Source of the DNA: Clostridiales bacterium
GTDB lineage: Bacteria; Bacillota; Clostridia; Lachnospirales; Lachnospiraceae
NCBI GenBank assembly: GCA_012522735.1
Contig: JAAYJU010000106.1
Coordinates: 34,095-98,094 of the forward strand
DNA length: 64,000 nt
Direction of reading: 5' to 3'
Shown: positions 1 through 64,000 of the stretch, one piece after another
Layout: each line of letters begins with the position of its first letter
Numbering within the stretch: position 1 is the first letter of the stretch
Position numbers and translations under genes: made by a program
Notes under the pieces: model-generated
The model's input: the letters and a program-made list of their open reading frames with translations, nothing else
Databases searched by the model: none
What the model was told of the DNA's origin: nothing

Positions 1-2947
1 CTTCATCAACAATAAAATCATATGAAAAGCCTGTTACATTCTTATTAATAGTATCCAGATAGTCATCAAGCGGATGTCCGCTTACATATATTCCAAGAAC
101 CTCTTTTTCAAAGGCAAGAATCTCTTCCTTACTATATTCCGCCACATCTGGAAGATTAAGCTCATATTCCTTTCTGTCATCCTCACCTGCAAAGTCAAAC
201 AGATTCATCTGACCCGTTAAGCTCGTTTTCCTTTCTTCTGCTATACGGTCCAGTATCTGTATATAGCTCATCATTAATTGGCGTCTGTTGTCATGAAGAT
301 TAGAGAATACTCCGGCTTTAATAAAGCTCTCTATAGTTCTTTTGTTGACCTCTTTCCCTGACAGGCGATTAGCAAAATCTCTTAGGCTTGTATATGGACC
401 GTTAGCTTCTCTTTCTGACACAAGTGCTTCTATTACAGGCCTGCCTATTCCCTTAATTGCTGATAAGGCATATCGTATTGAGCCGTCATATACCGTAAAG
501 ACCGCATGACCCTCGTTGATATCCGGGGGCAGGATTGTTATATCCATCTGACGGCAATTATAGATATACTGTGATACCTTGCCGGGATTGTCGATTACCG
601 ATGTCATTAAGGCCGCCATAAATTCTACCGGATAGTAATATTTTAGATAAGCAGTCTGATAGGAAATAACTGCATAAGCTGCGGCATGAGATTTATTAAA
701 GGCATACTTAGCAAAATCCAGCATCTCATCAAAGATATGATTTGCGATTTTTTCGTGAATACCATTCTTAACACATCCAGGGATTCCTTCCTCTTCGTTT
801 CCATAGATAAAGGTCTTCCTTTCCTTTATCATTACATCCTCTTTCTTCTTGGACATGGCTCTTCTAACCAAATCGCTCCGGCCATAGCTATATCCTGCAA
901 GGTCTCTTACTATCTGCATAACCTGCTCCTGGTATACAATACAGCCATATGTAGGTGCTAGAATATGCTCAAGCTGAGGACATTCATAGGTTACCTTTCC
1001 TGCTTCATTCTTTCCCTTAATATATTTTGGAATAAAGTCCATGGGTCCAGGTCTATAAAGAGCAATACCTGCTATGACATCCTCTAAGCTCTTAGGCTTT
1101 AATTCCTTCATAAAGCTCTTCATACCGCTGCTTTCCAGCTGGAAGATACCTTCGGTTTTAGCCGAACCAATTAAGTCATATACCTTATCGTCATTATAAT
1201 CTATAGCATCTATATCCAGTATATTTTCTGCATCTTTGTCTCTATTAATAAGGGCTACGGCATTTTGTATTACAGTAAGCGTTCTAAGCCCTAAAAAGTC
1301 CATCTTTAACAGACCCAGCTCTTCCAAGGTTACCATGGTAAACTGAGTCGTAATTGAATCATCAGAGGAACGGGATAAAGGAACATATTCGACTATACTT
1401 TCCTTACCGATTACCACACCGGCGGCATGCATGGATGAATGTCTGGGAAGACCTTCAAGTCTTTTTGACATATCGATTAGCCTTTTAACCTCATCATCGC
1501 CCTCATATATTTTACTTAACTCTGGATTAACCTTTAAGGCCTTTTCAATAGTAATCCCTATCTCGGTAGGAATCATCTTGGCTACGGTATCTACTTGAGA
1601 ATACGGCATATCCAGTGCCCTTCCCACATCTCTTATTACAGCCCGAGCAGCCATGGTACCAAAGGTAATTATCTGTACCACCTTATTCTTACCGTATTTC
1701 TCCGTAACATAATCTATAACCTCCTGCCTTCTTTCGAAACAAAAATCTATATCGATATCAGGCATGGTCAATCTTTCGGGATTTAAGAATCTTTCAAACA
1801 GCAAATTGTATTTTATGGGGTCTATATCCGTTATTCTTAGTGAATAGGATACTATAGAGCCAGCGGCACTTCCTCTTCCAGGGCCAACCATTATGCCATT
1901 ATCTCTGGCATATTTTATGAAATCCCATACGATTAGGAAATAATCCGAAAAACCCATATCATTTATGGTCTTTAATTCATAGTCCATTCTATCCCAAAGC
2001 TCTTTACTTACTTCACCATATCTATCCTTCATTCCCTCTCTACAAAGAAGACTAAGGTAGTCGAATGAGCTATATGGATCTGGTACAGGATAGACTGGTA
2101 ATTTATATTCACCAAATGTAATCAATACATTACAGCGTTTTGAGATTTCATATGAATTTTCCACCGCTTCCTTAGCATAGGGAAAAATCTCTAGCATCTC
2201 CTCAGGTGATTTGAGATAATACTGCCCGCCGTCATATCGCATACGGTTTTCATCTGATACCTTCTTTTGAGTCTGGATGCAAAGAAGTATATCGTGTGAT
2301 TCTGCATCCTCCTCATATGTATAGTGGACATCATTGGTAGCTACAAGCTGTATCCCAGTTTCATTTGACATCCGAATTAATCCCTGATTAACTGTATTTT
2401 GTTCAGGGATTCCGTGATCCTGAAGCTCCAAAAAGAAGTTACCCTTACCGAATATCTCTTGGTAACCTAGGGCTGCCTTTTTAGCCTCCTCATAAAAGCC
2501 TCTTCTGATATTTCCTGCTACTTCACCACCAAGGCATGCAGACAGAGCAATTATTCCCTCACTATGCATCTGTAAGACTTCCTTATCAATTCTTGGCTTA
2601 TAGTAGAAGCCTTCAAGAAATCCTTTAGACACTATCTTCATGAGGTTTTGATAACCTATATTATTCTCAGCCAGTAGAACCAGATGATAATAACGCTCTT
2701 CTGTAGCACCCGGTTCTCTATCAAACCTGGAATTTGGCGCAACATATACCTCACAGCCAATAATCGGCTTTATATCTTCAGATATGCAGGCCTTATAGAA
2801 ATCAATAACACCATACATAACTCCATGGTCGGTTATAGCAAGGCTATCCATGCCAAGCTCCTTGGCACGAAGAATTAGCTCTCTTATTTTACCTGAACCA
2901 TCAAGAAGGCTGTATTCCGTATGAAGATGTAAATGGGTAAAACTCAT
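1..2947 (-). CDS. dnaE: DNA polymerase III alpha subunit (runs off the left edge)
   Basis: Manual minus-strand translation from ATG at 2947 (RBS AGGAGG) gives MSFTHLHLHTEYSLLDGSG (PHP domain start). Later motifs GPGRGSAAGS, RLTMPDIDIDF and HAAGVVI are visible. Absent from the ORF track because it is edge-truncated. Confidence 0.96.
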   Translation of the reverse strand, partial: MSFTHLHLHTEYSLLDGSGKIRELILRAKELGMDSLAITDHGVMYGVIDFYKACISEDIKPIIGCEVYVAPNSRFDREPGATEERYYHLVLLAENNIGYQNLMKIVSKGFLEGFYYKPRIDKEVLQMHSEGIIALSACLGGEVAGNIRRGFYEEAKKAALGYQEIFGKGNFFLELQDHGIPEQNTVNQGLIRMSNETGIQLVATNDVHYTYEEDAESHDILLCIQTQKKVSDENRMRYDGGQYYLKSPEEMLEIFPYAKEAVENSYEISKRCNVLITFGEYKLPVYPVPDPYSSFDYLSLLCREGMKDRYGEVSKELWDRMDYELKTINDMGFSDYFLIVWDFIKYARDNGIMVGPGRGSAAGSIVSYSLRITDIDPIKYNLLFERFLNPERLTMPDIDIDFCFERRQEVIDYVTEKYGKNKVVQIITFGTMAARAVIRDVGRALDMPYSQVDTVAKMIPTEIGITIEKALKVNPELSKIYEGDDEVKRLIDMSKRLEGLPRHSSMHAAGVVIGKESIVEYVPLSRSSDDSITTQFTMVTLEELGLLKMDFLGLRTLTVIQNAVALINRDKDAENILDIDAIDYNDDKVYDLIGSAKTEGIFQLESSGMKSFMKELKPKSLEDVIAGIALYRPGPMDFIPKYIKGKNEAGKVTYECPQLEHILAPTYGCIVYQEQVMQIVRDLAGYSYGRSDLVRRAMSKKKEDVMIKERKTFIYGNEEEGIPGCVKNGIHEKIANHIFDEMLDFAKYAFNKSHAAAYAVISYQTAYLKYYYPVEFMAALMTSVIDNPGKVSQYIYNCRQMDITILPPDINEGHAVFTVYDGSIRYALSAIKGIGRPVIEALVSEREANGPYTSLRDFANRLSGKEVNKRTIESFIKAGVFSNLHDNRRQLMMSYIQILDRIAEERKTSLTGQMNLFDFAGEDDRKEYELNLPDVAEYSKEEILAFEKEVLGIYVSGHPLDDYLDTINKNVTGFSYDFIVDE

Positions 2948-2987
2948 TGCTTTTCCTCCTTGTAGAACTAAATAAGCATGCTCCTAC

Positions 2988-4436
2988 TTACCAGTCTTTT
3001 GAGGGCCTCTCGGGATCAATGATTTCTTCTAAGTTAAATAAATCCTGCAAACGTTCTGGAAATTCAAGCATAGCTTGACCATCCAGAGGCCGTCTTGTCA
3101 TTCTTACATAATCATCCTTTAGATGCATCCATGGCTTTGAATCCACGCCATGAAAATAATTAAAGCCAGCTTCTTTAAGGAATTTATATTTATCACCGCT
3201 ATAACTTCCCATGGTTGTTTCAATATCGACACCATAAGGGAAAATAAATATATCGGTTTCACCTACTAAAGATCCCACCTCATCAAGCCAGCGATTAGTA
3301 TCATTCTTTATAAATTCAAATGATTTCTCCTGCATATTTCTATGGTTATAGCTATGGGATGCAAACTCCCATCCGGTCTCCTTAAGTACTCTAGCCACCT
3401 CTTTGACTGTCTCCTTGTCCTGTTCATAGGTGGGTGATGTGGGATCATCTGTTCTGTATCCGAGAGAACCCTCATATCCAGTAAGGGCTAAAATACCTTT
3501 AGCACCCTTATAAGAGAAATCAGGATGCTCTTCAACAAAGGCATCAAGTATGGGTACAATATCATAAGGACCCTGCACTACACTCCCATCCTCTAAAATC
3601 ATCTCACAGGTAGGCTTGCCATCCTCACCAATAACTATCCTGGAAGCAAAGCCGTCCCCGTCCATATAATCATAATAGTTTACATCGTCCTGAGATAATA
3701 CGAAGGGTTTTTTACCCGGTGGAAGATATATCTCACCAGCGACAAATTTTGTTTTGCCGTTCTCATCGATGATCTGCTTAGCAAGGTCATGGACACTAAC
3801 AAGTACATATCCGTCCTCATACATGCTTTGCATCATTTTCTCAAATTCATATGCAGTAGTCATATACATATTATAACCCTTTGATTCATAATCACCGTCA
3901 AAGGCCTTGCTGTTATCGGCTACTAGTGAATGAAAGAAAATATGATTAAACTGAGTAACAGAGGTATATGAGCCTCCATACAATACTAATGAGGCTTTTT
4001 CTGCCTCTAAGGTATTTATGGCTGACAAAAGAGCGGGATATAGCTCATAACCGCCTTCCTTCCCTTTATAGGTTTTAATCATATCGATTGCACTATCATA
4101 GTCATAGCTTAATTTAAACTTATTTGCTTGCTCAATTAAGTCTTCTCTTTCGGCAATCTCTTGTAGAAGCCTTTCCTGCTCTTTAAGAGCCTCCAGCTCC
4201 TCTGGTGTCAGCTTTTCTTCTGCCTTATTATCTTTATCCTTTTTGTCTGTCTTATCTTTATTATCCTTAGTATTGTCAACTACTTTTCCTGGATTATCAT
4301 CATTCTTCTTATTCTTAGAAACAATATAATATGAACCTGCTATTGTAATAAGCAGTAACAATTCCAACAAAAGAATTACACCAAGCCTTTTAGCTGATTT
4401 CTTTTTTCTTCTTCTTGACCTATTTCTATCCGCCAT
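2988..4436 (-). CDS. Membrane-anchored polysaccharide deacetylase family protein
   Basis: Basic N-terminus plus TM helix, K/D-rich linker, then NodB-like motifs FHSL, LSQDDVNYY, ASHSYNH and FIFPYG. Confidence 0.75.
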   Translation of the reverse strand: MADRNRSRRRKKKSAKRLGVILLLELLLLITIAGSYYIVSKNKKNDDNPGKVVDNTKDNKDKTDKKDKDNKAEEKLTPEELEALKEQERLLQEIAEREDLIEQANKFKLSYDYDSAIDMIKTYKGKEGGYELYPALLSAINTLEAEKASLVLYGGSYTSVTQFNHIFFHSLVADNSKAFDGDYESKGYNMYMTTAYEFEKMMQSMYEDGYVLVSVHDLAKQIIDENGKTKFVAGEIYLPPGKKPFVLSQDDVNYYDYMDGDGFASRIVIGEDGKPTCEMILEDGSVVQGPYDIVPILDAFVEEHPDFSYKGAKGILALTGYEGSLGYRTDDPTSPTYEQDKETVKEVARVLKETGWEFASHSYNHRNMQEKSFEFIKNDTNRWLDEVGSLVGETDIFIFPYGVDIETTMGSYSGDKYKFLKEAGFNYFHGVDSKPWMHLKDDYVRMTRRPLDGQAMLEFPERLQDLFNLEEIIDPERPSKDW

Positions 4437-4567
4437 AAAGCACCTCTCTTAGCTATATTATTGCAAATCTATAGAAACTTATCCGATTATTACAATAAAC
4501 AAAGCATATCACATAAATAAGGCAATTTAATTACATAATAATTAATTATTCTAGTTATTTAGCCTCA

Positions 4568-4760
4568 ACCGGAAGAAGCACGCTATGCGAGCTTCTCATA
4601 TGCCTGCTTGCAGGCATTATCCGCTTGTGCGCGTTCGCATATATGCAAGCAAGCTTGAATAAGTGAACAGATTTTTTGTTCACTTTGCTCAGATTTGCTT
4701 CGCGCAAATGAAAGAAGCGCCATAAAGATATCCGGTTTATGATCTCTTTGTGGCGGCTTC
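4568..4760. repeat. GC-rich multi-hairpin intergenic element (REP/MITE-like or structured RNA; may include the ptsH terminator)
   Basis: Inverted repeats ATGCCTGC-tt-GCAGGCAT (4600-4617), CAAGC-aa-GCTTG (4646-4657), AAGTGAACA..TGTTCACTT (4661-4685), ATTTGC..GCAAAT (4693-4709) and an imperfect GAAGCGCCATAAAGA..TCTTTGTGGCGGCTTC stem (4714-4760), all in an AT-rich spacer. Confidence 0.6.
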
Positions 4761-4772
4761 CAAGTTCTCTTA

Positions 4773-5027
4773 TTATTTACTGCTTAGATACTTCTCGATA
4801 TTATTTATTGCCTCTTCTTCGTCCATACCTTCTGCAGTTACAAAAACCTTCTCCCCTGACGCTAGACCTAAGCTCATCATCCCCATGATGCTTTTAGCAT
4901 TAACTTTTTTCTCTTCGCTTTCCACATAGATGCTACACTCGTATTGACTTGCCACTTGAACAAGCAATGCAACCGGTCTGGCTTCTAAGCCATTAGGAAT
5001 GTTAATTACTATTTCTTTTCTTATCAT
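4773..5027 (-). CDS. ptsH: HPr phosphocarrier family protein
   Basis: 84 aa; NGLEARP at the His15 region (E in place of H, so Crh-like) and VNAKSIMGMMSL containing Ser46. Confidence 0.85.
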   Translation of the reverse strand: MIRKEIVINIPNGLEARPVALLVQVASQYECSIYVESEEKKVNAKSIMGMMSLGLASGEKVFVTAEGMDEEEAINNIEKYLSSK

Positions 5028-5982
5028 TTATGCTTTCCTCCTTATGCTCCCGATAATATTCTGCAATCATACTTAATTTTCGTAATCTATGATTAACACC
5101 GGATTTACCGATAGGCGGTAACAACATTGTTCCCAGCTCTTTAAGTGATGCCTCAGGATGCTCTACTCTAAGTCTTGCAATATCACGAAGGCCTTCATTT
5201 AGATTACTGAAGCCAACGTAATCTCTTATATATATGATATCATCAATCTGTTTTGATGCTGCTTCAACTGTCTTGTTGATATTAGCCGCCTCACAATTGA
5301 CCTGCCTATTTACTTGGTTACGCATTTCTTTAAGTATACGTACATTCTCAAGATCCATAAGCGAAACATGGGCTTCCATGACATTAAGCAAATCTACTAT
5401 TCCTGAACCTTCTTTTATATAGACTACATAATATTTCTTTCTCAGAATAATCTTTGCATCTATTGAAAATGTACATATAAGTTCTTGAAGTCTCTCAGCC
5501 TTTAAGGGATCATCAGTAACAAACTCCAAATGATACGCCTTTTTTGGATTGCTCATTGATCCGCACATTAGAAATGCACCGCGAATAAATGCTCTCTTGC
5601 AGCAGGTGTTCTGTAATACCATTTGAGCAGGATTACCAATTCTTCCATCCTCAATATCGTAGTCGCTTTGCTTTGTAGCCTTCAGTATGTTTCTTGCTAT
5701 ATCCTGATTCTTAATTATTAGTATATATGTTTTATTGTCTTTAATACTTTGATTGTTTCTAATCGAAATATCAATACTTATATTAAATGTTTTTTTAATT
5801 AATGTAAAGTACTTTCTTGCAACTAGCGGATTTTCTGTTTGAAGCCTTAAGTATTTATGAGACTGATTCGATATTACTTGTCCACCATAAGTTAATACCG
5901 CTGCCAGCTCAGCAATCCTGCAATGCCTGGCATCATTAATTTGTAAGGAAAGCTCTTCCTTAACATTCTTTGAAAATGACAT
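5002..5982 (-). CDS. whiA: DNA-binding protein WhiA
   Basis: MSFSKNVKEEL start, AFIRGAFL..GSMSNP..YHLEF, NRQVNCEAANINKT, GKSGVNHRLRKL. Confidence 0.95.
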   Translation of the reverse strand: MSFSKNVKEELSLQINDARHCRIAELAAVLTYGGQVISNQSHKYLRLQTENPLVARKYFTLIKKTFNISIDISIRNNQSIKDNKTYILIIKNQDIARNILKATKQSDYDIEDGRIGNPAQMVLQNTCCKRAFIRGAFLMCGSMSNPKKAYHLEFVTDDPLKAERLQELICTFSIDAKIILRKKYYVVYIKEGSGIVDLLNVMEAHVSLMDLENVRILKEMRNQVNRQVNCEAANINKTVEAASKQIDDIIYIRDYVGFSNLNEGLRDIARLRVEHPEASLKELGTMLLPPIGKSGVNHRLRKLSMIAEYYREHKEESINDKKRNSN

Positions 5983-6007
5983 TTCACATCAGCACCTTCA
6001 ATATATT

Positions 6008-6859
6008 CTAATCCTTTTCTATATCTCTATGCTCGGTCTTGATTCCATAGCCTAAGCCTGCGAGTCTTTGCGCAAGCTCATTTGTGAGGGTAACAGATCT
6101 GTGTTTCCCTCCTGTGCAGCCAATACCTATCACAAGTTGGTTCTTTCCCTCTGAAATATAATGAGGAATTAGGAATTTAAGCATGTCCTCTAATTTATTA
6201 AGAAATTGCATAGCTGCATCGGAATCCATAACGAACTTACTTACCGTCTCATCCATTCCTGTCTTGTCCTTTAGCTCAGATATATAAAATGGATTTCGTA
6301 AAAACCGAACATCAAATACTAGGTCAGAATCAGCAGGTATTCCATATTTAAAGCCAAAGGATAGAATCATTACCATAAAGTTCTTAAAATCCTCATCCTC
6401 TACATAAATCGTATCAATCTGAGTCTTTAGCTCACGAATAAGTAAATGACTTGTATCTATAATTATATCTGCCTTCTTGCGAAGAAAGTCAAGCTTCTCC
6501 CTCTCCAGCTCAATACCCTTATCCACCCTTCCCGATTGGGAAAGAGGATGAATCCTTCTTGTCTCCTTATAGCGTTTTACTAAGACCTCAGGTGAGCAAT
6601 CTAGGAATAAAATTTCATAGCAAAATCCTATGTTCTTCATGTCCTTTAGGACCGCATCAAGCTCATCTAAGGATTGTCCACTCCTTATATCAAGACCCAA
6701 TGCCACCTTATCATTATTTCCTTGCATAATAAGTTTTACGAACTTTTTAACTAGCTTTATGGGCAGGTTGTCCACACAGAAAAAGCCTGCATCCTCCAGC
6801 ATCTTAAGAACGGAGCTTTTTCCCGCTCCCGACATACCGGTAACAATAACAAATCTCAT
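6008..6859 (-). CDS. rapZ: RNase adapter RapZ (YvcJ family P-loop protein)
   Basis: VTGMSGAGKS Walker A, FCVDNLP, SFGFKYGIP..DLVFDVRFL.NPFY, GCTGGKHRSV. Confidence 0.95.
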   Translation of the reverse strand: MRFVIVTGMSGAGKSSVLKMLEDAGFFCVDNLPIKLVKKFVKLIMQGNNDKVALGLDIRSGQSLDELDAVLKDMKNIGFCYEILFLDCSPEVLVKRYKETRRIHPLSQSGRVDKGIELEREKLDFLRKKADIIIDTSHLLIRELKTQIDTIYVEDEDFKNFMVMILSFGFKYGIPADSDLVFDVRFLRNPFYISELKDKTGMDETVSKFVMDSDAAMQFLNKLEDMLKFLIPHYISEGKNQLVIGIGCTGGKHRSVTLTNELAQRLAGLGYGIKTEHRDIEKD

Positions 6860-6877
6860 TTATAACCCGGCCTTTCT

Positions 6878-7807
6878 TTAGTCAATATCAAAGGTTCCTA
6901 GAAATTTCACCTCAGGCTCAAGTATAACTCCGAATTTTTCATCTACTATTCGGATAACCTCCTTTATCAAGGTCATAAAATCCTTGGCTGTGGCGTTTTC
7001 CTTATTTATTAAAAAACCACAATGCTTATCAGAAACTGCAGCGCCTCCTACCTGATACCCCTTTAAGCCCGCATCGCTGATAAGCTTACCAGCAAAATAC
7101 CCCTCAGGACGCTTGAAGGTGCTTCCCGCACTATGCTTATCAAGGGGCTGCTTTTCTTGCCTTAGAGAATTTAGTTCATGTATTTTATCTAAAATCTCTT
7201 GCTTATTACCCTTAGAAAACTTCATGGTGGCTTCCAGTAGGCATAAATCCTTCTTCTGTAGAATACTGCTTCTGTATCCAAGCTGTAGAGCTTCATTATC
7301 TAAGGTATAGATTTCACCATCCCTATCTATAACCGTAGCAGTAAGCAAAACTTGCTTGATTTCTCCACCATAAGCTCCGGCATTCATTGTTACCGCTCCC
7401 CCTAGTGTTCCGGGGATACCGGCCCCGAATTCAAACCCAGTTAATTCATGCCTAGCAATCACATTAGATAGCTTTGACATAAGCACCCCGGCCTGGGCAC
7501 GTACGATATAATCCTCAGTAACTTCAATGTCAGAAAACCCTCCTGACAGCTTAATGATTAAGCCCTGATAGCCAAGGTCTGATACCAAAAGGTTACTTCC
7601 ATTTCCCATTATATAAAAAGGCATATTGTGGCTCTTGCACAATAAAACCACTTGCTTTATCTCATCTATGGTAGATGGCAATACCATGTAATCAGCCGCT
7701 CCACCGATTTGAAGGGATGTATGCTTTGACATAGATTCCTTTTGTCTAATCTGTTCATCTGCTAATATATTTTTCAATTCCTTCAAAAATAAATCCAAGT
7801 CCTTCAA
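6878..7807 (-). CDS. murB: UDP-N-acetylenolpyruvoylglucosamine reductase
   Basis: GNGSNLLVSD, GIPGTLGGAVTMNAGAYG, SAGSTFKRP, VSDKHCGFLIN, LEPEV. Confidence 0.96.
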   Translation of the reverse strand: MKDLDLFLKELKNILADEQIRQKESMSKHTSLQIGGAADYMVLPSTIDEIKQVVLLCKSHNMPFYIMGNGSNLLVSDLGYQGLIIKLSGGFSDIEVTEDYIVRAQAGVLMSKLSNVIARHELTGFEFGAGIPGTLGGAVTMNAGAYGGEIKQVLLTATVIDRDGEIYTLDNEALQLGYRSSILQKKDLCLLEATMKFSKGNKQEILDKIHELNSLRQEKQPLDKHSAGSTFKRPEGYFAGKLISDAGLKGYQVGGAAVSDKHCGFLINKENATAKDFMTLIKEVIRIVDEKFGVILEPEVKFLGTFDID

Positions 7808-7879
7808 AGGCTACCTCCATATGCTATAATACTATACTTCTAAAACCTATTCAACTGTCTGCTAGCTTATGTCATTATT

Positions 7880-8040
7880 CACGCATAAGCAGATTAGTCC
7901 ATGAAATTATCATGTTTTATGTGACATTCTTTATATGTCACAATAAAATATGGTAATTATCATGGATATGTGCATCGGTTCAGCAAGCTGAACCTTTTTG
8001 TGAACGAAAAAACCGTAGGTTTTTGAGTTCCTAATCTGCT
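7880..8040 (+). repeat. Modular hairpin repeat element, copy 1 (MITE/REP-like)
   Basis: Head CACGCATAAG, inverted pair AGCAGATTAG (7888-7897)/CTAATCTGCT (8031-8040), long internal stem centred on GTGACAT..ATGTCAC, core GTGCATCGGTTCAGCAAGCTGAACC (7970-7994). Related copies at 54915-55077 and 41637-41694. Confidence 0.85.
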
Positions 8041-8043
8041 AAT

Positions 8044-8982
8044 TTAATTCAATATCAACCTAGCACATCCATAAATCCCTGCATCATTACCAAGGGAGGC
8101 TATTAAAAACTCCTTATCCTTAAGTGCATTCATTACATTTGGTATGTAGTGCTTCTTAATATGTGATATCAATATATCACCAGCCTTAGAGACCCCGCCG
8201 CCTATGACAAATGCCTGAGGATCCATCACCTGTGCAACCCCTGCAAGGGCTATACCTAGATATCTACAGGCCTCATCGACTATCTCTAGGGCAAGCTCAT
8301 CACCCTGCTTAGCATAGTCAAATACCAGCTTAGCATTTATATCCTCTTTATCTGCCAGTAAAGAATCTTTAGAATTTTTTTCTAATGCTTGTCTTGCCAA
8401 TCTTGCAATACCCGTAGCAGAAGCATATTGCTCAAGACAGCCATACTTTCCACAGCCACAAGCCTCTTTTTCATCATAGTTTACAAGAATATGCCCGATT
8501 TCTCCACCGGCCCCGACACTTCCTGCAACAATTCTACCCTTATGAATAACACCTCCGCCAACTCCCGTTCCCAAGGTTACCAAAACCATATTATCAAAAC
8601 CCTTGCCCTTTCCCTTCCACTGTTCACCGAGGGCAGCAACATTGGCATCATTACCTGCTTTAACCTTAAGTCCGGTCATAGAAGACATCTCCTCTTCTAT
8701 ATTAAAGCCACCAAGACCAAGGTTAGCCATCTCTGATACATATCCCCTATCATTAACAGGACCCGGTAAACCTACTCCGACGCCAAGTATCTGTTCTCTA
8801 TCCAGACCCTTTTCTTTCCTGATTTTCTCTATGAAATCTGCAGCATCCTTTAAGACATCTTTACCGTTTTCGGTTCTTCTAGTGGCAAAGACACGTTTAT
8901 CAAGCATATTCCCTTCTCTATCAAATAAACCAATCTTTATGCCTGTACCACCGATGTCTACACCAAAACAATACTTATCCAT
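8044..8982 (-). CDS. glcK: ROK family glucokinase
   Basis: GVDIGGT, NDANVAALGE, TLGTGVGGG, GEIGHI..C.CG..GCLEQYASATG. ATG at 8982 chosen from GGAGG RBS (ORF track starts at GTG 8994). Confidence 0.92.
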   Translation of the reverse strand: MDKYCFGVDIGGTGIKIGLFDREGNMLDKRVFATRRTENGKDVLKDAADFIEKIRKEKGLDREQILGVGVGLPGPVNDRGYVSEMANLGLGGFNIEEEMSSMTGLKVKAGNDANVAALGEQWKGKGKGFDNMVLVTLGTGVGGGVIHKGRIVAGSVGAGGEIGHILVNYDEKEACGCGKYGCLEQYASATGIARLARQALEKNSKDSLLADKEDINAKLVFDYAKQGDELALEIVDEACRYLGIALAGVAQVMDPQAFVIGGGVSKAGDILISHIKKHYIPNVMNALKDKEFLIASLGNDAGIYGCARLILN

Positions 8983-8993
8983 AACTTCCTCCA

Positions 8994-9926
8994 CTACTCC
9001 TCTGTATTCCTTCGTATCTTGTTGGTAACTCTTTTATATAATTCCTGAGCAGCATTATATCCCATCTTCTTTTGCCTATGGTTTACAGCGGCAGATTCAC
9101 AGATAATTGCCAAATTTCTGCCGGGACGAATAGGTATTGAATGACATACTACTTGATTTCCCAGATATTCAATGTATTGTTCATCTAGACCGAATCGGTC
9201 ATAGTCCTTATCCCTACTCCATTCCTCAAGCTTGATTACCAGATCAATGGCCTGTGTATTCTTAACACTTTCAACACCGAACAGAGTCTTTACATCTATA
9301 ATTCCGATACCGCGAAGCTCGATAAAGTGTCTGGTGATATCAGGCGATGTTCCTATAAGCGTTTCATCACTAACCTTCTTGATTTCCACCACATCATCGG
9401 CTACAAGGCGGTGCCCTCTCTTAATCAGCTCAAGAGCAGCCTCACTTTTTCCTATTCCGCTTTCGCCGGTAATCAGTATTCCTTCACCATATACATCTAC
9501 TAATACACCATGAATTGATATTCTTGGTGCTAGCTCCACGTTCATCCACCTTATTACTTCAGCCATAAATGAGGATGTGGTCTTAGAGGATTTCAAAATC
9601 GGAACTTCTTTTTCGGTTGCAATACTAATAAGAGTATCACTAACCTCAAGATCCCTACAAAAGACAATACAGGGTACCTTATAATCCATTAGCTTACTCA
9701 TAATTTCAAGACGTCTCTCCATACCTAGATTTGACATATAGGCATGCTCCACATAACCTATAACCTGTACACGCTCTGAATCAAAGTGATCAAAAAAACC
9801 CGCCAGTTGTAGAGCAGGCCTGTTTACATCAGGCTGTGATATCTTAATTCTCTTAATATCAATGTCTGGCGTGCAATTTTCCAAATTCATCTTTTCTATT
9901 AGCTGTACCAAATCAACTGTATACAC
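8994..9926 (-). CDS. hprK: HPr(Ser) kinase/phosphatase
   Basis: NRPALQLAGF, HGVLVDVYGEGILITGESGIGKSEAALELIKRGHRLVADD, IPIRPGRN. Confidence 0.97.
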   Translation of the reverse strand: MYTVDLVQLIEKMNLENCTPDIDIKRIKISQPDVNRPALQLAGFFDHFDSERVQVIGYVEHAYMSNLGMERRLEIMSKLMDYKVPCIVFCRDLEVSDTLISIATEKEVPILKSSKTTSSFMAEVIRWMNVELAPRISIHGVLVDVYGEGILITGESGIGKSEAALELIKRGHRLVADDVVEIKKVSDETLIGTSPDITRHFIELRGIGIIDVKTLFGVESVKNTQAIDLVIKLEEWSRDKDYDRFGLDEQYIEYLGNQVVCHSIPIRPGRNLAIICESAAVNHRQKKMGYNAAQELYKRVTNKIRRNTEE

Positions 9927-10053
9927 CGCTTCATCCTCACTTTCATTTAAATCTAATACTTACTATCTAATAAAACATGAGATTCTATTTTCATTCTTTA
10001 ATCAAATTAATCTGCACACACATTCTAACACATCTAATACTTTAAAGTAAATC

Positions 10054-11925
10054 CTAATCAGCTTTAGGCTTGTGAAAGAAATTATATACCTCTGTCGCAG
10101 AGGCTTTATTCATAGAGGGAGCCTTAAGTATCTCATCGATATCCGCTTCCTTAATTGCCTCTAGGGATTGAAAATGCTTCATTAATGCCCTTCTTCTGGA
10201 TGGACCTATTCCTTTGATATCATCTAATATGGAACGCACCTGCTTTTTCTTACGTAGGCTTCTGTGATATTCTATGGCAAAGCGATGAGTCTCATCCTGA
10301 ATTCTTGTTATAAGCTTAAAGAGCTCACTGCTTTTGTCAATTGGAAGTTCTTTATTCCGGTAATAGAGACCTCTTGTACGGTGATTTTCATCCTTAACCA
10401 TGCCACATACTGCAATATCAAGCTTAAGCTCCTCCAATACCTCTAGGGCGACATTAACCTGTCCCTTTCCGCCATCCATAAATATTAGGTCGGGATATCT
10501 AGTAAAGCTCCCAAGAGCTTCATCAAGCTTCTTTTCTTTTAATTCCTCCAGCTCACGGATTCCATGGGTAAATCTTCGCATCAGCATCTCATGCATAGCC
10601 CCGTAATCATCGGGTCCAACAATAGTTCTTATCTTAAACTTTCTATAATCGGATTTCTTAGCCTTTCCCTGCTCAAATACCACCATGGACCCTACAGTTT
10701 CAAGGCCTGAAGTGTTTGATATATCAAAAGATTCTATCCTAGATATTAGCGGTAAATCCAGATAATCAGCTAACTCCTTAAGGGCTCCGGTAGTTCTTGC
10801 TTCTTCTCTTTTTAGCTTTTCGGCATCCTTATTAAGTATAAGGAGAGCATTTTTCTTAGCAAGCTCCACAAGCTTTTCTTTATTACCCTTTTTGGGTACA
10901 TGAAGGTAAACCTTCTGACCTCTTTTATTAGATAGCCACTGGCTAAGAATTTCCTCATCCTCAGGCTCTGCCTCCAGGAATATTTCCCTTGGTATATAAG
11001 GAGTTCCTGCATAGAACTGCTTAATAAAGCTGCCAATTACCTTGCTATCTGATTCATCCTCTACACCTGTCAGATAAAAATGATCCCTTCCAATAAGCTT
11101 TCCTCCTCTAATAAAGAAGGTCTGCACCACTGCTTCATCCTTATTTCTGGCAAAGGCTATGATATCTCTGTCAGCCTGGTCGGTATGAGTAATCTTCTGC
11201 TTATTCATAATCTGCTTAACGCTTCCAAGTAGGTCCCTATTAGTGGCCGCCTTCTCATACTCCATCTCATCTGAGGCTTGCTTCATTCTCTCTTCAAGCA
11301 TCTTTACAACAGGAGCATAATTTCCGCTTAGAAATTGGGTAGCATGGTCGATATTCTTGCCATAGTCCTCCTGTGAGATAAAGCCCTGACATGGAGCATC
11401 ACATTGTCCCATATAATAATAGAGGCAAGGTCTTTCCTTCCCGATATCCTTGGGAAGATTTCTGTTACAGGTTCTGATTTTATATAGCTTCCTTAGAAGA
11501 TCCAGAATGTCCTTAACAGCCGTTGTGCTGGTGTAGGGACCAAAGTATTTGGACTTATCTCTTTTCATCTCCCTAGAGAATAAGACTCTTGGATAGGCTT
11601 CATTTACAGTAACACGAATATAAGGATAGGTCTTATCATCCTTAAGCATGGTATTGTACTTAGGCCTGTGCTCCTTAATCAGGTTACACTCCAGCACCAA
11701 GGCCTCCACTTCCGAATCGGTAACTATATATTCAAAATGGTCTATACTCTCCACCATTTGCCTTATCTTCGTGGTGTGATTACGGCTGTTTTGAAAATAC
11801 TGCTTTACCCTGTTCTTAAGAATGACAGCCTTTCCCACATAGATAATGGTGTCTGATTTATCTCTCATAATATATACTCCCGGTTTATCCGGCAGCAACT
11901 TTAATTCTTCTTCTATATTAAACAT
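10054..11925 (-). CDS. uvrC: Excinuclease ABC subunit C
   Basis: [24 protein letters not shown] (GIY-YIG), [32 protein letters not shown]-terminal HhH. Confidence 0.97.
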
Positions 11926-11932
11926 AATCTAT

Positions 11933-11982
11933 CATGCCTTTCATCTTAGCATGCCTTTCATCTTGGCATGTCTTTATTTTAT
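11933..11982. repeat. 17-bp tandem repeat (2 near-perfect copies plus 1 degenerate) over the uvrC translation-initiation region
   Basis: CATGCCTTTCATCTTAG (11933-11949), CATGCCTTTCATCTTGG (11950-11966), CATGTCTTTATTTTAT (11967-11982). Confidence 0.8.
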
Positions 11983-12158
11983 ATAAGATGATAAGTAAAT
12001 GCAACATAATCTAATAAGTTAACATAAAATAAACTACCAAGGAGATATAGAATATATTATTCCTCATCCCCCTTAATCGCTTATAGTATCTTTTGTAGGC
12101 TCGTGGAAAATTTTTATATGATTTTACACATTTTAATTTATATATTAGCAGTATAAAA

Positions 12159-12192
12159 AGGTCTACCATACTTACAAAATTCTGGTAGACCT
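12159..12192 (-). terminator. Probable intrinsic terminator after ftsH
   Basis: 10-bp stem AGGTCTACCA/TGGTAGACCT followed on the minus strand by TTTT. Confidence 0.7.
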
Positions 12193-12217
12193 ATCTCATT
12201 ATTTCTCACTTATGCAA

Positions 12218-14233
12218 TTACACTTCAATATTTACACCAGGCGATTCTACATCTGTGCCCTGTACTACTACCTTCTCCTGGCCTTCATCAGCTATGTCCT
12301 GTACTACTTCCTTCTCCTGGCTTTCATCAAGCTCATCCTCAGTATGCGTCTCGGTTATGTCCTCACCCTTTATCTCTTTATATATTCCCATGAACTCTTC
12401 ACCGGTGATGGTTTCCTTGGTGATAAGAAATTCAGCTATTGCATCCAATACCTCTCGGTTTCCTGAAAGTAGTTCAAGTGCTCTATCATAGCATTCCTTC
12501 AAGATTCTCATTACTTCCTTATCTATCTCTCCTGCTGTTTCATTAGAGCAGTTTTGAACCGGTCTTCCGTCAAGATATTTGCTTTCTATAGATTCAAGTC
12601 CCATAAGTCCGAACTTTTCAGACATACCGTACTGGGTAACCATGGATCTTGCTAAGCTGGTAGCCTTTTCGATGTCATTGGAGGCTCCTGTGGTGATGGA
12701 TCCAAATACCAGCTCCTCAGCAGCCCTGCCACCATAGAGGGTGGTAATGCGGGTCATGATTTCATCCTTACTCATAAGGTATTTTTCTTCCTCAGGAACC
12801 TGCATAACATATCCTAAGGACCCCATTGTTCTTGGAACGATGGTTATCTTCTGTACGGGTTCAGCATGCTTTTCTAATGCTGTTACTAACGCATGACCTA
12901 CCTCATGATAAGCGACAATTCTTTTCTCTTCTTTATTTAAAATCCTATCTTTCTTTTCCTTACCAGCTATAACCACCTCAACGGATTCAAATAAATCCTC
13001 CTGTGTTACAACCGTACGTCCCTGCTTAACAGCAAGTATAGCTGCTTCATTAATCATATTTGCCAAATCCGAGCCAACAGCCCCGCTAGTAGCCCTTCCA
13101 ATAGCCTCTAAATCAACGGAATCATGCATAAGAACATTCTTGGCATGAACCCTTAATACATCTACCCTTCCCTTGAGGTCCGGCTTATCTACGATAATAC
13201 GGCGGTCAAATCTACCGGGACGAAGAAGGGCTTTATCTAGAACCTCAGGACGGTTGGTTGCACCAAGTACCACCAAGCCCTTTGAGGAGTCAAAGCCATC
13301 CATATTGGAAAGAAGCTGATTTAAGGTCTGCTCTCTTTCATCATTGCCGCCTCCATAGTGACTGTCTCTGCTTTTTCCTATAGCATCTATCTCGTCAATA
13401 AATATAATACATGGAGCAGTCTGCTGTGCCTGCTTAAATAAATCTCTTACTCTTGATGCACCTACACCTACGAACATTTCTACAAAGTCAGATCCGGTTA
13501 ATGAAAAGAAGGGTACCTTTGCTTCACCGGCGATAGCCTTCGCAAGTAGTGTCTTACCAGTTCCAGGAGGACCTACAAGTAATGCACCCTTGGGAAGCTT
13601 GGCACCAATACGGGTATATTTTGCGGGATTATGAAGGAAATCTACAATCTCTGTAAGAGATTCCTTTGCTTCCTCCTGACCGGCTACATCCTTAAATGTG
13701 ACTCCGGTTGATTTTTCAACATAAACCTTGGCATTGCTTTTACCGACGCCCATAACACCGCCGCTATTCTTAGATATAGCTTTAAATAAGAACCACATGA
13801 CTACATATATCAATATGAAAGGAAGAAGCATCGATAATATACTGTCTAGGATGGAGCTTCGATTATCCACAACCTTCCTGCTGTAATTTAGTCCATTTCT
13901 GTCATGAGCCTCTTGCAGCTGTTTGCTAAGCTCCTCATCATATAGGTTACCGGTATAATAGGATATGTCATAGTTGTAAGGCTGAACTATTGGGATAAAG
14001 TTGATTCTGTCACCGTCAATAATAACCTCCTTAAGCTTATCCTCATCCAACATAGTCATAAACTCATCGTAGCTTTGTTCAATATTAGTACTTTCTTTTA
14101 ATTGATTCGTTATCGCAGAAAACATATACCAGATAAATATTGCCGAAAGCAAGGTTATGATAATCGCAGTTCTATTCGGCATGTTATTCTTATTCTGTTT
14201 GTCATTCTTATTATCCATTAAGTCCTCCATCAT
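12218..14233 (-). CDS. ftsH: ATP-dependent zinc metalloprotease FtsH
   Basis: Two TM segments, [36 protein letters not shown]. Confidence 0.96.
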
Positions 14234-14446
14234 TTATTTCATACAAAATCTATATAGTATTAAGAATTATATTTTCCTATTAATTATCAATGCAATATAT
14301 TTCATTATACTGATAGTCCAATTATAAATCAATAAAATAGTTCTTAAAATTCTGTGTCTAATCTGTGATAATCCATATACCAGATAATTTCTATCAATCT
14401 AAATATTATATATGTATCATATAGAATATAGCAACCCAAAAAGAAA

Positions 14447-14468
14447 AAGGGAAACATGTTGTTCCCTT
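14447..14468 (-). terminator. Probable terminator after lspA
   Basis: AAGGGAA-acatgttg-TTCCCTT stem with a T-rich run (complement of AAAAAGAAAA) on the minus strand. Confidence 0.55.
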
Positions 14469-14486
14469 AAGTGAAAATGCATCTCC

Positions 14487-14975
14487 TTATTCTTCCTTTA
14501 GAATCTGTCCACTTTCATTTATTATTTTCCTATGAAACAGATTTGACAATAGCATCAAAAATGAACCTACAATTATAAATATATCCGCAAGATTAAACAC
14601 TATATGCTTTATAGATTTTATATTAAAACTAAAATAATCTACAACCTTTCCTCTCTCAAAACGATCCTTCAGATTACTTGCTCCGCCTCCTATACATAAG
14701 GCTAAGCCTAGTTTCTGCAGTCTCATTCTCTTAGAAGGAAGGATTAATATAAATGCAAGGGTAACGATTGCAAATACTATAGCTGATACCTTCTTGACAA
14801 TTTCAGTTTTGTCGTCCAAGACATTGAGGCAAAACCCACTATTGTACTCTCTTTTTACGGTGATTTTACCCTTTAGAATATCCTTCTTTTCTCCAATACG
14901 GATCTTTTGCTCGATATAATTCTTCATATTACTGTCTAACAGAAATACTGCTAGCGCTATTAGGATATACACCAT
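14487..14975 (-). CDS. lspA: Lipoprotein signal peptidase II
   Basis: Hydrophobic 162 aa; N.G motif (EYNSG), GGGASNLKDR..GKVVDY, FNLADIFI. Confidence 0.8.
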   Translation of the reverse strand: MVYILIALAVFLLDSNMKNYIEQKIRIGEKKDILKGKITVKREYNSGFCLNVLDDKTEIVKKVSAIVFAIVTLAFILILPSKRMRLQKLGLALCIGGGASNLKDRFERGKVVDYFSFNIKSIKHIVFNLADIFIIVGSFLMLLSNLFHRKIINESGQILKEE

Positions 14976-15011
14976 ATAGATTCCTCCTTTAAACTGAAAG
15001 ACCTTTAGATC

Positions 15012-15920
15012 TTAGTCGGACTTAGACCAGGACACATGATTTTTTAATAGTTCTCGTCCTTTTTTATTTCTAATATTCTGATATGAGGGATAATGGACGT
15101 AAATCGCCTCATCCTTTTGAAGCTTAATAATCCTATTCATTAGCTCCTTAAGCTTAGGGTCATAGACAAGCTTTACTCTACCAGTTTCAAATATATCCTT
15201 GAGCCCTGTAAAGGCACTTGCCAGAAAAATAACATTCAAATCCTCTTCGTAGATAATAATCTCTGAATGTTTTGAAAGAGATAGTAACTCATTTATATGA
15301 TACCCAAAACCTAATCCATATATAATATATCTCTTAACCTCTTTATTATACCAATATCTTGCAAGCATGAAAGCCTCTGTTGGTATTCTACCATTAGTAT
15401 GAAAATAGAAGGAATCCTTTCCGTTTTTTGCGGCAAGGGTCATTAAGCCGGAGGAAGAAAACTCTACTCTATAGCCTTCCATAAGAAAGGTCTGAGGGTC
15501 GATAGATTGGTCTAGTAATCCTTCCAGCCCTAAACTAGAGCTCTTAAGCACCTTAAGATTCTCATTATAGCTTTTCTCGTCAAATGTAACCTCCTCCTTG
15601 CTAATAATCAGCTCCTGGACGCCTATAATAAAGCTAACCAGCTGAAGTTCAAGTAAATCCGCAAGGAGGATATAATCTCCCATTTTGTATGCTTCCAAAA
15701 CTCCGCTTAACATTTCCATTACAGAATCTGTGGAAACTAGATTAAAATACTCTTTGTTATCAATAATCGCTTCTATGGAATACCTAATAAGATCCATCGA
15801 ATCTGCAATAATACCAAGAGCAAGATCATGTCGCTGCTCACGAAAATAATAAATAGCCTTATCTGCCTGCCCTAGCAAATCAATATTATTATAAAATATA
15901 GTCTTTATCTTATCTGTCAT
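15012..15920 (-). CDS. Maf-related protein: small helical domain fused to a Maf N-terminal domain, no DUF115 catalytic region
   Basis: N-terminal ~105 aa has LEAYKMGDYILLADLLE, like MKALEIGDTILFSDIFE in 36011-36328. C-terminal half has YIIYGLGFGYH..IIIYE, like VSMYGLGNGIF..LIIYE in the Maf at 34135-35973. Confidence 0.55.
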   Translation of the reverse strand: MTDKIKTIFYNNIDLLGQADKAIYYFREQRHDLALGIIADSMDLIRYSIEAIIDNKEYFNLVSTDSVMEMLSGVLEAYKMGDYILLADLLELQLVSFIIGVQELIISKEEVTFDEKSYNENLKVLKSSSLGLEGLLDQSIDPQTFLMEGYRVEFSSSGLMTLAAKNGKDSFYFHTNGRIPTEAFMLARYWYNKEVKRYIIYGLGFGYHINELLSLSKHSEIIIYEEDLNVIFLASAFTGLKDIFETGRVKLVYDPKLKELMNRIIKLQKDEAIYVHYPSYQNIRNKKGRELLKNHVSWSKSD

Positions 15921-15945
15921 CGATGGTCACCTCATTTATCCCATA

Positions 15946-17868
15946 CTATCTAATGAAAAGAGATGTAATCTGAACGCATTTATATCGTACTACCTTATTC
16001 GTAGTAGCGTTAACCTCATATACTGTTATATATTCGCCGGCAGTAACAGGAATATCAGCTTCCTGAGTAAATGCCGTTCCGGTAATTACATTCTCGGTAT
16101 GAAGACCTTCAACCTTAGTTGCATCCTTGGTATATACAAGCTTATTACCTGAGCGCACTGTTGTGATTACTCTGATTGATGTACTTCCTACCGCTGTACC
16201 CTTAGCTGCTGTAGCTGTAAGAGTTGTAGCAGGAGTAGGACTTTGTATAGTTAATCTAACCGATGTTCTATCTACTGTACCATTTTTAAAGTTAATGTAA
16301 AGTGCTCTGCTGTAGCTGTTAGGAAGGTCATTTAAGTGTTCCTTCTTAAGTGTTACAGTTATAGAATACTCTACAGCAGGATTAAGAGGGTCTGTTAGGA
16401 CAGGTGTATAGCTAGGGCTAAAGTCTATCTCCCTGGTACCAAGCTTAATGGTATTTATCTCTGTCTCATAGGGAAGCTTACCTGCATTGTTTAGCTGAAT
16501 ATTGAAAGTTAAATCATCTGATATTCCCTTAACAAATGTTAGATTCTTTGTCTCAACAACAGGTACTGAAGGATAAGCTATCTTGTGACTTAAATAGGTT
16601 GAAGCTAATTCGTAGCTCACTGCAGGTGTAGTTCTTGTGGCAGGTTTTGACTTGATCTCCTTCTGCCTTATAAAGATTTCACTGCCCTCTGTTGCCCTAG
16701 ATGCCAGAACCTTTACGGCCGTGCTTCTTGTTATGGAATACCAAGCCACTCTTTCAAGATCAAAGATATCACCCGGTTTTACTACACAGTACTGATATGG
16801 ATTATCAGAAGAAGCTGATGGTATGGTTATTGAAATATTAGCTGAACCGTTATAGTTAATATATATCTTGCTATCCGATGAATCAGCGTCTGCAGGAGCC
16901 TCTCCCTCTACTATTGGACCAGGAAGTATTCTCTGTGCCGGTAATTCTATCTCAGTTATTTTAGATGCTGCTGCTCTTACTGTAGCATAATTTCTAATCT
17001 GAATAACCATAGCAGGGAAGCTTTTATCTGCTGTTAAACCGGTTGAACCGTCATTTGCTATAAGAGCCAAAGGTACGTTTCTGGTTGATCTATCTGTTAC
17101 CTGAACCCAATTAGAGGTAAGGCCATTAATAGTAGCTCGATACTCCTTACCATATCTAATATCTGCTGTGAAATCCTCTCCATCAATTCCAACAACCATA
17201 GGAGAAGCCTTCTTAGCTATTTTTAATCTAACCTCTTTGCTAATTCTTCTTCCTGCACTACCGTCTCTTAAAGTTGTATCATTTGTAGCCATAATACGAA
17301 AATATAGGTCTGCACCTTTAATTTGTAATTTCTCCAGCTGTGCAACTGTAAGACTGGATGTGTGCCTCCAAGAACCATTCTCGCCTTTTCTCCACTCTAA
17401 ATTATCAAAAGTAATAGGTTCTAGTCCAGATCCTGCTGAGGACATTATATTTACCATAGTAGCAATCGTAGCACTCTTAGGAAGACCTGCCATTTTATCA
17501 TAGCTTATAGATACTTCTAGCTTTCTAGCTCTTTCTCTTAAGGTAACTCTATGCTGTGTACCATCCTCTCCCTTTATTACAATAGTCTGCGCCACTGTTG
17601 GGGAAACCCAAGAGAAATCAATCTCCGACGTAAGACCTACATCTGCAAGCATAACCTCCCAAGAGTTCCTTGCAGCATCATTTTCTGTGGCAAAGTAGAT
17701 CTTTGTATTTCCATTATTGTTCACAATGATATTCTCATTCTCATAGTCCACTATGTTAATGGATACCGGATAAGCGGCATAGACTTGTCCCTTACCCGTT
17801 AATGATAGCAAGACAGCGGCAAATCCCAACACAAATGCGTATTTAACCATCTTTTTAAATTTTTTCAT
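15946..17868 (-). CDS. Secreted/cell-surface beta-rich protein of unknown function
   Basis: Signal peptide (MKKFKK..hydrophobic..VYAA), T/S/A/V-rich mature region, no LPXTG or SLH motif seen. Confidence 0.6.
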   Translation of the reverse strand: MKKFKKMVKYAFVLGFAAVLLSLTGKGQVYAAYPVSINIVDYENENIIVNNNGNTKIYFATENDAARNSWEVMLADVGLTSEIDFSWVSPTVAQTIVIKGEDGTQHRVTLRERARKLEVSISYDKMAGLPKSATIATMVNIMSSAGSGLEPITFDNLEWRKGENGSWRHTSSLTVAQLEKLQIKGADLYFRIMATNDTTLRDGSAGRRISKEVRLKIAKKASPMVVGIDGEDFTADIRYGKEYRATINGLTSNWVQVTDRSTRNVPLALIANDGSTGLTADKSFPAMVIQIRNYATVRAAASKITEIELPAQRILPGPIVEGEAPADADSSDSKIYINYNGSANISITIPSASSDNPYQYCVVKPGDIFDLERVAWYSITRSTAVKVLASRATEGSEIFIRQKEIKSKPATRTTPAVSYELASTYLSHKIAYPSVPVVETKNLTFVKGISDDLTFNIQLNNAGKLPYETEINTIKLGTREIDFSPSYTPVLTDPLNPAVEYSITVTLKKEHLNDLPNSYSRALYINFKNGTVDRTSVRLTIQSPTPATTLTATAAKGTAVGSTSIRVITTVRSGNKLVYTKDATKVEGLHTENVITGTAFTQEADIPVTAGEYITVYEVNATTNKVVRYKCVQITSLFIR

Positions 17869-18006
17869 CTCTTAAACCTCCAATTCACAAACCTGTTATG
17901 TACCACAAATCAGTTTATAAATGATACAATGATTAACTGTTGCAAATTATTCAAAATTTCACTATTATCATATTTATCGGTCTTTATATGATTATTCTGA
18001 ACCACT

Positions 18007-18867
18007 CTAGCTAATATCATCGAATTCTAGATATGAACAAGGTATATGTGTCTTTCGCTCTTCAATAGGCGGTAATTTCATATAATTACGGTAAATTGAT
18101 CTTAAATACCAGTCATAATTACTGAAGCCAAAGAACAAATGGCCCTCAAACTCATATTCAGATAAATTTTTAAATATTTTTTTTGGAAACCCATAGGGAT
18201 AATCCTTAGGATGAGGAGAACACATGTGAGATATAAGCTCATGTTTCCTTTTATTATTATAATTTGCAATTAATAATTGTGTTTTCATTACGAGGTTTCT
18301 AGGTATCTTTGATAATATAGAATACCACATTCTCATTAATCGATTTGGGTGTACTCTTTTACCAGCTTCTGACCATAGTGTTTTTTGGATGCAATAACTA
18401 GTAAATAAATGTATCCTTCTTAATAATATATTGTCAGGGACCCCATCCATAATAAAGATATCCAAAAACACACCATCTTGAGCTGGTATGTGCTCATATC
18501 CTGCACGAACATATCTTGTGCCTTTTAATAATAATCTAGAATACCCCCATCTGTAATAAGGATCTGTCGTGTAATCCTGAAGGAAAAACCTTTTATGATC
18601 TAGTCCCCCCTTGCTCTTACAAACCATATAAAATCGCTCGTAATCTCTACGTAGTATTACAACATCTGCATCTGTATCCCATGGAATAAAGCCCTTGTGC
18701 CTGACAGCACCCAGTAATGTACCGCCGTCTATTGCATAAGGTATATTATATGCTCTGCAAATACGATCAAATTCCACAAGACAATCTAATATATTGCTTT
18801 GTAATCCTTTGACCTGTTCGTCAGTTAGCTCTATTATACTTATATTACTACGCATTTGATACTTCAT
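18007..18867 (-). CDS. LicD family phosphotransferase (paralogue 1)
   Basis: GGTLLGAVRHKGFIPWDTDAD signature, C-terminal YLRSIYRNYMKLPP.E.R. Confidence 0.9.
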   Translation of the reverse strand: MKYQMRSNISIIELTDEQVKGLQSNILDCLVEFDRICRAYNIPYAIDGGTLLGAVRHKGFIPWDTDADVVILRRDYERFYMVCKSKGGLDHKRFFLQDYTTDPYYRWGYSRLLLKGTRYVRAGYEHIPAQDGVFLDIFIMDGVPDNILLRRIHLFTSYCIQKTLWSEAGKRVHPNRLMRMWYSILSKIPRNLVMKTQLLIANYNNKRKHELISHMCSPHPKDYPYGFPKKIFKNLSEYEFEGHLFFGFSNYDWYLRSIYRNYMKLPPIEERKTHIPCSYLEFDDIS

Positions 18868-18869
18868 TC

Positions 18870-19937
18870 CTATTTACCTTCTAGATTGCATCTCATACTC
18901 TCTATAGTATTTTGTAGCATTTGCTCAAGACCTACCTCAGGTACAAAGCCTAAGCTTAATAATTTGTCAATGCTTAAGACAGCCCTCATTTCTGGATTAT
19001 AGCCTAATTCTTTACTATCGTGATTAATTTCAATTTTTACACCAATTCTGCCCATTGCCATTTTAGTTGCTATTAGCTTGGCCATATCATATATTGATAT
19101 TTCTGTATCAGGATTTGCCACATTATATGCCTCGCCATCTTCTCCTCTAAATAATATAAGAAATAAAGCTTTTGCACAATCTCTGATATAAAGATAATTT
19201 CTTACTGTCCTTCCCTCTGTGTGTAATATTATATCTCTTTCTTCAATTACACATCGTGCAAACTCTGCAAAGACTCGTTTATCATCATAAGCCACACCAG
19301 GTCCAAATGTTTGAGTCAATCTCGCTATTTTTATTGGTAGATTATATTCATATGCATATGAAAAGCATAGATTTTCAGCCATTCTTTTCCCTTCAGAATA
19401 GCTACTCCTTGGAGATGTTATATCTATATACCCATAGTCATTCTCATGTATATATGGTTTATCATCTCGGTGTCTCCCATATATCTCTAATGATGATAAA
19501 TATAAGAATCCATATAATTTTTGTTTTGATGCAAATTGGAGTATATTATTGGTACCTGATACAAGAGAAAGAATAGTTTCAACCGGGTGCTTTATAAAAT
19601 CGCCAGATTGGGTTGTATTAGCCCCATGAATAATATAATCAATATTAGTATCTATCTTAATCTCATCTCTAACATCTCCATATATGAAGTTTAGTTGCTT
19701 CATATCGACATAATCAGCATACATCCTCTCTGCTTTTTCCTTATTACGACAAAGAGCATATACTTTAATGTTATTACGGTTTTCTCTTTCATACTCAAGC
19801 AATACTTTAGTCAAAAAACTTCCAATTAAACCGGTTGATCCAGTTATAAGGAAGGTTCTATTCATTATCTGTGGAAAGCTTTTTAAATAAGCCTTCATAT
19901 TACTTATGTCATTTTCTAAATAGTTTACATTATTCAT
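18870..19937 (-). CDS. NAD-dependent epimerase/dehydratase (extended SDR), probable CDP-ketose reductase
   Basis: FLITGSTGLIGS, YLSSLEIYG, YSEGKRMAE (YxxxK), RLTQTFGPG. Confidence 0.75.
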   Translation of the reverse strand: MNNVNYLENDISNMKAYLKSFPQIMNRTFLITGSTGLIGSFLTKVLLEYERENRNNIKVYALCRNKEKAERMYADYVDMKQLNFIYGDVRDEIKIDTNIDYIIHGANTTQSGDFIKHPVETILSLVSGTNNILQFASKQKLYGFLYLSSLEIYGRHRDDKPYIHENDYGYIDITSPRSSYSEGKRMAENLCFSYAYEYNLPIKIARLTQTFGPGVAYDDKRVFAEFARCVIEERDIILHTEGRTVRNYLYIRDCAKALFLILFRGEDGEAYNVANPDTEISIYDMAKLIATKMAMGRIGVKIEINHDSKELGYNPEMRAVLSIDKLLSLGFVPEVGLEQMLQNTIESMRCNLEGK

Positions 19938-19938
19938 T

Positions 19939-20439
19939 CTAATTCTCCTGTTCTAACCCAACAGAATTAATAGCTTCTGTAATATTTAAAACATTTCCTA
20001 TTTTTTTCTTCAGCTCTTTAGTTACAGAGTCTATATTACCGAAGATTGATATCAGAATCACATCTGCACTAGGCAAATTGTCTTTTAATTTATATACTGG
20101 TAATGAATGATACAAATTATCTGCATTATTATCAATAAAATAAATCACCTCAACATTACTATCTTTAAGAGCATCATAAATAAGATAACCAATCTCTCCC
20201 ATTCCATAGATGGCAATACGATGATAGCCCGATCTCTCCAAATGGTTTGCTAGCGAATATCCAAGCTTATGTATAGCCACCCATTCAAGCATGAAATCAT
20301 ACTTACTTTTATTGAGTTCTATACTCTTATCCTTTTTGTGCTCCTGAACTTTAAGATACCGATTTTTTTTTTGTAAATCAATCACAAAATATGCTTGAAT
20401 AATAATTATTATTATAGTAGTTATAAAAAGATATATCAT
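19939..20439 (-). CDS. Membrane-anchored small Rossmann-like domain protein
   Basis: N-terminal TM helix, coiled linker, then RIAIYGMGEIG..YFIDNN. ATG at 20439 chosen from RBS spacing. Confidence 0.55.
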   Translation of the reverse strand: MIYLFITTIIIIIIQAYFVIDLQKKNRYLKVQEHKKDKSIELNKSKYDFMLEWVAIHKLGYSLANHLERSGYHRIAIYGMGEIGYLIYDALKDSNVEVIYFIDNNADNLYHSLPVYKLKDNLPSADVILISIFGNIDSVTKELKKKIGNVLNITEAINSVGLEQEN

Positions 20440-20456
20440 AGTTATCCCCAACCCTC

Positions 20457-22469
20457 TCAAATTCCAAAATACTCATTATTAGTGAATCCTAATAGTTCTA
20501 ATGCTTGACTAATCTCTTTATAATATTTTGATGAGCTAATTGCAATCTTGGAAAATTCCTGTCTTCTTTCCTTTAGTTGCTCGGGACTCATGACATCCTT
20601 ACCACGATACATAGTACCCCATTTGTTAATATCTGAATCACAGTAGCATAAAACATTACCCTGCTCAGCTTCAATTAGTTCCGTCATAAGCTCTGCATTA
20701 TTTCCCGCCCCATAAACTACATAATTATTACCTGGAATCACAATACCCTTTAAATTCTGTACAGCTTTTCTTAAGGTCGAGTAAAAATCCATTAAAATCT
20801 TAGCATCCATTGCTTTGTCAGTAAACACCTCCATAAATATGGGCTTGTCAGACGCCTCAAATAATAGTGGCATCTGCCTATCAAACTCTTCTTTATTCTT
20901 TACAGAAAGATATCTTATGTTTAAGGATTTGACCCATCCTTTAGCTTTGGTGAAGTGTTCAGCAGCAATAAAATTATCCTTAGTCTCAATAATCCGTGCT
21001 GGATTCCAGTAAAAGGTCTCTCCACCTGCATTGTTGCATAATATAATCCTTACATTGGATCCAACATAGCGATTCCATAAACCATTCATATCATAGAAAA
21101 AGCTCAGGTCACCAATAATCAGAAAAGCAAGTCGATCTTTATCTGCTACTGCCTGTCCTATAAAACTGGATAAACCCCCATCAATTCCTGTTGTACCGCG
21201 GTTCGAATAAACAGTAGTAATAGGATTAATAGAATAGCTCTGTGAAAATCTTACGATTGAATCAATGCCTAGATGAAGAATTGTATTACCTGGTATTTTC
21301 TTCATCATTTGTTGAATTATATAATTATTACTAAAAGGTAGCTCCTGATTAATCAAATGCTCTATTGAAGCTATCTTTGCCTTTATTAAATTATAATACC
21401 CTGCATTTTCTTTAGAATCCTCTGACCTACTATCAAATACATTCTCATTAAAAAATTCAAAGAATTCTCGATTATCTCCCTCAATAACATGTGTCAGCTT
21501 CTGTAAATGATCTATAATTCTGCCTTCCTCATTGACACACCAGTGCTCCATATATCCTGAATAATTTTTTAGGCGCAAACGGAGCTTGGACATATATTGT
21601 CCATTCATTGATATAACGATATCCGGCGCAATCTGTGTAAACTGACTATCTGAAATAACCTCAGACAAAAGGTAGAGGTTGATAGCTTTACTACAATGAA
21701 CATTGGCAATGTTCTCCACTGAAACAACACAATTATATTTCTTGCAGAATTCTTCAATTAATTGTCTCTCTTTGTCATCTACATTATGATTTTGTCCATA
21801 AATAAGTAGAACTCTCTTTTTATAAAGGTGTTTCTGTAATTGTTCTTGCATTGTTCTGTCTAACTTATGTAATACTAATTGTTCTATCTTTTTTACTTCG
21901 GGTAAAGTATCAGCATTAAAGGAAATAAACGGATGCTTTCCAGCACTATCTACAGGAATATTAATATGTACGGGACCTCTACCATTATGATTTAATTCCA
22001 TAAGTGCCTCGTTAATTATTCTCTCACAGTACCAAGCATCACGTGAGTCCTGTACAATAGGAAGTGTCACTTCTTTTTTGCATACTTGATTAAATATACT
22101 ACTTTGGGGTATTTGTTGTTCCTCAAGCTGGAATAACGTATAAGGAGTTTTGTCTGCTGTTATTACAACCAAGGGTATACTCTGATAACAAGCCTCATTT
22201 ACAGCTGCCGAATAATTAACAGATGCTGTACCCGAAGTACAGCATATGCCCACATAGCAATCATGACTTTCCTGTGCCAAGCCCATAGCAAAAAAACCTG
22301 CGCTACGTTCATCGACAATAGAGTAGCATTCGAAGAAATCATCTCTCTCTAAGGAATGAACTATTGGTGAATTTCTTGCTCCTGGAGATAAAACCATTTT
22401 CTTAACTTTATATTTTTTTAGTAGTGCGATTAATATCTGTACATTTTCAATTTCAGAATACATAATCAT
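20457..22469 (-). CDS. MenD-like thiamine-diphosphate enzyme with an appended C-terminal Rossmann-like domain
   Basis: VLSPGARNSP, VDERSAGFFAMGLA, CCTSGTA, NRGTTGIDG, IGDLSFFYDMN, plus an extra ~90 aa tail starting YVVYGAGNN. No other men genes in the window. Confidence 0.8.
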   Translation of the reverse strand: MIMYSEIENVQILIALLKKYKVKKMVLSPGARNSPIVHSLERDDFFECYSIVDERSAGFFAMGLAQESHDCYVGICCTSGTASVNYSAAVNEACYQSIPLVVITADKTPYTLFQLEEQQIPQSSIFNQVCKKEVTLPIVQDSRDAWYCERIINEALMELNHNGRGPVHINIPVDSAGKHPFISFNADTLPEVKKIEQLVLHKLDRTMQEQLQKHLYKKRVLLIYGQNHNVDDKERQLIEEFCKKYNCVVSVENIANVHCSKAINLYLLSEVISDSQFTQIAPDIVISMNGQYMSKLRLRLKNYSGYMEHWCVNEEGRIIDHLQKLTHVIEGDNREFFEFFNENVFDSRSEDSKENAGYYNLIKAKIASIEHLINQELPFSNNYIIQQMMKKIPGNTILHLGIDSIVRFSQSYSINPITTVYSNRGTTGIDGGLSSFIGQAVADKDRLAFLIIGDLSFFYDMNGLWNRYVGSNVRIILCNNAGGETFYWNPARIIETKDNFIAAEHFTKAKGWVKSLNIRYLSVKNKEEFDRQMPLLFEASDKPIFMEVFTDKAMDAKILMDFYSTLRKAVQNLKGIVIPGNNYVVYGAGNNAELMTELIEAEQGNVLCYCDSDINKWGTMYRGKDVMSPEQLKERRQEFSKIAISSSKYYKEISQALELLGFTNNEYFGI

Positions 22470-23890
22470 TCCTCCTGATATTCAATAATCTCACTTACAT
22501 CGTAGTCCATGCATAGATAGGACTCCATATTGAGAAGTACCTTTTTCTTTGATTTTTCTCTGGCTTGATTATATACAGATGTATAATTATTTCGACTTAA
22601 CACAATAATAAAATCAACCTCTTGCCAACAGTCCTCATAATTACATATCTTTTGCTCGTTCTCTACTAAATCACCCCAGAGCAAAGGATCTCTATCAATA
22701 ATATGATCTAACTCTAATTGGTTTTCTGCTAATACTGGATATAGTGCTCTAAGATACTTCCCAGCTCCCCACACAGCTACTTTGTATTGATTCTCTTTAA
22801 TATAATCAAATAACCTTTTTATTCTATCAATACAGAATTTATACTTCAATTTCATATATTTTTGAATATAATCTCTCCCTTTATGTGACATTATAAAATC
22901 TTCTCTTTCTCCACGCCACGATGATATATCTTGTGCATTATAAACAATCTGATTTAAGATATCTATATAAAAGAAATTAGCACTCCTTCCTATGTACTGA
23001 AGATTATCAGGATCTGCTCCCAAAGCAATAAAATGATTATTTACATTTATTATGGTTTTTATCGGAAGATCATCTACATAGTTTAGATAATAACTCATGA
23101 TTCTAATCCAATATTTTAACATCCAATGGTTACATTCCTGAGGATATTTATCAAAGTAATCATTATTTTTTAAAAAATCTGCCAAACTAAAAACAGACTG
23201 TGTTAAATTGTTGATTTTATTACAATCTATATTATGTAAGGTTGAATCCTCATTAATGTTGTTATAGTAATAAAAGGCTTCCCTAACATATTCTATTCTA
23301 TAAGCCTCTAGATACCATCTTAATACAATAGCTGTATCTTCAAAAAAAATGTTTTCTGGAAAGAATAGTTGATGCTCTGTTATAAAATCCTTTCTTATAA
23401 TATTGCTCCAGCAATATGCCTTGTACATTAGAATAATGCCACGTGTCTTCGTGTCATCTATAACTCCAGTAAGCTTATGTTCATAGGCAGCAAGATATTT
23501 ATGGGCATTAGTATTCACATCTATCATATAATAATCGCACATAACGATATCAGCGCTAGTATGTTCTGCCTTTTCATATAGCCTTCTACATGTGTCTAAA
23601 TCAATATAATCATCACTATCTACAAATTTGATGTATTTACCTCTAGCTTTTCGTATACCAACATTTCTGGCTCCCCCCTGACGCATATTTTTGTCCAAAA
23701 ATATTCCTATTACCTTGTCAGGATATTTCGATACATATTCTCTAATTATTAAATGAGAATTATCAGGGGATTTGTCATCTACGACGATGATTTCTATTTC
23801 CTGTAGCGTCTGATTAACACAGGAGTCTAAGCATTGACGTAGTGTTTTTTCTACATTATATACAGGGATTATTATGCTGACTTTTATCAT
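22466..23890 (-). CDS. Glycosyltransferase family 2 with C-terminal Rossmann-like tail
   Basis: VSIIIPVYNVEK, VDDKSPD, GGARNVG, FVDSDDY, FFEDT; tail KVAVWGAGK. Confidence 0.88.
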   Translation of the reverse strand: MIKVSIIIPVYNVEKTLRQCLDSCVNQTLQEIEIIVVDDKSPDNSHLIIREYVSKYPDKVIGIFLDKNMRQGGARNVGIRKARGKYIKFVDSDDYIDLDTCRRLYEKAEHTSADIVMCDYYMIDVNTNAHKYLAAYEHKLTGVIDDTKTRGIILMYKAYCWSNIIRKDFITEHQLFFPENIFFEDTAIVLRWYLEAYRIEYVREAFYYYNNINEDSTLHNIDCNKINNLTQSVFSLADFLKNNDYFDKYPQECNHWMLKYWIRIMSYYLNYVDDLPIKTIINVNNHFIALGADPDNLQYIGRSANFFYIDILNQIVYNAQDISSWRGEREDFIMSHKGRDYIQKYMKLKYKFCIDRIKRLFDYIKENQYKVAVWGAGKYLRALYPVLAENQLELDHIIDRDPLLWGDLVENEQKICNYEDCWQEVDFIIVLSRNNYTSVYNQAREKSKKKVLLNMESYLCMDYDVSEIIEYQEE

Positions 23891-25368
23891 GTAATTGAAC
23901 CTCCGGCTAATTTAGGAGCTAACACTTGCTCCATATTTATGTTATATTTGTTGAGATTTAGTATTATATCCTCAAACGAATTACTTGCTATTACTATATA
24001 GTTAAATAATTTCTCATTATACTTTAAATCCTGAACTGAAAAGACTGGTTTTCCCTGGCATAGGGTACCTGCTTTCTCCATATCTGAATCACAGTATCCA
24101 ATAACAACTCCCTCTCTTTGCAGTATATAGTTTGTAACCTTTAATCCATTCTTTCCAGTTCCATATACTATATATTTTCCATCTCTTTTAACATCAAAAT
24201 CATCAGAAAATCTATCAGAGCGAAAATTATAGGATATCTCTTCAAGATACCTTCGAATCGGAAGATATTGCGGACATGCCTTCTCACATTTTCCGCATTT
24301 TATACAGTCAGATGCATGACCTGAGTTTGTTATTATAGTATTATATAAAGAAATATGTCGTCCCTTATGTATCCTATCTGTATCAACTTTTTTTTGCATA
24401 GAATTATATATATGAAACAACTCAGGAATTCTTATATTCTTCGGGCACTCCTTCACACAATACAAGCAAGCAGTACATTGTATTTTATAATATGAGTTAA
24501 TCATATCCACAATTTGACTTATTAGCTCTTGCTCTTCCTGCGATAAAGGCTTGAATTCAGTCATAATATTGACATTATCCTGTAATTGAGCAATATTTGA
24601 CATGCCGCTTAATACCATTTCTACCCCTGGTAACGATGCTACATAACGAAGTGCTAAAGAGACCGGAGACTCTTTCCTATCCAAGGATTTAATTTTTTCT
24701 TCAACATTATTAGGAACATTAGCTAAAGCTCCACCCTTAATCGGCTCCATAACAAATATAGTCTTATTATGCTTACGGGCTATCTCATAGCATTTTCTTG
24801 ATTGAATGTGTGGACTTTCCCAATCTAGGTAATTAAGCTGTAGCTGTACAAAATCGACATCAGGATACTTTATCAAAACCTGGTCTAAAAGATCAGCATT
24901 ATCATGAAATGAAAAACCTATACTTTTGGCATATCCTCTGCCCTTTAAGCTGCTGACAAATTCAAATAATTCATGGCTTACCATATCATCATAAACTGTA
25001 CCATTTACATTATGGATATAATATATATCAAAATAATCAACCCCACACCTTATTAGCTGCTCCATAAAGAATTGTTCATAACCACCCTTTTTTATTGCAA
25101 TATGATGAGTCATTTTATCGGCTAATATATATTGATTCCTTTGATACCTTGTGGTTAAACACTCATGAATAGCTATTTCAGACATCCCGTTATGGTATGG
25201 ATATGCTGTCTCAAAGTAATTAAATCCATTCTCAATAAATAGGTCGGTCATTCTTGATACTTCATCATAATTAATATCCTTTATACTTGAACCATGTAGC
25301 GGCAATCTCATAAAGCCAAAGCCTAACTTCTTCTTAAAAAAATTGCTTAAATTATTCATTTGCTCCAC
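23887..25368 (-). CDS. Aldo/keto reductase with 4Fe-4S dicluster and Rossmann-like tail
   Basis: LGFGFMRLP, YFETAYPYH, VMEPIKGG, VLSGMS, CTACLYC..CP and CIKCGKCEKACP; tail YIVYGTGKNG. Confidence 0.88.
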   Translation of the reverse strand: MEQMNNLSNFFKKKLGFGFMRLPLHGSSIKDINYDEVSRMTDLFIENGFNYFETAYPYHNGMSEIAIHECLTTRYQRNQYILADKMTHHIAIKKGGYEQFFMEQLIRCGVDYFDIYYIHNVNGTVYDDMVSHELFEFVSSLKGRGYAKSIGFSFHDNADLLDQVLIKYPDVDFVQLQLNYLDWESPHIQSRKCYEIARKHNKTIFVMEPIKGGALANVPNNVEEKIKSLDRKESPVSLALRYVASLPGVEMVLSGMSNIAQLQDNVNIMTEFKPLSQEEQELISQIVDMINSYYKIQCTACLYCVKECPKNIRIPELFHIYNSMQKKVDTDRIHKGRHISLYNTIITNSGHASDCIKCGKCEKACPQYLPIRRYLEEISYNFRSDRFSDDFDVKRDGKYIVYGTGKNGLKVTNYILQREGVVIGYCDSDMEKAGTLCQGKPVFSVQDLKYNEKLFNYIVIASNSFEDIILNLNKYNINMEQVLAPKLAGGSIT

Positions 25369-25371
25369 CTT

Positions 25372-26469
25372 TTAATATGTTTCCATAACCTGGTCAATAG
25401 ATTTCTTAAGAATGCTAATAGAATGATTACGTTTTTTCTCTATTAATGGTCTAACACTAGTATAATCAACCTGATAATCGCTTATCTTATCACAATCACC
25501 TATTGTAATCATCCTATCCTCTAATCCTGTTTCTACCAATATAGTCTTAATTCTGCTTATATTTTTATTACTGATTACTGAATAAAAAGGAATACCCAGA
25601 TTAATTGAAAAGGCAGTACCATGAAAGGAGGTGGTAATAACTAAGGAAGCATGCTGTATATATGCAACAAAATCCAAGGGACCGGCATCATGAATATATT
25701 CCAGATTACACTCTTTATAAATATCCTTTAGGGAAATAACCTTTAATGCAAGATGAAACTTTTTAGCCATCATTTTGGCAATTGATAACCCTCCCTCGAC
25801 ATATCCTACTTCATAATATAATAGATATGGCTTGTGTGTACATTCATTATTACTACACCACTCATCCTTAGATATTAAAAAGGTTGGATCCTCTACTTGG
25901 CCTATATCCATACCCAGAAGACTTCCAACCATCTCTGCTCCCGACTTTTCTCTCATAAATATGTAATCATATTGCTTCATAAAGTCTATATAGGGCATTA
26001 ATTTGCTCCTGTTACTAGATCCCATACTTGGCGCATAAGCAATACGATGCTTTATTTGCGGATAAGGCATAAAATAAAAGTCTGAATACCAACCATTTCC
26101 TCTAAAATCAAGATTCCAAATTTGATCACTTCCTGTTATCACAATATCATAAGACTTGATCTCCTCACTATTCTCAAACTCCTTAGAGGTGAGAAAAGCA
26201 TGCTTGCTTAAGTTTAGTTCGTTCTCAATAAACTCTTGAAATTTCTGATATCGAATTATATTATAATTGGCCGTTTTCTTATAAATTTGGTTCTGAATTT
26301 TTGTCGGATCATAAGCATCTCTGTGTTTTTGAGTAGCAAAATCAATAATCTCGCATTCATACCCAAGCTTTTTAATCGTTTTTTGAAGAGCATAGGCTTG
26401 TAGTACGGCACCATAATTAACAGGTCTATGAAAGGTTGCTATGCCAATTTTTATATTGCCTTTGTCCAT
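25372..26469 (-). CDS. Polysaccharide pyruvyl transferase family protein (WcaK/CsaB-like)
   Basis: NYGAVLQAYAL, ITGSDQIWN, YAPSMG, MRE..G, DPTFL, VITTSFHGTAFSI. Confidence 0.85.
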   Translation of the reverse strand: MDKGNIKIGIATFHRPVNYGAVLQAYALQKTIKKLGYECEIIDFATQKHRDAYDPTKIQNQIYKKTANYNIIRYQKFQEFIENELNLSKHAFLTSKEFENSEEIKSYDIVITGSDQIWNLDFRGNGWYSDFYFMPYPQIKHRIAYAPSMGSSNRSKLMPYIDFMKQYDYIFMREKSGAEMVGSLLGMDIGQVEDPTFLISKDEWCSNNECTHKPYLLYYEVGYVEGGLSIAKMMAKKFHLALKVISLKDIYKECNLEYIHDAGPLDFVAYIQHASLVITTSFHGTAFSINLGIPFYSVISNKNISRIKTILVETGLEDRMITIGDCDKISDYQVDYTSVRPLIEKKRNHSISILKKSIDQVMETY

Positions 26470-26510
26470 AATACTTGTCCTTCCCCTTTATTTTTGTGGC
26501 TTATGAATGG

Positions 26511-27803
26511 CTATCTATATATCTCAAATTCAGTTTTATTATTGACTAATATATAGGGGATTCCTTTTTCAGCTAGTAGCTTTGCTGCAAAAATATGTGC
26601 TGCCTCGGGAATTACAAATACAATTAAATTATTATCAGTATCCTCTAACTCATCCGAATGAATAATTTTTTTATCCTCATAATATGAGCCGTAAATATTC
26701 TGATCTATAAAAAACTGCATAGACCAGTTTGGAAACTTCTGTTTAATAAAGTGATAAAAGTTAATTGTATCCGAGCGAATTCCCCATAATGCATAGGATA
26801 TTTGTGAATTATGAAAAGGTAGATTGCTTATTGCATCTGATAATCCCTTATTATATTCTGCTCTGTTACGATTTTCCCAATAAGTACTTATATCCAAAAA
26901 CTGTGCATTATCATTGTATGCTTTTTTTATCTGATTGCTAAACACGGATATCATCTGTTCTTTTTCATTTTCATATTCTATAGGCGAAGGATTCCAATCA
27001 ATATCTTTAAAATTAGTAGGCGTATATAAGGGCACGAACTTATCAATCCAGGAAAAACGAGTATCAAAATTATCGCCAGCTAGTATTACAGGAATGCCCA
27101 TTGCAATACAGGGAACAGCTGCATGTAACCTAGAAGTAATTACCAGTGAAGCATCTTCCTTATACATTAAGAGTTGCTGATATGCTTTCGCATTATATAC
27201 CGATATTTCATCATCCGAAAGAAAGAACGAATCTGTAAGTCTTTCCATTACAGGCAAATGTGTTGTTATTTCAATCCTGTTCTTTAGCACAGATGGTATA
27301 TAATCCAATATACTCCTTGGAGCATCGACCACATAGATCTTGCTCCCCTTAATAAACTTATCCCTTCTGGGTAAAGTTGCAGTCATACAACCTGATATAA
27401 AAGCTCTAATTCCGATTTTTCTAAGGTTAATCATTGTTTGTTCATCTCTACACCCAATTGGCTGGTAACTGCGTAGCTGATCAAGAATACTCTCATCAAA
27501 ATCCTCTGTAAACAAATGGAAGCTAGTAAAGACAGGAATAATTTTATCAGATACTGGGAGTGTATTGAATTGATTCTGGTACTGATCATGAATAGCATTA
27601 TAACAGCTCATAGGTAAAATCACATATTCTCCATCGTATGACTTAAGCTGATAATAATCGATATGTATAATTTGCTCATCATCAATCCCCATTCTCTTAT
27701 ATAGATTATAAAGAGCATAGGATTGAATTGGATCTCCAAGATTACACCACTTTTTACTATCTTTGCGTACGGATTTTCTGTATTGTAGTATACCATACTT
27801 CAT
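26511..27803 (-). CDS. Second polysaccharide pyruvyl transferase family protein with C-terminal extension
   Basis: NLGDPIQS, PIGCRD..T, SGCMTATLP, VITSRLHAAVPCIAMGIPV. Confidence 0.75.
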   Translation of the reverse strand: MKYGILQYRKSVRKDSKKWCNLGDPIQSYALYNLYKRMGIDDEQIIHIDYYQLKSYDGEYVILPMSCYNAIHDQYQNQFNTLPVSDKIIPVFTSFHLFTEDFDESILDQLRSYQPIGCRDEQTMINLRKIGIRAFISGCMTATLPRRDKFIKGSKIYVVDAPRSILDYIPSVLKNRIEITTHLPVMERLTDSFFLSDDEISVYNAKAYQQLLMYKEDASLVITSRLHAAVPCIAMGIPVILAGDNFDTRFSWIDKFVPLYTPTNFKDIDWNPSPIEYENEKEQMISVFSNQIKKAYNDNAQFLDISTYWENRNRAEYNKGLSDAISNLPFHNSQISYALWGIRSDTINFYHFIKQKFPNWSMQFFIDQNIYGSYYEDKKIIHSDELEDTDNNLIVFVIPEAAHIFAAKLLAEKGIPYILVNNKTEFEIYR

Positions 27804-27815
27804 TTCGCTTGCCTC

Positions 27816-28754
27816 CTAAACCTTCACCTTTTTTAGAAGCTCTTTATAATCATCTATCTCAGGCTTAACTAGTTTTAGTGCAGAACATGGTATATGACTA
27901 ATACGTTGCTCCACCGGAGGTAGCTTCATATAATCTCCAAAGGTTCGTTTAAGTGCTTCATCATAATTGTGAACCGCCATAAATCTTCTTCCTTCGAAAA
28001 GCAATCTTATATATCCATGGTCCCAATTCAATTGTCCAATCTTCACTTTATAATAATCTTCTTTTGTTATACTGCGTGGATATCCCCATTTGCTTTCACT
28101 GTATGACGAAACCTTATGTGCCATATTTCTGCATAAATTTGTCCTGCTCTTTCCACTCCATTCAATAACCCAGTCTCTAAAATGAAAAACCATGTTTCTC
28201 GGAATAAAGCTCAAGGCCCTAAATAAAGCTCGCATAAAAGAATTAGGGTGTAGCTCTTTTCCAACAACAGACCATAAAACTTTGCGAATAAGAAAACAGG
28301 AAAAGCTATGAATTGGTCTTAATAAAGGATTATCTGGAACACTGTCAGCACATATTATGTCTACAAAAACACCATTTTTTGATTTTATCATTTCATGGCC
28401 TGCACGAACGAAGACAGTGTCTTTACGTAGAATACGAGCATAATTCCAACGATAATCCTTATCAGTTCTCCATTCCTGAAGAAAGAAGCGTTTCTTATCA
28501 AGCTCTGTTTTACATACTTCATAAAAACGATTATAATCCTCTCTATCCATAGATATATCCATGTCGGGATCCCAAGGAATAAAGCCCTTATGCCTTACTG
28601 CTCCTAGTAGGCTTCCGCCAGCCAAGCGATAAGGTATATGCTTCATGGTACATATCCTATCAATTTCAATTACCATTTCCAGCTGGATCAACTGTATACA
28701 TCTTCGCTCCTTAGCTGTTATAATTATTTCTCTATTTATTCTTTCTGCTTTCAA
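27816..28754 (-). CDS. LicD family phosphotransferase (paralogue 2)
   Basis: GGSLLGAVRHKGFIPWDPDMD; colinear similarity to 18007-18867. Confidence 0.9.
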   Translation of the reverse strand: MKAERINREIIITAKERRCIQLIQLEMVIEIDRICTMKHIPYRLAGGSLLGAVRHKGFIPWDPDMDISMDREDYNRFYEVCKTELDKKRFFLQEWRTDKDYRWNYARILRKDTVFVRAGHEMIKSKNGVFVDIICADSVPDNPLLRPIHSFSCFLIRKVLWSVVGKELHPNSFMRALFRALSFIPRNMVFHFRDWVIEWSGKSRTNLCRNMAHKVSSYSESKWGYPRSITKEDYYKVKIGQLNWDHGYIRLLFEGRRFMAVHNYDEALKRTFGDYMKLPPVEQRISHIPCSALKLVKPEIDDYKELLKKVKV

Positions 28755-28789
28755 GATTTACTCCCGTTTTAATTAATGATATATAATAG

Positions 28790-29515
28790 TCATATCCCAT
28801 AAATCTGAGAACCTTCTTTGGCTTCATAAATTGCCTTAAAAATGTAATAATCATAAGCTGTTGTTATCTTGATATTTTCTTCAAGGCACTCTACTGTATG
28901 TAGTTCATACCCATAGGACTGCATCAGCTCTACTGAATCAATAATACGCTCTTTCCCATCCGCTAAAGCTCTATTATGAACCTCCCAAATATCCTTAACA
29001 AAAAAACTCTGAGGAGCTCGTGCTATAGATAGAGTGTTTCTTTTGTATACTTCACTAATAGTATTGTTATCTTCATCGGTACGTATAATGCTCTCTTTGG
29101 CAGGAACAACCGTGATACCTGATCCATACTTTCTAACAGACCTAATATTATCAGAAATAAGCTTTTCCGAAACAAATGGGCGAACTCCATCATGTATCAG
29201 CACAATATCTTCTTCTGATTTCGATTGATTATGTACTACTTTGATTCCATTATATATTGAACCCTGACCAGTATTTGCTCCTGGAATTACTGAACTTACT
29301 TTTGTAATATTAAAACGTCTAATTTGTTCCCATAATGTATTTATCCAATCATCAATGCACACAACAACAATATTATCGATTTCTTCATGGTATTCAAAAT
29401 TCTCTATTGTATAGATTAGTATTGATTTACCATGTAGCTCTAAGAATTGCTTTGGCTTAGTCTTACTATTCATTCTTTGCCCTGTTCCACCCGCAAATAT
29501 CATGGCAGTAACCAT
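28790..29515 (-). CDS. IspD/TarI family cytidylyltransferase
   Basis: IFAGGTGQRM..PKQFL, LIHDGVRP, APQSF, ENIKITT..D. Confidence 0.9.
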   Translation of the reverse strand: MVTAMIFAGGTGQRMNSKTKPKQFLELHGKSILIYTIENFEYHEEIDNIVVVCIDDWINTLWEQIRRFNITKVSSVIPGANTGQGSIYNGIKVVHNQSKSEEDIVLIHDGVRPFVSEKLISDNIRSVRKYGSGITVVPAKESIIRTDEDNNTISEVYKRNTLSIARAPQSFFVKDIWEVHNRALADGKERIIDSVELMQSYGYELHTVECLEENIKITTAYDYYIFKAIYEAKEGSQIYGI

Positions 29516-30991
29516 TTAGCCATCCTCCTTCATTAACGCTTCTATAACTCGCTTTCCAGCATTTCCATCTATATTCAACACATTGCCTTTCAAACTCTCT
29601 ATTCGTTGCTGTTTCTCATAGTCCTCATCATTTAAGATCATATCGCAGAAATTTTTCATAGTAAAACCATCAAAACGATAGTATGCGATACTCTCATCGA
29701 ATGTAGGAATGCATTTGCGAAAATACTCTCTTTTTCCCCTGATAAACAAAACAGGCTTTCCCGTAATCATGTATTGTCTGGTCCACGAACTCATATCAGA
29801 TATCATTCCATCAGATGCTACAGTTGCGATTTTATTATCAGCAAACTCATCAATAATCGCACCCTTTGATTTAATGCTCTCGATATTACTTTTGTATTGC
29901 ACCATCCATTCACTACGCATCCTCTTAATAGTTGATTCGAATAGTGGGTGAGGTCGCCAGATCAAAGTAATACCCTCTTGTGATGCTAAAAAATTAAGAG
30001 TCTTTGTTAGAAAGTCCATATAAGTTTTAAATTTTAGCATATGTCCGATACTTGTATTTATAATGATAACCTTATTATTTCCTATCTTTTCCTTCCACTC
30101 CTTAGGTATTTCTATTCCTTTATAATCCAAATTAACATAAGCATCAAATTTCGGCGAACCACTAAGTATTAGCTTGTCAGCATTAATTCCAATTTTAATG
30201 TAAAGATCATATTGCTCTTTAGATTGTGTTACTATCTTATCTACCAAAAGTAAGCTTGGGACTAAGATTTTATTATTGAAGGCTTCTGCATCCAAATACA
30301 TACCAGATATAAAATACGGACTATAGATAACCATCTCTGATACTTCCTTAAGATTTTTAACATAGTAATCAGGATCAATTGTAGTAACATTATTGAATTG
30401 ATCGTATGGATTGTGTATAAATGTAAAATCCGGATGGAGCTGTCTTAAATCTATCTGCTCCCACGATGTAATTGGTACATAATCAGGAAAATCCATACCA
30501 TCATAATGCATATTCCCTATTGATCCATCTGGATTTTTATCATAATAAGGAATAGGCATCACATAACATTCACAACCTTCGTAATCCTTTGCAGCATTCC
30601 AGATACTCTCTAAACTGTCCCACATACTTGCTTGATAGGGTAGAAATAGACATACTACCTTTTCTGGTATTTCATTCTTTATCTGAGAGTATATCTGTAT
30701 AATAAATCTAGACAATTTCTTATTAATCTTTAACTTCTCTTGCCTATTTTCTTCCTGAGAACACAGCCATACCAGCTCACAATATGTCTCTAATTTCTTA
30801 ACAATCGGATGGTTTTCTCCTTCCGATTGCTCTACCTCGTTACCTATTTGGATTGCACTTTCCTGCATTACTTGTAGCATATCATATAATTGCTGTGCAT
30901 TATATATATCAATTACCTTGTCAATGGTCTTATGAGCATTTTCCATGGTCTTTATTATGCTTAGTATTTGTTGTTTGATATATCTCCTCAT
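29516..30991 (-). CDS. CDP-glycerol glycerophosphotransferase (TagF)-like protein with helical N-terminal domain
   Basis: FLPYQASMWDSLESI, FIHNPYD, GSPKFD, IWRPHPL, MISDMSS. Confidence 0.6.
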   Translation of the reverse strand: MRRYIKQQILSIIKTMENAHKTIDKVIDIYNAQQLYDMLQVMQESAIQIGNEVEQSEGENHPIVKKLETYCELVWLCSQEENRQEKLKINKKLSRFIIQIYSQIKNEIPEKVVCLFLPYQASMWDSLESIWNAAKDYEGCECYVMPIPYYDKNPDGSIGNMHYDGMDFPDYVPITSWEQIDLRQLHPDFTFIHNPYDQFNNVTTIDPDYYVKNLKEVSEMVIYSPYFISGMYLDAEAFNNKILVPSLLLVDKIVTQSKEQYDLYIKIGINADKLILSGSPKFDAYVNLDYKGIEIPKEWKEKIGNNKVIIINTSIGHMLKFKTYMDFLTKTLNFLASQEGITLIWRPHPLFESTIKRMRSEWMVQYKSNIESIKSKGAIIDEFADNKIATVASDGMISDMSSWTRQYMITGKPVLFIRGKREYFRKCIPTFDESIAYYRFDGFTMKNFCDMILNDEDYEKQQRIESLKGNVLNIDGNAGKRVIEALMKEDG

Positions 30992-31033
30992 TCAGACCTC
31001 CCAATAAAAACTGTTGTCGTGGTTAATAATAAA

Positions 31034-32092
31034 TTAAGTATTGTCTCTCAGCCTCACCAATGCTGGCTCATAATCTCCACACTTATTATAATAAGTCTTC
31101 GCTTTATCCACTAATCCGAGGCATTCATATATCACTCCAATATTATAGTATGCCCTGTAGCTATTTACACCGTCCATCTTATGGAACTTCATCTTGGTAG
31201 CCTTGATAAATTCATCAATGGCCTCTGTAAACTTTGCATTGTTCATATATATTAGACCCATCAGATATACAAAATCAGCACTTATGGCAAATTCATCGTA
31301 TACACCTAGTAGCTGCATAGATTTCTCATACTGTTTAGAGTTAATAAGTGCATAACCGTAGCTCTCTACCATATCCTGAACATACTCTAGCCTAATATCC
31401 AGATCAAAATATAAGGCCTTGTCAAACCAACTACAGGCGGCTTCATAATCCTCCTGCATATAAAAAGATTTACCTAATTGATAAAGTATATAAGGGTCAT
31501 CCCCATCATCCTCAAGCTGCTGTAAAAGAATTGTAATATTTCTGTTTGTCTTTTTTTTTCTTGTCTCTAAGTCTCCATCATAACCTCTATGATCAACCTC
31601 CACCGGTATATCATAATAATAGCTTTCCAAATCTTTGATTGGACCAGGCTGTTCATGTATTTTCCCTTTATATTCATATAAATCCTTAGAGAATAGCCTA
31701 CCTACCCGGTTATTGATTCGGAAGGTTTCTCCGTCCCTTATAAAGCTATTCTTCTGAACAAGTCTACCAACACCATCCGGGTTTTCTCTGATAAGTCTCT
31801 CCAGCTCATCCTTATCAAAATAATCAGCTACTTCGTCGCTATCTATTACAAGTACATACTTATTAGTTGCCTTACTAACACTATAATTTCTAGCTGCAGA
31901 AAAATCCTGTCTCCAGATATAATCATAGACCTTATCGGTATATTTCTTGGCAATCTGCTTTGTATTATCAGTTGAACCAGTATCTACTACTATTACTTCA
32001 TAGCCTAATGGTAGTAATGGTTCTAGACATTGTCCCAATTGTTCTTCTGAATTCTTTACAATCATACATATTGAAATCATTATACTACCCAT
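31034..32092 (-). CDS. GT2 glycosyltransferase with TPR repeats (candidate flagellin O-glycosyltransferase)
   Basis: ISICMIVKN, VDTGSTD, DFSAARN, IDSDE, IHEQP, then TPR-like YQLGKSFY, YLMGLIYM and YNIGVIYE. Confidence 0.85.
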   Translation of the reverse strand: MGSIMISICMIVKNSEEQLGQCLEPLLPLGYEVIVVDTGSTDNTKQIAKKYTDKVYDYIWRQDFSAARNYSVSKATNKYVLVIDSDEVADYFDKDELERLIRENPDGVGRLVQKNSFIRDGETFRINNRVGRLFSKDLYEYKGKIHEQPGPIKDLESYYYDIPVEVDHRGYDGDLETRKKKTNRNITILLQQLEDDGDDPYILYQLGKSFYMQEDYEAACSWFDKALYFDLDIRLEYVQDMVESYGYALINSKQYEKSMQLLGVYDEFAISADFVYLMGLIYMNNAKFTEAIDEFIKATKMKFHKMDGVNSYRAYYNIGVIYECLGLVDKAKTYYNKCGDYEPALVRLRDNT

Positions 32093-32135
32093 ATCTTTCT
32101 TTACTCTAACGTGCTTTACGCCAATAGTGCTACAG

Positions 32136-32816
32136 TTATTTGTTCAGTTCTCTTTGCTTCATTAATTCCTCTACAATAAGCCAATCACTAATCTCGTCAA
32201 TTTCAAAATAAGTTTCTTCATTCATTTCTACAGCTACTATTCTTCCTGATATCCTACATCTATTCTCTAATAATAATTTCTTTGAAGTAATATAGAAAGC
32301 ACCATTTTCAACTAAGTAGCCATCAAATTCTTGGCGCCTTGGTCTTGAAAAAATATCATAATTCTGGGGCTTTACATATCCACCTTGATTATTCCAAATA
32401 AATCTTTTCTGTCTTACTACAGATAAAACACTATCTACATCATCCTTGTAATATTCCTCAATTCCCTTGCATAGATCCTCAGCAGAAAGTAAGGGTGAGG
32501 TTGCTTGTATCAATATGATATCATCGAAATCATATTGCTCGGCAAACTCTAGCATAACACTCTCTGTACTAGCTGTGTCTGTTGCATTTTCCGGATCTCT
32601 TCCTATAACTCTGACATTCTCAAATCCAAAGCTATTAACTGTATCTGAAATCTTCTGACTATCCGTAGCAACATAAACTTTATCGATCCCAGAGCAATTA
32701 TGTGCTGCAAGAACCGTCCAATATACCAAAGGCTTACCATTAATAATTCTTATGTTTTTTAGTGGTATCGATTTACTTCCACCTCGAATTGGGATAAACG
32801 CTACCATATTTTTCAT
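32136..32816 (-). CDS. neuA: Acylneuraminate/ulosonic acid cytidylyltransferase (NeuA family)
   Basis: FIPIRGGSKSIPLKNI, VATDS, IQATSPL, ENGAFY, EIDE..D. Confidence 0.88.
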   Translation of the reverse strand: MKNMVAFIPIRGGSKSIPLKNIRIINGKPLVYWTVLAAHNCSGIDKVYVATDSQKISDTVNSFGFENVRVIGRDPENATDTASTESVMLEFAEQYDFDDIILIQATSPLLSAEDLCKGIEEYYKDDVDSVLSVVRQKRFIWNNQGGYVKPQNYDIFSRPRRQEFDGYLVENGAFYITSKKLLLENRCRISGRIVAVEMNEETYFEIDEISDWLIVEELMKQRELNK

Positions 32817-32840
32817 ACTATTACCTCATAATTATGAAAT

Positions 32841-33722
32841 TTATATTCTGTATTTTAACTTATCTCTTTGCTCTTGCTCTATAGGCAATATTTCATTAGA
32901 TTTATATGATAAACTCTCATATGTAGCCAGTAAATTTCTTTTTAGTCTACGTATACCATCCGGCTCTAAGGATGCTGCATGATCAGTACCCTTCCATGTC
33001 CTATCTAAAGTAAAATGCCTTTCTATCACAGAAGCTCCAAGAGTGTATGCCGCAATATCAATCGCAAACCCATTATGATGTCCTGAAAATCCGATTTGCT
33101 TAACCATTGATCCATATGTATTAACCAGCCTGGTTATTTCTAAAAGACATACATCCTTAAATGGAACAGGATAACCAGAGGTACATGAATATAATACTAA
33201 ATCCTTATTTCTGCCCTTAGATTCAAATAATCTCACAATCTTTTCTTCTTCTTCTCTTGTAGTCATTCCAACCGATATATGTATTTCTCCCTCAAAATTA
33301 TCACATAGCCAAGATAGCATGTTGAAATGATTGTTGCAAGCACTAGGTATTTTAATCATTTTCGGGTTAAATGCTACGATTTCTTTGGCTGAAGTCATGT
33401 CCCAAACAGATGTCGAATACTCAATTCCAATTTCCTTGCATTTTTCATATAATTCCTTATGTTGCTCAGCATTAAACTCCAAGAACTCTCTATGCTCGCC
33501 ATATGTAGTCCCATATGAATTATGAGGATTAGGATGAGGTGCATTATATTGTTCAGGCGTTAATAATTCGACGTTATTTCTTTTCTGAAACTTAACCACA
33601 TCAGCATCACAAAAGATTTTTGCCATTTTTATCATCTCTACTGCAATATCTAAATCTCCTTTGTGATTACATCCAATCTCAGCAATAACCTTTGGGGATT
33701 TATATTCTAACGTTTTATTCAT
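32841..33722 (-). CDS. neuB: NeuB-family PEP-dependent ulosonic acid synthase lacking the C-terminal SAF/antifreeze domain
   Basis: IAEIGCNHKGD, ADVVKFQKR, IKIPSA, CTSGYP, GFSGH, IERHFTLDR..GTDHAASLEP. Ends just after the TIM barrel. ATG at 33722 chosen from RBS (ORF track 33731). Confidence 0.85.
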   Translation of the reverse strand: MNKTLEYKSPKVIAEIGCNHKGDLDIAVEMIKMAKIFCDADVVKFQKRNNVELLTPEQYNAPHPNPHNSYGTTYGEHREFLEFNAEQHKELYEKCKEIGIEYSTSVWDMTSAKEIVAFNPKMIKIPSACNNHFNMLSWLCDNFEGEIHISVGMTTREEEEKIVRLFESKGRNKDLVLYSCTSGYPVPFKDVCLLEITRLVNTYGSMVKQIGFSGHHNGFAIDIAAYTLGASVIERHFTLDRTWKGTDHAASLEPDGIRRLKRNLLATYESLSYKSNEILPIEQEQRDKLKYRI

Positions 33723-33736
33723 ACAAACCACCTTTC

Positions 33737-34114
33737 TTATCCAAAATATTTATATAGCATTTCCAATGACAACATTCTATCATCCACATAATAATCTGCA
33801 TTTGGTTTTCCAAAGTGGAGCTCATGATACTTTAGTTCCCATCTAGACATCTGGTCTTTCGTAACAGAAGACCAATCTATCCCAGTAACATAGCCTCTTG
33901 CAGTAAATAACACTATATAATTACCCATATCATATAACTTGTTTATTATATTAATCATAGGTATGTTAGGCTCAGCCAGCTCATAGTTATTATCCTTAGC
34001 TTGATTTGCTATTACCCCATCTATATCAAACACAAATCTTCTACCACCATGTGAGATGTTCATATAGTCTTCTTTAATCTTATTTTCTAGGTGTTTAGAA
34101 TAATCTATATTCAT
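33737..34114 (-). CDS. Small HAD-superfamily phosphatase (capsule-biosynthesis phosphatase type)
   Basis: VFDIDGVI (DxD), LFTARG, GKP.ADYYVDD. Confidence 0.8.
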   Translation of the reverse strand: MNIDYSKHLENKIKEDYMNISHGGRRFVFDIDGVIANQAKDNNYELAEPNIPMINIINKLYDMGNYIVLFTARGYVTGIDWSSVTKDQMSRWELKYHELHFGKPNADYYVDDRMLSLEMLYKYFG

Positions 34115-34134
34115 TCAAGTCTCCTTAATATAAA

Positions 34135-35973
34135 TTAATTACCACTTATTTCTTTATAGTTATCAATTGTTTCCAGCAATGCCTGTTTAATAAATTTGGA
34201 TGTATCAATTGTAGCCTGATATATTATTTTAGACTTCTGGAATGTGCTCAGATTGTAATCCTCCGAATCGTCAGATAGAATCAACATTTCTGAAAGTTGA
34301 GGGGCAGTTTGAGCAGTAATATGATAATCCATAAGTGGATATATACTCTGCTCCTCTATAAACTTATTTACCTTACTTAGCTTCCTTAATGCTTCATTTA
34401 GTTTTTTGCTTGACAAGCCTCTTTCATATTCCCTAATAACATTATTACATTTTCTAATTGCAGACTCCGCTTCATCTAATATACTGTTCATAATAGGCAC
34501 ATAGCCTTCAAGATAATCTATTATTTTCCCAATGTCCTTCCTGTAAAAGATTGGTTCAATGTTAAACAAATCCTCATTTTCCATATGTATTTCTCTACAA
34601 TACCTAGCAACTGCTTCTTTTAGAGGCATTACAATAGTCCCCTTTATTCTAGCTCCCCTCTCCTTTGCATCTATTACCTCTATATCGTTATTTAAAGCTA
34701 TTAAGTCCTGATATCTATTCACAAATTCCTTCCAATCAACTCTTGATTTTATCATACTGCCATCAATGCCCTCTACCATAACATTGGCTTCTTCTCCTTT
34801 ATTGTTAATTTCACCTCCGACATGGCTGACATTTCCATTAAAAGCAAGATCCTGTCCAACTAATATCACTCTCTTATATCCCAGTTCTACACAAGCAGTA
34901 TATGCAACAATTGCAACTGATCCACTAGTAGTAATTTCAGATGCTTCCTTATTAACCAAATCATATATTCCATTCAGGAAGGGATTACTTGTACAGAATA
35001 TTTTTTTTCCAATATGACGACTTAATATATCATTATTAGCTTCCATAGTACATATTAAAGGAATATTAACATCATCTCTTCGTGAAAAATGAATTAGTTC
35101 CTTTACAGGGTCAATTGTAACAGTGAAATCCGGTTCTAATCCATAGTCCAAAAGATAATCTAGAACCCGGTCACAAGCAAATATAACTGCTTTACCCTTA
35201 GCCTTTTTTAGTTCTTCAATATTTTCTTCAACTGAAGGCCCTGCTGCTACTACTATGGCAGGCACTTCTTTTGGTGTATATTTTTTTAATTCTTTTAAGT
35301 TGCTTGAATCAATTAAATAAGTCAAATTTTTAAATATATTTTGTATATATTTTTCACTAAGCTTTATTGTCGTATTAATATTTAAAGTATTAGATACTAG
35401 GCCTTCTTTAATCTCATTAAAAAAAGTTATACAGCTTTCTGCAAATATCTTATCATAATTAGGATAAATACATTGAATTTGCGACTTCATATTTGTGATA
35501 TTGATTGCACTTTTAACTGTAATATGAAAAGAGAAATCGTTAGCTCCTTCAACTGCAATCACAACTCTTTTATCCGATAGTATTTCTGATAGATCATAAT
35601 TCTTAATTACATGGCTAAAAATATCATAGCTCGGCTCATATATGATTAGTAAGTGACTTTCTTCCATTTTCCTTAATAATGCTCTAGCAAAGATTCCATT
35701 GCCAAGACCGTACATTGAAACAACTGTATTAATGTTTTGTAAGGTAAATTGGTCACTCCATCTTATTGCTTCTTCAATTGGTCTATAGATACTATTCAGT
35801 CTATATGTCATTGCCTTATAGGTAATCGAAACAATCTTCTCTCCATCCTTGGCATAAATAGTCTCTATATTATCTAATCTATTAGTATAATTATTATCAT
35901 TATTTATAAGATTTTTGTATAAATAACTGTGATTATTTTCTATCAATTCCATGTTTTTATTATAAAAGGTCAT
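34135..35973 (-). CDS. maf: Motility-associated factor (Maf, DUF115) flagellin glycosyltransferase
   Basis: PAIVVAAGPSV..NI, VTIDP, GSVA..A..LG..RVILVGQDLAF; located just downstream of fliC. Confidence 0.88.
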   Translation of the reverse strand: MTFYNKNMELIENNHSYLYKNLINNDNNYTNRLDNIETIYAKDGEKIVSITYKAMTYRLNSIYRPIEEAIRWSDQFTLQNINTVVSMYGLGNGIFARALLRKMEESHLLIIYEPSYDIFSHVIKNYDLSEILSDKRVVIAVEGANDFSFHITVKSAINITNMKSQIQCIYPNYDKIFAESCITFFNEIKEGLVSNTLNINTTIKLSEKYIQNIFKNLTYLIDSSNLKELKKYTPKEVPAIVVAAGPSVEENIEELKKAKGKAVIFACDRVLDYLLDYGLEPDFTVTIDPVKELIHFSRRDDVNIPLICTMEANNDILSRHIGKKIFCTSNPFLNGIYDLVNKEASEITTSGSVAIVAYTACVELGYKRVILVGQDLAFNGNVSHVGGEINNKGEEANVMVEGIDGSMIKSRVDWKEFVNRYQDLIALNNDIEVIDAKERGARIKGTIVMPLKEAVARYCREIHMENEDLFNIEPIFYRKDIGKIIDYLEGYVPIMNSILDEAESAIRKCNNVIREYERGLSSKKLNEALRKLSKVNKFIEEQSIYPLMDYHITAQTAPQLSEMLILSDDSEDYNLSTFQKSKIIYQATIDTSKFIKQALLETIDNYKEISGN

Positions 35974-36010
35974 AGCTTTATACTCCCTATTAGCTTCATA
36001 TTTTCCTTAA

Positions 36011-36328
36011 TTATAATATATCAGCATTAATAGCCTCAGTAAATAGCTCCTTCAACTCATATTCAAAGATATCAGAAAAAAGGATTGTATCGCCTATTTC
36101 CAAGGCCTTCATAGCTTGCATTAATATTTCATTCAATTTTACTTGATCTACTATTGTTTCATCTCCATTTTGTGCTTGATCAGATATGGCACTAGTAGTA
36201 TTGTTCAATACTATTAGTGTATTTTCTAGCTCCTTATACCCTTCTTCTGTTTTGTTTTGATAAAATAAATTTGTTACTTTACTAATCGCTTCAATCGCTT
36301 CTTTTAGATTTTTCTTAATCATATTCAT
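36011..36328 (-). CDS. Small helical hypothetical protein of the flagellar glycosylation locus
   Basis: 105 aa amphipathic helices; DTILFSDIFEYEL motif shared with the N-terminus of 15012-15920. Confidence 0.65.
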   Translation of the reverse strand: MNMIKKNLKEAIEAISKVTNLFYQNKTEEGYKELENTLIVLNNTTSAISDQAQNGDETIVDQVKLNEILMQAMKALEIGDTILFSDIFEYELKELFTEAINADIL

Positions 36329-36348
36329 CCACCATTCTTGTTTTTAAA

Positions 36349-36375
36349 AAAGGACTGACTTAAAGTCAGTCCTTT
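36349..36375 (-). terminator. Intrinsic terminator after fliC
   Basis: Perfect 12-bp stem AAAGGACTGACT-taa-AGTCAGTCCTTT; the minus strand ends in a T6 run. Confidence 0.85.
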
Positions 36376-36395
36376 CTTATGTTTTGATAATACTG

Positions 36396-37214
36396 TTACT
36401 GTAATAATGCAAGTACACCCTGTGTCTGTTGATTAGCCTGAGCAAGCATAGATTGTGCAGCCTGTTGAAGGATAGTATCCTTTGCAAAGTTAACCATCTC
36501 TTTTGCCATATCAACGTCACGGATACGAGCTTCGGCAGCCTGTAAATTCTCAGCGGTATTATCTGCATTTGCAATTGTATGCTCTAACCTATTCTGTAAT
36601 GCTCCAAGAGCAGATCTCTGAGTAGATACATTGTCAAGAGCAGTCTGAATTGTGGATATCGCACCAGTAGCACCAACGTGAGATAATACTGCAGATGCAA
36701 CACCTGTAATTGATAATGCAGATGCTCTCATGTCATTAATGCTGAATGTTATAATCTGACTTGTGTTAGCTCCTACCTGAAGATTCTTGGATGAGAAAGT
36801 ACCATCTAATAACTTCATGGTATTGAATTCAGTCTGATTTCCTATACGAGTCACTTCATCAGTTAATGCTGTTAACTCTTTCTGAATAGCCTGACGGTCT
36901 GCTGATACGTTAGTATCATTAGATGCCTGAACAGCAAGCTCTCTCATTCTCTGAAGGATAGACTGTGTCTCATTTAGAGCACCTTCTGCTGTCTGAATTA
37001 AGGAGATACCGTCCTGAGCATTTGTTGATGCCTGGGAAAGACCTCTGATCTGTCCGCGCATCTTCTCGGAAATTGTAAGTCCAGCTGCATTGTCGCCTGC
37101 ACGGTTAATCTTATAACCAGATGACAATTTCTCTGTAGCCTTAGCAATATTTCCTGTGGTAATACCTAACTGTCTGTTTGTGTTGGCTGCTGCCATGTTG
37201 TGTTGAATAATCAT
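36396..37214 (-). CDS. fliC: Flagellin (short, 272 aa)
   Basis: MIIQHNMAA, EKLSSGYKINRAGDNAAGL, LQRMRELAVQ, RSALGALQNRLEH, ILQQAAQSMLAQAN. Confidence 0.98.
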   Translation of the reverse strand: MIIQHNMAAANTNRQLGITTGNIAKATEKLSSGYKINRAGDNAAGLTISEKMRGQIRGLSQASTNAQDGISLIQTAEGALNETQSILQRMRELAVQASNDTNVSADRQAIQKELTALTDEVTRIGNQTEFNTMKLLDGTFSSKNLQVGANTSQIITFSINDMRASALSITGVASAVLSHVGATGAISTIQTALDNVSTQRSALGALQNRLEHTIANADNTAENLQAAEARIRDVDMAKEMVNFAKDTILQQAAQSMLAQANQQTQGVLALLQ

Positions 37215-37242
37215 AAAATTATTCCTCCTTGAATTATTTTGT

Positions 37243-37262
37243 TAGCGGCATCCTTGCCACTA
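37243..37262 (-). promoter_or_regulatory. CsrA-type AGGA-loop hairpin in the fliC leader
   Basis: mRNA UAGUGGCA-AGGA-UGCCGCUA; a second GGA lies in the Shine-Dalgarno AAGGAGG. Confidence 0.75.
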
Positions 37263-37312
37263 TGATTATTTTTCTCCTAATTCTAAATAAGGAGAAGTTT
37301 CTTACATTATAT

Positions 37313-37339
37313 ATATCGGTAAAGTTTTATAAAACTTTA
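37313..37339 (-). promoter_or_regulatory. Sigma-28 (FliA/SigD) promoter of fliC
   Basis: TAAA-N15-ACCGATAT on the minus strand. Confidence 0.8.
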
Positions 37340-37356
37340 TACCCATTTTGGAGTTT

Positions 37357-37851
37357 TTATTTCTTTTTGTCGTAAAAATATGACTGGGATTCCGGTTTGC
37401 TTGTCATATTCCTATAGTAATTAGTAACTGTCTCATTACTGAGTCTAGAACTCTTAATGCTTTTTCGCTTATTTGCTAATAAGGCTTCCAGTTTTGGTCT
37501 ATTTCTTTTCTCAAGAGCTTGCAATTTAACGCTTAGATCGGTGATTGCTGTTACCAACTCTTTAAGTGATGTAATTTGAGATACATACTCCATGCGATTT
37601 TCGTTTAATTCCTCTCTCACACGATCGTAGACCATCTCAAACCCTCTATCCAACTCATCAAGACTTTTAATTTGCTCCTCTTTAAGAGTTATGGTCTTTA
37701 AGAACTCATCCTCCTCGAAGTCATCTGAGTTAATAATTTCTTGCTGTTTAGTCGTAACTTGCATCAATTCATTAAGAATCACCTGTTTTTTCCTAAGTGA
37801 ATCTATTAACAATTGAATATAGGTTTGCTTAGCATTATCATTTAATTCCAT
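37357..37851 (-). CDS. FlgN-like flagellar export chaperone
   Basis: Coiled-coil 164 aa ending YFYDKKK, between fliS and fliC. Confidence 0.6.
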   Translation of the reverse strand: MELNDNAKQTYIQLLIDSLRKKQVILNELMQVTTKQQEIINSDDFEEDEFLKTITLKEEQIKSLDELDRGFEMVYDRVREELNENRMEYVSQITSLKELVTAITDLSVKLQALEKRNRPKLEALLANKRKSIKSSRLSNETVTNYYRNMTSKPESQSYFYDKKK

Positions 37852-37869
37852 AGCCTGCTCCTTTTGTAG

Positions 37870-38238
37870 CTATTTTGCCAGCCTCATTACTTCCTTCCAG
37901 GTGTCACGCATCTCTCTGATGTATCCAAGTGCTTCCTCAATTATCTCTACATCTTTTTTAATATTGCCTTCAATTAATCTCCGATAGATATAATCATAAA
38001 CTATTTCAAATTGGTTAGCAGATGGATATTTAAAATCCAAGGTAATCCTAAGCTCGGCTATAATTCTTTCGGCCTTGATTATATTTATATTAGCCTTTTC
38101 TACATCATTCTTCTCTATAGATAAGATTGCTATATTACAAAACTTTATTGCACCCTCATATAGCATCAATGTTAATTCTGCAGGTGATGCTGTCAATATC
38201 CTATTATCCTTATATACCGCAGCAGCATTTACAGCCAT
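37870..38238 (-). CDS. fliS: Flagellin chaperone FliS
   Basis: TASPAELTLMLYEGAIKF, IIKAERII, IRE.RDTWKEV. Confidence 0.95.
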   Translation of the reverse strand: MAVNAAAVYKDNRILTASPAELTLMLYEGAIKFCNIAILSIEKNDVEKANINIIKAERIIAELRITLDFKYPSANQFEIVYDYIYRRLIEGNIKKDVEIIEEALGYIREMRDTWKEVMRLAK

Positions 38239-38257
38239 ATCATTTCCTCCCGTTATT

Positions 38258-40297
38258 TTAATTCTGATTACTGTTCATCCCAAGCATGGACATGAGAGCT
38301 GAGCTTTGTGAGTTCATCTTCGCCATGGCAGTCTCCATAGCAGCAAACTGTTTGAAATATTTATTCTCAATATCTAAAAGCTTAGCTTCCATCTTTGCAA
38401 GATCTGATTTATAATTGGCTAATGTCTTAGACATTTCCTTGTCATTATATACTGTCAGGGCGCTACTAAGAGTTGTACTCTTCATTTTATCCATCAATGA
38501 GCTATATAGATTATCAGCAATCTTTGTCATTACCTGAGCAGCCTCTTCAGGATTATTGTTAAGGGCATCCATGAGTTTGTTCTCAAGGGATGCTACAGTA
38601 GCAAAATCCTCATCTCCACTTATATGAAGAAGTCCTTTTTCAGTATAGCTCCCGGTTGTGATTCCATAGCTGGATAGTGAATATTTCTTACCGTTAACCG
38701 TGACACCTTCATTCAGAGATGAACGCATTACATCAATAAGGCCGCCTAGTATGTTGTCTCTTCTAAGAAGTGAGTCCTTGATTTTGGTCTCCCATTTTTC
38801 TATCTGCTCTTCTGTCATGGTTGCTCTTTCATCATCAGTTAGAGGATCATAACCGCGGGATGACTTAGCATTGTAGGCATCATTCATTTCCTTAAGAAGC
38901 TCATTGTAAGACTTAACAAAATCCTTAACCATATCATATACGGCTTCCGTATTGCCTGCTACAGATAAACTTATAGTCTCATCATCCTCAGTACCTGGTG
39001 TATCAAGTCCAACGGTTACACCCTTTAAAGTAAGTGTCAGACCGTTAACCGAGAAATTATTAGATGAACCGGTAAGCTCTGCTCCATTGTATATTACAAT
39101 AGAATCAGTAGCCTGTACTAATACAGCCTGCGGATTACCATTAATCTCTATCTTACCATCAATATTCTTTCTTATTTCTCCAAATCCAAGATTTGCTAGA
39201 CTTCCTGTTTGGCTAATAGGCTCATTAGCGGCATTGGCATATGCAGTGAGTAGTGTATCTAGTTGTCCCTCTGCTGCCAAAAACACATTGCCAACCTCGG
39301 CTTCATTATTCTTCCAAGCCTCATACTCAGCAGTTGCAGCTACTTCTGCGTCCAATCTAAGCCTATCTTTTATTGCAGCCTGTAATACTGCATCATCTAA
39401 GGGTTCGCCCTCTTCTAATCCTAGGCTTAATCTTAACTCAGCTTCAACCTCAGGTGTGACCTCGTCTATCTTACTTTGATTTGTCATGTAGTCATTGACA
39501 AATTTTGTTCTAACTTGCCCATACTTTATTTCCAAAAGCTTATCTTCTATTACGACTTTATCTTCAGGTGTAAGAGTATCATTTAGATAAGAATTAAGAT
39601 AGTTATCAACCTTACTCTTATCAGCATTACTTAATAAATCATAGCTCAAGAAGTCACGGATAGCATTCTTGTCTTGCACTTGTACAGATGATGAAGAGGT
39701 AATCTCAAATGCATTCTCTACACCACTGGCCTTCGAGCTTATAAAGAAACGCTTCTGAGTTGTATCATAGCTAGCATTCAAACCAGCACTCTGGAGAGAG
39801 GCTATTAGATTTCCAACGGTTGTCTTCTCTCTAATGTCAAGATTAACTTGCTTTTCACCATTCTTTATCTGTATAGTGGTACCCTCGGATGCATCGAATC
39901 CGAGATCTACTAATTTAGTATTAGAGTTTATCTGGTTCCCTTTATTATCTGTATCAAGCTTTGCTCCGGTCACGAACTGTGAACTAGCAAGCTGCTTAAC
40001 CTTAATTAAATGAGTTCCTTCCGGAGCATTTGATCCGGCAGTCACCTCTACCTTACCGATATTTGACGAGGTAGCTTTTTTCACAGCAAAGCTGCCCTGC
40101 ATTCTAAGCTTAGATAATTGCCCAGTATACAAGGAATATATCTTAGAGTTTAATGCCTTCCACTTTTCCTGTTTCCATTCAGTGGTTGTTATTTTATTCT
40201 GTACTTTTGTAGACTTTAGCCGATGCGCATCCATTAATGACTTAACAACAGCCTCTGTATCCATTCCAGAGATCAATCCGGATAATCTCATTGCCAT
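38258..40297 (-). CDS. fliD: Flagellar filament cap protein FliD
   Basis: GLISGMDTEA.V..LM, VKQLASS, N.FSVNGLTLTLKG, FVKSYNEL, YFKQFAAMETAMAKMNSQ. Confidence 0.95.
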   Translation of the reverse strand: MAMRLSGLISGMDTEAVVKSLMDAHRLKSTKVQNKITTTEWKQEKWKALNSKIYSLYTGQLSKLRMQGSFAVKKATSSNIGKVEVTAGSNAPEGTHLIKVKQLASSQFVTGAKLDTDNKGNQINSNTKLVDLGFDASEGTTIQIKNGEKQVNLDIREKTTVGNLIASLQSAGLNASYDTTQKRFFISSKASGVENAFEITSSSSVQVQDKNAIRDFLSYDLLSNADKSKVDNYLNSYLNDTLTPEDKVVIEDKLLEIKYGQVRTKFVNDYMTNQSKIDEVTPEVEAELRLSLGLEEGEPLDDAVLQAAIKDRLRLDAEVAATAEYEAWKNNEAEVGNVFLAAEGQLDTLLTAYANAANEPISQTGSLANLGFGEIRKNIDGKIEINGNPQAVLVQATDSIVIYNGAELTGSSNNFSVNGLTLTLKGVTVGLDTPGTEDDETISLSVAGNTEAVYDMVKDFVKSYNELLKEMNDAYNAKSSRGYDPLTDDERATMTEEQIEKWETKIKDSLLRRDNILGGLIDVMRSSLNEGVTVNGKKYSLSSYGITTGSYTEKGLLHISGDEDFATVASLENKLMDALNNNPEEAAQVMTKIADNLYSSLMDKMKSTTLSSALTVYNDKEMSKTLANYKSDLAKMEAKLLDIENKYFKQFAAMETAMAKMNSQSSALMSMLGMNSNQN

Positions 40298-40308
40298 TAT
40301 GACCCCTC

Positions 40309-40728
40309 CTATCTTCTTTCATCAATCATCAAGCCTGCAAGTTCCCACAATTTTTCTATCATTTTTAATGTCTCTTCCGGAGGTATCTCTCTTATAACCT
40401 CCTCGGTATCCTTATCCATAACCTTGATTGTCACTCTTCTTGTTTCCTCATGATAGCCAAATTCACATTTTGTGTTATGGCTCTTCAGTCTATTATTAGC
40501 TTTGGAAATCTCAGATTTAATATACTGTTGACTGGCGGCAGATGATTCTTTATCATCATCTTGTCCAGTAATAGGTTGAATAGCAGATGTCGATTCCTTC
40601 CTTAATGTTTCAAGTTTTACATTTACATCAACACTTTTAGACCCGCTTGCATCTGTTGGTTTTGCTGCTGGGCCAAGATTACTTTGATATATTGATGTCT
40701 TAACTACCTCTAAAGCCATTTTATACAC
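40309..40728 (-). CDS. flaG: FlaG family protein
   Basis: [27 protein letters not shown]; lies upstream of fliD. Confidence 0.9.
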   Translation of the reverse strand: MYKMALEVVKTSIYQSNLGPAAKPTDASGSKSVDVNVKLETLRKESTSAIQPITGQDDDKESSAASQQYIKSEISKANNRLKSHNTKCEFGYHEETRRVTIKVMDKDTEEVIREIPPEETLKMIEKLWELAGLMIDERR

Positions 40729-40765
40729 CTCCGTGTGTCCTCAAAAATTATTCATCGTGCCCTTA

Positions 40766-40781
40766 ACATCATCCTTGATAT
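40766..40781 (-). promoter_or_regulatory. CsrA-type AGGA-loop hairpin in the flaG leader
   Basis: mRNA AUAUCA-AGGA-UGAUGU, with the same CAAGGAUG core as the fliC site. Confidence 0.6.
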
Positions 40782-40807
40782 TTTATGGGCATATCTCTTC
40801 TATAAAT

Positions 40808-40835
40808 ATATCGGCATGATAAACAAAAAACTTTA
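40808..40835 (-). promoter_or_regulatory. Sigma-28 promoter of flaG-fliD-fliS
   Basis: TAAA-N16-GCCGATAT on the minus strand. Confidence 0.8.
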
Positions 40836-40900
40836 TATCTTACTTTATAATTTCTGATTAGTGAAACTCTTATGATAAAGTCACGAGAATGCATGGCAAC

Positions 40901-41122
40901 TCATTCAAATAACTTCTTCAAAGCTTCCTCGTTTATCTCGGTAGAAGCCGCCTCTTTATTGGATTCTAGTATTTGTAGATATAGCTCCTTACGATAGATT
41001 GGTACTGATTTTGGCGCACTTATACCTATTTTAATCTGATCACCCTTTATTTCTAAAACAGTAATTTCAATATCATTCCCGATTATAATTGATTCATTAA
41101 TTTTTCTTGATAGGGCTAACAT
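40901..41122 (-). CDS. csrA: Carbon storage regulator CsrA
   Basis: MLALSRK.NESIIIG..IEITV..I.G.QIKIGI.AP..V.IYR.E. Confidence 0.97.
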   Translation of the reverse strand: MLALSRKINESIIIGNDIEITVLEIKGDQIKIGISAPKSVPIYRKELYLQILESNKEAASTEINEEALKKLFE

Positions 41123-41589
41123 TATTTGCCCCCCTTCTCGGCCTTTATAGCCTTTAGCTGCTCATAGAAGTAGTATTTTATTTCATAATTAGCATCATCT
41201 ACTATTACCTGACAACCCTTTTTACTATCTGCATTAATTACAAAGGGTGCCTTTAAATTTGCGGATATCTTGGTAACATCGCTTGGGACTGTTACGGAAA
41301 CCAAGACGACCAAATTTTCTGCATTGATATTCCCAAGGGAAGAAAGTAGCTCATCCTCCACAGTAGGATTGAAATCAGGCCTAATAAGAAATGGACTAAT
41401 TACGGGGATAGCAAGACCCGGCTCCTCAATATTTTGTAGCCACGTGATATCAGGCCTTTCCCCGCTTTCATTATCGTAGATAATTGCGTATCTTTTGCAA
41501 TCTGTAAAGCCTAAAATACCCTCATCAAAGGTAATTATTTTATCCTCTTCAAGATTTATCTCTCCAAAATGCTTTGTTTTAACTATCAT
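41122..41589 (-). CDS. fliW: Flagellar assembly factor FliW
   Basis: TKHFGEI..I.F.EGILGF, WLQ, SANLKAP.VIN; overlaps the csrA start. Confidence 0.93.
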   Translation of the reverse strand: MIVKTKHFGEINLEEDKIITFDEGILGFTDCKRYAIIYDNESGERPDITWLQNIEEPGLAIPVISPFLIRPDFNPTVEDELLSSLGNINAENLVVLVSVTVPSDVTKISANLKAPFVINADSKKGCQVIVDDANYEIKYYFYEQLKAIKAEKGGK

Positions 41590-41636
41590 AGGTTTCCCCT
41601 TTCGTATGAATATAATTATTTATAATATAAACTACT

Positions 41637-41694
41637 CAGATTAGTGGCTGCACACCGAAAGGTTCAGCTTGCTGAACCGATGCACTTATGCGTG
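41637..41694 (-). repeat. Modular hairpin repeat element, copy 3 (short, internally deleted)
   Basis: Minus strand reads CACGCATAAG, GTGCATCGGTTCAGCAAGCTGAACC (identical to 7970-7994), a short spacer, then CTAATCTG. It begins 1 nt after the flgL stop. Confidence 0.8.
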
Positions 41695-41695
41695 T

Positions 41696-43192
41696 TTATA
41701 AAAAATCCAGTAATGAGTTCTGTACAACTCGAGAAGCTGCAGATAGGGACGAATTATATATCATCTGTGCTGCATTAAAATTAATGATAGTATCAACGAT
41801 ATCCACATCCTCATTCATTGACATAAGCTCCTTAAAATCAACCTTTTGGCTGGAAAGCCTGTTCTCTGTCAGTCTTAGTCTGAACAGTCTGCTACCAAGG
41901 TCTGCTGCAGCTACGTTAACTCTGTCCTGCTCCTTGTTGGAGCTGGTTATTCCTCTGGCAAATGTAGTCTGCATAACTTCCTTCTTAAGATCGAGCTCTG
42001 TTTCAAATTGCTCAAGCATTTTCTCATAACGAAGGATTTGGTCTTCCGTAAGGTTTTTATCCTCTAAACGCTTTTTAACCTCGGCAATTTTACCTTCAAC
42101 TTGAATTACATCATCAACAGCCTTTAAAATATCATCAATATCTCTGCCGATTTTATGTGATATGGCATCGGATCCTTCTGTATTTATGGTAAGCTTTTGA
42201 TTGTAATTAATTTCGTATTGGATTTCCTGTTTTTCTTTTGTGTAGTGAATCTGCGGTTGCTCCGGTTTATTATGATCTGTCATAACACAGTTGAAATAAT
42301 GCTCAGGTTTAAGTTCACCCTTTTCAAAATTAGTTTTAGTATATGATAATTCTATATTGTCTGCTGTTCTTAATTCTTCATAAATGCTTCCATGCATGAT
42401 AATCTCACCAGTCTCATAGATAAAATTAATGCCCGAAGGAGGTTGGGGGTTATATGCATTCGGATCATAAGCAGATATGGTTTGTATATTAATAAATGGT
42501 AACTGCTCTTCGGATTCCTCTCCAGGTACAGGCTTAGTATAGCGAATACTATCAATGGTCATATTCTCAAGCTTATCATAGGATAGTTTTAATCGATATG
42601 TGTTCTCCATCCTGGGAGCATCCGCGAAATCTTCCAAAGGTTCATCAAAATCCTTAAGTTCATATGAACCTGATACTCTGGATATCATCCGTATCTGGTC
42701 ACCTGAAAAATTCTCTGTTATATCATATTGTAGATGGTCGACATTCTCCATGAATGTTAATGGACTATCCGTTTTATAACCAGAAAATACATATCTGCCG
42801 GCATAATTAGCATTACCCTCCTGATATATCTGATTCTTCATCTCTACAAGATTCTGAACAATTGAAGCGCGATCGGTAGCTGTCAGGGAATCTGAGGCTC
42901 CCTGAACACAATCTGTATTAATCTGTCTTAATATTTCATTTATTGTTTTTAAAGAGCCTTCGGTTATATCCATCCAGGACATGGCATCCGGAATGTTCTT
43001 ATCATAATACTGTTCAAGCTCAGTCAAATTTGTTCTAAGCTTCAGGGCTCTAACCGTAACGATTGGGTCATCTGATGGCTTTTGAATCTTCTTGCCTGTG
43101 AAATATTGCTCCTCCAACTTAGACACATTTAATTTATTCTTATTAATATTACTGAGCATATTATTTGTCATCATACGGTTTGTGATTCTCAT
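41696..43192 (-). CDS. flgL: Flagellar hook-associated protein 3
   Basis: MRITNRMM, TGKKI.KPSDDP, NYAGRYVFSG.KT, Y..SL.AASR..QNSLLDFL. Confidence 0.93.
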   Translation of the reverse strand: MRITNRMMTNNMLSNINKNKLNVSKLEEQYFTGKKIQKPSDDPIVTVRALKLRTNLTELEQYYDKNIPDAMSWMDITEGSLKTINEILRQINTDCVQGASDSLTATDRASIVQNLVEMKNQIYQEGNANYAGRYVFSGYKTDSPLTFMENVDHLQYDITENFSGDQIRMISRVSGSYELKDFDEPLEDFADAPRMENTYRLKLSYDKLENMTIDSIRYTKPVPGEESEEQLPFINIQTISAYDPNAYNPQPPSGINFIYETGEIIMHGSIYEELRTADNIELSYTKTNFEKGELKPEHYFNCVMTDHNKPEQPQIHYTKEKQEIQYEINYNQKLTINTEGSDAISHKIGRDIDDILKAVDDVIQVEGKIAEVKKRLEDKNLTEDQILRYEKMLEQFETELDLKKEVMQTTFARGITSSNKEQDRVNVAAADLGSRLFRLRLTENRLSSQKVDFKELMSMNEDVDIVDTIINFNAAQMIYNSSLSAASRVVQNSLLDFL

Positions 43193-43207
43193 TTGGCACC
43201 TCCAACA

Positions 43208-45064
43208 TTATGTTCCCATATAGGTAATCAATCTATCATAAATCTCATTCATTACGGATATTACTTTAGCGGAAAGATTATAAGCGTTCTGGAAGCGAAC
43301 GAGACTCATGGCTTCCTCGTCAATATCCACACCCGATACGGATAACTTTTGGTTTGTAATGGCCCTAAGGATATTCTCCTGGCTAATGGAAAAATTATTC
43401 GCTTTTTTAGTATCAATTCCTATATCCGCCACCAGAGTATTCATGAATCCTCCCGGTTCTCCTTGTCCAAACATGGTCTTGTCAGATTTTAATGCTAACA
43501 AGGCTTCTACAACATCATTATTGTCTATTCCATTTACTACATCTGTAGCAGCCGCAAACCGACTAGGGTCATTCATCAGCTGACTATTTATAGTAAAATT
43601 GTCTGCTGTCAAAAAATAATACGATCCATATAGAGGTCTATTCTCCGGTACCTCTTCAAAAAAGCTGCCCGTCTGAGAATTAAAGGTATCAAAGTCATAG
43701 TAGTAATAATCATCTGATTCAGCTAATGGACCAAATACATACTCTCTCCCATTTACCTTATTCGTCGCACTGAAGAAATCTGTTCCGGGATTATTATTAA
43801 GATCTCTTCCTGTTCTATGGATCTCATTAAAGGCTTTGGCATATGTTCTGATGAACATATTCATCTGGTCCAGATAATAAGGAATTCCCTTATAGTTTAT
43901 ACTTTCACCTATTGCTGCTCTTGTATCTATGGCATCCGTCCAAAGTGGCTCCTCAAGCTCAAAAGAATAGATAAATTCACCGGTATCTTCATCTCTATTA
44001 ACCTCAAATCCGACATATACATAATCCATATTTCCTATGGTTATAACACCGGATTCGGGAATGTTCAGCCTCTCTACCTCATTTATTGTAGTGCCGGTTA
44101 AAGTAATATAATTATCCCCGGCAACAGCAGAGACACTTCCCTGAAGATTATTTCTATTATTACCATCTCTGATTTCATATAAGGCCTTAAGAGAACCTCC
44201 AAGATTCTGACTTCCCAAATTAAATGATTGGCCACTGGCCCAAGCCACATCATATAGCCCATCTATATCATTTTGATTCTGCTTCTTCTCTCTTGGGATA
44301 ACCTGAAGTGTATTATAATTTCCTCCATCCACTAAGGTCTGTCCATCCATCTTTATTACATAGCTGGTAACACCAATACCGTCACCTATCACCTTTTCAG
44401 TAACTGATACAGTGGCCATATTGGATAATTCATCAACCAAAAGAGCTCTTTGATCTCTAAGGTCATTAGCAGCACCACCTCTTACCTCCAATGTATTAAT
44501 CTGCTTAGTAAGAGCAGCAATCTGCTGTACTGTTGAATTAATTTTTTCAACCATGTTTCGAATCTCAAAATTACATTCATCCTGAATGTTTTTTAGGTTT
44601 TCTGATAATGAATTAAAATAGTCCGAAAGACTCTTACCATAATTAATAACCTGACTACGAACAGTAAGACTGGATGGATTATTTGCAAGCTCCTGAAGGC
44701 TGTTATACATAGAATTAAATGTAGTTGTAAATCCTTCCACGCTAACCTCATTAAAGTAATTTTCTATTTCGGTCATATAGTGGGCTTTACTGGCGTATTC
44801 TCCCATAATTGTATTGTTTTTTCTAAACTTTACATCATAATATTCATCTCTAAGCTGTGTTACTCCCGTAACACTGACACCGGTTCCTGCCATACCATAG
44901 CTACTATTCATCCTAAGCGCTTTTCCTGCCTTTTGACTCATAACCTGTCTGGTATATCCGTTTGTTTCCGAGTTGGATATATTATGGGCAGTCGTATCCA
45001 GAGCCGCCTGATAAGCATATAAACCTGATTGTCCAATATGTAAACCAAAAAATGTTGATCCCAT
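43208..45064 (-). CDS. flgK: Flagellar hook-associated protein 1 (copy A)
   Basis: GL.AYQ.ALDTTAHNISN.ET.GYTRQ, ANDLRDQR, SVSGVDIDEE...L..FQ.AY. Confidence 0.92.
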   Translation of the reverse strand: MGSTFFGLHIGQSGLYAYQAALDTTAHNISNSETNGYTRQVMSQKAGKALRMNSSYGMAGTGVSVTGVTQLRDEYYDVKFRKNNTIMGEYASKAHYMTEIENYFNEVSVEGFTTTFNSMYNSLQELANNPSSLTVRSQVINYGKSLSDYFNSLSENLKNIQDECNFEIRNMVEKINSTVQQIAALTKQINTLEVRGGAANDLRDQRALLVDELSNMATVSVTEKVIGDGIGVTSYVIKMDGQTLVDGGNYNTLQVIPREKKQNQNDIDGLYDVAWASGQSFNLGSQNLGGSLKALYEIRDGNNRNNLQGSVSAVAGDNYITLTGTTINEVERLNIPESGVITIGNMDYVYVGFEVNRDEDTGEFIYSFELEEPLWTDAIDTRAAIGESINYKGIPYYLDQMNMFIRTYAKAFNEIHRTGRDLNNNPGTDFFSATNKVNGREYVFGPLAESDDYYYYDFDTFNSQTGSFFEEVPENRPLYGSYYFLTADNFTINSQLMNDPSRFAAATDVVNGIDNNDVVEALLALKSDKTMFGQGEPGGFMNTLVADIGIDTKKANNFSISQENILRAITNQKLSVSGVDIDEEAMSLVRFQNAYNLSAKVISVMNEIYDRLITYMGT

Positions 45065-45072
45065 GCTACCTC

Positions 45073-46809
45073 CTATAAATTCATAATTATGTGCTCTAGC
45101 ATCTCGCTGACCACATTAATATACCTTGCTGCAGCATTATATGAGTGTTGAAACTTTATCAGATTTGTTAGTTCCTCATCGGAGGATACACCGGCGACCT
45201 CAGATCTTTTATTATCAATACTTGTCACCATAGATATTTGATTCATACTAATGGTATGAACCTGTTCACCTCTGTTAGCAATCTCCGATATAAATGAAAT
45301 ATAATAATCATTAACATTGTTTGAGGTTAAAGTATTTGGTGATAAGGTTGCGAATGGCTTTTGCCAGTTGGATAAAAGTCTCTGTGCCATTTCAATATCA
45401 TATGCTCCTGTTCCGTCATTCTTTGATAGAGGTAGATATGAATTGTTTTGAAGAATATTTGGATTAACTTCTATTTCTCCTAATGTATAGAGAGAATAGT
45501 TGTCATTCGGATCCTCTTCTATATATACACGGGCATATATAGTCTCAAAATCCCCTTCATCGTTAATGATTTGAATATCCTGAAAGTCTGTATAACGAGG
45601 AGTAGACTTCTTAGAAAATAAAGCCTCACCGGCAGTTCTCTGTGAATCCAATCCTACAGAAGCATTTTCTTCATCAAAAATCTTTAGCTTGCTACCATCT
45701 GTCAAGGTTACCTCTTTATTTGGACATAGAGTGTCATTAACCATGGTAACTATACCATGTATCAGCTGATCAAATTGGGCTTGAGCTGTCATCATTACAG
45801 ACGGATTGATTAAATTATTATATTCTCTTACCGCATCCTGATACTGTGTATGGGTTTCATATCTTTCACGGACAGGTATATCGGTATAATTAGCTTGTTT
45901 ATGACCTCTGGCAATAAGTAATCCCTTTAAGGAACCAATATCAGTATCATGCATGGATGACGGAGGTCTATCCATATTAAATACATCAACATAGCCATGG
46001 GCGACCCAAATTGGCTTTAGCATCTGGGAATCCTCACTTATTTGGGCTGTATCCATACGGTAAACCAAATCCTCTGTTACAAATGGTACGCCCTCTACAT
46101 TGACTGTAACGACACCTGCTGGATTCTCTTTATATGTAATTTGGATAATCTTACTAAGCTCATCCAAAAGTAGATTTCTATTGTCTCTTAAATCATTAGC
46201 CTTTTCTACACCTGTGCTCTCGTAATGCCTAATTTTAATATTAAGCTCTCTGATTTCATCACCAATTTCATTGATTCGATTTACCTGATCAACAATCTTT
46301 GTATTAAGATTTATCTGGTAATCATTCATCTGATTATATATATTGTCGGCTCTTTCCACAAATGAAACTGCGGTTTGTATAAATGAAGCTCTTGCCACAA
46401 TATTGTCAGGCTCTCTAGACAACTCCTGCAATGCTTCCCAGAATTCCTTCATAGTATTCTGAAATTGAACACCTTCCAGCTCGCCAAATAATCCCTCAAC
46501 TTCCTCTATTGCTTGGTATTGGGATTCATAAAAAGCCTGTCTACCAATTTCCTGGCGATAGGCTTGATCCAAGAAGGCATCTCTCACCTGTTTCACCTCA
46601 GCAAAATTGGCACCCAAGCCGCGTTGCATGGATGAAAGGTGGGATTCACCCCATTTAACATATTGAAAATCAGTAAATATAGCTTGTTGTCTTACATATC
46701 CTTTTGTATCTACGTTTGCTAGATTATGTGATGTAACATTAAGAGCCGCTTGACTGACATTCAGACCCGACACTCCTATATGTAGACTACCAAATGAAGC
46801 CATAAACAT
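45073..46809 (-). CDS. flgK: Flagellar hook-associated protein 1 (copy B)
   Basis: GL..SQAALNVTSHNLANV.T.GYVRQ, ANDLRD.R, GVSSDEEL.NLIKFQHSY. Confidence 0.9.
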   Translation of the reverse strand: MFMASFGSLHIGVSGLNVSQAALNVTSHNLANVDTKGYVRQQAIFTDFQYVKWGESHLSSMQRGLGANFAEVKQVRDAFLDQAYRQEIGRQAFYESQYQAIEEVEGLFGELEGVQFQNTMKEFWEALQELSREPDNIVARASFIQTAVSFVERADNIYNQMNDYQINLNTKIVDQVNRINEIGDEIRELNIKIRHYESTGVEKANDLRDNRNLLLDELSKIIQITYKENPAGVVTVNVEGVPFVTEDLVYRMDTAQISEDSQMLKPIWVAHGYVDVFNMDRPPSSMHDTDIGSLKGLLIARGHKQANYTDIPVRERYETHTQYQDAVREYNNLINPSVMMTAQAQFDQLIHGIVTMVNDTLCPNKEVTLTDGSKLKIFDEENASVGLDSQRTAGEALFSKKSTPRYTDFQDIQIINDEGDFETIYARVYIEEDPNDNYSLYTLGEIEVNPNILQNNSYLPLSKNDGTGAYDIEMAQRLLSNWQKPFATLSPNTLTSNNVNDYYISFISEIANRGEQVHTISMNQISMVTSIDNKRSEVAGVSSDEELTNLIKFQHSYNAAARYINVVSEMLEHIIMNL

Positions 46810-46830
46810 ACCACCTTCACTTTGATTTAC

Positions 46831-47346
46831 TTACTGTTTTGCATCGAACATCCCTGTTCCTGAAGATTTTTCATTATCTTGCGATGCATTTTTAGTGTAA
46901 GTGTTGTTCCCCGGCGACATCCTTGTACTTTGAAGAAAATTCATATTGAATTCTATCATCTCTAGGGATTGTTGAATTAGAACCTTGTTTCTATTATTAA
47001 TTTCAACTAATATATTAACGGTTTCCTTAAGCTTGTCGTGAAGCTCAGATAAAATCCTTTTTTCCTTTTGTTGATGATCCAATAGACCAACTAGGGTAGA
47101 AAGATTTAAGTTCTTGTCTTCTTTTCCAAGAACAGTTCCGATATCCTCCATAACCCTAGCTCTCTTGTTCTCCAGAGCCGTGACCTTGTCTATTGCATCT
47201 TGTTCCTTCGCAGTGATTTCCTGCAAAGCTACTGTGTCATTCATAACGATTATCTGTGTCTTTTCTCTGACAACAGGAATAAGCTGATTATATACATCCT
47301 GTTCCTTACTTAATATATCAATTAACTCATCAATTAAGCTTGCCAC
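46831..47346 (-). CDS. flgN: Flagellar export chaperone FlgN
   Basis: Helical 171 aa, L...N.RN..LIQQSLE.I, C-terminal FDAKQ; directly after flgM. Confidence 0.8.
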   Translation of the reverse strand: MASLIDELIDILSKEQDVYNQLIPVVREKTQIIVMNDTVALQEITAKEQDAIDKVTALENKRARVMEDIGTVLGKEDKNLNLSTLVGLLDHQQKEKRILSELHDKLKETVNILVEINNRNKVLIQQSLEMIEFNMNFLQSTRMSPGNNTYTKNASQDNEKSSGTGMFDAKQ

Positions 47347-47375
47347 AATTTACCTCGCTTCCGATATAAAAGATC

Positions 47376-47654
47376 TTATACCAGTTCATCAAAATAACGG
47401 TTAACCACTTTATCGGCTACATCTGTCATATTAATATTGTAAGTCCCAGATTCAATCTGCTTCTTGATTTGGTTTACTTTATCCTCTCTTACATCAGGAG
47501 TCTGTGTAACAATTTGCTTTGCCACCCTATAATCCTGTCCCTTTTGGGATATCTCTAGCTTATCACTAAAGCTTCCACCGCTTGGCTTAGTTGCTTTCTT
47601 AACATTATTAGCGTTATAAACCTGACTTACCTTGTTATATGCATCTATACGCAT
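47376..47654 (-). CDS. flgM: Anti-sigma-28 factor FlgM
   Basis: DKLEIS, DVREDKV..IK.QIESGTY.I..VADK. Confidence 0.92.
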   Translation of the reverse strand: MRIDAYNKVSQVYNANNVKKATKPSGGSFSDKLEISQKGQDYRVAKQIVTQTPDVREDKVNQIKKQIESGTYNINMTDVADKVVNRYFDELV

Positions 47655-47709
47655 AATTTCACCACCTAACTAAAACTGATTGTTGATTTGTTCTATTACC
47701 CTATATTAT

Positions 47710-47736
47710 TTATCGGCTTTTTACTAATAAACATTA
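47710..47736 (-). promoter_or_regulatory. Probable sigma-28 promoter of flgM
   Basis: TAAT-N15-GCCGATAA on the minus strand. Confidence 0.65.
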
Positions 47737-47766
47737 TAGGTAAAATGCTTTAATTATGTTAATCTA

Positions 47767-49053
47767 TTAGCTCCAAATAAACCAAATCAATATATATCCA
47801 GTTATAACTGCTGATAGGGTAAATGGAACACTTACCTTCATAAATGTTCCCGCACTTACCTCATATCCTTCTTTTCGCAAGATACCTAGTCCTGTAATAT
47901 TGGCAGATGCACCTATAGGAGTTATATTACCACCTAGGGTAGCACCAATTAGTAATCCAAAATAAAGTAGGTTTGGCTGTATCCCCATAATATTTGCTAT
48001 CTCTCCCACAACCGGAAGCATTGTTGCCACATATGGGATATTATCAATAAAGGCAGAGAACAATACCGAAGCCCATACTATCAAGGAGTATATTAAAAAT
48101 ACATTATCACCGCTTGCTTTAACAAAGATCTGACTTATGTCCTTTACAAGTCCTACTTCGGTAATTCCACCTATCACAACAAACAATCCCGCTAAAAGAA
48201 GGATTGTATCAAAATCTATGGAATTAATACTATCTTTAATGGTCTCTGAATTTCTTGTCTTAATTAGCTTGCGAATAAGTCCTATTAGGAATAAGCCCAT
48301 ACATATAATACCATTCATCATGCCTTCGATAGCATCTGGCTTGTACTCACTCGGGACAAATGAGTTAAGTATCAATAGTACCACTATGCCTACCAATAGT
48401 ACTGTAGGAAAATAATCCTCAACCTTAGTTCGCTCTGAAGTCTCTATATATTGTCTATCATTTCTAAAAAGGACTAAAAGGACTATAGTAGAAACAACTG
48501 CACCGGCTTCAACTACCCAGAATATTCCCGGCTTACCATCAAGATAAAAGAAATCTATAAAGCTTAGGTTGGCATGTCCGCCAAGTAATATAGATGTGGT
48601 ATCACCAACCAAGGTGGCAGCCCCCTGAAGATTAGAGGAGATGGCTATAGAGATTACACTTAGCACCGGTGATATTCTAAGCTTCTTGGCAATATTTACA
48701 GCGACGGGAGCAACCATCAATACAGTTGCTACATTATCTACAAAGGCAGATATTATACCCGCAAAGAGAGCCAATGATATAATCGCCCATTTTATATTTG
48801 GCACCCTATTAATAATATGGTCGGCTAATAAAGAAGGCATCTTAGATTCTATAAAGAAACCGACTACTCCCATTGTGCCGGCAATCATTAAAATAACATT
48901 CCAGTCTATTGCCGTAAGAACTTGATTTAAAGGTAATATACCAAGGATAACAAAAATTGCCGCTGAGACTAGGGCAATGTATGCCCTAATTTTAGGAAAA
49001 GATAATAATAAAATATAAGTCAATGCAAATAATATAATAGCTGTGGTCTTCAT
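47767..49053 (-). CDS. ArsB/NhaD/SLC13 family ion transporter
   Basis: About 12 hydrophobic segments; SAFVDNVATV, GDTTS, SAFIDNIP, GGNITPIGASAN. Confidence 0.8.
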   Translation of the reverse strand: MKTTAIILFALTYILLLSFPKIRAYIALVSAAIFVILGILPLNQVLTAIDWNVILMIAGTMGVVGFFIESKMPSLLADHIINRVPNIKWAIISLALFAGIISAFVDNVATVLMVAPVAVNIAKKLRISPVLSVISIAISSNLQGAATLVGDTTSILLGGHANLSFIDFFYLDGKPGIFWVVEAGAVVSTIVLLVLFRNDRQYIETSERTKVEDYFPTVLLVGIVVLLILNSFVPSEYKPDAIEGMMNGIICMGLFLIGLIRKLIKTRNSETIKDSINSIDFDTILLLAGLFVVIGGITEVGLVKDISQIFVKASGDNVFLIYSLIVWASVLFSAFIDNIPYVATMLPVVGEIANIMGIQPNLLYFGLLIGATLGGNITPIGASANITGLGILRKEGYEVSAGTFMKVSVPFTLSAVITGYILIWFIWS

Positions 49054-49087
49054 AGTCCTCCCGATTTATGTGTTTATATATAAACAC

Positions 49088-49113
49088 AAATTCCCCCCCT
49101 AGAGGGGGAATTT
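49088..49113 (-). terminator. Hairpin after the S41 protease gene
   Basis: AAATTCCCCC-cctaga-GGGGGAATTT. Confidence 0.65.
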
Positions 49114-49128
49114 ATACTTATAATTTAT

Positions 49129-50370
49129 TTACTTCATTTGCTCTTTTAGAATCTCAATTGCTTTTTGAAGCTGATTATCCTCATCTTTTGGAATAGTTAC
49201 CAGCTGCTTTAACTCTTCGTCTAGCTCGATTTCCACGTCAGGCACAATGCCCTCGCCATGTATATTTCGTCCATTTGGCGTAAAATATTTAGATATAGTA
49301 AGCTTGATGGCGGTTCCGTCTGTTAAGGGTATGACCCTTTGTACTATCCCTTTACCAAAGCTTGTAGTCCCTATCACTGTTGCCTTATCATAATCCTGCA
49401 AAGTCCCTGCAAATATCTCTGAAGCGCTGGCGCTATTACCATTAATCATTACCACCATGGGTTTATTATATCGATCAGAATTATCGGTTTTTTCTTCTTC
49501 TCGATTACCATATTTATCTTCAGTGTATACAACTAATTTCCCTTTAGGAAGCAAACGGTCCAGAATATCAACCACCGAGTTTAAAAGTCCCCCGGGGTTA
49601 TTTCTGACATCAATGACTAGTCCTTTCATTCCCTTCTTTTCTAATGCAGAAATCGCGCTAGAAAATTGAGAAATAGTAATATCATCAAATTCAACAATTT
49701 GAATATAGCCTATATCGTTCTTTAGCATCTCATATTCAATGGTCGGGATATTAATCTTTTTCCTTACTATAGTAAAGTCCATGGGATCTGTGACACCATC
49801 TCTATAGATAGAGATATTTACCTTGGTGCCTTCCTTGCCCTTGATTTTACCAACAACCTCTGTAAGGTCTTCGCCTGTGACCTCTACACCTTCCACTTTA
49901 AATAAAATATCATCAGGAAGCAAGCCAGCATTATAGGCAGGTCCATCCTTATATGGTCTTACAACGGTAATTACTCCCGTCTTAACATCCTGACTTACCA
50001 CGGCTCCAATACCATGATATACACCAGAGGAGCTTTCAATTAAATTCGCATACTCCTGTTTGGTATAGTATGTTGAATAGGGATCATCCAGACTATTAAC
50101 AAATCCTTTATATATCCCTGTGGCATAAGCCTCTGAATCTACATCTTCTAAATAATACGTATCTATTATCATCTTCAATACAGATAATTTTTCGACAATA
50201 TCCTCATAATTATCTTCTTCTGTATTATTGGCAGCGGACACATCCTCTATAGGTGTGGCATCAACCTTTTCTGGTTCATATACCAGGTAAAATACGCCAA
50301 AGCCTATTAAGGACAATAATATAGCCCCAAAAATCCCGGACAGAAATCCGGTTAAAAAGTTTTTCCTCAT
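49129..50370 (-). CDS. ctpA: C-terminal processing protease (S41 family) with PDZ domain
   Basis: LDDPYSTY, GIGAV, DVRNNPGGLL, NGNSASASEIFAG, GTTSFGKGIVQ. ATG at 50370 chosen from GGAGG RBS. Confidence 0.88.
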   Translation of the reverse strand: MRKNFLTGFLSGIFGAILLSLIGFGVFYLVYEPEKVDATPIEDVSAANNTEEDNYEDIVEKLSVLKMIIDTYYLEDVDSEAYATGIYKGFVNSLDDPYSTYYTKQEYANLIESSSGVYHGIGAVVSQDVKTGVITVVRPYKDGPAYNAGLLPDDILFKVEGVEVTGEDLTEVVGKIKGKEGTKVNISIYRDGVTDPMDFTIVRKKINIPTIEYEMLKNDIGYIQIVEFDDITISQFSSAISALEKKGMKGLVIDVRNNPGGLLNSVVDILDRLLPKGKLVVYTEDKYGNREEEKTDNSDRYNKPMVVMINGNSASASEIFAGTLQDYDKATVIGTTSFGKGIVQRVIPLTDGTAIKLTISKYFTPNGRNIHGEGIVPDVEIELDEELKQLVTIPKDEDNQLQKAIEILKEQMK

Positions 50371-50396
50371 ACCAAGCCTCCTAAAAAAGTAAATAA

Positions 50397-51485
50397 TCAA
50401 TAATCTAACTGTTCCATGTATTTCATATATTTAACAACCATTAAAGCTATTTTAAATGTAATTGCATCTTCAAATACACGAAGATCAAGATTGGTATTCT
50501 TTTGTAATTTATCTAGGCGATATACAAGGGTGTTCCTATGTATATATAATTGCCTTGAGGTCTCGGATACATTCAGGTTGTTCTCAAAGAATTTATTTAT
50601 TGTAGCTAGTGTCTCATCATCGAAGTCATCAGGTGATTTGCCTTCAAATATCTCTTTTATAAACATTTTACACAGAGGCATGGGAAGCTGATAAATCAAT
50701 CTTCCAATTCCTAGGTTGTTGTATGCCACGACATTTCTGCCGCTGTAGAATATCTTGCCCACGTCAAGAGCCATCTTTGCTTCCTTAAAGGATCTGGATA
50801 CATCCTTAATTTCAGATACTATTGTACCATAAGCCACATGAACCTTTGTCATAGCCTCGGTATTAAGCATGTCAAGGATAATTTTAGCTGTTTTATTCAG
50901 ATCCTCATAGGTCTCATTATGCTTTACTTCTTTTACAAGTATAATATTCTTTTCATCTACAGCTGTAATAAAATCCTTTGTCTTTCCAGAGAATAGGCTA
51001 CGAACTGTCTCAAGAGCATTAGCATCCTTTTCATTCTTAGTCTCAATAATATATACAACTCTTTTAGCTTCAGTATCAATATGAAGCTTCTTTGCACGGT
51101 TATAGATATCAACCAGCAGTAAATTATCAAGAAGAAGATTCTTGATAAAATTATCCTTATCATAACGCTCTTTATAGGCTATAAGCAGATTCTGTATTTG
51201 AAAAGCAGCAATCTTTCCAATCATAAATACATCCTCGCTGTCACCCTTTGCAACAATTACATATTCCAATTGATGCTCATCAAAAACCTTAAAAAACTGA
51301 TATCCTTGAATAGCCTGACTATCAGCAGGTGAAGCTACAAATGATAAAACTATATTCTCATATTGATCTGTATTCTCAGCTGTTGATGCCAAAGCTTTAC
51401 CTTCTGTATCCATAACCGATATGTCAATACGTGTAATACCCTTTAAGCCATCAATTGTATTTTGAAGAATTTGATTTGAAATCAT
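50397..51485 (-). CDS. CdaR/PucR family transcriptional regulator
   Basis: C-terminal FFENNLNVSETSRQLYIHRNTLVYRLDK helix-turn-helix. Confidence 0.85.
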   Translation of the reverse strand: MISNQILQNTIDGLKGITRIDISVMDTEGKALASTAENTDQYENIVLSFVASPADSQAIQGYQFFKVFDEHQLEYVIVAKGDSEDVFMIGKIAAFQIQNLLIAYKERYDKDNFIKNLLLDNLLLVDIYNRAKKLHIDTEAKRVVYIIETKNEKDANALETVRSLFSGKTKDFITAVDEKNIILVKEVKHNETYEDLNKTAKIILDMLNTEAMTKVHVAYGTIVSEIKDVSRSFKEAKMALDVGKIFYSGRNVVAYNNLGIGRLIYQLPMPLCKMFIKEIFEGKSPDDFDDETLATINKFFENNLNVSETSRQLYIHRNTLVYRLDKLQKNTNLDLRVFEDAITFKIALMVVKYMKYMEQLDY

Positions 51486-51719
51486 ATATACACTCCTTTA
51501 AATATTATATTTGAATTTTTACTTAAAATTCATAGATACTAATCCCATTTTAGCACTATAATAGTAATAAGTAAACTATTTTTATTAATATTGCATAATA
51601 CTTTTAGTACAATTCTATGAATTTACTACTATTATAAATTAGTTGCCTCATTAAACTATATCCATGATATGTCTATATAGTCCATTTATAGTATACAGTT
51701 TTAGGATTTCAAGCAAAAA

Positions 51720-51743
51720 AAGAGAACACCGAAGTGTTCCCTT
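51720..51743 (-). terminator. Probable terminator after the sugar ABC ATPase gene
   Basis: AAGAGAACAC-cgaa-GTGTTCCCTT, with a T run on the minus strand from the A7 tract. Confidence 0.65.
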
Positions 51744-51757
51744 CAATCTTTATATTA

Positions 51758-52873
51758 TTAGTTTGTTATAACCTCTTCTGTATCCTTATCAAATACATGT
51801 AGCCTATTCATATCAAAAGCAACCTTTAATACATCATCAGGTCTAGCTGTTGTACGAGGATTTACACGAGCGGTAAATTCTAAGGTATCATCAACCGAGA
51901 AGTATAAGAATACTTCAGCACCCAGAAGCTCGTAAACTCTTACAGTTGCTTCAAGTACAGCTTCAGGATAATTGTTGATATACATCTCTTCATCATGAAT
52001 ATTCTCAGGACGAATACCGATAACAACGCTCTTATCAACATATCCGCCATCAACAAGCTTCTTAGCCTTATTCTCAGGTAGCTTTAAAGCCTTGTTATGG
52101 AATTCAACAAATACATCTTCACCTCTCTTAACAACAATAGCATCCATAAAGTTCATCTGAGGTGATCCCATGAAACCAGCAACGAATAAGTTCTGAGGCT
52201 TATCGTAAAGGTTCTGAGGAGAATCAACCTGCATAATTAATCCATCCTTCATAACAACAATTCTTGTACCAAGTGTCATAGCCTCGGTCTGGTCATGTGT
52301 TACATAGATAAATGTTGTCTGTAATTTCTGATGTAGCTTGGAAATCTCGATACGCATCTGTACTCTCAATTTCGCATCAAGGTTTGATAAAGGCTCATCC
52401 ATAAGGAATACCTTAGGATTACGAACGATTGCACGACCCATAGCTACACGCTGTCTCTGACCACCGGACAGAGCCTTAGGCTTACGATCTAATAAATGCT
52501 CAATATCAAGAATCTTAGCTGCTTCATGAACAACCTTATCAATCTGATCCTTGGGAACTTTTCTTAATTTCAGACCAAATGCCATATTATCATATACTGA
52601 CATATGAGGATATAGCGCATAGTTCTGGAAAACCATCGCAATATCTCTATCCTTAGGTTCAACATCATTTACTAACTTATCATCAATATAAAGTTCACCC
52701 TGTGTAATCTCTTCAAGGCCTGCTATCATACGCAGTGTTGTAGATTTACCACAGCCTGATGGCCCAACGAAAATAACAAACTCTCTATCGGCTATCTCAA
52801 GACTAAAGTCTTTAACTGCTACTACGCCGTTAGGGTATTGCTTCGTAATATTCTTTAATGATACACTTGCCAT
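51758..52873 (-). CDS. msmX: Multiple-sugar ABC transporter ATP-binding protein (MsmX/UgpC type)
   Basis: [47 protein letters not shown]; stand-alone gene. Confidence 0.88.
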
Positions 52874-53055
52874 TTTCTATCCTCCTATACATTTCGTGTA
52901 TGTTCTTGTACTTCTTTATATCAGTATGATACACCATTTGTTTTACATAAACCATATCCCATTTTAACAAAATCGGTTTTGCCCTTTTGTATAATTTGTA
53001 TATTTAAAGATAAATTAAGTGTTTTTACCGATAATCTAAATATTTTTTGTTTTAT

Positions 53056-53940
53056 TTACTGTCTATATTCTATAAAGCCTTCACCCATTACTTCACGTAC
53101 ATCATTGACAATTACGAAAGAATTTGGGTCTATTTTCTTAGCAATTTCAGTAATTTTAACAATTTCATTCTTGGAAACTACACAAAAAAGCATCTTCCTT
53201 TCCTTATGGGAGTACATACCTGTGGAGCTTAAACCGGTTACCCCACGGTCAAGGGTGGTCATTATTTCTTTTGCAATCTTGTCATATTCATCAGAAATTA
53301 TATATGCCATTTTTGCAAATTTCAAACCTTCCAATATACCATCTGACACTTTAGTGGTTATGATTACGGCTATAATAGCATACAATGCATTTCCTAGTCC
53401 AAACACCAAAGCTCCTAAAACAATTATTGCTCCATCAATAAAAGTCAGAATAAAGGGAACCGAAATATGTCGTTTGTATCTATGGATTAGCGTTGCCAGC
53501 AAATCTGTTCCACCCGTGGAAGCATATACTGAAAACACCATTCCCATACCGACACCGGTTATAGCTCCTCCCACTACAGATGATAATAACATATCATTAA
53601 AGTTAAAATCATAGATTGGAATAATCATCAAGGATATAACCAAGCTTACTGTGCCAAAAAAAACATTAAGCATGGTCTTTAGTCCCAGAATCTTAATGGC
53701 TACTATGAATAAAGGTATATTAACTATAACTGTAAAAAGCCATATAGGAAGACCGCCCTCCCATATATACTTAGTAATCTCCTTGACTATTATAGCAAGT
53801 CCGGATATTCCTCCTGTAACTAAGCCCAAAGGCTCATATATTAAATTAATAGCTAAGGCCATCAAAAATGAACCTACAGCAATTGTCACATACTTTTTAA
53901 TTATTTTACTTGTTTTACTTAATACTTTTCTTCTTGACAT
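53056..53940 (-). CDS. YitT family membrane protein
   Basis: GLVTGGISGLAI, STGGTDLLA, RGVT....GMYS, IDPNSFVIV..EV.GEGF. Confidence 0.88.
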   Translation of the reverse strand: MSRRKVLSKTSKIIKKYVTIAVGSFLMALAINLIYEPLGLVTGGISGLAIIVKEITKYIWEGGLPIWLFTVIVNIPLFIVAIKILGLKTMLNVFFGTVSLVISLMIIPIYDFNFNDMLLSSVVGGAITGVGMGMVFSVYASTGGTDLLATLIHRYKRHISVPFILTFIDGAIIVLGALVFGLGNALYAIIAVIITTKVSDGILEGLKFAKMAYIISDEYDKIAKEIMTTLDRGVTGLSSTGMYSHKERKMLFCVVSKNEIVKITEIAKKIDPNSFVIVNDVREVMGEGFIEYRQ

Positions 53941-54015
53941 TATTCAACCCTTTTTATGCCTTTCACATTATTAGCTTGCGCTCATACTTGTCTAGCTATA
54001 CTCTATGTACTGGGT

Positions 54016-54858
54016 TTATTCGCCCAAGTAATCTTTAAGCTGCTTGGCAGCTTCCAGTTCATTAATAGTATATGCACTATTACTATCAGCTCCGGCGATA
54101 ACCTCAAATACGATATTTTTTCCCGGAGTGTTTAGATAACTTTCCATATAATTAAGCTTATCCTCAAAAGAAAGATTTGATGTAATTTCATCATATAACT
54201 CTTCTATATAATTACGTAATTCAGTCTCTGTACTTATTGTATGTAAATGCTCCAAAAAACTATCAGAAAAAACTTCTCTAGGAAATATATTCTCTGAATT
54301 CTGCAGATTATTTGCTTTTCTCTTTATAATCTCAGTATCAAATACAGTATTGTATATGCTCTGTGGTACTACTGTAAAATAGCTAATTTGAATATCTAGT
54401 AGCTCCTCAATCATTAAAACTCCATATTCATACACATTTTCCTTGGGCAGATAACCGGTTATGGCAGAAAGCTTTAAAAAGCTAGGAATCGATGGCTTAA
54501 TAAGTACAAGCTCTCTATGCAATGAATCTGATAAGGTTAGTTGAGTTTTAATGGGAATTGTAATATAGTAAAGCATTACATTTTCACAATTAAATATCTC
54601 TAAAATCAACTTTGTAATGTCTCCGCTTTCTTCATCAACGCAGTAGATGAGATGCTTTGATACATCATCAATTCTTGCCTCGGTAATAAGAGCCTGCTTT
54701 TTAACCGGCGGAATGGCTTCTATCACATTTGAATCCTCCACGTCATAAAAATACATCACTAATTTATAGCTAGCAACAATAATAATAGTAACAAGCATTA
54801 AAAAAAGAAGGGATTTTAAAAATCCTGTAGCAAATATTTTACCTGCACTTTTTCTCAT
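54016..54858 (-). CDS. Hypothetical membrane-anchored protein
   Basis: N-terminal TM helix and an acidic extracytoplasmic domain; family not confidently recognised. Confidence 0.5.
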   Translation of the reverse strand: MRKSAGKIFATGFLKSLLFLMLVTIIIVASYKLVMYFYDVEDSNVIEAIPPVKKQALITEARIDDVSKHLIYCVDEESGDITKLILEIFNCENVMLYYITIPIKTQLTLSDSLHRELVLIKPSIPSFLKLSAITGYLPKENVYEYGVLMIEELLDIQISYFTVVPQSIYNTVFDTEIIKRKANNLQNSENIFPREVFSDSFLEHLHTISTETELRNYIEELYDEITSNLSFEDKLNYMESYLNTPGKNIVFEVIAGADSNSAYTINELEAAKQLKDYLGE

Positions 54859-54914
54859 ATATTCACCCCTCATTCTAGACTATTTTACCATACCACAATT
54901 CCCTAATCAACATC

Positions 54915-55077
54915 CGCGAATAAGCAGATTAGTCCAAGATAATCAGAAACTTTTTTTGTGACATGTTGTATATGTCATAATAAAATGATATATTTATCAT
55001 GGATAAAGTGTATCGGTTCAGCAAGCTGAACCTTTAAGCGAACGAAAAAGTCGAAGACTTTCGTGTTCCTAATCTGC
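54915..55077 (+). repeat. Modular hairpin repeat element, copy 2
   Basis: TAAGCAGATTAGTCCA, GTGACAT..ATGTCAT, ATCATGGA, GTGTATCGGTTCAGCAAGCTGAACC (55008-55032), GAACGAAAA..GTTCCTAATCTGC; colinear with copy 1. Confidence 0.85.
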
Positions 55078-55102
55078 GAACTAAAATGAATTGGAGACTA
55101 AT

Positions 55103-55852
55103 ATGACTAAAGTTAATAGTATTAATAAAGGAACTGTTCTTGTAACAGGATCATCCAGAGGTATCGGAAAGGCTATTGCTATAAAATTCGCAATGGAAGG
55201 CTATAATCTAATAATAAACGGCAGTAGTCGCAAGGATAAACTACTACAGACCAAGTACGATATCGAACAGTATAAGGTTTCATGTATGGCATACTTTGGG
55301 GATATTGGTGATTATGACAAGGCTAAAGAGCTCTTCTCAATGATCAAAGAAGAGTTCGGTCATATAGATATTCTAGTGAATAATGCTGGAATATCCTATG
55401 TAGGCTTGCTTACAGATATGTCCTTAGAGGACTGGAACAAGATTATCACAACCAATCTAACTTCCGTATACAATTGTTGCTCACTTGCTATTCCCGATAT
55501 GGTTAAAGAAAAGAGTGGTAAGATTATTAATATATCCTCAGTCTGGGGAAATGTCGGTGCTTCCTGCGAGGTGGCATATTCTGCGTCCAAGGGGGGGATG
55601 AATGCATTTACAAAAGCACTAGCTAAGGAGCTTGCCCCCAGTAATATTCAGGTAAATGCTATCGCCTGTGGCGCCATAGACACCGAAATGAATAAGTTCC
55701 TTACAGATGAGGAGCTACTGGCGCTTTCAAATGAAATTCCTAGCGGTAGGCTTGGCAATGCAGAAGAAGTGGCTGATTTAGTATATCAATTATCACAAAA
55801 TAACAGCTACCTTACCGGCCAGGTTATTGGCTTGGACGGTGGCTGGATTTAA
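55103..55852 (+). CDS. Classical SDR oxidoreductase (FabG/YmfI-like)
   Basis: VTGSSRGIG, VNNAG, NISS.WG..GASCEVAYSASKGG, VNAIA.G.IDT.MN. The ASCEV segment resembles YmfI-type enzymes (from memory, not searched). Confidence 0.8.
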   Translation: MTKVNSINKGTVLVTGSSRGIGKAIAIKFAMEGYNLIINGSSRKDKLLQTKYDIEQYKVSCMAYFGDIGDYDKAKELFSMIKEEFGHIDILVNNAGISYVGLLTDMSLEDWNKIITTNLTSVYNCCSLAIPDMVKEKSGKIINISSVWGNVGASCEVAYSASKGGMNAFTKALAKELAPSNIQVNAIACGAIDTEMNKFLTDEELLALSNEIPSGRLGNAEEVADLVYQLSQNNSYLTGQVIGLDGGWI

Positions 55853-55922
55853 TGGTGCCAGGCACCATTACGAAATTGTTACATGGTGTTCATACTTTCT
55901 TAATGGTGCCTGGCACCATTAA
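55849..55922. repeat. Doubled 21-bp palindrome (REP-like) between convergent genes
   Basis: TAATGGTGCCAGGCACCATTA (55850-55870) and TAATGGTGCCTGGCACCATTA (55901-55921), separated by 30 unique bp. Confidence 0.85.
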
Positions 55923-55940
55923 GAGACATCATTAAGAATA

Positions 55941-56705
55941 TCAATCTGTTATGTACCTCAACCAACCATTATATATATCTTCTTCGCTAGCTCCGAAGGC
56001 AGCTTCATAATCTCCAGCTTGCGCAAATGCCTTAATACTGTCCCAAGAATATGTATTATCTAGATACTCAATATAGCTATAAGAATATTGATATCCGTTG
56101 AAATCAGCAAATTTTATCGGTGCTGTAAGGCCCTTAATACGGGTCTGCTCTAGGGTAGGTATAGTACCGTATCTCTTTATATCTCCGGGATTTTGCCCGG
56201 ACAGATACCCTGCCAGCCCATTATCTACCCAATAGGTCATATCCTCATTCAGGACATGATTATATGCATGAACGATTTCATGTAGAACTGCATTCTTAAC
56301 GGAATTATAATCATGCGCTTTACCGGGATTAGCAGGGGATGTAAGAATAACATCTGTGCTTATATTGTCACCAATATGCCAATCTAAGCCCAAAAAGGGT
56401 ACTATATATCCATATTTCTTTGTCTGCATTGTCCTTTGCTTGTCATATATGTAAATGCGTATATTCTCTTTCTCTGTAAGCCCCAGAAGCTCAGCGAGCT
56501 CTCTTGCTCTTTCTTCTGCTAGTTCAAATGCATCCCTAGCCGCTTCCTTCTCTGTCTCATAATATACGTTCACCCAGTCCCCAACGAATACACTCATTGT
56601 AGAATTGGCAAGTCTTATAGTCGGAATAAAATTAATCAAAGCAATAAGAACAAATGCTAGTATAAAACCTATAAATATTTTAAATAACACCTTGTATATT
56701 CTCAT
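55941..56705 (-). CDS. Membrane-anchored putative zinc metallopeptidase (HExxH)
   Basis: N-terminal TM, VLHEIVHAY..W...GLA.YLS pattern typical of peptidase MA-like domains. Confidence 0.55.
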   Translation of the reverse strand: MRIYKVLFKIFIGFILAFVLIALINFIPTIRLANSTMSVFVGDWVNVYYETEKEAARDAFELAEERARELAELLGLTEKENIRIYIYDKQRTMQTKKYGYIVPFLGLDWHIGDNISTDVILTSPANPGKAHDYNSVKNAVLHEIVHAYNHVLNEDMTYWVDNGLAGYLSGQNPGDIKRYGTIPTLEQTRIKGLTAPIKFADFNGYQYSYSYIEYLDNTYSWDSIKAFAQAGDYEAAFGASEEDIYNGWLRYITD

Positions 56706-56751
56706 AAGATAGTTCTTCCCCCTAATTCTTCTCCCACAGTGCCTAGTACCA

Positions 56752-57087
56752 CTATATGGTAATTAGCTTTTCTCCATCTTGAATTATATCGGTCAAATTC
56801 TTTCCCCAATAAATCACATTAACTCCTATCTCAGCCAAATACTCGGATACACCTAGCTGGTCCGAACACCCTTTGCATGCTGTGAATTTAACACCGACAT
56901 GAATAGCCATTTTTATCTTTTCTCGTATGATTTCATTCTCAGAAGCCAGCTTGGCAGAGGCTCCCCATATTACTACCTCCACCTCATCCCACCAGTCTTT
57001 TAGAATGCAGTTTTGAGAATACATAAGTACCATTTTCTCAGACGTTATCATATTATCACTTGTCCATAGGATATATAGCTTTCTCAT
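56752..57087 (-). CDS. DsrE family protein
   Basis: LYILWTSDN, WWDEVEVVIWGASAKL, ACKGC. Confidence 0.75.
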   Translation of the reverse strand: MRKLYILWTSDNMITSEKMVLMYSQNCILKDWWDEVEVVIWGASAKLASENEIIREKIKMAIHVGVKFTACKGCSDQLGVSEYLAEIGVNVIYWGKNLTDIIQDGEKLITI

Positions 57088-57111
57088 ATTTAATACGCCT
57101 CCCCATAAAAA

Positions 57112-57324
57112 CTATATTATTTTCAATCTAGATAAGACTTCAAGCATACCAATAGCTGTTAAATATAGTGCAGATATAATTAGAAAAATGAAAGCTAGCC
57201 AGGAAACCTTCTTCTCATCAACAGATTCTTCTATAATATCGTCAGATTTAGGCGTGGCCTTTATAGACCTTAGTAGTAATAAACAAATAAAAAATACATT
57301 CCCTGTTTGAGATAATTTTATCAT
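57112..57324 (-). CDS. Small hydrophobic ORF, possibly a gene remnant
   Basis: 70 aa with two hydrophobic stretches; no recognisable RBS; next to the probable IS end. Confidence 0.3.
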   Translation of the reverse strand: MIKLSQTGNVFFICLLLLRSIKATPKSDDIIEESVDEKKVSWLAFIFLIISALYLTAIGMLEVLSRLKII

Positions 57325-57371
57325 AAGGAGCTTTATTGTTCAAATTAAAAACCTATATTTGTTCCCTAGGA

Positions 57372-57437
57372 GGGGTGACATTTTCACCTGATAATTAACC
57401 TCCCCTAGGGGTGACATTTTCAAAAGTTGTTGACACA
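57372..57437. mobile_element. Probable orphan insertion-sequence end (DDE type with repeated transposase-binding sites)
   Basis: 15-bp direct repeat GGGGTGACATTTTCA at 57372-57386 and 57408-57422, followed by AAAGTTGTTGACA(CA). The minus strand reads TGT-N10-TGAAAATGTCACCCC. No transposase or partner end seen. Confidence 0.45.
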
Positions 57438-57470
57438 TAAAAATCTTAATAGGATCTCTATATATAATAA

Positions 57471-57498
57471 TAGAGTGGGATTCGAGAATCCCACTCTA
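57471..57498 (-). terminator. Terminator of the sugar catabolism operon
   Basis: 12-bp stem TAGAGTGGGATT-cgag-AATCCCACTCTA. Confidence 0.7.
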
Positions 57499-57564
57499 AC
57501 TATTACTGTATAATATTTATAATAAGCATTACTCTCTAAAAACTCTATAAATTCAATTTATATA

Positions 57565-58494
57565 CTATGCCTTTAGGACAGCATCAGCAATTCCTTTTGC
57601 ATCCAGACCATATAAAGCCATTAATTCATCATAGGGCCCAGAAGCAGCATAAACCTTTGGTACTCCAAGCATTTTAACAGGGACCGGACTTTTTGCCGCA
57701 CATACTTCTGCGACCATGGTACCCAAACCGCCTTGTAAATAATGCTCCTCTACTGTTACTATCTTCCCTGTTCTATTCGCCGCTTCAACTATAATTTCTT
57801 CATCAATAGGACACACGGTAGGCATTCCAATAATATGAGGATTACACCCTTGCTCCTCTAATAACACCGCTGCCTTCAACACTTCAGCAGTAATAGAACC
57901 GGTGGAGATAATTGTGATATCCTCGCCCTCCTTAAGTACAGTTCCCTTTCCAATAATAAAAGGCTTTTCTTCAAATAATACTGGTTGTGCAGCATTACCG
58001 ATTCTCATATAAACAGGTCCATCATGCTCTAGCATAGCTTTTACTGCATATCTGATCTCTACCGGATCCTGAGGTGCTAGTACAACAACACCCGGTATCA
58101 TCCTCATGATTGCATAATCCTCCAAAGAATGATGGGTAGCTCCCAAATCCGAATATGTTAGGCCACTATTTCTTCCCACAATTTTAGCATTTTGTTTCAT
58201 ATAGCCCAAATCATTTCGGAACATTTCATAAGGTCTTACTGTAACAAAGGGCGCAATTGCACAAAATACCGGTATCTTACCAGTTGTCGCCAAGCCTGAT
58301 GCGATTCCCATAACTCCTTGTTCCATAATACCAAATTCAAAATAACGCTCAGGATGTTCCTTCGCAAATTCACCAAATCCTGAACTACCACCACTATCTG
58401 CGGAAAGGATGACAATATCTGAATTTAATTCTGCCAGTTCTGTTACGGCCTTACCAAACTCTTTTCTAGGATCTAATTTCTCTCCTACCATCAT
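57565..58494 (-). CDS. Transketolase C-terminal (pyrimidine-binding) subunit
   Basis: FGIMEQGVMG.A.GLA, GATHHSLED, PVYMRIG, TVEEHY..GGLG. Confidence 0.9.
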   Translation of the reverse strand: MMVGEKLDPRKEFGKAVTELAELNSDIVILSADSGGSSGFGEFAKEHPERYFEFGIMEQGVMGIASGLATTGKIPVFCAIAPFVTVRPYEMFRNDLGYMKQNAKIVGRNSGLTYSDLGATHHSLEDYAIMRMIPGVVVLAPQDPVEIRYAVKAMLEHDGPVYMRIGNAAQPVLFEEKPFIIGKGTVLKEGEDITIISTGSITAEVLKAAVLLEEQGCNPHIIGMPTVCPIDEEIIVEAANRTGKIVTVEEHYLQGGLGTMVAEVCAAKSPVPVKMLGVPKVYAASGPYDELMALYGLDAKGIADAVLKA

Positions 58495-58505
58495 ACTTCC
58501 TCCTA

Positions 58506-59351
58506 TCATATTAATTCTAACTCTTTTATAGCGGTTTCTGTTTCATAGATTGCCTGATTTAATTCTTCCTTAGATGGCTTCCAATAATGATAAGCCGCCT
58601 TATTTTCAGCAAAGGATATCCCTTTAGATTTAATTGTATGAGAAACTATCAATGTAGGCTTTCCACATTGCATAGGTATTAAATCCAAAGTCTCAATTAT
58701 CTCTTTCATATTATTTCCGTCTATGTCTTTAACCGCCCAGCCAAATGATGAGAACCGTTCAGCTATCGGTTCAAAATTCATAATATCTGACGTATGCCCG
58801 CTGATTTGAAGTCCATTATTGTCAACAAATACAACCAGATTATCAAGCTTATGATGAGCCGCAGCTGCCGCTGCTTCCCAATTAGAGCCCTCCGCTAACT
58901 CACCATCACCCATAACCACATAAACCTTTGAAGACATTTTATCAAGCTTAAAGCCCAAGGCCATACCGCAGCCAATGGATAAGCCGTGCCCTAAAGCTCC
59001 TGTATTTGCTTCAATTCCCTCTAGCTTATGCATATCAGGGTGTCCGGGTATCTTAGTATTTAGCCTTCCATAAGTATCCAGTACAGATTTATCAAAATAA
59101 CCCTTCTCCGCCAATACAGCATATTGTGCCATACATTTATGACCAGCTGAAAGGATAAAACGGTCCCTATCCTCTAGCTTTGGATTTTGGGCAGATATGT
59201 TCATTTTATAGAAATAAAGTGCAGTCAATATATCTATGCAGGATAGAGCTCCACCAAGATGACCACATCCGCTGGCTTCCACCATACGTACTACGTTTCT
59301 TCTGCATTTTGCTGCATTTAGTTCCAGCTCTTTGATTACTTTTCTATCCAT
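58506..59351 (-). CDS. Transketolase N-terminal (ThDP-binding) subunit
   Basis: GHLGGALS, DRFILSAGH, TGALGHGLS, GDGELAEG..WEA, VDNNGLQ. Confidence 0.92.
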   Translation of the reverse strand: MDRKVIKELELNAAKCRRNVVRMVEASGCGHLGGALSCIDILTALYFYKMNISAQNPKLEDRDRFILSAGHKCMAQYAVLAEKGYFDKSVLDTYGRLNTKIPGHPDMHKLEGIEANTGALGHGLSIGCGMALGFKLDKMSSKVYVVMGDGELAEGSNWEAAAAAAHHKLDNLVVFVDNNGLQISGHTSDIMNFEPIAERFSSFGWAVKDIDGNNMKEIIETLDLIPMQCGKPTLIVSHTIKSKGISFAENKAAYHYWKPSKEELNQAIYETETAIKELELI

Positions 59352-59791
59352 TATGCATGCCTTCTTTCATACTCCAATATCCGATCAACCTTGGGAGCAG
59401 ATCTTGTATTGGGATCATAGGAGACGCTTAGGTATTCCTTTACACAGCATTTGGCTACTTCTATACCCATAATCTGTGCACCCATAGCAATTATGTTCGC
59501 GTTGTTACTAAGTTGAGCCCTCTGAGCCTGATAAACGTCGGTTACCAGAGCTGCATATGCTCCATCTATTTTATTAGCTGCAATACTTACTCCAATTCCT
59601 GTTCCGCAGATTAATATTCCTCTATCATAGCTACCTTTTGCCACTGCCTCTGCCACTTCTATAGCAGTATTTGCATAAATCGGATCATCGCTGCCAAAAT
59701 CAATACATTCATGACCCAGCTCCTCAATAAAGGGAATAAGCTGTGCCTTAAACTCTGTAGCATTTGGATCACATCCTATAGCTATTTTCAT
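59351..59791 (-). CDS. RpiB/LacA/LacB family sugar-phosphate isomerase
   Basis: MKIAIGCD, GILICGTGIGVSIAANK, NNANIIAMG. Confidence 0.9.
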   Translation of the reverse strand: MKIAIGCDPNATEFKAQLIPFIEELGHECIDFGSDDPIYANTAIEVAEAVAKGSYDRGILICGTGIGVSIAANKIDGAYAALVTDVYQAQRAQLSNNANIIAMGAQIMGIEVAKCCVKEYLSVSYDPNTRSAPKVDRILEYERRHA

Positions 59792-59813
59792 AATCTTCTT
59801 CCTCCTTTAGCTC

Positions 59814-60734
59814 TTAATCCTCGTTCAAAAGCTCATTTATAATACTTAGACTCTGTTCAAATGTCAGCTCCATCTTCCTTAAATTCTCGTCTTCCACAGG
59901 CTTTAGCGGATGTCTAGGACTACCACAGGTATATCCTAGAAGATTCATAGCTGCCTTTACTCCGGATACTCCTGCAGGAGCCGTTGTTTGCGCTGCAAGA
60001 TCACCCAACATTCCATTTAATTTTTCGGCCTTTTCATATTTACCTTCCTTAATCAGAGCATATAAGCTACAGCATAATTCAGGAATATAATTTGCTGATG
60101 AGAGTACCCCACCTGAGGCTCCCTTGCGTATACTATCAAGAAATTTACCAAATGTTCCTGACAGTACAAAGAACTCCTTGACGTCTGTTAGTAAGTTAAG
60201 ATATTGTTCGATAGGTAAAGCTGAAGTATCTTTTATTCCAATAATATTATTATGAGAAGATAGGATCTTAACTGTATTAGGTTCTATGTTGACACCAGCC
60301 GCATAGCCCGGTGCACTATATAAGATAATCGGAAGGGGAGATTCATCTGCAACCTTTGTATAGAATTCAACTAGACATTCCTGAGTGATTTGCTTGGGAA
60401 AATAATGAGGAGTTAGTATGAATACAGCATCTATCCCTAACTCAGCCACTTTCTTAGTAAAGGAGATAGTTTCCTTCGTTGATTCTCTGCCTGTTCCTGT
60501 AAATACCAATTTGTCAGGAGAAGCTGCTTCCTTAACCACTCTCGTAACTTCATATGCTTCATCATCATTCAACATAAAGAATTCACCATTACTTCCCAAG
60601 GGCATATAGCCTCGTATATTGGTGTAATTCAGTTTTTCAATGTTGCGTCTTAGCATATTATAATCAACTGCATTTGTTACAGGATCAAATGGTGTTATTA
60701 CGGGCACAAAAATGCCATTCAAATCTACTGCCAT
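59814..60734 (-). CDS. DapA/NanA family class I aldolase or dehydratase
   Basis: VPVITPF, GSNGEF, IILYS.P, IIGIKDT (Schiff-base Lys). Confidence 0.88.
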   Translation of the reverse strand: MAVDLNGIFVPVITPFDPVTNAVDYNMLRRNIEKLNYTNIRGYMPLGSNGEFFMLNDDEAYEVTRVVKEAASPDKLVFTGTGRESTKETISFTKKVAELGIDAVFILTPHYFPKQITQECLVEFYTKVADESPLPIILYSAPGYAAGVNIEPNTVKILSSHNNIIGIKDTSALPIEQYLNLLTDVKEFFVLSGTFGKFLDSIRKGASGGVLSSANYIPELCCSLYALIKEGKYEKAEKLNGMLGDLAAQTTAPAGVSGVKAAMNLLGYTCGSPRHPLKPVEDENLRKMELTFEQSLSIINELLNED

Positions 60735-60756
60735 ATTCTTTCTCCTTATATAACGC

Positions 60757-62097
60757 TTACTTAATTTTACTCAACAAATCCTTTACCATAAGAGCATTGC
60801 CCTTTAATGGACAATTATCGATTACTTCAATTTCAAAGCTATCAAACATCTTCTTTTTAATCCCTAAATAAGCCTTATTATTTTCAACCAAATTACCAGT
60901 AGCTTTAATCGTCTTATTCATAGGAATAATCTTTTTACACCTATCAATTGTAGTCTTTGACTGAAGCTGAATCCCTTCGATTAAAGCACATAGCATATTA
61001 TCTCTGCCTGTATCTAAGGTTAGACCATTGAATGTGCCCTTCTTTTTCCTTAAGCTTTGTCTATCTCCTGTCAAATAAGGCAAAAATTTTACTCCTCCTG
61101 TTTCACATCTATTCATTAACAAATCGGATAGGTGTTCTTGAAAGAACTCCTCCTTACTCATATCTTTGTAAAATTCTCTTCTAAACCATTCTAATGCGAA
61201 GCCTCCGGTTGTTATAGAAAAAACCTGCCACAATCCTTTTGTCCCAGAAGCCCTCAGATAATACTTATCATTAGTAATCGGTGTATTGGTTAGCACTGAA
61301 ATAATTTCACTACTACCTGAAATAAACAAGGCTTGACCGCTAGTATTTACTTCTGCGCCAATCAAGGCGCTTGCTACATCCTGGGTACCTAAGAGTACCG
61401 GTATATCTGATTTCAAACCCATGTTCTGTGCTGTCTCCGGTAGTAAACCGTGGTATGTACTATTAGCCTCTTTTATCGGTGGTAATAATTCCATTGGTAT
61501 ATTAAATGCATTACAAATTTCCTTTGACCAACCAGTACCTGTAATTGTTTCATACATTCCGGTAATCGATGCATTTACTTGATCGATTGCCCATTGTCCT
61601 GTTAATTTTTTATATAAATATGTTGTTAAATGCCCTATGCGTCTAACCTTACTAAATAATTTTGATCTATGATCACGAAACCATAATAGGGTTGTTAAGG
61701 TCACGCCTCCCGCATATGGTAAAGTGCCTGTAATATTCAGAAAATTGTCTTTACCGAATTCTTCAATAATCCTCTTTGTATAGGCTCGGCTTCTTCTATC
61801 CAAATGAGTAACAATTGGATACAATGCTCTTCCCTCTTCGTCCATCATAACAAAGGAGGGTGCAAAGGCATCAAAGCATACAGCTTCTACAAGTGGTAGA
61901 TATTCTTTCACATCTCTTAGAGTATCGAAAAAAGCCTTCTCAAGCTCTACCATGTCAATTTCAAGTTTATTTTTATCAGTTATCTTCAGTTTGTAGTCTC
62001 TTTTTGCAGTTTTTATTAGGCGAACTTCTTCATCAATGATTGCTATTTTAACTGATGAAGTACCAAAATCTGCTGATAATGTATATATGTTATTCAC
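60757..62097 (-). CDS. FGGY family carbohydrate kinase
   Basis: ADFGTSSVK, D.R, LLWFRD, SGSSE, FLPYLTGDR. Confidence 0.85.
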   Translation of the reverse strand: MNNIYTLSADFGTSSVKIAIIDEEVRLIKTAKRDYKLKITDKNKLEIDMVELEKAFFDTLRDVKEYLPLVEAVCFDAFAPSFVMMDEEGRALYPIVTHLDRRSRAYTKRIIEEFGKDNFLNITGTLPYAGGVTLTTLLWFRDHRSKLFSKVRRIGHLTTYLYKKLTGQWAIDQVNASITGMYETITGTGWSKEICNAFNIPMELLPPIKEANSTYHGLLPETAQNMGLKSDIPVLLGTQDVASALIGAEVNTSGQALFISGSSEIISVLTNTPITNDKYYLRASGTKGLWQVFSITTGGFALEWFRREFYKDMSKEEFFQEHLSDLLMNRCETGGVKFLPYLTGDRQSLRKKKGTFNGLTLDTGRDNMLCALIEGIQLQSKTTIDRCKKIIPMNKTIKATGNLVENNKAYLGIKKKMFDSFEIEVIDNCPLKGNALMVKDLLSKIK

Positions 62098-62110
62098 CTC
62101 TTTTGCATAA

Positions 62111-62146
62111 TAATAGGGGCTGGAGGAAAATCTCCAGCCCCCATTA
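62111..62146 (-). promoter_or_regulatory. Intercistronic stem-loop after the solute-binding protein gene (mRNA stabiliser or partial terminator)
   Basis: GGGGCTGGAG-gaaaat-CTCCAGCCCC. Confidence 0.65.
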
Positions 62147-62170
62147 CTATAAATATTTCAATTGATGTCT

Positions 62171-63499
62171 TTACTGATTATCAGCAAGTATAGTTTCTAC
62201 TCTGGAAATTACTTTTTCCATAGCATCGTCTATGGACACGCCATTACCTATCATTGTATTATAGGCTTCACCCATTACATCCTGGATTTCACCGTAAGCG
62301 GGGAATGAAGGTGAAGGAAGAGCATATTCCATACAATCAATAAAGCCCTTGAAAGTTTCGTTGTCGAATGCAGGATCAGCTGCCGCATCCTTGGTAACAG
62401 GCAATCTACCAGACTTTACACCAAAATCTACAGAAAATTCGCTCTGTGTTATGAATTTTAAGTAATCTGCTACTATTTCAGGATTCTTACTTGCAGTTGT
62501 AATTGCATAACCAGATGTCTGAAGATTTGTAACGTGTCTTTCTGCCTTAGGAACTGCAACGCTGGCCAGCTTGCCCTTCAGATTAGGGTTATCACTTTCT
62601 ATTGCTCCAATAGCATTTGATCCTGTAATCATAAGTCCAGTCTTTTCTTGTGCAAAATATGCTGCTGCTTCAGGATATCCTGTCTCAGTTGCTCCTGGAG
62701 GTACTACGCCATCTACAAGTGCTAAGTCAACGAATGATTGCAATGCATTTCTGAATTTATCTGTACCTAAGTCTGATACCCATTCACCGGCATCATTTTG
62801 ATATATTTCATTTACACCAAAGGCTCTTGAATATTGAACAAATCTAGCTTGTCCTGAACCATTATTTGTTCCTACCATACTAAATCCCCAACGAGAATCA
62901 TTAGTAAATGCTTTAGCAGCTGCTGCAAAATCATCCATGGTTTCAATCTTATCCATTCCGATTTCCTGTAACCAGTCTCCACGGTATATTACAGCTACGG
63001 GTATAACATGCCAAGGAACCATCATAAGCTGTCCATTGATCTTACCGTACTCTACAACCTTTTCAGTCAAAGTGCCAATAAATTCTTCGCCTAATAACTC
63101 TTCATGGTCAACGATGATACCCATATCATGAGCCTGTGCCATAAACTCTGTCGGCATAAAGAATGCATCAGGAAGATCATTACTTGTATTTAAAGCTACA
63201 ATCTTCTTAGCCATTTCATTTACAGGTTGTCCTATCAGTTCAATCTTAACATTAGGATTTTTAGCCATATAAGCATCTGCCATAGCCTGCTCCATAGGAC
63301 CTTCCTTCTCAGTGATTAATGTAGACAAAATCTTAATTGTTACTTGCTCATCTGTATCTGTTCCCTTATTAGTATCGGGTTCGGATACATCTGTATTAGG
63401 TTTATTGGTTGATGAATCCTCCTTTTTCCCTGCACAGCCTGATAACAAGCCTGTTGCCATAACTAGAACTAGTAATACACTTAATAGTCTTTTCTTCAT
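62171..63499 (-). CDS. Carbohydrate ABC transporter substrate-binding lipoprotein
   Basis: Lipobox LLSGC, low-complexity linker, family-1 SBP motifs (PDAFF, YRGDWL, M.ITGS). Confidence 0.9.
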   Translation of the reverse strand: MKKRLLSVLLVLVMATGLLSGCAGKKEDSSTNKPNTDVSEPDTNKGTDTDEQVTIKILSTLITEKEGPMEQAMADAYMAKNPNVKIELIGQPVNEMAKKIVALNTSNDLPDAFFMPTEFMAQAHDMGIIVDHEELLGEEFIGTLTEKVVEYGKINGQLMMVPWHVIPVAVIYRGDWLQEIGMDKIETMDDFAAAAKAFTNDSRWGFSMVGTNNGSGQARFVQYSRAFGVNEIYQNDAGEWVSDLGTDKFRNALQSFVDLALVDGVVPPGATETGYPEAAAYFAQEKTGLMITGSNAIGAIESDNPNLKGKLASVAVPKAERHVTNLQTSGYAITTASKNPEIVADYLKFITQSEFSVDFGVKSGRLPVTKDAAADPAFDNETFKGFIDCMEYALPSPSFPAYGEIQDVMGEAYNTMIGNGVSIDDAMEKVISRVETILADNQ

Positions 63500-63520
63500 T
63501 TTTCCTCTCCTTTAATTTTT

Positions 63521-64000
63521 TTATTGTTTTACAGCACCAGCTGTTAAACCACTTATAAAATATTTCTGTAAAAATATAAATAATATTACCAAGGGTAGAC
63601 TCGCAATGATTGAAGCCGCCATCATATCATTCCATAAGATCTTATAGAAACCATTTAGCTCTGCAATTCCTAAAGGAACTGTCTTTAATTCTGGCGAGTT
63701 AATCAATACCTGCGCAAACATATACTCATTCCATCCAGTAATAAATGCATAAATTGCAGAAGAAGCTATACCGGGTAATGTCATCGGAAGAATTATCTTA
63801 TAAAACGCCTTCCATCTGGAGCAACCATCTATAATAGCCGCCTCATCTAGTTCAAGAGGTATTGTTCTAAAGAAGCCTACCATCATCCACGAACAGAAGG
63901 GGACAGTAAATGATATATATACGATTATCATTCCAAGCAGACTATCATTAATACCATAGGTGCTCAATACCTTATAATAGGGAATTAGCATCATAATGGA
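63521..64000 (-). CDS. Carbohydrate ABC transporter permease (truncated by the right edge)
   Basis: EAA loop ELDEAAIIDGCS, FITGWNEY, FLQKYFISGLTAGAVK. Confidence 0.9.
   Translation of the reverse strand, partial: SIMMLIPYYKVLSTYGINDSLLGMIIVYISFTVPFCSWMMVGFFRTIPLELDEAAIIDGCSRWKAFYKIILPMTLPGIASSAIYAFITGWNEYMFAQVLINSPELKTVPLGIAELNGFYKILWNDMMAASIIASLPLVILFIFLQKYFISGLTAGAVKQ

What the first reader, a model, noticed from the sequence alone, without database searches (positions are those of the whole stretch)
20457..27803. MenD-like ThDP enzyme + Fe-S aldo/keto reductase + two pyruvyltransferase-family proteins: an undefined glycan-tailoring module
Seen: a MenD-family protein with no menF/H/C/E/B nearby, flanked by a GT2, an AKR with two CxxCxxC clusters and two different pyruvyltransferase-family proteins. 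The MenD-like sequence keeps PGARN and NRG but has ADKT where MenD usually has ADRP. Established: MenD adds a 2-oxoglutarate-derived unit by ThDP carboligation, and other ThDP enzymes (YerE) build branched-chain sugars from NDP-keto-sugars. Inference: a carboligation-reduction-transfer route yielding a branched sugar or a non-pyruvate acyl/ketal substituent, which would be a new activity for both families.
Basis: partly seen in the sequence, partly recalled or inferred. Interest (0 to 1): 0.68.

Follow-up and report, generated by a model that had tools for sequence, protein, structure and literature searches.

The report
MenD-like enzyme in sugar-decorating cassette
A gene that databases would label as the vitamin-K2 enzyme MenD instead belongs, with a pyruvyl transferase and an iron-sulfur reductase, to a recurring three-enzyme set in sugar-coat gene clusters (here the cluster that decorates the flagellum), and it probably builds an unusual acidic side group by forming a carbon-carbon bond.

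Summary
Window 20457-27803 (minus strand) holds five tightly packed genes: a MenD-like ThDP enzyme, a GT2, an aldo/keto reductase with two 4Fe-4S motifs, and two PF04230 pyruvyl-transferase proteins. They lie in a flagellin glycosylation island of a Herbinix-like Lachnospiraceae genome.

It is not menaquinone MenD. The genome has no menB, menA or bona fide menF, and none of 40 relatives has any MenD homologue. The protein falls in a separate clade (support 99) from men-operon MenDs.

In that clade a PF04230 gene lies within 6 kb in 27 of 30 loci, against 0 of 47 men-operon loci. A reductase (SDR or Fe-S AKR) lies nearby in 23 of 30. Natural fusions exist: AKR-Fer4-MenD-like (the nearest homologues, 52% identity) and pyruvyltransferase-MenD-like.

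The ThDP catalytic residues and the 2-oxoglutarate-binding arginines are kept. The isochorismate-side pocket is remodelled.

Best model, inferred and untested: the transferase puts an enolpyruvyl ether on a sugar, the MenD-like enzyme adds the 2-oxoglutarate-derived C4 unit to it, and the AKR reduces the ketone. The unreduced acid is known as an ether in megapolipeptin, whose gene cluster has the same enzyme pair.

The branched-sugar route is less likely.

The parts
20457..22469 (-). MenD-like ThDP carboligase (core residues 1-565) with a C-terminal ~100-aa mini-Rossmann tail
   Evidence: TIGR00173 256 bits (cut-off 244), PF02776/PF02775. Listeria MenD 3lq1 E 6e-42. Falls in the glycan clade, SH-aLRT 99. 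Residues E54, Q118, R32, R407 and R424 are kept. R107 (E. coli numbering) is Lys, and the intermediate-II pocket reads T/F/N instead of I/F/L.
22466..23890 (-). Family-2 glycosyltransferase with the same C-terminal tail
   Evidence: PF00535 E 7e-37. The tail is recovered by a leave-one-out HMM, E 1.8e-3, as the top hit in the genome. GT2 genes recur beside the cassette in 19 loci.
23887..25368 (-). Aldo/keto reductase + 2x[4Fe-4S] ferredoxin domain + tail; the reductase partner
   Evidence: PF00248 E 5e-42 and Fer4_9. Catalytic positions read E/Y/K/H against 1ynp. It is fused to MenD-like in P0002-P0005 and P0092 and adjacent in L086 and L087.
25372..26469 (-). PS_pyruv_trans protein PPT1, the conserved PEP-dependent transferase partner
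   Evidence: PF04230 119.7 bits. It belongs to neighbour cluster c3, which sits next to MenD-like in 27 of 30 clade loci. The family is fused to MenD-like in L044, L059 and L061.
26511..27803 (-). Second, divergent PS_pyruv_trans protein PPT2, with a possible tail
   Evidence: PF04230 52.4 bits over residues 21-240. It shares only a 28-residue stretch with PPT1. Its tail was not recovered by the leave-one-out HMM.
19939..20460 (-). 173-aa protein: N-terminal hydrophobic helix plus the tail domain alone
   Evidence: Sequence. PglD_N-like hit, E 8e-4. Leave-one-out HMM E 2.4e-4. Overlaps the MenD-like gene by 4 nt.
23890..24198 (-). Tail domain of the AKR (representative of the shared mini-Rossmann module)
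   Evidence: 42% identical to the MenD-like tail at 20460-20774, E 8e-17. AF2 model pLDDT 90.8. Best PDB folds: 3nkl, Rex, VioB N-terminal domain. Precomputed Pfam label on the window's own proteins (P0001, P0121) and their homologues: PF22674 C2185-like_N.
14487..37214 (-). Surrounding flagellin glycosylation island, from the flagellin gene to the lspA boundary
   Evidence: Flagellin 36396-37214, with FliD, FliS, FlaG, FliW and FlgK upstream of it. The island holds Maf 34135-35973, NeuB, a CMP-sugar synthetase, GT2-TPR, a TagF-like protein, a TarI-like protein and two LicD. GC is 0.31-0.36, against 0.39-0.41 in the housekeeping flank.

Best explanation
The MenD-like gene is the C-C bond-forming core of a three-enzyme glycan side-group cassette. 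The cassette consists of a PF04230 'pyruvyl' transferase, a MenD-derived ThDP enzyme and a ketoreductase. Here it is embedded in a flagellin glycosylation island.

Proposed steps; all three are inferred and none was tested:
1. PPT1 uses PEP to place an enolpyruvyl ether on a sugar hydroxyl. The acceptor could be a nucleotide sugar or the growing glycan.
2. The MenD-like enzyme decarboxylates 2-oxoglutarate on ThDP, as MenD does. It adds the resulting succinic-semialdehyde carbanion to the CH2= carbon of the enolpyruvyl group. That group is an alpha,beta-unsaturated carboxylate, the same type of acceptor as in isochorismate, so this is a Stetter-type 1,4-addition. The product is a 2-O-linked 4-oxoheptanedioate, +172.04 Da on the sugar.
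3. The Fe-S AKR reduces the 4-oxo group, giving +174.05 Da.

In most other loci a classical SDR takes the AKR's place. In about half of the clade the distal-carboxylate arginine is replaced, which suggests a smaller donor such as pyruvate there.

Shown here: this is not menaquinone MenD; the clade is separate; the cassette is conserved; fusions to both partners exist; the ThDP and donor-site residues are retained; the acceptor-side residues are changed.
For: No pathway for a true MenD:
- The genome has one menD hit only, no menB, no menA, and isochorismate synthase only below its cut-off.
- 0 of 40 genus- or order-level relatives have any MenD homologue.

Separate clade:
- In the tree, 31 glycan-context proteins, 4 fusion proteins and L044 form one clade with support 99. 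It is separate from 47 men-operon MenDs and spans five phyla.

Conserved context:
- PF04230 lies within 6 kb in 27 of 30 clade loci against 0 of 47 men-operon loci (Fisher p 9e-18).
- A reductase lies within 6 kb in 23 of 30 against 2 of 47.
- The usual gene order is PPT, MenD-like, SDR. In L086 and L087 it is PPT, AKR-FeS, MenD-like.

Fusions:
- AKR-Fer4-MenD-like occurs in P0002-P0005 (52% identity, the nearest homologues) and in P0092, which sits in a different subclade.
- PF04230-MenD-like occurs in L044, L059 and L061.

Residues (roles taken from PMC12312563 and PMC9835592):
- Catalytic Glu, Gln118, Ile418 and the Mg-binding Asp are invariant.
- The donor-site Arg395 and Arg413 equivalents (R407, R424) are kept in the window protein.
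- The intermediate-II contacts are changed: Arg107 to Lys, and Ile/Phe/Leu to Thr/Phe/Asn.

Chemical precedent:
- Megapolipeptin A carries 2-hydroxy-4-oxoheptanedioic acid linked through C2 to an alcohol (HMBC correlation Adhda-19 to Hoha-2; I read this as an ether, while PMC13291983 calls the attachment an esterification). Its gene cluster encodes a putative pyruvyl transferase MgpK and a ThDP enzyme MgpL, annotated SEPHCHC synthase, proposed to build that group (PMC11411415, PMC13291983).
- A related transferase, DxpH, uses PEP in vitro (PMC12964715).
- 2,4-Dihydroxypentanoic acid 2-ethers exist in the Providencia alcalifaciens O31 O-antigen (PMC10609480). That is the product this scheme predicts with a pyruvate donor plus reduction.
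Against: - No enzyme of the glycan clade has been assayed. The acceptor, the donor and the order of steps are inferred.
- PF04230 enzymes are known as ketal-forming transferases. A released enolpyruvyl ether product has not been shown for this family.
- In this window a GT2 separates the AKR from the MenD-like gene, and there are two different PF04230 genes, so I cannot say which transferase is the partner.
- The donor-site serine (E. coli Ser391) aligns as Ser or Asp depending on the aligner.
- The Lys292 equivalent is also alignment-dependent.
- AKRs normally need no Fe-S clusters, so the role of the ferredoxin domain is unexplained.
- The loci counted are not phylogenetically independent.
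Confidence: 0.5

Rival explanations
1. Same cassette, other order, as the megapolipeptin authors propose. The ThDP enzyme first adds the 2-oxoglutarate-derived unit to free PEP, giving 1,5-dicarboxy-3-oxopentyl phosphate (2-phospho-4-oxoheptanedioate). The PF04230 enzyme then transfers that C7 unit to the sugar hydroxyl, and the reductase acts before or after transfer.
For: This is the route proposed for MgpK/MgpL in PMC11411415. PEP is itself an enolpyruvyl compound and so a possible Stetter acceptor. The context and fusion evidence fits this order equally well.
Against: PF04230 chemistry, shown for DxpH with PEP (PMC12964715), relies on the enol phosphate. A saturated 2-phospho acid would need a different, substitution-type transfer. 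In most loci the gene order is PPT, MenD-like, reductase.
Confidence: 0.15
2. YerE-like route. The ThDP enzyme performs a 1,2-carboligation on an NDP-4-keto-sugar or a sugar aldehyde, and the AKR reduces the new ketone to give a branched or chain-extended sugar. The pyruvyl transferases act independently.
For: An SDR epimerase/dehydratase-family gene lies two genes downstream at 18870-19937. The tail domain resembles nucleotide-sugar enzyme modules such as 3nkl and the VioB N-terminal domain. That MenD can accept aldehydes in vitro is from my own knowledge and was not checked here.
Against: The protein is MenD-derived. Acetolactate-synthase/YerE-type models score at most 59 bits against cut-offs above 500. 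Dehydratase-family genes accompany the clade in only 9 loci, while PF04230 does so in 27 of 30 and is sometimes fused.
Confidence: 0.12
3. Decarboxylase-only role. The enzyme turns 2-oxoglutarate or another 2-oxoacid into an aldehyde, and the AKR reduces that to a hydroxy acid such as 4-hydroxybutyrate. The hydroxy acid is then attached to the glycan, or CDP-activated and moved by the nearby TarI-like and LicD enzymes.
For: The donor-site residues are kept. TarI-like, LicD and TagF-like genes flank the module here and in L003. A reductase directly partners the ThDP enzyme.
Against: This gives no role to the PF04230 protein, which is nearly always present or fused. The cassette occurs without TarI or LicD in most loci. 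No kinase for activating the product is seen.
Confidence: 0.08
4. It is an ordinary MenD (SEPHCHC synthase) for menaquinone synthesis that happens to lie in the island.
For: It passes the TIGR00173 cut-off by 12 bits. Public sources annotate clade members as SEPHCHC synthase.
Against: The 92%-complete genome has no menB, no menA and no menF above its cut-off. No MenD homologue is found in 40 relatives. The protein falls in a separate clade. The acceptor pocket is changed. It carries an extra tail domain shared with its neighbours.
Confidence: 0.02

Closest known systems
MenD, SEPHCHC synthase (EC 2.2.1.9; TIGR00173; PDB 3lq1/9e9b Listeria, 2x7j B. subtilis, 5ej4 E. coli), especially the Bacteroidota men-operon enzymes
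   Same: Three-domain ThDP fold. Catalytic Glu, Gln118, Ile418 and the GDLSFFYD...NN Mg/diphosphate motif are present. The arginines that hold the distal carboxylate of 2-oxoglutarate are kept. The protein is 32-40% identical to Bacteroidota MenDs and sits next to them in the tree.
   Different: Separate clade. No men genes in the genome or its relatives. Intermediate-II (isochorismate-side) contacts are changed. There is an extra C-terminal domain. It is always partnered with, or fused to, a PF04230 transferase and a reductase, in glycan loci.
MgpK/MgpL of the megapolipeptin gene cluster (Paraburkholderia megapolitana)
   Same: A 'polysaccharide pyruvyl transferase' is paired with a ThDP enzyme annotated SEPHCHC synthase. 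The product carries 2-hydroxy-4-oxoheptanedioic acid linked through C2 to an alcohol, which is the C3 + C4 skeleton my model predicts (PMC11411415, PMC13291983).
   Different: The acceptor there is a lipid hydroxyl in a PKS-NRPS product, not a sugar. No reductase is involved and the keto group stays. The biosynthesis is only proposed, not tested. The sequence relationship of MgpL to this clade was not tested here.
Ketal pyruvyltransferases of PF04230 (CsaB, WcaK, Pvg1, DxpH/ChtnH)
   Same: PPT1 and PPT2 match PF04230 above its cut-off. The family uses PEP as donor (PMC6801904, PMC12964715).
   Different: Neither matches the CsaB equivalog model. PPT1 has no sequence relative in the PDB. Here the transferase travels with a ThDP enzyme and a reductase, which plain ketal formation does not need.
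YerE/YerF (branched-chain sugar yersiniose A) and PigD-type ThDP Stetter enzymes
   Same: The logic is similar: ThDP-dependent C-C bond formation followed by ketoreduction in a sugar pathway (YerE/YerF), or 1,4-addition to an unsaturated acceptor (PigD). Both comparisons rest on my own knowledge.
   Different: Those enzymes are acetolactate-synthase-type. This protein is MenD-type: ALS models score at most 59 bits. No consistent link to keto-sugar-forming dehydratases is seen.
COG1453-type aldo/keto reductases with a C-terminal ferredoxin domain
   Same: The window's AKR is 48-52% identical to thousands of ~375-aa AKR + 2x[4Fe-4S] proteins of anaerobes.
   Different: Here it carries the extra tail. 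It is adjacent to MenD-like, and fused to it in other genomes. I know of no tested function for this family.

Membership tests
MenD / SEPHCHC synthase (TIGR00173, EC 2.2.1.9) | Score above the curated equivalog cut-off | tested here: met
   256.2 bits against a cut-off of 244.2, a margin of only 12 bits. 257.7 bits in the genome search.
MenD / SEPHCHC synthase (TIGR00173, EC 2.2.1.9) | ThDP catalytic residues and the 2-oxoglutarate distal-carboxylate arginines (E. coli Glu55, Gln118, Ile418, Arg395, Arg413) | tested here: met
   E54, Q118, I429, R407 and R424 align to them. The Ser391 equivalent is ambiguous: Ser or Asp depending on the aligner.
MenD / SEPHCHC synthase (TIGR00173, EC 2.2.1.9) | Isochorismate / intermediate-II contact residues (Arg107; Ile, Phe and Leu of the PP domain) | tested here: not met
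   Arg107 is Lys. Ile/Phe/Leu reads Thr/Phe/Asn. The 47 men-operon MenDs have R, I, F and L/I in 45-47 of 47.
MenD / SEPHCHC synthase (TIGR00173, EC 2.2.1.9) | Remaining menaquinone pathway (menF, menB, menA) present in the genome | tested here: not met
   menB 0 hits, menA 0 hits, isochorismate synthase 181.9 bits against a cut-off of 224.75, in a 92%-complete assembly. No MenD homologue in 40 relatives.
MenD / SEPHCHC synthase (TIGR00173, EC 2.2.1.9) | Groups with men-operon MenDs in a tree | tested here: not met
   It lies in a 36-row clade, SH-aLRT 99, made only of glycan-context and fused proteins.
MenD / SEPHCHC synthase (TIGR00173, EC 2.2.1.9) | SEPHCHC synthase activity; complementation of a menD mutant | not testable with these tools
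   Needs an enzyme assay or genetics.
Glycan-locus MenD-like clade (PF04230 + MenD-like + reductase cassette; undescribed) | Clade membership | tested here: met
   Nearest rows are the AKR-MenD-like fusions P0002, P0004 and P0005 (54% identity), within a starred clade of 35-36 rows.
Glycan-locus MenD-like clade (PF04230 + MenD-like + reductase cassette; undescribed) | PF04230 gene and a reductase in the same operon | tested here: met
   PPT1 lies 4.5 kb upstream and the AKR 3.2 kb upstream on the same strand, with overlapping or abutting genes.
MgpK/MgpL-type pair (megapolipeptin 4-oxoheptanedioate ether) | Sequence relationship of the ThDP enzyme to MgpL | not tested
A homologue search seeded with the Ancylobacter clade member did not list it.
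MgpK/MgpL-type pair (megapolipeptin 4-oxoheptanedioate ether) | Product is a 2-O-linked 4-oxo- or 4-hydroxy-heptanedioate | not testable with these tools
   Needs MS or NMR of the flagellin glycan, or in vitro reconstitution.
YerE-type ThDP flavoenzyme (branched-chain sugar synthesis) | Acetolactate-synthase-like sequence | tested here: not met
   The best ALS-family model scores 58.8 bits against a cut-off of 538. PDB acetolactate synthases score at most 42 bits, against 147 for MenD.
PF04230 polysaccharide pyruvyl transferase | Pfam score above the gathering cut-off | tested here: met
   PPT1 119.7 bits and PPT2 52.4 bits, cut-off 25.3. The CsaB equivalog model is not met: 16 bits against 213.
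Aldo/keto reductase (PF00248) | Catalytic tetrad Asp-Tyr-Lys-His | tested here: inconclusive
   Aligned to 1ynp, the positions read Glu (ETA for DTA), Tyr, Lys and His. Asp to Glu is conservative, but its effect is unknown.

The most novel reading that the evidence does not exclude
A MenD-derived 'glycan Stetterase' works in the cytoplasm on flagellin sugars. It forms a C-C bond between a 2-oxoglutarate-derived unit and a sugar-bound enolpyruvyl ether. A ferredoxin-type Fe-S aldo/keto reductase finishes the group as a C7 hydroxy-dicarboxylic acid ether. The enzymes are held together, or aimed at a common nucleotide-linked substrate, by a shared mini-Rossmann tail that also exists alone on a membrane anchor. 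This would be the first ThDP-dependent C-C bond-forming decoration of a protein-linked glycan.
Probability: 0.3. Interest if true: 0.85.

Novelty: new variant of a known kind. Interest (0 to 1): 0.68.

Why it matters
- Annotation: thousands of proteins in gut, rumen and digester bacteria are annotated as the menaquinone enzyme MenD but sit in glycan loci. Treating them as MenD mispredicts vitamin K2 synthesis in metabolic models of anaerobes.
- Chemistry: if the model holds, glycan tailoring gains ThDP-dependent C-C bond formation on an enolpyruvyl ether. That would explain the origin of known but biosynthetically unassigned acid ethers such as the 2,4-dihydroxypentanoic acid ethers of Providencia O-antigens. 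It would also predict new C7 diacid ethers.
- Link between fields: it ties glycan tailoring to the untested MgpK/MgpL proposal for megapolipeptins.
- Testability: the fused forms (AKR-MenD-like, PPT-MenD-like) are ready-made constructs for biochemistry.

Tried and rejected
- Housekeeping MenD: rejected, because the pathway is absent from the genome and its relatives.
- Donor choice following the reductase type (Arg413 with AKR, Ile413 with SDR): not so. Arg-type enzymes also pair with SDRs.
- More copies of the tail domain in the genome: none beyond the five in this operon. The PPT2 tail is not recovered by the leave-one-out HMM.
- Local Pfam on the tails gave only weak PglD_N, CoA_binding and Methyltransf_14 hits. 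PF22674 did not appear.
- PPT1 against PDB sequences: no hit.
- Literature on biosynthesis of 2,4-dihydroxypentanoic acid ethers, on the Providencia O31 gene cluster, and on ThDP enzymes beside pyruvyl transferases in capsule loci: nothing relevant in the library. A Butyrivibrio carboxyethyl-sugar search returned only unrelated papers.
- Attempt to reach MgpL with a proteobacterial clade member as query: not listed.
- My c3-based transferase HMM misses the divergent PF04230 genes of L086 and L087, which Pfam does call. The 27 of 30 count is therefore a lower bound.

Full report
**What is there**

All genes of the window run on the minus strand. The five ORFs of the finding are confirmed:
- 26511-27803: a divergent PF04230 protein, PPT2 (52 bits).
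- 25372-26469: a PF04230 protein, PPT1 (120 bits).
- 23887-25368: an aldo/keto reductase followed by two CxxCxxCxxxCP motifs.
- 22466-23890: a GT2.
- 20457-22469: a 670-aa ThDP enzyme. It scores 256 bits on the menD equivalog model (cut-off 244). Its best solved relative is Listeria MenD (E 6e-42).

The quoted motifs (SPGARN, ADKT, NRG) are present. Neighbouring genes overlap by 4 nt or lie 1-41 nt apart, so this is one operon.

**Context**

Upstream in transcription lie flagellar late genes and a 272-aa flagellin. After the flagellin come a Maf glycosyltransferase, NeuB, a CMP-sugar synthetase, GT2-TPR, a TagF-like protein, a TarI-like cytidylyltransferase and LicD. Downstream of the module are a 173-aa membrane protein, an SDR, a second LicD and two further proteins. 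Housekeeping genes follow: lspA, ftsH, uvrC, hprK, murB and dnaE.

The island has 0.31-0.36 GC, against 0.39-0.41 in the housekeeping flank. HprK and UvrC fall in 90%-identity clusters with Herbinix proteins. The organism is therefore a Herbinix-like Lachnospiraceae.

**Not menaquinone MenD**

- The 92%-complete assembly has a single menD hit, no menB and no menA. Its only chorismate-utilising hit is below the isochorismate synthase cut-off.
- None of 24 same-genus and 16 same-order genomes has any MenD homologue at E 1e-20.

The gene is therefore an accessory gene of the island.

**A separate, widespread clade with fixed partners**

The nearest homologues (52% identity) are 1046-aa fusions of AKR, Fer4, MenD-like and tail. 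Behind them come hundreds of 555-595-aa proteins at 43-51% identity, many annotated as SEPHCHC synthase.

I fetched 80 genome loci and clustered their neighbours. Two groups appear:
- Men-operon group: Bacteroidota and Akkermansia loci at 32-40% identity, with the order thioesterase, MenF, MenD, MenB, MenC/E, MenA.
- Glycan group: loci at 40-54% identity from Bacillota, Coriobacteriia, Bacteroidota, Omnitrophota and Spirochaetota. They carry PF04230 just upstream and an adh_short SDR just downstream, among GT2, GT4 and Wzx genes. A locus from Ancylobacter (Alphaproteobacteria) shows the same arrangement.

In a maximum-likelihood tree the glycan group and the fusions form one clade with support 99.

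With family HMMs, PF04230 lies within 6 kb in 27 of 30 clade loci against 0 of 47 men-operon loci. A reductase does so in 23 of 30 against 2 of 47. These loci are not phylogenetically independent.

L086 and L087 show PF04230, AKR-FeS, MenD-like as three consecutive genes. L044, L059 and L061 encode 925-935-aa PF04230-MenD-like fusions. AKR fusions occur in two different subclades (P0002-P0005 and P0092). Fusion to each partner is the strongest evidence that the three enzymes act in one pathway.

**Active site**

Residue roles come from the Listeria and S. aureus MenD papers (PMC12312563, PMC9835592).
- Kept everywhere: the catalytic Glu, Gln118, Ile418 and the Mg-binding Asp.
- Kept in the window protein: both arginines that hold the distal carboxylate of the 2-oxoglutarate-derived intermediate (R407, R424). 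About half of the clade has Ile, Leu or Thr at the second one.
- Changed on the intermediate-II (isochorismate) side: Arg107 is Lys here. The PP-domain Ile/Phe/Leu, invariant or nearly so in 47 men-operon enzymes, reads Thr/Phe/Asn here and Glu/Phe/Asn in most of the clade.
- Uncertain: the Lys292 and Ser391 equivalents depend on the aligner.

So the donor chemistry looks like MenD's and the acceptor looks different.

**Mechanism (inferred)**

MenD's special reaction is a 1,4-addition of a ThDP-bound acyl anion to an alpha,beta-unsaturated carboxylate. An enolpyruvyl ether, the expected product or intermediate of a PEP-dependent PF04230 enzyme, is such an acceptor. The proposed steps are:
1. 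Addition of the 2-oxoglutarate-derived C4 unit gives a 2-O-linked 4-oxoheptanedioate.
2. The reductase then gives the 4-hydroxy acid.

The keto form of this acid, linked through C2 to an alcohol, is a proven part of megapolipeptin A (PMC11411415). I read the linkage as an ether. The megapolipeptin gene cluster encodes a putative pyruvyl transferase and a ThDP enzyme annotated SEPHCHC synthase. Its authors propose that these two enzymes build the group, but this has not been tested (PMC11411415, PMC13291983).

A related transferase uses PEP in vitro (PMC12964715). With a pyruvate donor the same scheme gives 2,4-dihydroxypentanoic acid 2-ethers. Those are known in a Providencia O-antigen (PMC10609480).

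I found no paper describing the cassette in glycan loci. A broad review of glycan pyruvylation mentions no ThDP enzyme or reductase partner.

**The AKR**

It keeps Tyr, Lys and His of the tetrad, with Glu for Asp. It belongs to a very large family of ~375-aa AKR-ferredoxin proteins of anaerobes. Why Fe-S clusters are needed is unexplained.

**The shared tail**

The MenD-like protein, the AKR, the GT2 and the 173-aa membrane protein end in a related ~100-aa domain. PPT2 perhaps does too.
- The MenD-like and AKR tails are 42% identical (E 8e-17).
- Leave-one-out HMMs recover four of the five tails as the top hit among 6624 genome ORFs, and nothing else in the genome matches.
- The AF2 model is confident (pLDDT 90.8). 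It resembles the small Rossmann module of WbpM/PglF-type enzymes (3nkl), Rex, and the N-terminal domain of VioB/PglD acetyltransferases, at E 3e-4 to 4e-3.
- Precomputed Pfam labels call it PF22674. Many genes of the related flagellar island L003 carry it.

It may bind a nucleotide or dock the enzymes together; neither was tested.

**Verdict**

The reading as an undefined glycan-tailoring module is supported. The specific branched-sugar idea is less likely than an extended acid-ether side group.

The chemistry remains a hypothesis:
- About 0.9 that this is a glycan cassette rather than MenD.
- About 0.5 for the enolpyruvyl Stetter route.

Earlier AI notes of this scan reach the same reading in other genomes. 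They are not independent evidence. One of them led me to the megapolipeptin papers, which I then read myself.

Noticed in passing
window 19942-20250, 20460-20774, 22469-22795, 23890-24198, 26514-26828: One ~100-aa mini-Rossmann tail is appended to four or five unrelated enzymes of the operon. It also stands alone on a membrane-anchored 173-aa protein. No other ORF in the genome has it. The related island L003 has it on eight or more genes (Pfam label PF22674).
   Followed up: partly
window 28790-29515, 27816-28754, 18007-18867, 29516-30991: A TarI-like ribitol-5-phosphate cytidylyltransferase (187 bits, cut-off 166), two LicD proteins and a TagF-like protein are present, but no TarJ-type reductase is seen in the island. 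The polyol or alcohol phosphate that gets CDP-activated is unknown. L003 has the same IspD-like gene at the start of its island.
   Followed up: no
L003:11353-13854 and L006:13323-15137: FrhB/FdhB-like Fe-S flavoprotein domains are fused to PF04230 in L003, and lie beside the cassette, fused to a hexapeptide acyltransferase, in L006. This hints at a redox step coupled to the pyruvyl transferase, possibly enolpyruvyl reduction to a lactyl ether.
   Followed up: no
L087:2555-3898: A class-II DAHP synthase (639 bits) sits directly upstream of PF04230, AKR-FeS, MenD-like in a metagenomic contig, next to ATP-grasp and GFO/IDH/MocA genes. In that locus the acceptor may be a PEP-derived keto-acid sugar or a cyclitol rather than a common hexose.
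   Followed up: no
window 32841-33731, 32136-32816, 33737-34114, 34135-35973: The nonulosonic-acid part of the island is minimal: a 296-aa NeuB, a cytidylyltransferase, a 125-aa HAD-like protein and Maf. No PseB/PseC- or LegB/LegC-type genes were seen, so the nine-carbon (or shorter) keto-acid sugar made here is unclear.
   Followed up: no
window 15946-17868 and 15012-15920: The island ends with a 640-aa protein that has only an SbsC-type S-layer C-terminal domain, and a 302-aa protein with a weak Maf N-terminal-like match. Their roles are unknown.
   Followed up: no
(P0009, P0020, P0271, P0280, P0293 and others): [quoted passage not shown] This looks like systematic over-annotation, because the clade scores just above the TIGR00173 cut-off.
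   Followed up: partly

Follow-up and report, generated by a model that had tools for sequence, protein, structure and literature searches.

The locus described here raises the question of which sugar acid a Maf-type flagellin glycosyltransferase could use when no amino-sugar route accompanies it, and where that sugar acid would end up. The window (the whole stretch of DNA analysed, 64,000 nucleotides) derives from a Clostridiales bacterium of the Lachnospiraceae. A sequence-only reading of it had proposed that a phosphatase-containing pathway supplies Maf with a non-aminated ulosonic acid, possibly Kdn. This relative of sialic acid is not reported from flagella in the searchable literature.

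Gene order behind the flagellin gene

Four consecutive genes for Maf, a small HAD phosphatase, a NeuB lacking the SAF domain and NeuA had been recognized on the minus strand, and all four are in place in the following set of features.

36396..37214, minus strand: flagellin FliC, 272 aa (PF00669, E 5e-45; PF00700, E 1e-25), the presumed acceptor
36349..36375, minus strand: strong terminator-like hairpin 3′ of fliC, a 12-bp stem with a T run behind it on that strand
36011..36328, minus strand: 105-aa four-helix-bundle protein (AF2 pLDDT 91.7; helices 3-23, 27-53, 62-77 and 81-101)
34135..35973, minus strand: Maf-type flagellin glycosyltransferase, 612 aa (PF01973 MptE-like, E 1.1e-38)
33737..34114, minus strand: small capless HAD phosphatase, 125 aa, the presumed Kdn-9-phosphate phosphatase
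32841..33722, minus strand: SAF-less NeuB-family synthase, 293 aa (PF03102, E 4.3e-66), the presumed Kdn-9-phosphate synthase
32136..32816, minus strand: putative CMP-Kdn synthetase NeuA, 226 aa (PF02348, E 1.9e-24), a NeuA domain alone
31034..32092, minus strand: GT2 + TPR glycosyltransferase, 352 aa (PF00535 and TPR matches), a second candidate flagellin-directed transferase

The order from flagellin through the four-helix protein, Maf, HAD and NeuB to NeuA is close-packed, with gaps of 14-24 nt separating the maf, HAD, NeuB and NeuA genes. No terminator-like site was found within the gene run on the minus strand from the post-fliC hairpin down to position 31034. A separate Clostridiales MAG (locus L010) is fully syntenic with the window at 62-84% protein identity, which shows that the genes did not come to lie together by chance; the flagellins of the two loci are 90% identical.

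Synthase, synthetase and their characterised relatives

The NeuB open reading frame was listed as 32841-33731, but the ATG at 33722, preceded by the ribosome-binding site AAAGGTGG, is its real start. The protein stops where the NeuB domain stops, and its catalytic residues (EIG.NH, KxQ, SxH and ERHFT) align with those of N. meningitidis NeuB. Over an alignment of 287 aa that spans its full length, it shares 63% identity with the Kdn-9-phosphate synthetase of Prymnesium parvum (CAMPEP_0191217894). The sequence-only reading had asked for a phylogenetic placement, and in a maximum likelihood tree the two enzymes fall in one Kdn-9-phosphate synthase clade with 99/96 support, with BT1714 of Bacteroides thetaiotaomicron as its sister and N. 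meningitidis NeuB, PseI and a Leg-cluster NeuB all outside. The P. parvum enzyme, the only characterised member of this SAF-less clade, converted mannose-6-phosphate (Man-6-P) as the sole substrate among seven tried and rejects ManNAc-6-P and Ara-5-P (PMC6200933). The window NeuB is thus presumed, from its sequence, to be a Kdn-9-phosphate synthase using Man-6-P and PEP. Of the two products envisaged earlier, Kdn-9-phosphate is favoured by the clade and by the identity to a Man-6-P-specific enzyme, while an octulosonate phosphate is unlikely.

NeuA, in which a phosphatase domain is absent, has PpNeuA of P. parvum as its best PDB match (9t4z, E 1.4e-54), followed by murine CMAS (E 1.3e-34), and is 45% identical to this Kdn-specific CMP-Kdn synthetase. 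Its Arg188 aligns with the gate-keeper Arg196 of PpNeuA, where the exchange R196L shifts preference from Kdn to Neu5Ac (PMC12934254). The gate-keeper is present in 49 of 50 aligned NeuA-type sequences (the window, PpNeuA and NeuA of SAF-less NeuB loci) and is missing in NeuA of three other nonulosonate clusters. These features support the prediction that the window NeuA is a CMP-Kdn synthetase.

The Bacteroides Kdn route had been taken as the model, and its three-step logic is indeed shared: a synthase acting on Man-6-P (BT1714), a HAD phosphatase (BT1713) and a CMP-synthetase. The closest characterised enzymes are, however, those of P. parvum, since BT1714 (346 aa) is just 33% identical to the window NeuB; the cytidylyltransferase neighbouring the B. 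thetaiotaomicron genes gave no BLAST match to the window NeuA, and those genes, unlike the ones described here, are not flagellar. P. parvum and the window have in common a SAF-less synthase of about 300 aa, a NeuA-type synthetase with the Arg gate-keeper, the Man-6-P start and the 9-phosphate intermediate. They differ in that P. parvum is a eukaryotic alga whose PpNeuA carries a C-terminal membrane anchor and for which no dedicated phosphatase is known, whereas in the window a putative bacterial operon combines a dedicated HAD with a Maf transferase behind flagellin.

Presumed transfer to flagellin and removal of the phosphate

The Maf of the window is the single one encoded in the 2.82-Mb assembly (92% complete). 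It has no TPR domain and is Maf-2-like, scoring 112.8 bits against the PseD domain model NF050051, under the 670-bit cut-off, and matching PDB 5mu5 with E 1.5e-5. An MptE-like catalytic domain, and a maf gene beside flagellin and a CMP-nonulosonate pathway, are common to the window and the known Maf systems (Campylobacter, Aeromonas, Shewanella Maf-1 and Maf-2 + GlfM, Clostridium botulinum CbMaf and Geobacillus). According to PMC11339370, the known native donors in those systems are Pse or Leg derivatives, and Neu5Ac and Kdo are transferred by Maf in engineered hosts only; in the window, by contrast, the sole donor pathway present is that of Kdn. Mafs of different Kdn islands share just 25-62% mutual identity, and donor specificity is not readable from the Maf sequence. 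From the gene context we infer both donor and acceptor, and presume Maf to be a CMP-Kdn:flagellin transferase; the short central region of FliC contains Ser/Thr. The earlier proposal that Maf puts a non-aminated ulosonic acid on flagellin is strengthened by the recurrence of Maf and Kdn genes in other flagellin islands of Clostridia that hold no Pse/Leg genes (L010, L022 and L071), and flagellin, four-helix protein, Maf and HAD occur together in L079 and L081.

The 105-aa protein has homologues between flagellin and Maf in L010, L079, L081 and L022, of which those in L079 and L081 have a precomputed match to PF26154 (DUF8042), and D80 and D86 are invariant among six homologues. A small four-helix partner is likewise found in GlfM/Maf-2 systems (GlfM is described in the preprint 10.1101/2023.12.03.569772), although its gene lies downstream of maf there and upstream in the window. 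The protein is a candidate GlfM-like partner bridging Maf and flagellin, and is probably part of the transfer step.

CMP-Kdn might also be made without Kdn being the sugar linked directly to protein, if the GT2-TPR enzyme, which has an FgtA/GmaR-like architecture, started a glycan to which Maf or a TagF-like 491-aa protein added Kdn as an internal or capping residue. Both the GT2-TPR and the TagF-like protein could accept CMP-Kdn or initiate the glycan; the GT2-TPR gene lies directly behind NeuA and is conserved beside the Kdn genes in L010 (74%) and the L071 island (46%), and the island encodes many tailoring enzymes. We nevertheless regard this as unlikely: characterised Mafs modify flagellin Ser/Thr directly (10.1101/2023.12.03.569772 and PMC11339370), the presumed flagellin-bridging protein adjoins Maf, and L022, L079 and L081 combine Maf with Kdn genes or the HAD while a GT2-TPR homologue is absent from the stretches read.

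The HAD protein matches known families weakly (TIGR01689, E 9.6e-5 and 22 bits against a cut-off of 162 bits; PF25109, E 2.6e-4), yet motifs I-IV (D30, D32, T71, K103 and D111-D112) are all kept in its family. Its nearest solved relative is AfhF of phage HY126 (PDB 9iqw, E 8.6e-10, Foldseek TM 0.63), which, like the EcbF/BcbF phosphatases of TIGR01689, shares with it a capless core of about 125-135 aa and all catalytic motifs. AfhF is a Mg-dependent phosphatase taking the terminal phosphate off a sugar bisphosphate; it is just 31% identical to the window HAD, and its substrate is arabinofuranose-1,5-bisphosphate (as a C5-phosphatase) in a DNA-modification pathway.

A fusion of NeuA to a KdsC/BT1713-like phosphatase domain, found in about 36 of 47 related loci, is the dominant bacterial architecture beside SAF-less NeuB. 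Such loci resemble the window in the NeuA domain (41-76% identity in most loci), the partner synthase and the gate-keeper Arg, but the window NeuA is without the C-terminal KdsC-like domain, in place of which an unrelated HAD is encoded by a gene of its own. Among the 47 loci, the combination of short NeuA and small HAD is confined to the window and the syntenic L010. BT1713 is a KdsC-type HAD to which the similarity of the window HAD is undetectable, and no BT1713-like or KdsC-type phosphatase was found in the whole genome (92% complete). The suggestion that the small HAD replaces the usual KdsC-type phosphatase is thereby corroborated; we propose a non-orthologous displacement by a different HAD family, and infer that Kdn-9-phosphate is the substrate.

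Homologues of the HAD adjoin NeuA/NeuB genes, or fragments of these, in seven of the eight contexts read; some carry an in-frame NeuA C-terminal remnant, and one is fused to a mannose-6-phosphate-isomerase domain next to NeuB. Since homologues are also found with other NeuB subfamilies, and one in a cluster without a nearby NeuB, the family is not Kdn-specific. This last cluster, the bisphosphate substrate of AfhF and a CDP-alditol module in the island would fit a HAD serving another island step, on a sugar bisphosphate or alditol-phosphate, with a housekeeping phosphatase acting on Kdn-9-phosphate as assumed for P. parvum, where a dedicated phosphatase homologue was not found (PMC6200933). 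Such a role is quite improbable, given that the HAD gene is flanked by Maf and NeuB at distances of 14-20 nt and turns up precisely where NeuA lacks the fused KdsC domain, and given the company that its homologues keep.

Precursor supply and proposed pathway

A search for neuC, pse and leg genes beyond the window had been advised, and their absence from the window was found to extend across the 2.82-Mb assembly (259 contigs), which at 92% completeness does not amount to proof. In this assembly there is no UDP-GlcNAc 2-epimerase (PF02350 Epimerase_2), no NanE, no DegT-type aminotransferase (PF01041 matches are weak, partial PLP-enzymes, at most 46.6 bits) and no PseB-type dehydratase (PF02719 matches are weak, generic SDR proteins, at most 51.6 bits). 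The only further PF03102 match is a DAHP synthase beside a prephenate dehydrogenase. ManA is present, encoded elsewhere in the genome.

It is very unlikely that another ulosonic acid is made, be it Neu5Ac (starting from ManNAc-6-P), Kdo (from Ara-5-P) or an acid of the Pse/Leg type via genes in the unassembled 8%. The best NCBIfam names for the proteins (NeuB/NnaB and PseF, both far under their cut-offs), the incomplete assembly and the acceptance of several donors by Maf enzymes (PMC11339370) could be read that way, but NeuB and PseI structures are matched at low identity (E about 1e-20 to 1e-23), the genome has no ManNAc or ManNAc-6-P route, the P. parvum orthologue refuses the alternative substrates and Neu5Ac is kept out of PpNeuA by its gate-keeper Arg. 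Equally hard to credit is Kdn destined for a teichulosonic-acid-like cell-wall or capsular polymer with fliC adjacent by accident: the majority of loci that hold this NeuB, in Bacteroidota and many Lachnospiraceae, are surrounded by polysaccharide glycosyltransferases with flagellar genes absent, and TagF-like, LicD and TarI-like genes occur in the island, but the Kdn genes stand between fliC and other flagellar-island genes directly behind Maf, this layout behind flagellin is repeated in independent genomes, and no flippase, polymerase, initiating phosphoglycosyltransferase or exporter was noticed among the ORFs at 14-36 kb in a partial domain check.

The four genes and the upstream 105-aa gene probably form a flagellin-glycosylation operon, judged from sequence, in which CMP-Kdn would be made de novo and used on flagellin. 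ManA would supply Man-6-P, which the SAF-less NeuB would convert with PEP to Kdn-9-phosphate; the 125-aa HAD would then take off the 9-phosphate, doing the job of the NeuA-fused KdsC/BT1713-type phosphatase, and the short NeuA would activate Kdn to CMP-Kdn. Maf, probably aided by the GlfM-like four-helix protein, would transfer Kdn to flagellin Ser/Thr in the cytoplasm before export, and downstream enzymes of the island may lengthen or decorate the sugar.

Organisation of the gene run behind the flagellin gene

The genes of this region are all encoded on the minus strand. The sequence-only reading of four consecutive genes, maf, a small HAD phosphatase, a neuB lacking the SAF domain and neuA, was borne out by the open reading frames and their domain matches, and the run is delineated as follows.

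Features behind fliC, in window positions.
36396-37214, (-): flagellin FliC, 272 aa, Flagellin_N/C
36349-36375, (-): hairpin 3' of fliC, 12-bp stem and T run
36011-36328, (-): 105-aa protein, four-helix model
34135-35973, (-): Maf, 612 aa, PF01973 E 1.1e-38
33737-34114, (-): small HAD, 125 aa, HAD motifs
32841-33722, (-): synthase NeuB, 293 aa, PF03102 E 4.3e-66, no SAF
32136-32816, (-): CMP-synthetase NeuA, 226 aa, PF02348 E 1.9e-24
31034-32092, (-): GT2-TPR transferase, 352 aa, PF00535 and TPR

The start of NeuB was placed at the ATG at 33722 behind the ribosome-binding site AAAGGTGG, where the ORF list had a GTG at 33731, and an identical protein in the database also has 293 aa. From Maf through HAD and NeuB to NeuA, neighbouring genes are separated by 14-24 nt, and a terminator-like site was not found between any of these four. 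Another Clostridiales MAG (L010) has FliW and, further along, FliC, the 105-aa protein, Maf, HAD, NeuB, NeuA and GT2-TPR in the same order, at 58-90% protein identity to the window. Since the order is kept in a separate MAG, the adjacency of these genes is not a matter of chance. The island behind fliC (14000-36000) has a GC content of 0.31-0.36 versus about 0.36-0.41 for most of the flanking sequence, and NeuB of this SAF-less Kdn type is patchily distributed, being found in 7 of 201 sampled genomes of the same family. Both observations fit horizontal acquisition.

Predicted synthesis of CMP-Kdn

NeuB gives no match to the SAF domain PF08666, and the 312-aa Kdn-9-phosphate synthetase of the alga Prymnesium parvum is likewise SAF-less. 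Aligned to N. meningitidis NeuB, the window protein has the catalytic and metal-binding residues at the E, K, H and ERHFT positions; solved NeuB and PseI structures match it at E 1e-20 to 1e-23, and in NCBIfam the NeuB/NnaB and PseI models are matched below threshold. With the P. parvum enzyme, whose sequence was translated from the coding sequence in the supplement of PMC6200933, the window NeuB shares 63% identity over 287 residues with 3 gap positions. Of seven substrates offered, the algal synthetase converted Man-6-P alone; ManNAc-6-P, Ara-5-P and unphosphorylated sugars were not turned over (PMC6200933).

A maximum-likelihood tree placed the window NeuB and the P. parvum enzyme within a SAF-less clade (support 99/96) that has BT1714, the Kdn-9-P synthase of Bacteroides thetaiotaomicron, as its sister (85/86); the NeuB of N. 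meningitidis, a PseI and a NeuB from a Leg cluster lie outside. NeuB thus groups with a characterised Kdn-9-P synthetase and apart from the other synthase types, in agreement with the KDN-like pathway first postulated. Members of the SAF-less clade are 59-84% identical across Bacillota, Bacteroidota, Verrucomicrobiota, Actinomycetota, Myxococcota, Pseudomonadota and Saccharibacteria. BT1714 (L087:6472-7512) has 346 aa and shares about 30-33% identity with its P. parvum and Clostridia counterparts, which implies that Kdn-9-P synthase activity sits in two well-separated NeuB subfamilies. The analogy with Bacteroides that the sequence-only reading had drawn consequently stands for the logic of the pathway but not for its closest characterised relative: BT1714, at 33% identity and with its greater length, was rejected in favour of the algal enzyme. 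NeuB is a predicted Kdn-9-P synthase of the P. parvum type, which would form Kdn-9-P from Man-6-P and PEP.

P. parvum has a Kdn-specific CMP-Kdn synthetase, PpNeuA, whose structure (9t4z) is the best solved relative of the window NeuA (E 1.4e-54), followed by murine CMAS (E 1.3e-34), with bacterial NeuA and KdsB structures far behind these two, and NeuA aligns over its full length with 9t4z and 1qwj and has the CTP_transf_3 fold with the motifs for binding CTP and metal. Arg196 of PpNeuA acts as a substrate gate-keeper: it forms a bond to O5 in Kdn, the N-acetyl group of Neu5Ac clashes with it, and its exchange for Leu (R196L) switched preference from Kdn to Neu5Ac (PMC12934254). Once the offset between the PDB chain and the published numbering had been fixed with Thr89, Gln110, Leu164, Lys165 and Tyr183 of PpNeuA, Arg188 of the window NeuA was found to align with Arg196 (NRCRISG versus HKCRLGE), at a position where murine CMAS has Leu. 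Of 50 aligned NeuA-type sequences (the window NeuA, PpNeuA and the NeuA adjoining SAF-less NeuB genes), 49 have the gate-keeper Arg, which is missing in the NeuA proteins encoded by three other nonulosonate clusters. By fold and gate-keeper residue, NeuA is predicted to be a Kdn-specific CMAS.

The supply of precursors was assessed in the genome assembly of 2.82 Mb in 259 contigs, which is 92% complete and to which the absences reported here apply. ManA is present (200.5 bits, cut-off 116), and Man-6-P should for this reason be available. The absence of NeuC, Pse and Leg genes noted for the window was found to extend to this assembly: it has no Epimerase_2 (NeuC/WecB), no genuine DegT-type aminotransferase (partial matches of at most 46.6 bits) and no PseB/LegB-type dehydratase (generic SDR matches of at most 51.6 bits). 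A ManNAc-6-P route via NanE was rejected since the same search found no NanE, and a second NeuB was discounted, the sole other PF03102 match being a DAHP synthase. Altogether, no route to ManNAc, ManNAc-6-P or Pse/Leg precursors was found in an assembly from which 8% of the genome is missing. The CMP-Kdn-type pathway proposed from the sequence is supported by both the enzyme comparisons and the comparative genomics, and these genes very likely direct the synthesis of CMP-Kdn.

The small HAD phosphatase

All four HAD motifs, I-IV (DxD, T, K, DD), occur in the small HAD within a core of roughly 100 aa, and its AF2 model (pLDDT 83.8) is a HAD core that lacks a cap. An alignment of 34 family members shows no variation at D30, D32, T71 and K103, and conservation of at least 90% at D111 and D112. 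In structure as well as in sequence the HAD comes closest to 9iqw (sequence E 8.6e-10) and 1xpj (E 9e-4), both retrieved by Foldseek with probability 1.00 and TM 0.60-0.63. The former is AfhF of phage HY126, a Mg-dependent enzyme that takes the C5 phosphate off arabinofuranose-1,5-bisphosphate (PMC13326640). Against TIGR01689 the HAD scores 22.3 bits, below the curated cut-off of 162, and on sequence grounds it is assigned to a subfamily related to, but separate from, TIGR01689. Membership in the KdsC/YrbI family (HAD C0), to which the Kdn-9-P phosphatase BT1713 of B. thetaiotaomicron belongs, was rejected: BLAST detected no similarity to BT1713, and Foldseek gave E 0.08-0.4 for the KdsC/BT1713 structures 3e81 and 1k1e, far behind 9iqw and 1xpj. 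The HAD may nevertheless work like this family without being a member of it.

The strongest argument for a role of the HAD in the pathway is comparative. The usual partner of SAF-less NeuB in many phyla is a bifunctional NeuA::KdsC-like protein of roughly 380-400 aa (L011-L059, e.g. L037:8869-10023). Of 47 related loci that encode NeuA, about 36 have this fusion; their NeuA has 371-446 aa, and its C-terminal domain is 28-55% identical to BT1713. In a few other related loci a BT1713-like gene is separate. A short NeuA together with the small HAD was seen only in the window and L010 among the related loci compared, and tblastn found no BT1713-like or KdsC-type sequence in the genome of the window. 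The suggestion that the small HAD replaces the customary KdsC-type phosphatase is thereby supported, the KdsC-like domain being absent from NeuA and genome and the HAD present.

Eight contexts of small-HAD homologues were read. The flagellar locus L079 has the order FlgN, flagellin, four-helix protein, Maf, Maf, HAD, and L081 the order FliD, FliS, FlgN, flagellin, four-helix protein, Maf, NeuA fragment, HAD. The HAD adjoins NeuA fragments in L077 and L073 and lacks NeuB or NeuA nearby in L074. In L076 (481-1925) a 210-aa fusion of HAD and mannose-6-phosphate isomerase (PF01050) lies directly upstream of a SAF-less NeuB of 271 aa that is 33% identical to that of the window. The capsule loci L078 and L080 encode NeuA, HAD and then a NeuB::cupin fusion only about 25% identical to the window NeuB. 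Behind this 496-aa fusion come a methyltransferase and a KpsS/KpsC-like protein (L078:3551-6114, L080:5306-7832), and these loci look like an uncharacterised phosphosugar-dependent ulosonate pathway. In several family members the HAD is preceded, in frame, by the C-terminal 30-60 residues of a NeuA domain, which suggests NeuA::HAD fusions or their leftovers. The family is not exclusive to Kdn clusters, given the NeuB::cupin fusions, the 33%-identical NeuB and the one NeuB-less context. Judged by the contexts and the NeuA segments, it seems to be a general partner of nonulosonate pathways that depend on phosphosugars, employed here on the Kdn pathway, and the window HAD is probably a Kdn-9-P phosphatase.

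Maf and the proposed transfer of Kdn to flagellin

Maf is the only Maf in the assembly and is encoded beside flagellin and the CMP-nonulosonate pathway. Its MptE-like (DUF115) domain spans residues 212-379, it has no TPR domain and is thus Maf-2-like, and its 112.8 bits against NF050051 (PseD) do not reach the curated cut-off of 670. Independent flagellin islands in a genome of the same family (L071) and a Lachnospiraceae MAG (L022) combine Maf with a SAF-less NeuB and a NeuA::KdsC fusion. Their other genes encode glycosyltransferases, methyltransferases, a pyruvyl transferase and SAM synthetase, and no Pse or Leg enzymes were found in either island. CMP-Kdn is assigned to Maf mainly because Maf and the Kdn genes are constant across islands and the other genes variable. 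From this gene context, Maf-mediated glycosylation of flagellin with Kdn appears rather likely. Maf proteins of Kdn islands were not drawn as a recognisable subgroup, since mutual identities of 25-62% are too low and the sequences too few. A second, longer flagellin gene lies outside the window on another contig of the same genome (C237:695-2296); its N- and C-terminal ends are 57% and 45% identical to FliC, and its product could also be a substrate of Maf.

The 105-aa protein encoded between FliC and Maf is modelled by AF2 as a four-helix bundle (pLDDT 91.7). Homologues lie between flagellin and Maf in L010, L022, L079 and L081, with Asp80 and Asp86 invariant among homologues. A Pfam search of the protein gave no usable match, and homologues carry a precomputed DUF8042 label. 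GlfM is a cis-encoded four-helix factor with a critical conserved Asp that lets Maf-2 bind flagellin (preprint 10.1101/2023.12.03.569772). By this description the 105-aa protein resembles GlfM and is a candidate for such a partner, although in the window its gene adjoins maf in an order reversed from that of GlfM systems. At the far end of the island a 302-aa protein (15012-15920, minus strand) aligns over its first ~105 residues with the four-helix protein, and its residues 191-272 match PF20157 (Maf_flag10_N, E 8e-7). No MptE-like catalytic domain was found in it, and the protein resembles a GlfM-like module joined to a Maf N-domain.

Genes for SAM-dependent methyltransferases, a pyruvyl-transferase-like protein and SAM synthetase were observed beside Kdn genes in other Maf/Kdn flagellin islands (L022:3276-5945, L022:8803-9984, L014:7262-8011), which hints at O-methylated or pyruvylated Kdn in such organisms. 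Protein-linked Kdn, if it is formed in the organism of the window, could in turn carry alditol-phosphate and pyruvyl decorations, for which genes lie downstream.

A Kdn pathway has been described from B. thetaiotaomicron and from P. parvum; for flagellin, nonulosonate glycosylation and the Maf enzymes that perform it are documented with Pse and Leg derivatives. In engineered hosts, a C. botulinum Maf is described as accepting Neu5Ac and Kdo (PMC11339370). When a database of bacterial glycans was surveyed in 2021, Kdn was recorded in polysaccharide structures only, mostly from environmental bacteria (PMC7845648). As the sequence-only reading had supposed, no report of Kdn on flagellin was found in the literature on Kdn or deaminoneuraminic acid with flagellin, flagella, Clostridium or Lachnospiraceae. 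The distinguishing feature of the window is its phosphatase, which is not homologous to the usual one. We tentatively propose, as a possibility short of probable, that Kdn rather than Pse or Leg is the native Maf donor in scattered Clostridia including this organism, and that the HAD founds a new family of Kdn-9-P (ulosonate-phosphate) phosphatases.

In commensal Clostridia, flagellins are major antigens for innate (TLR5) and adaptive immunity. If the proposal is true, the HAD family has displaced the KdsC-type domain and is elsewhere fused to NeuA or mannose-6-P isomerase. As a compact candidate Kdn-9-P phosphatase, the small HAD would form with synthase and synthetase a three-gene CMP-Kdn cassette for glycoengineering. 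It would likewise follow that Maf enzymes with natural Kdn specificity exist, and that native, non-aminated Kdn is a third class of flagellin nonulosonate beside Pse and Leg and the first class of Kdn-glycoprotein in bacteria. On flagellin, bacterial Kdn would occupy an abundant surface protein, a new setting; humans carry antibodies against Kdn-glycans (PMC7845648), and the question is raised whether such bacteria may contribute to them.
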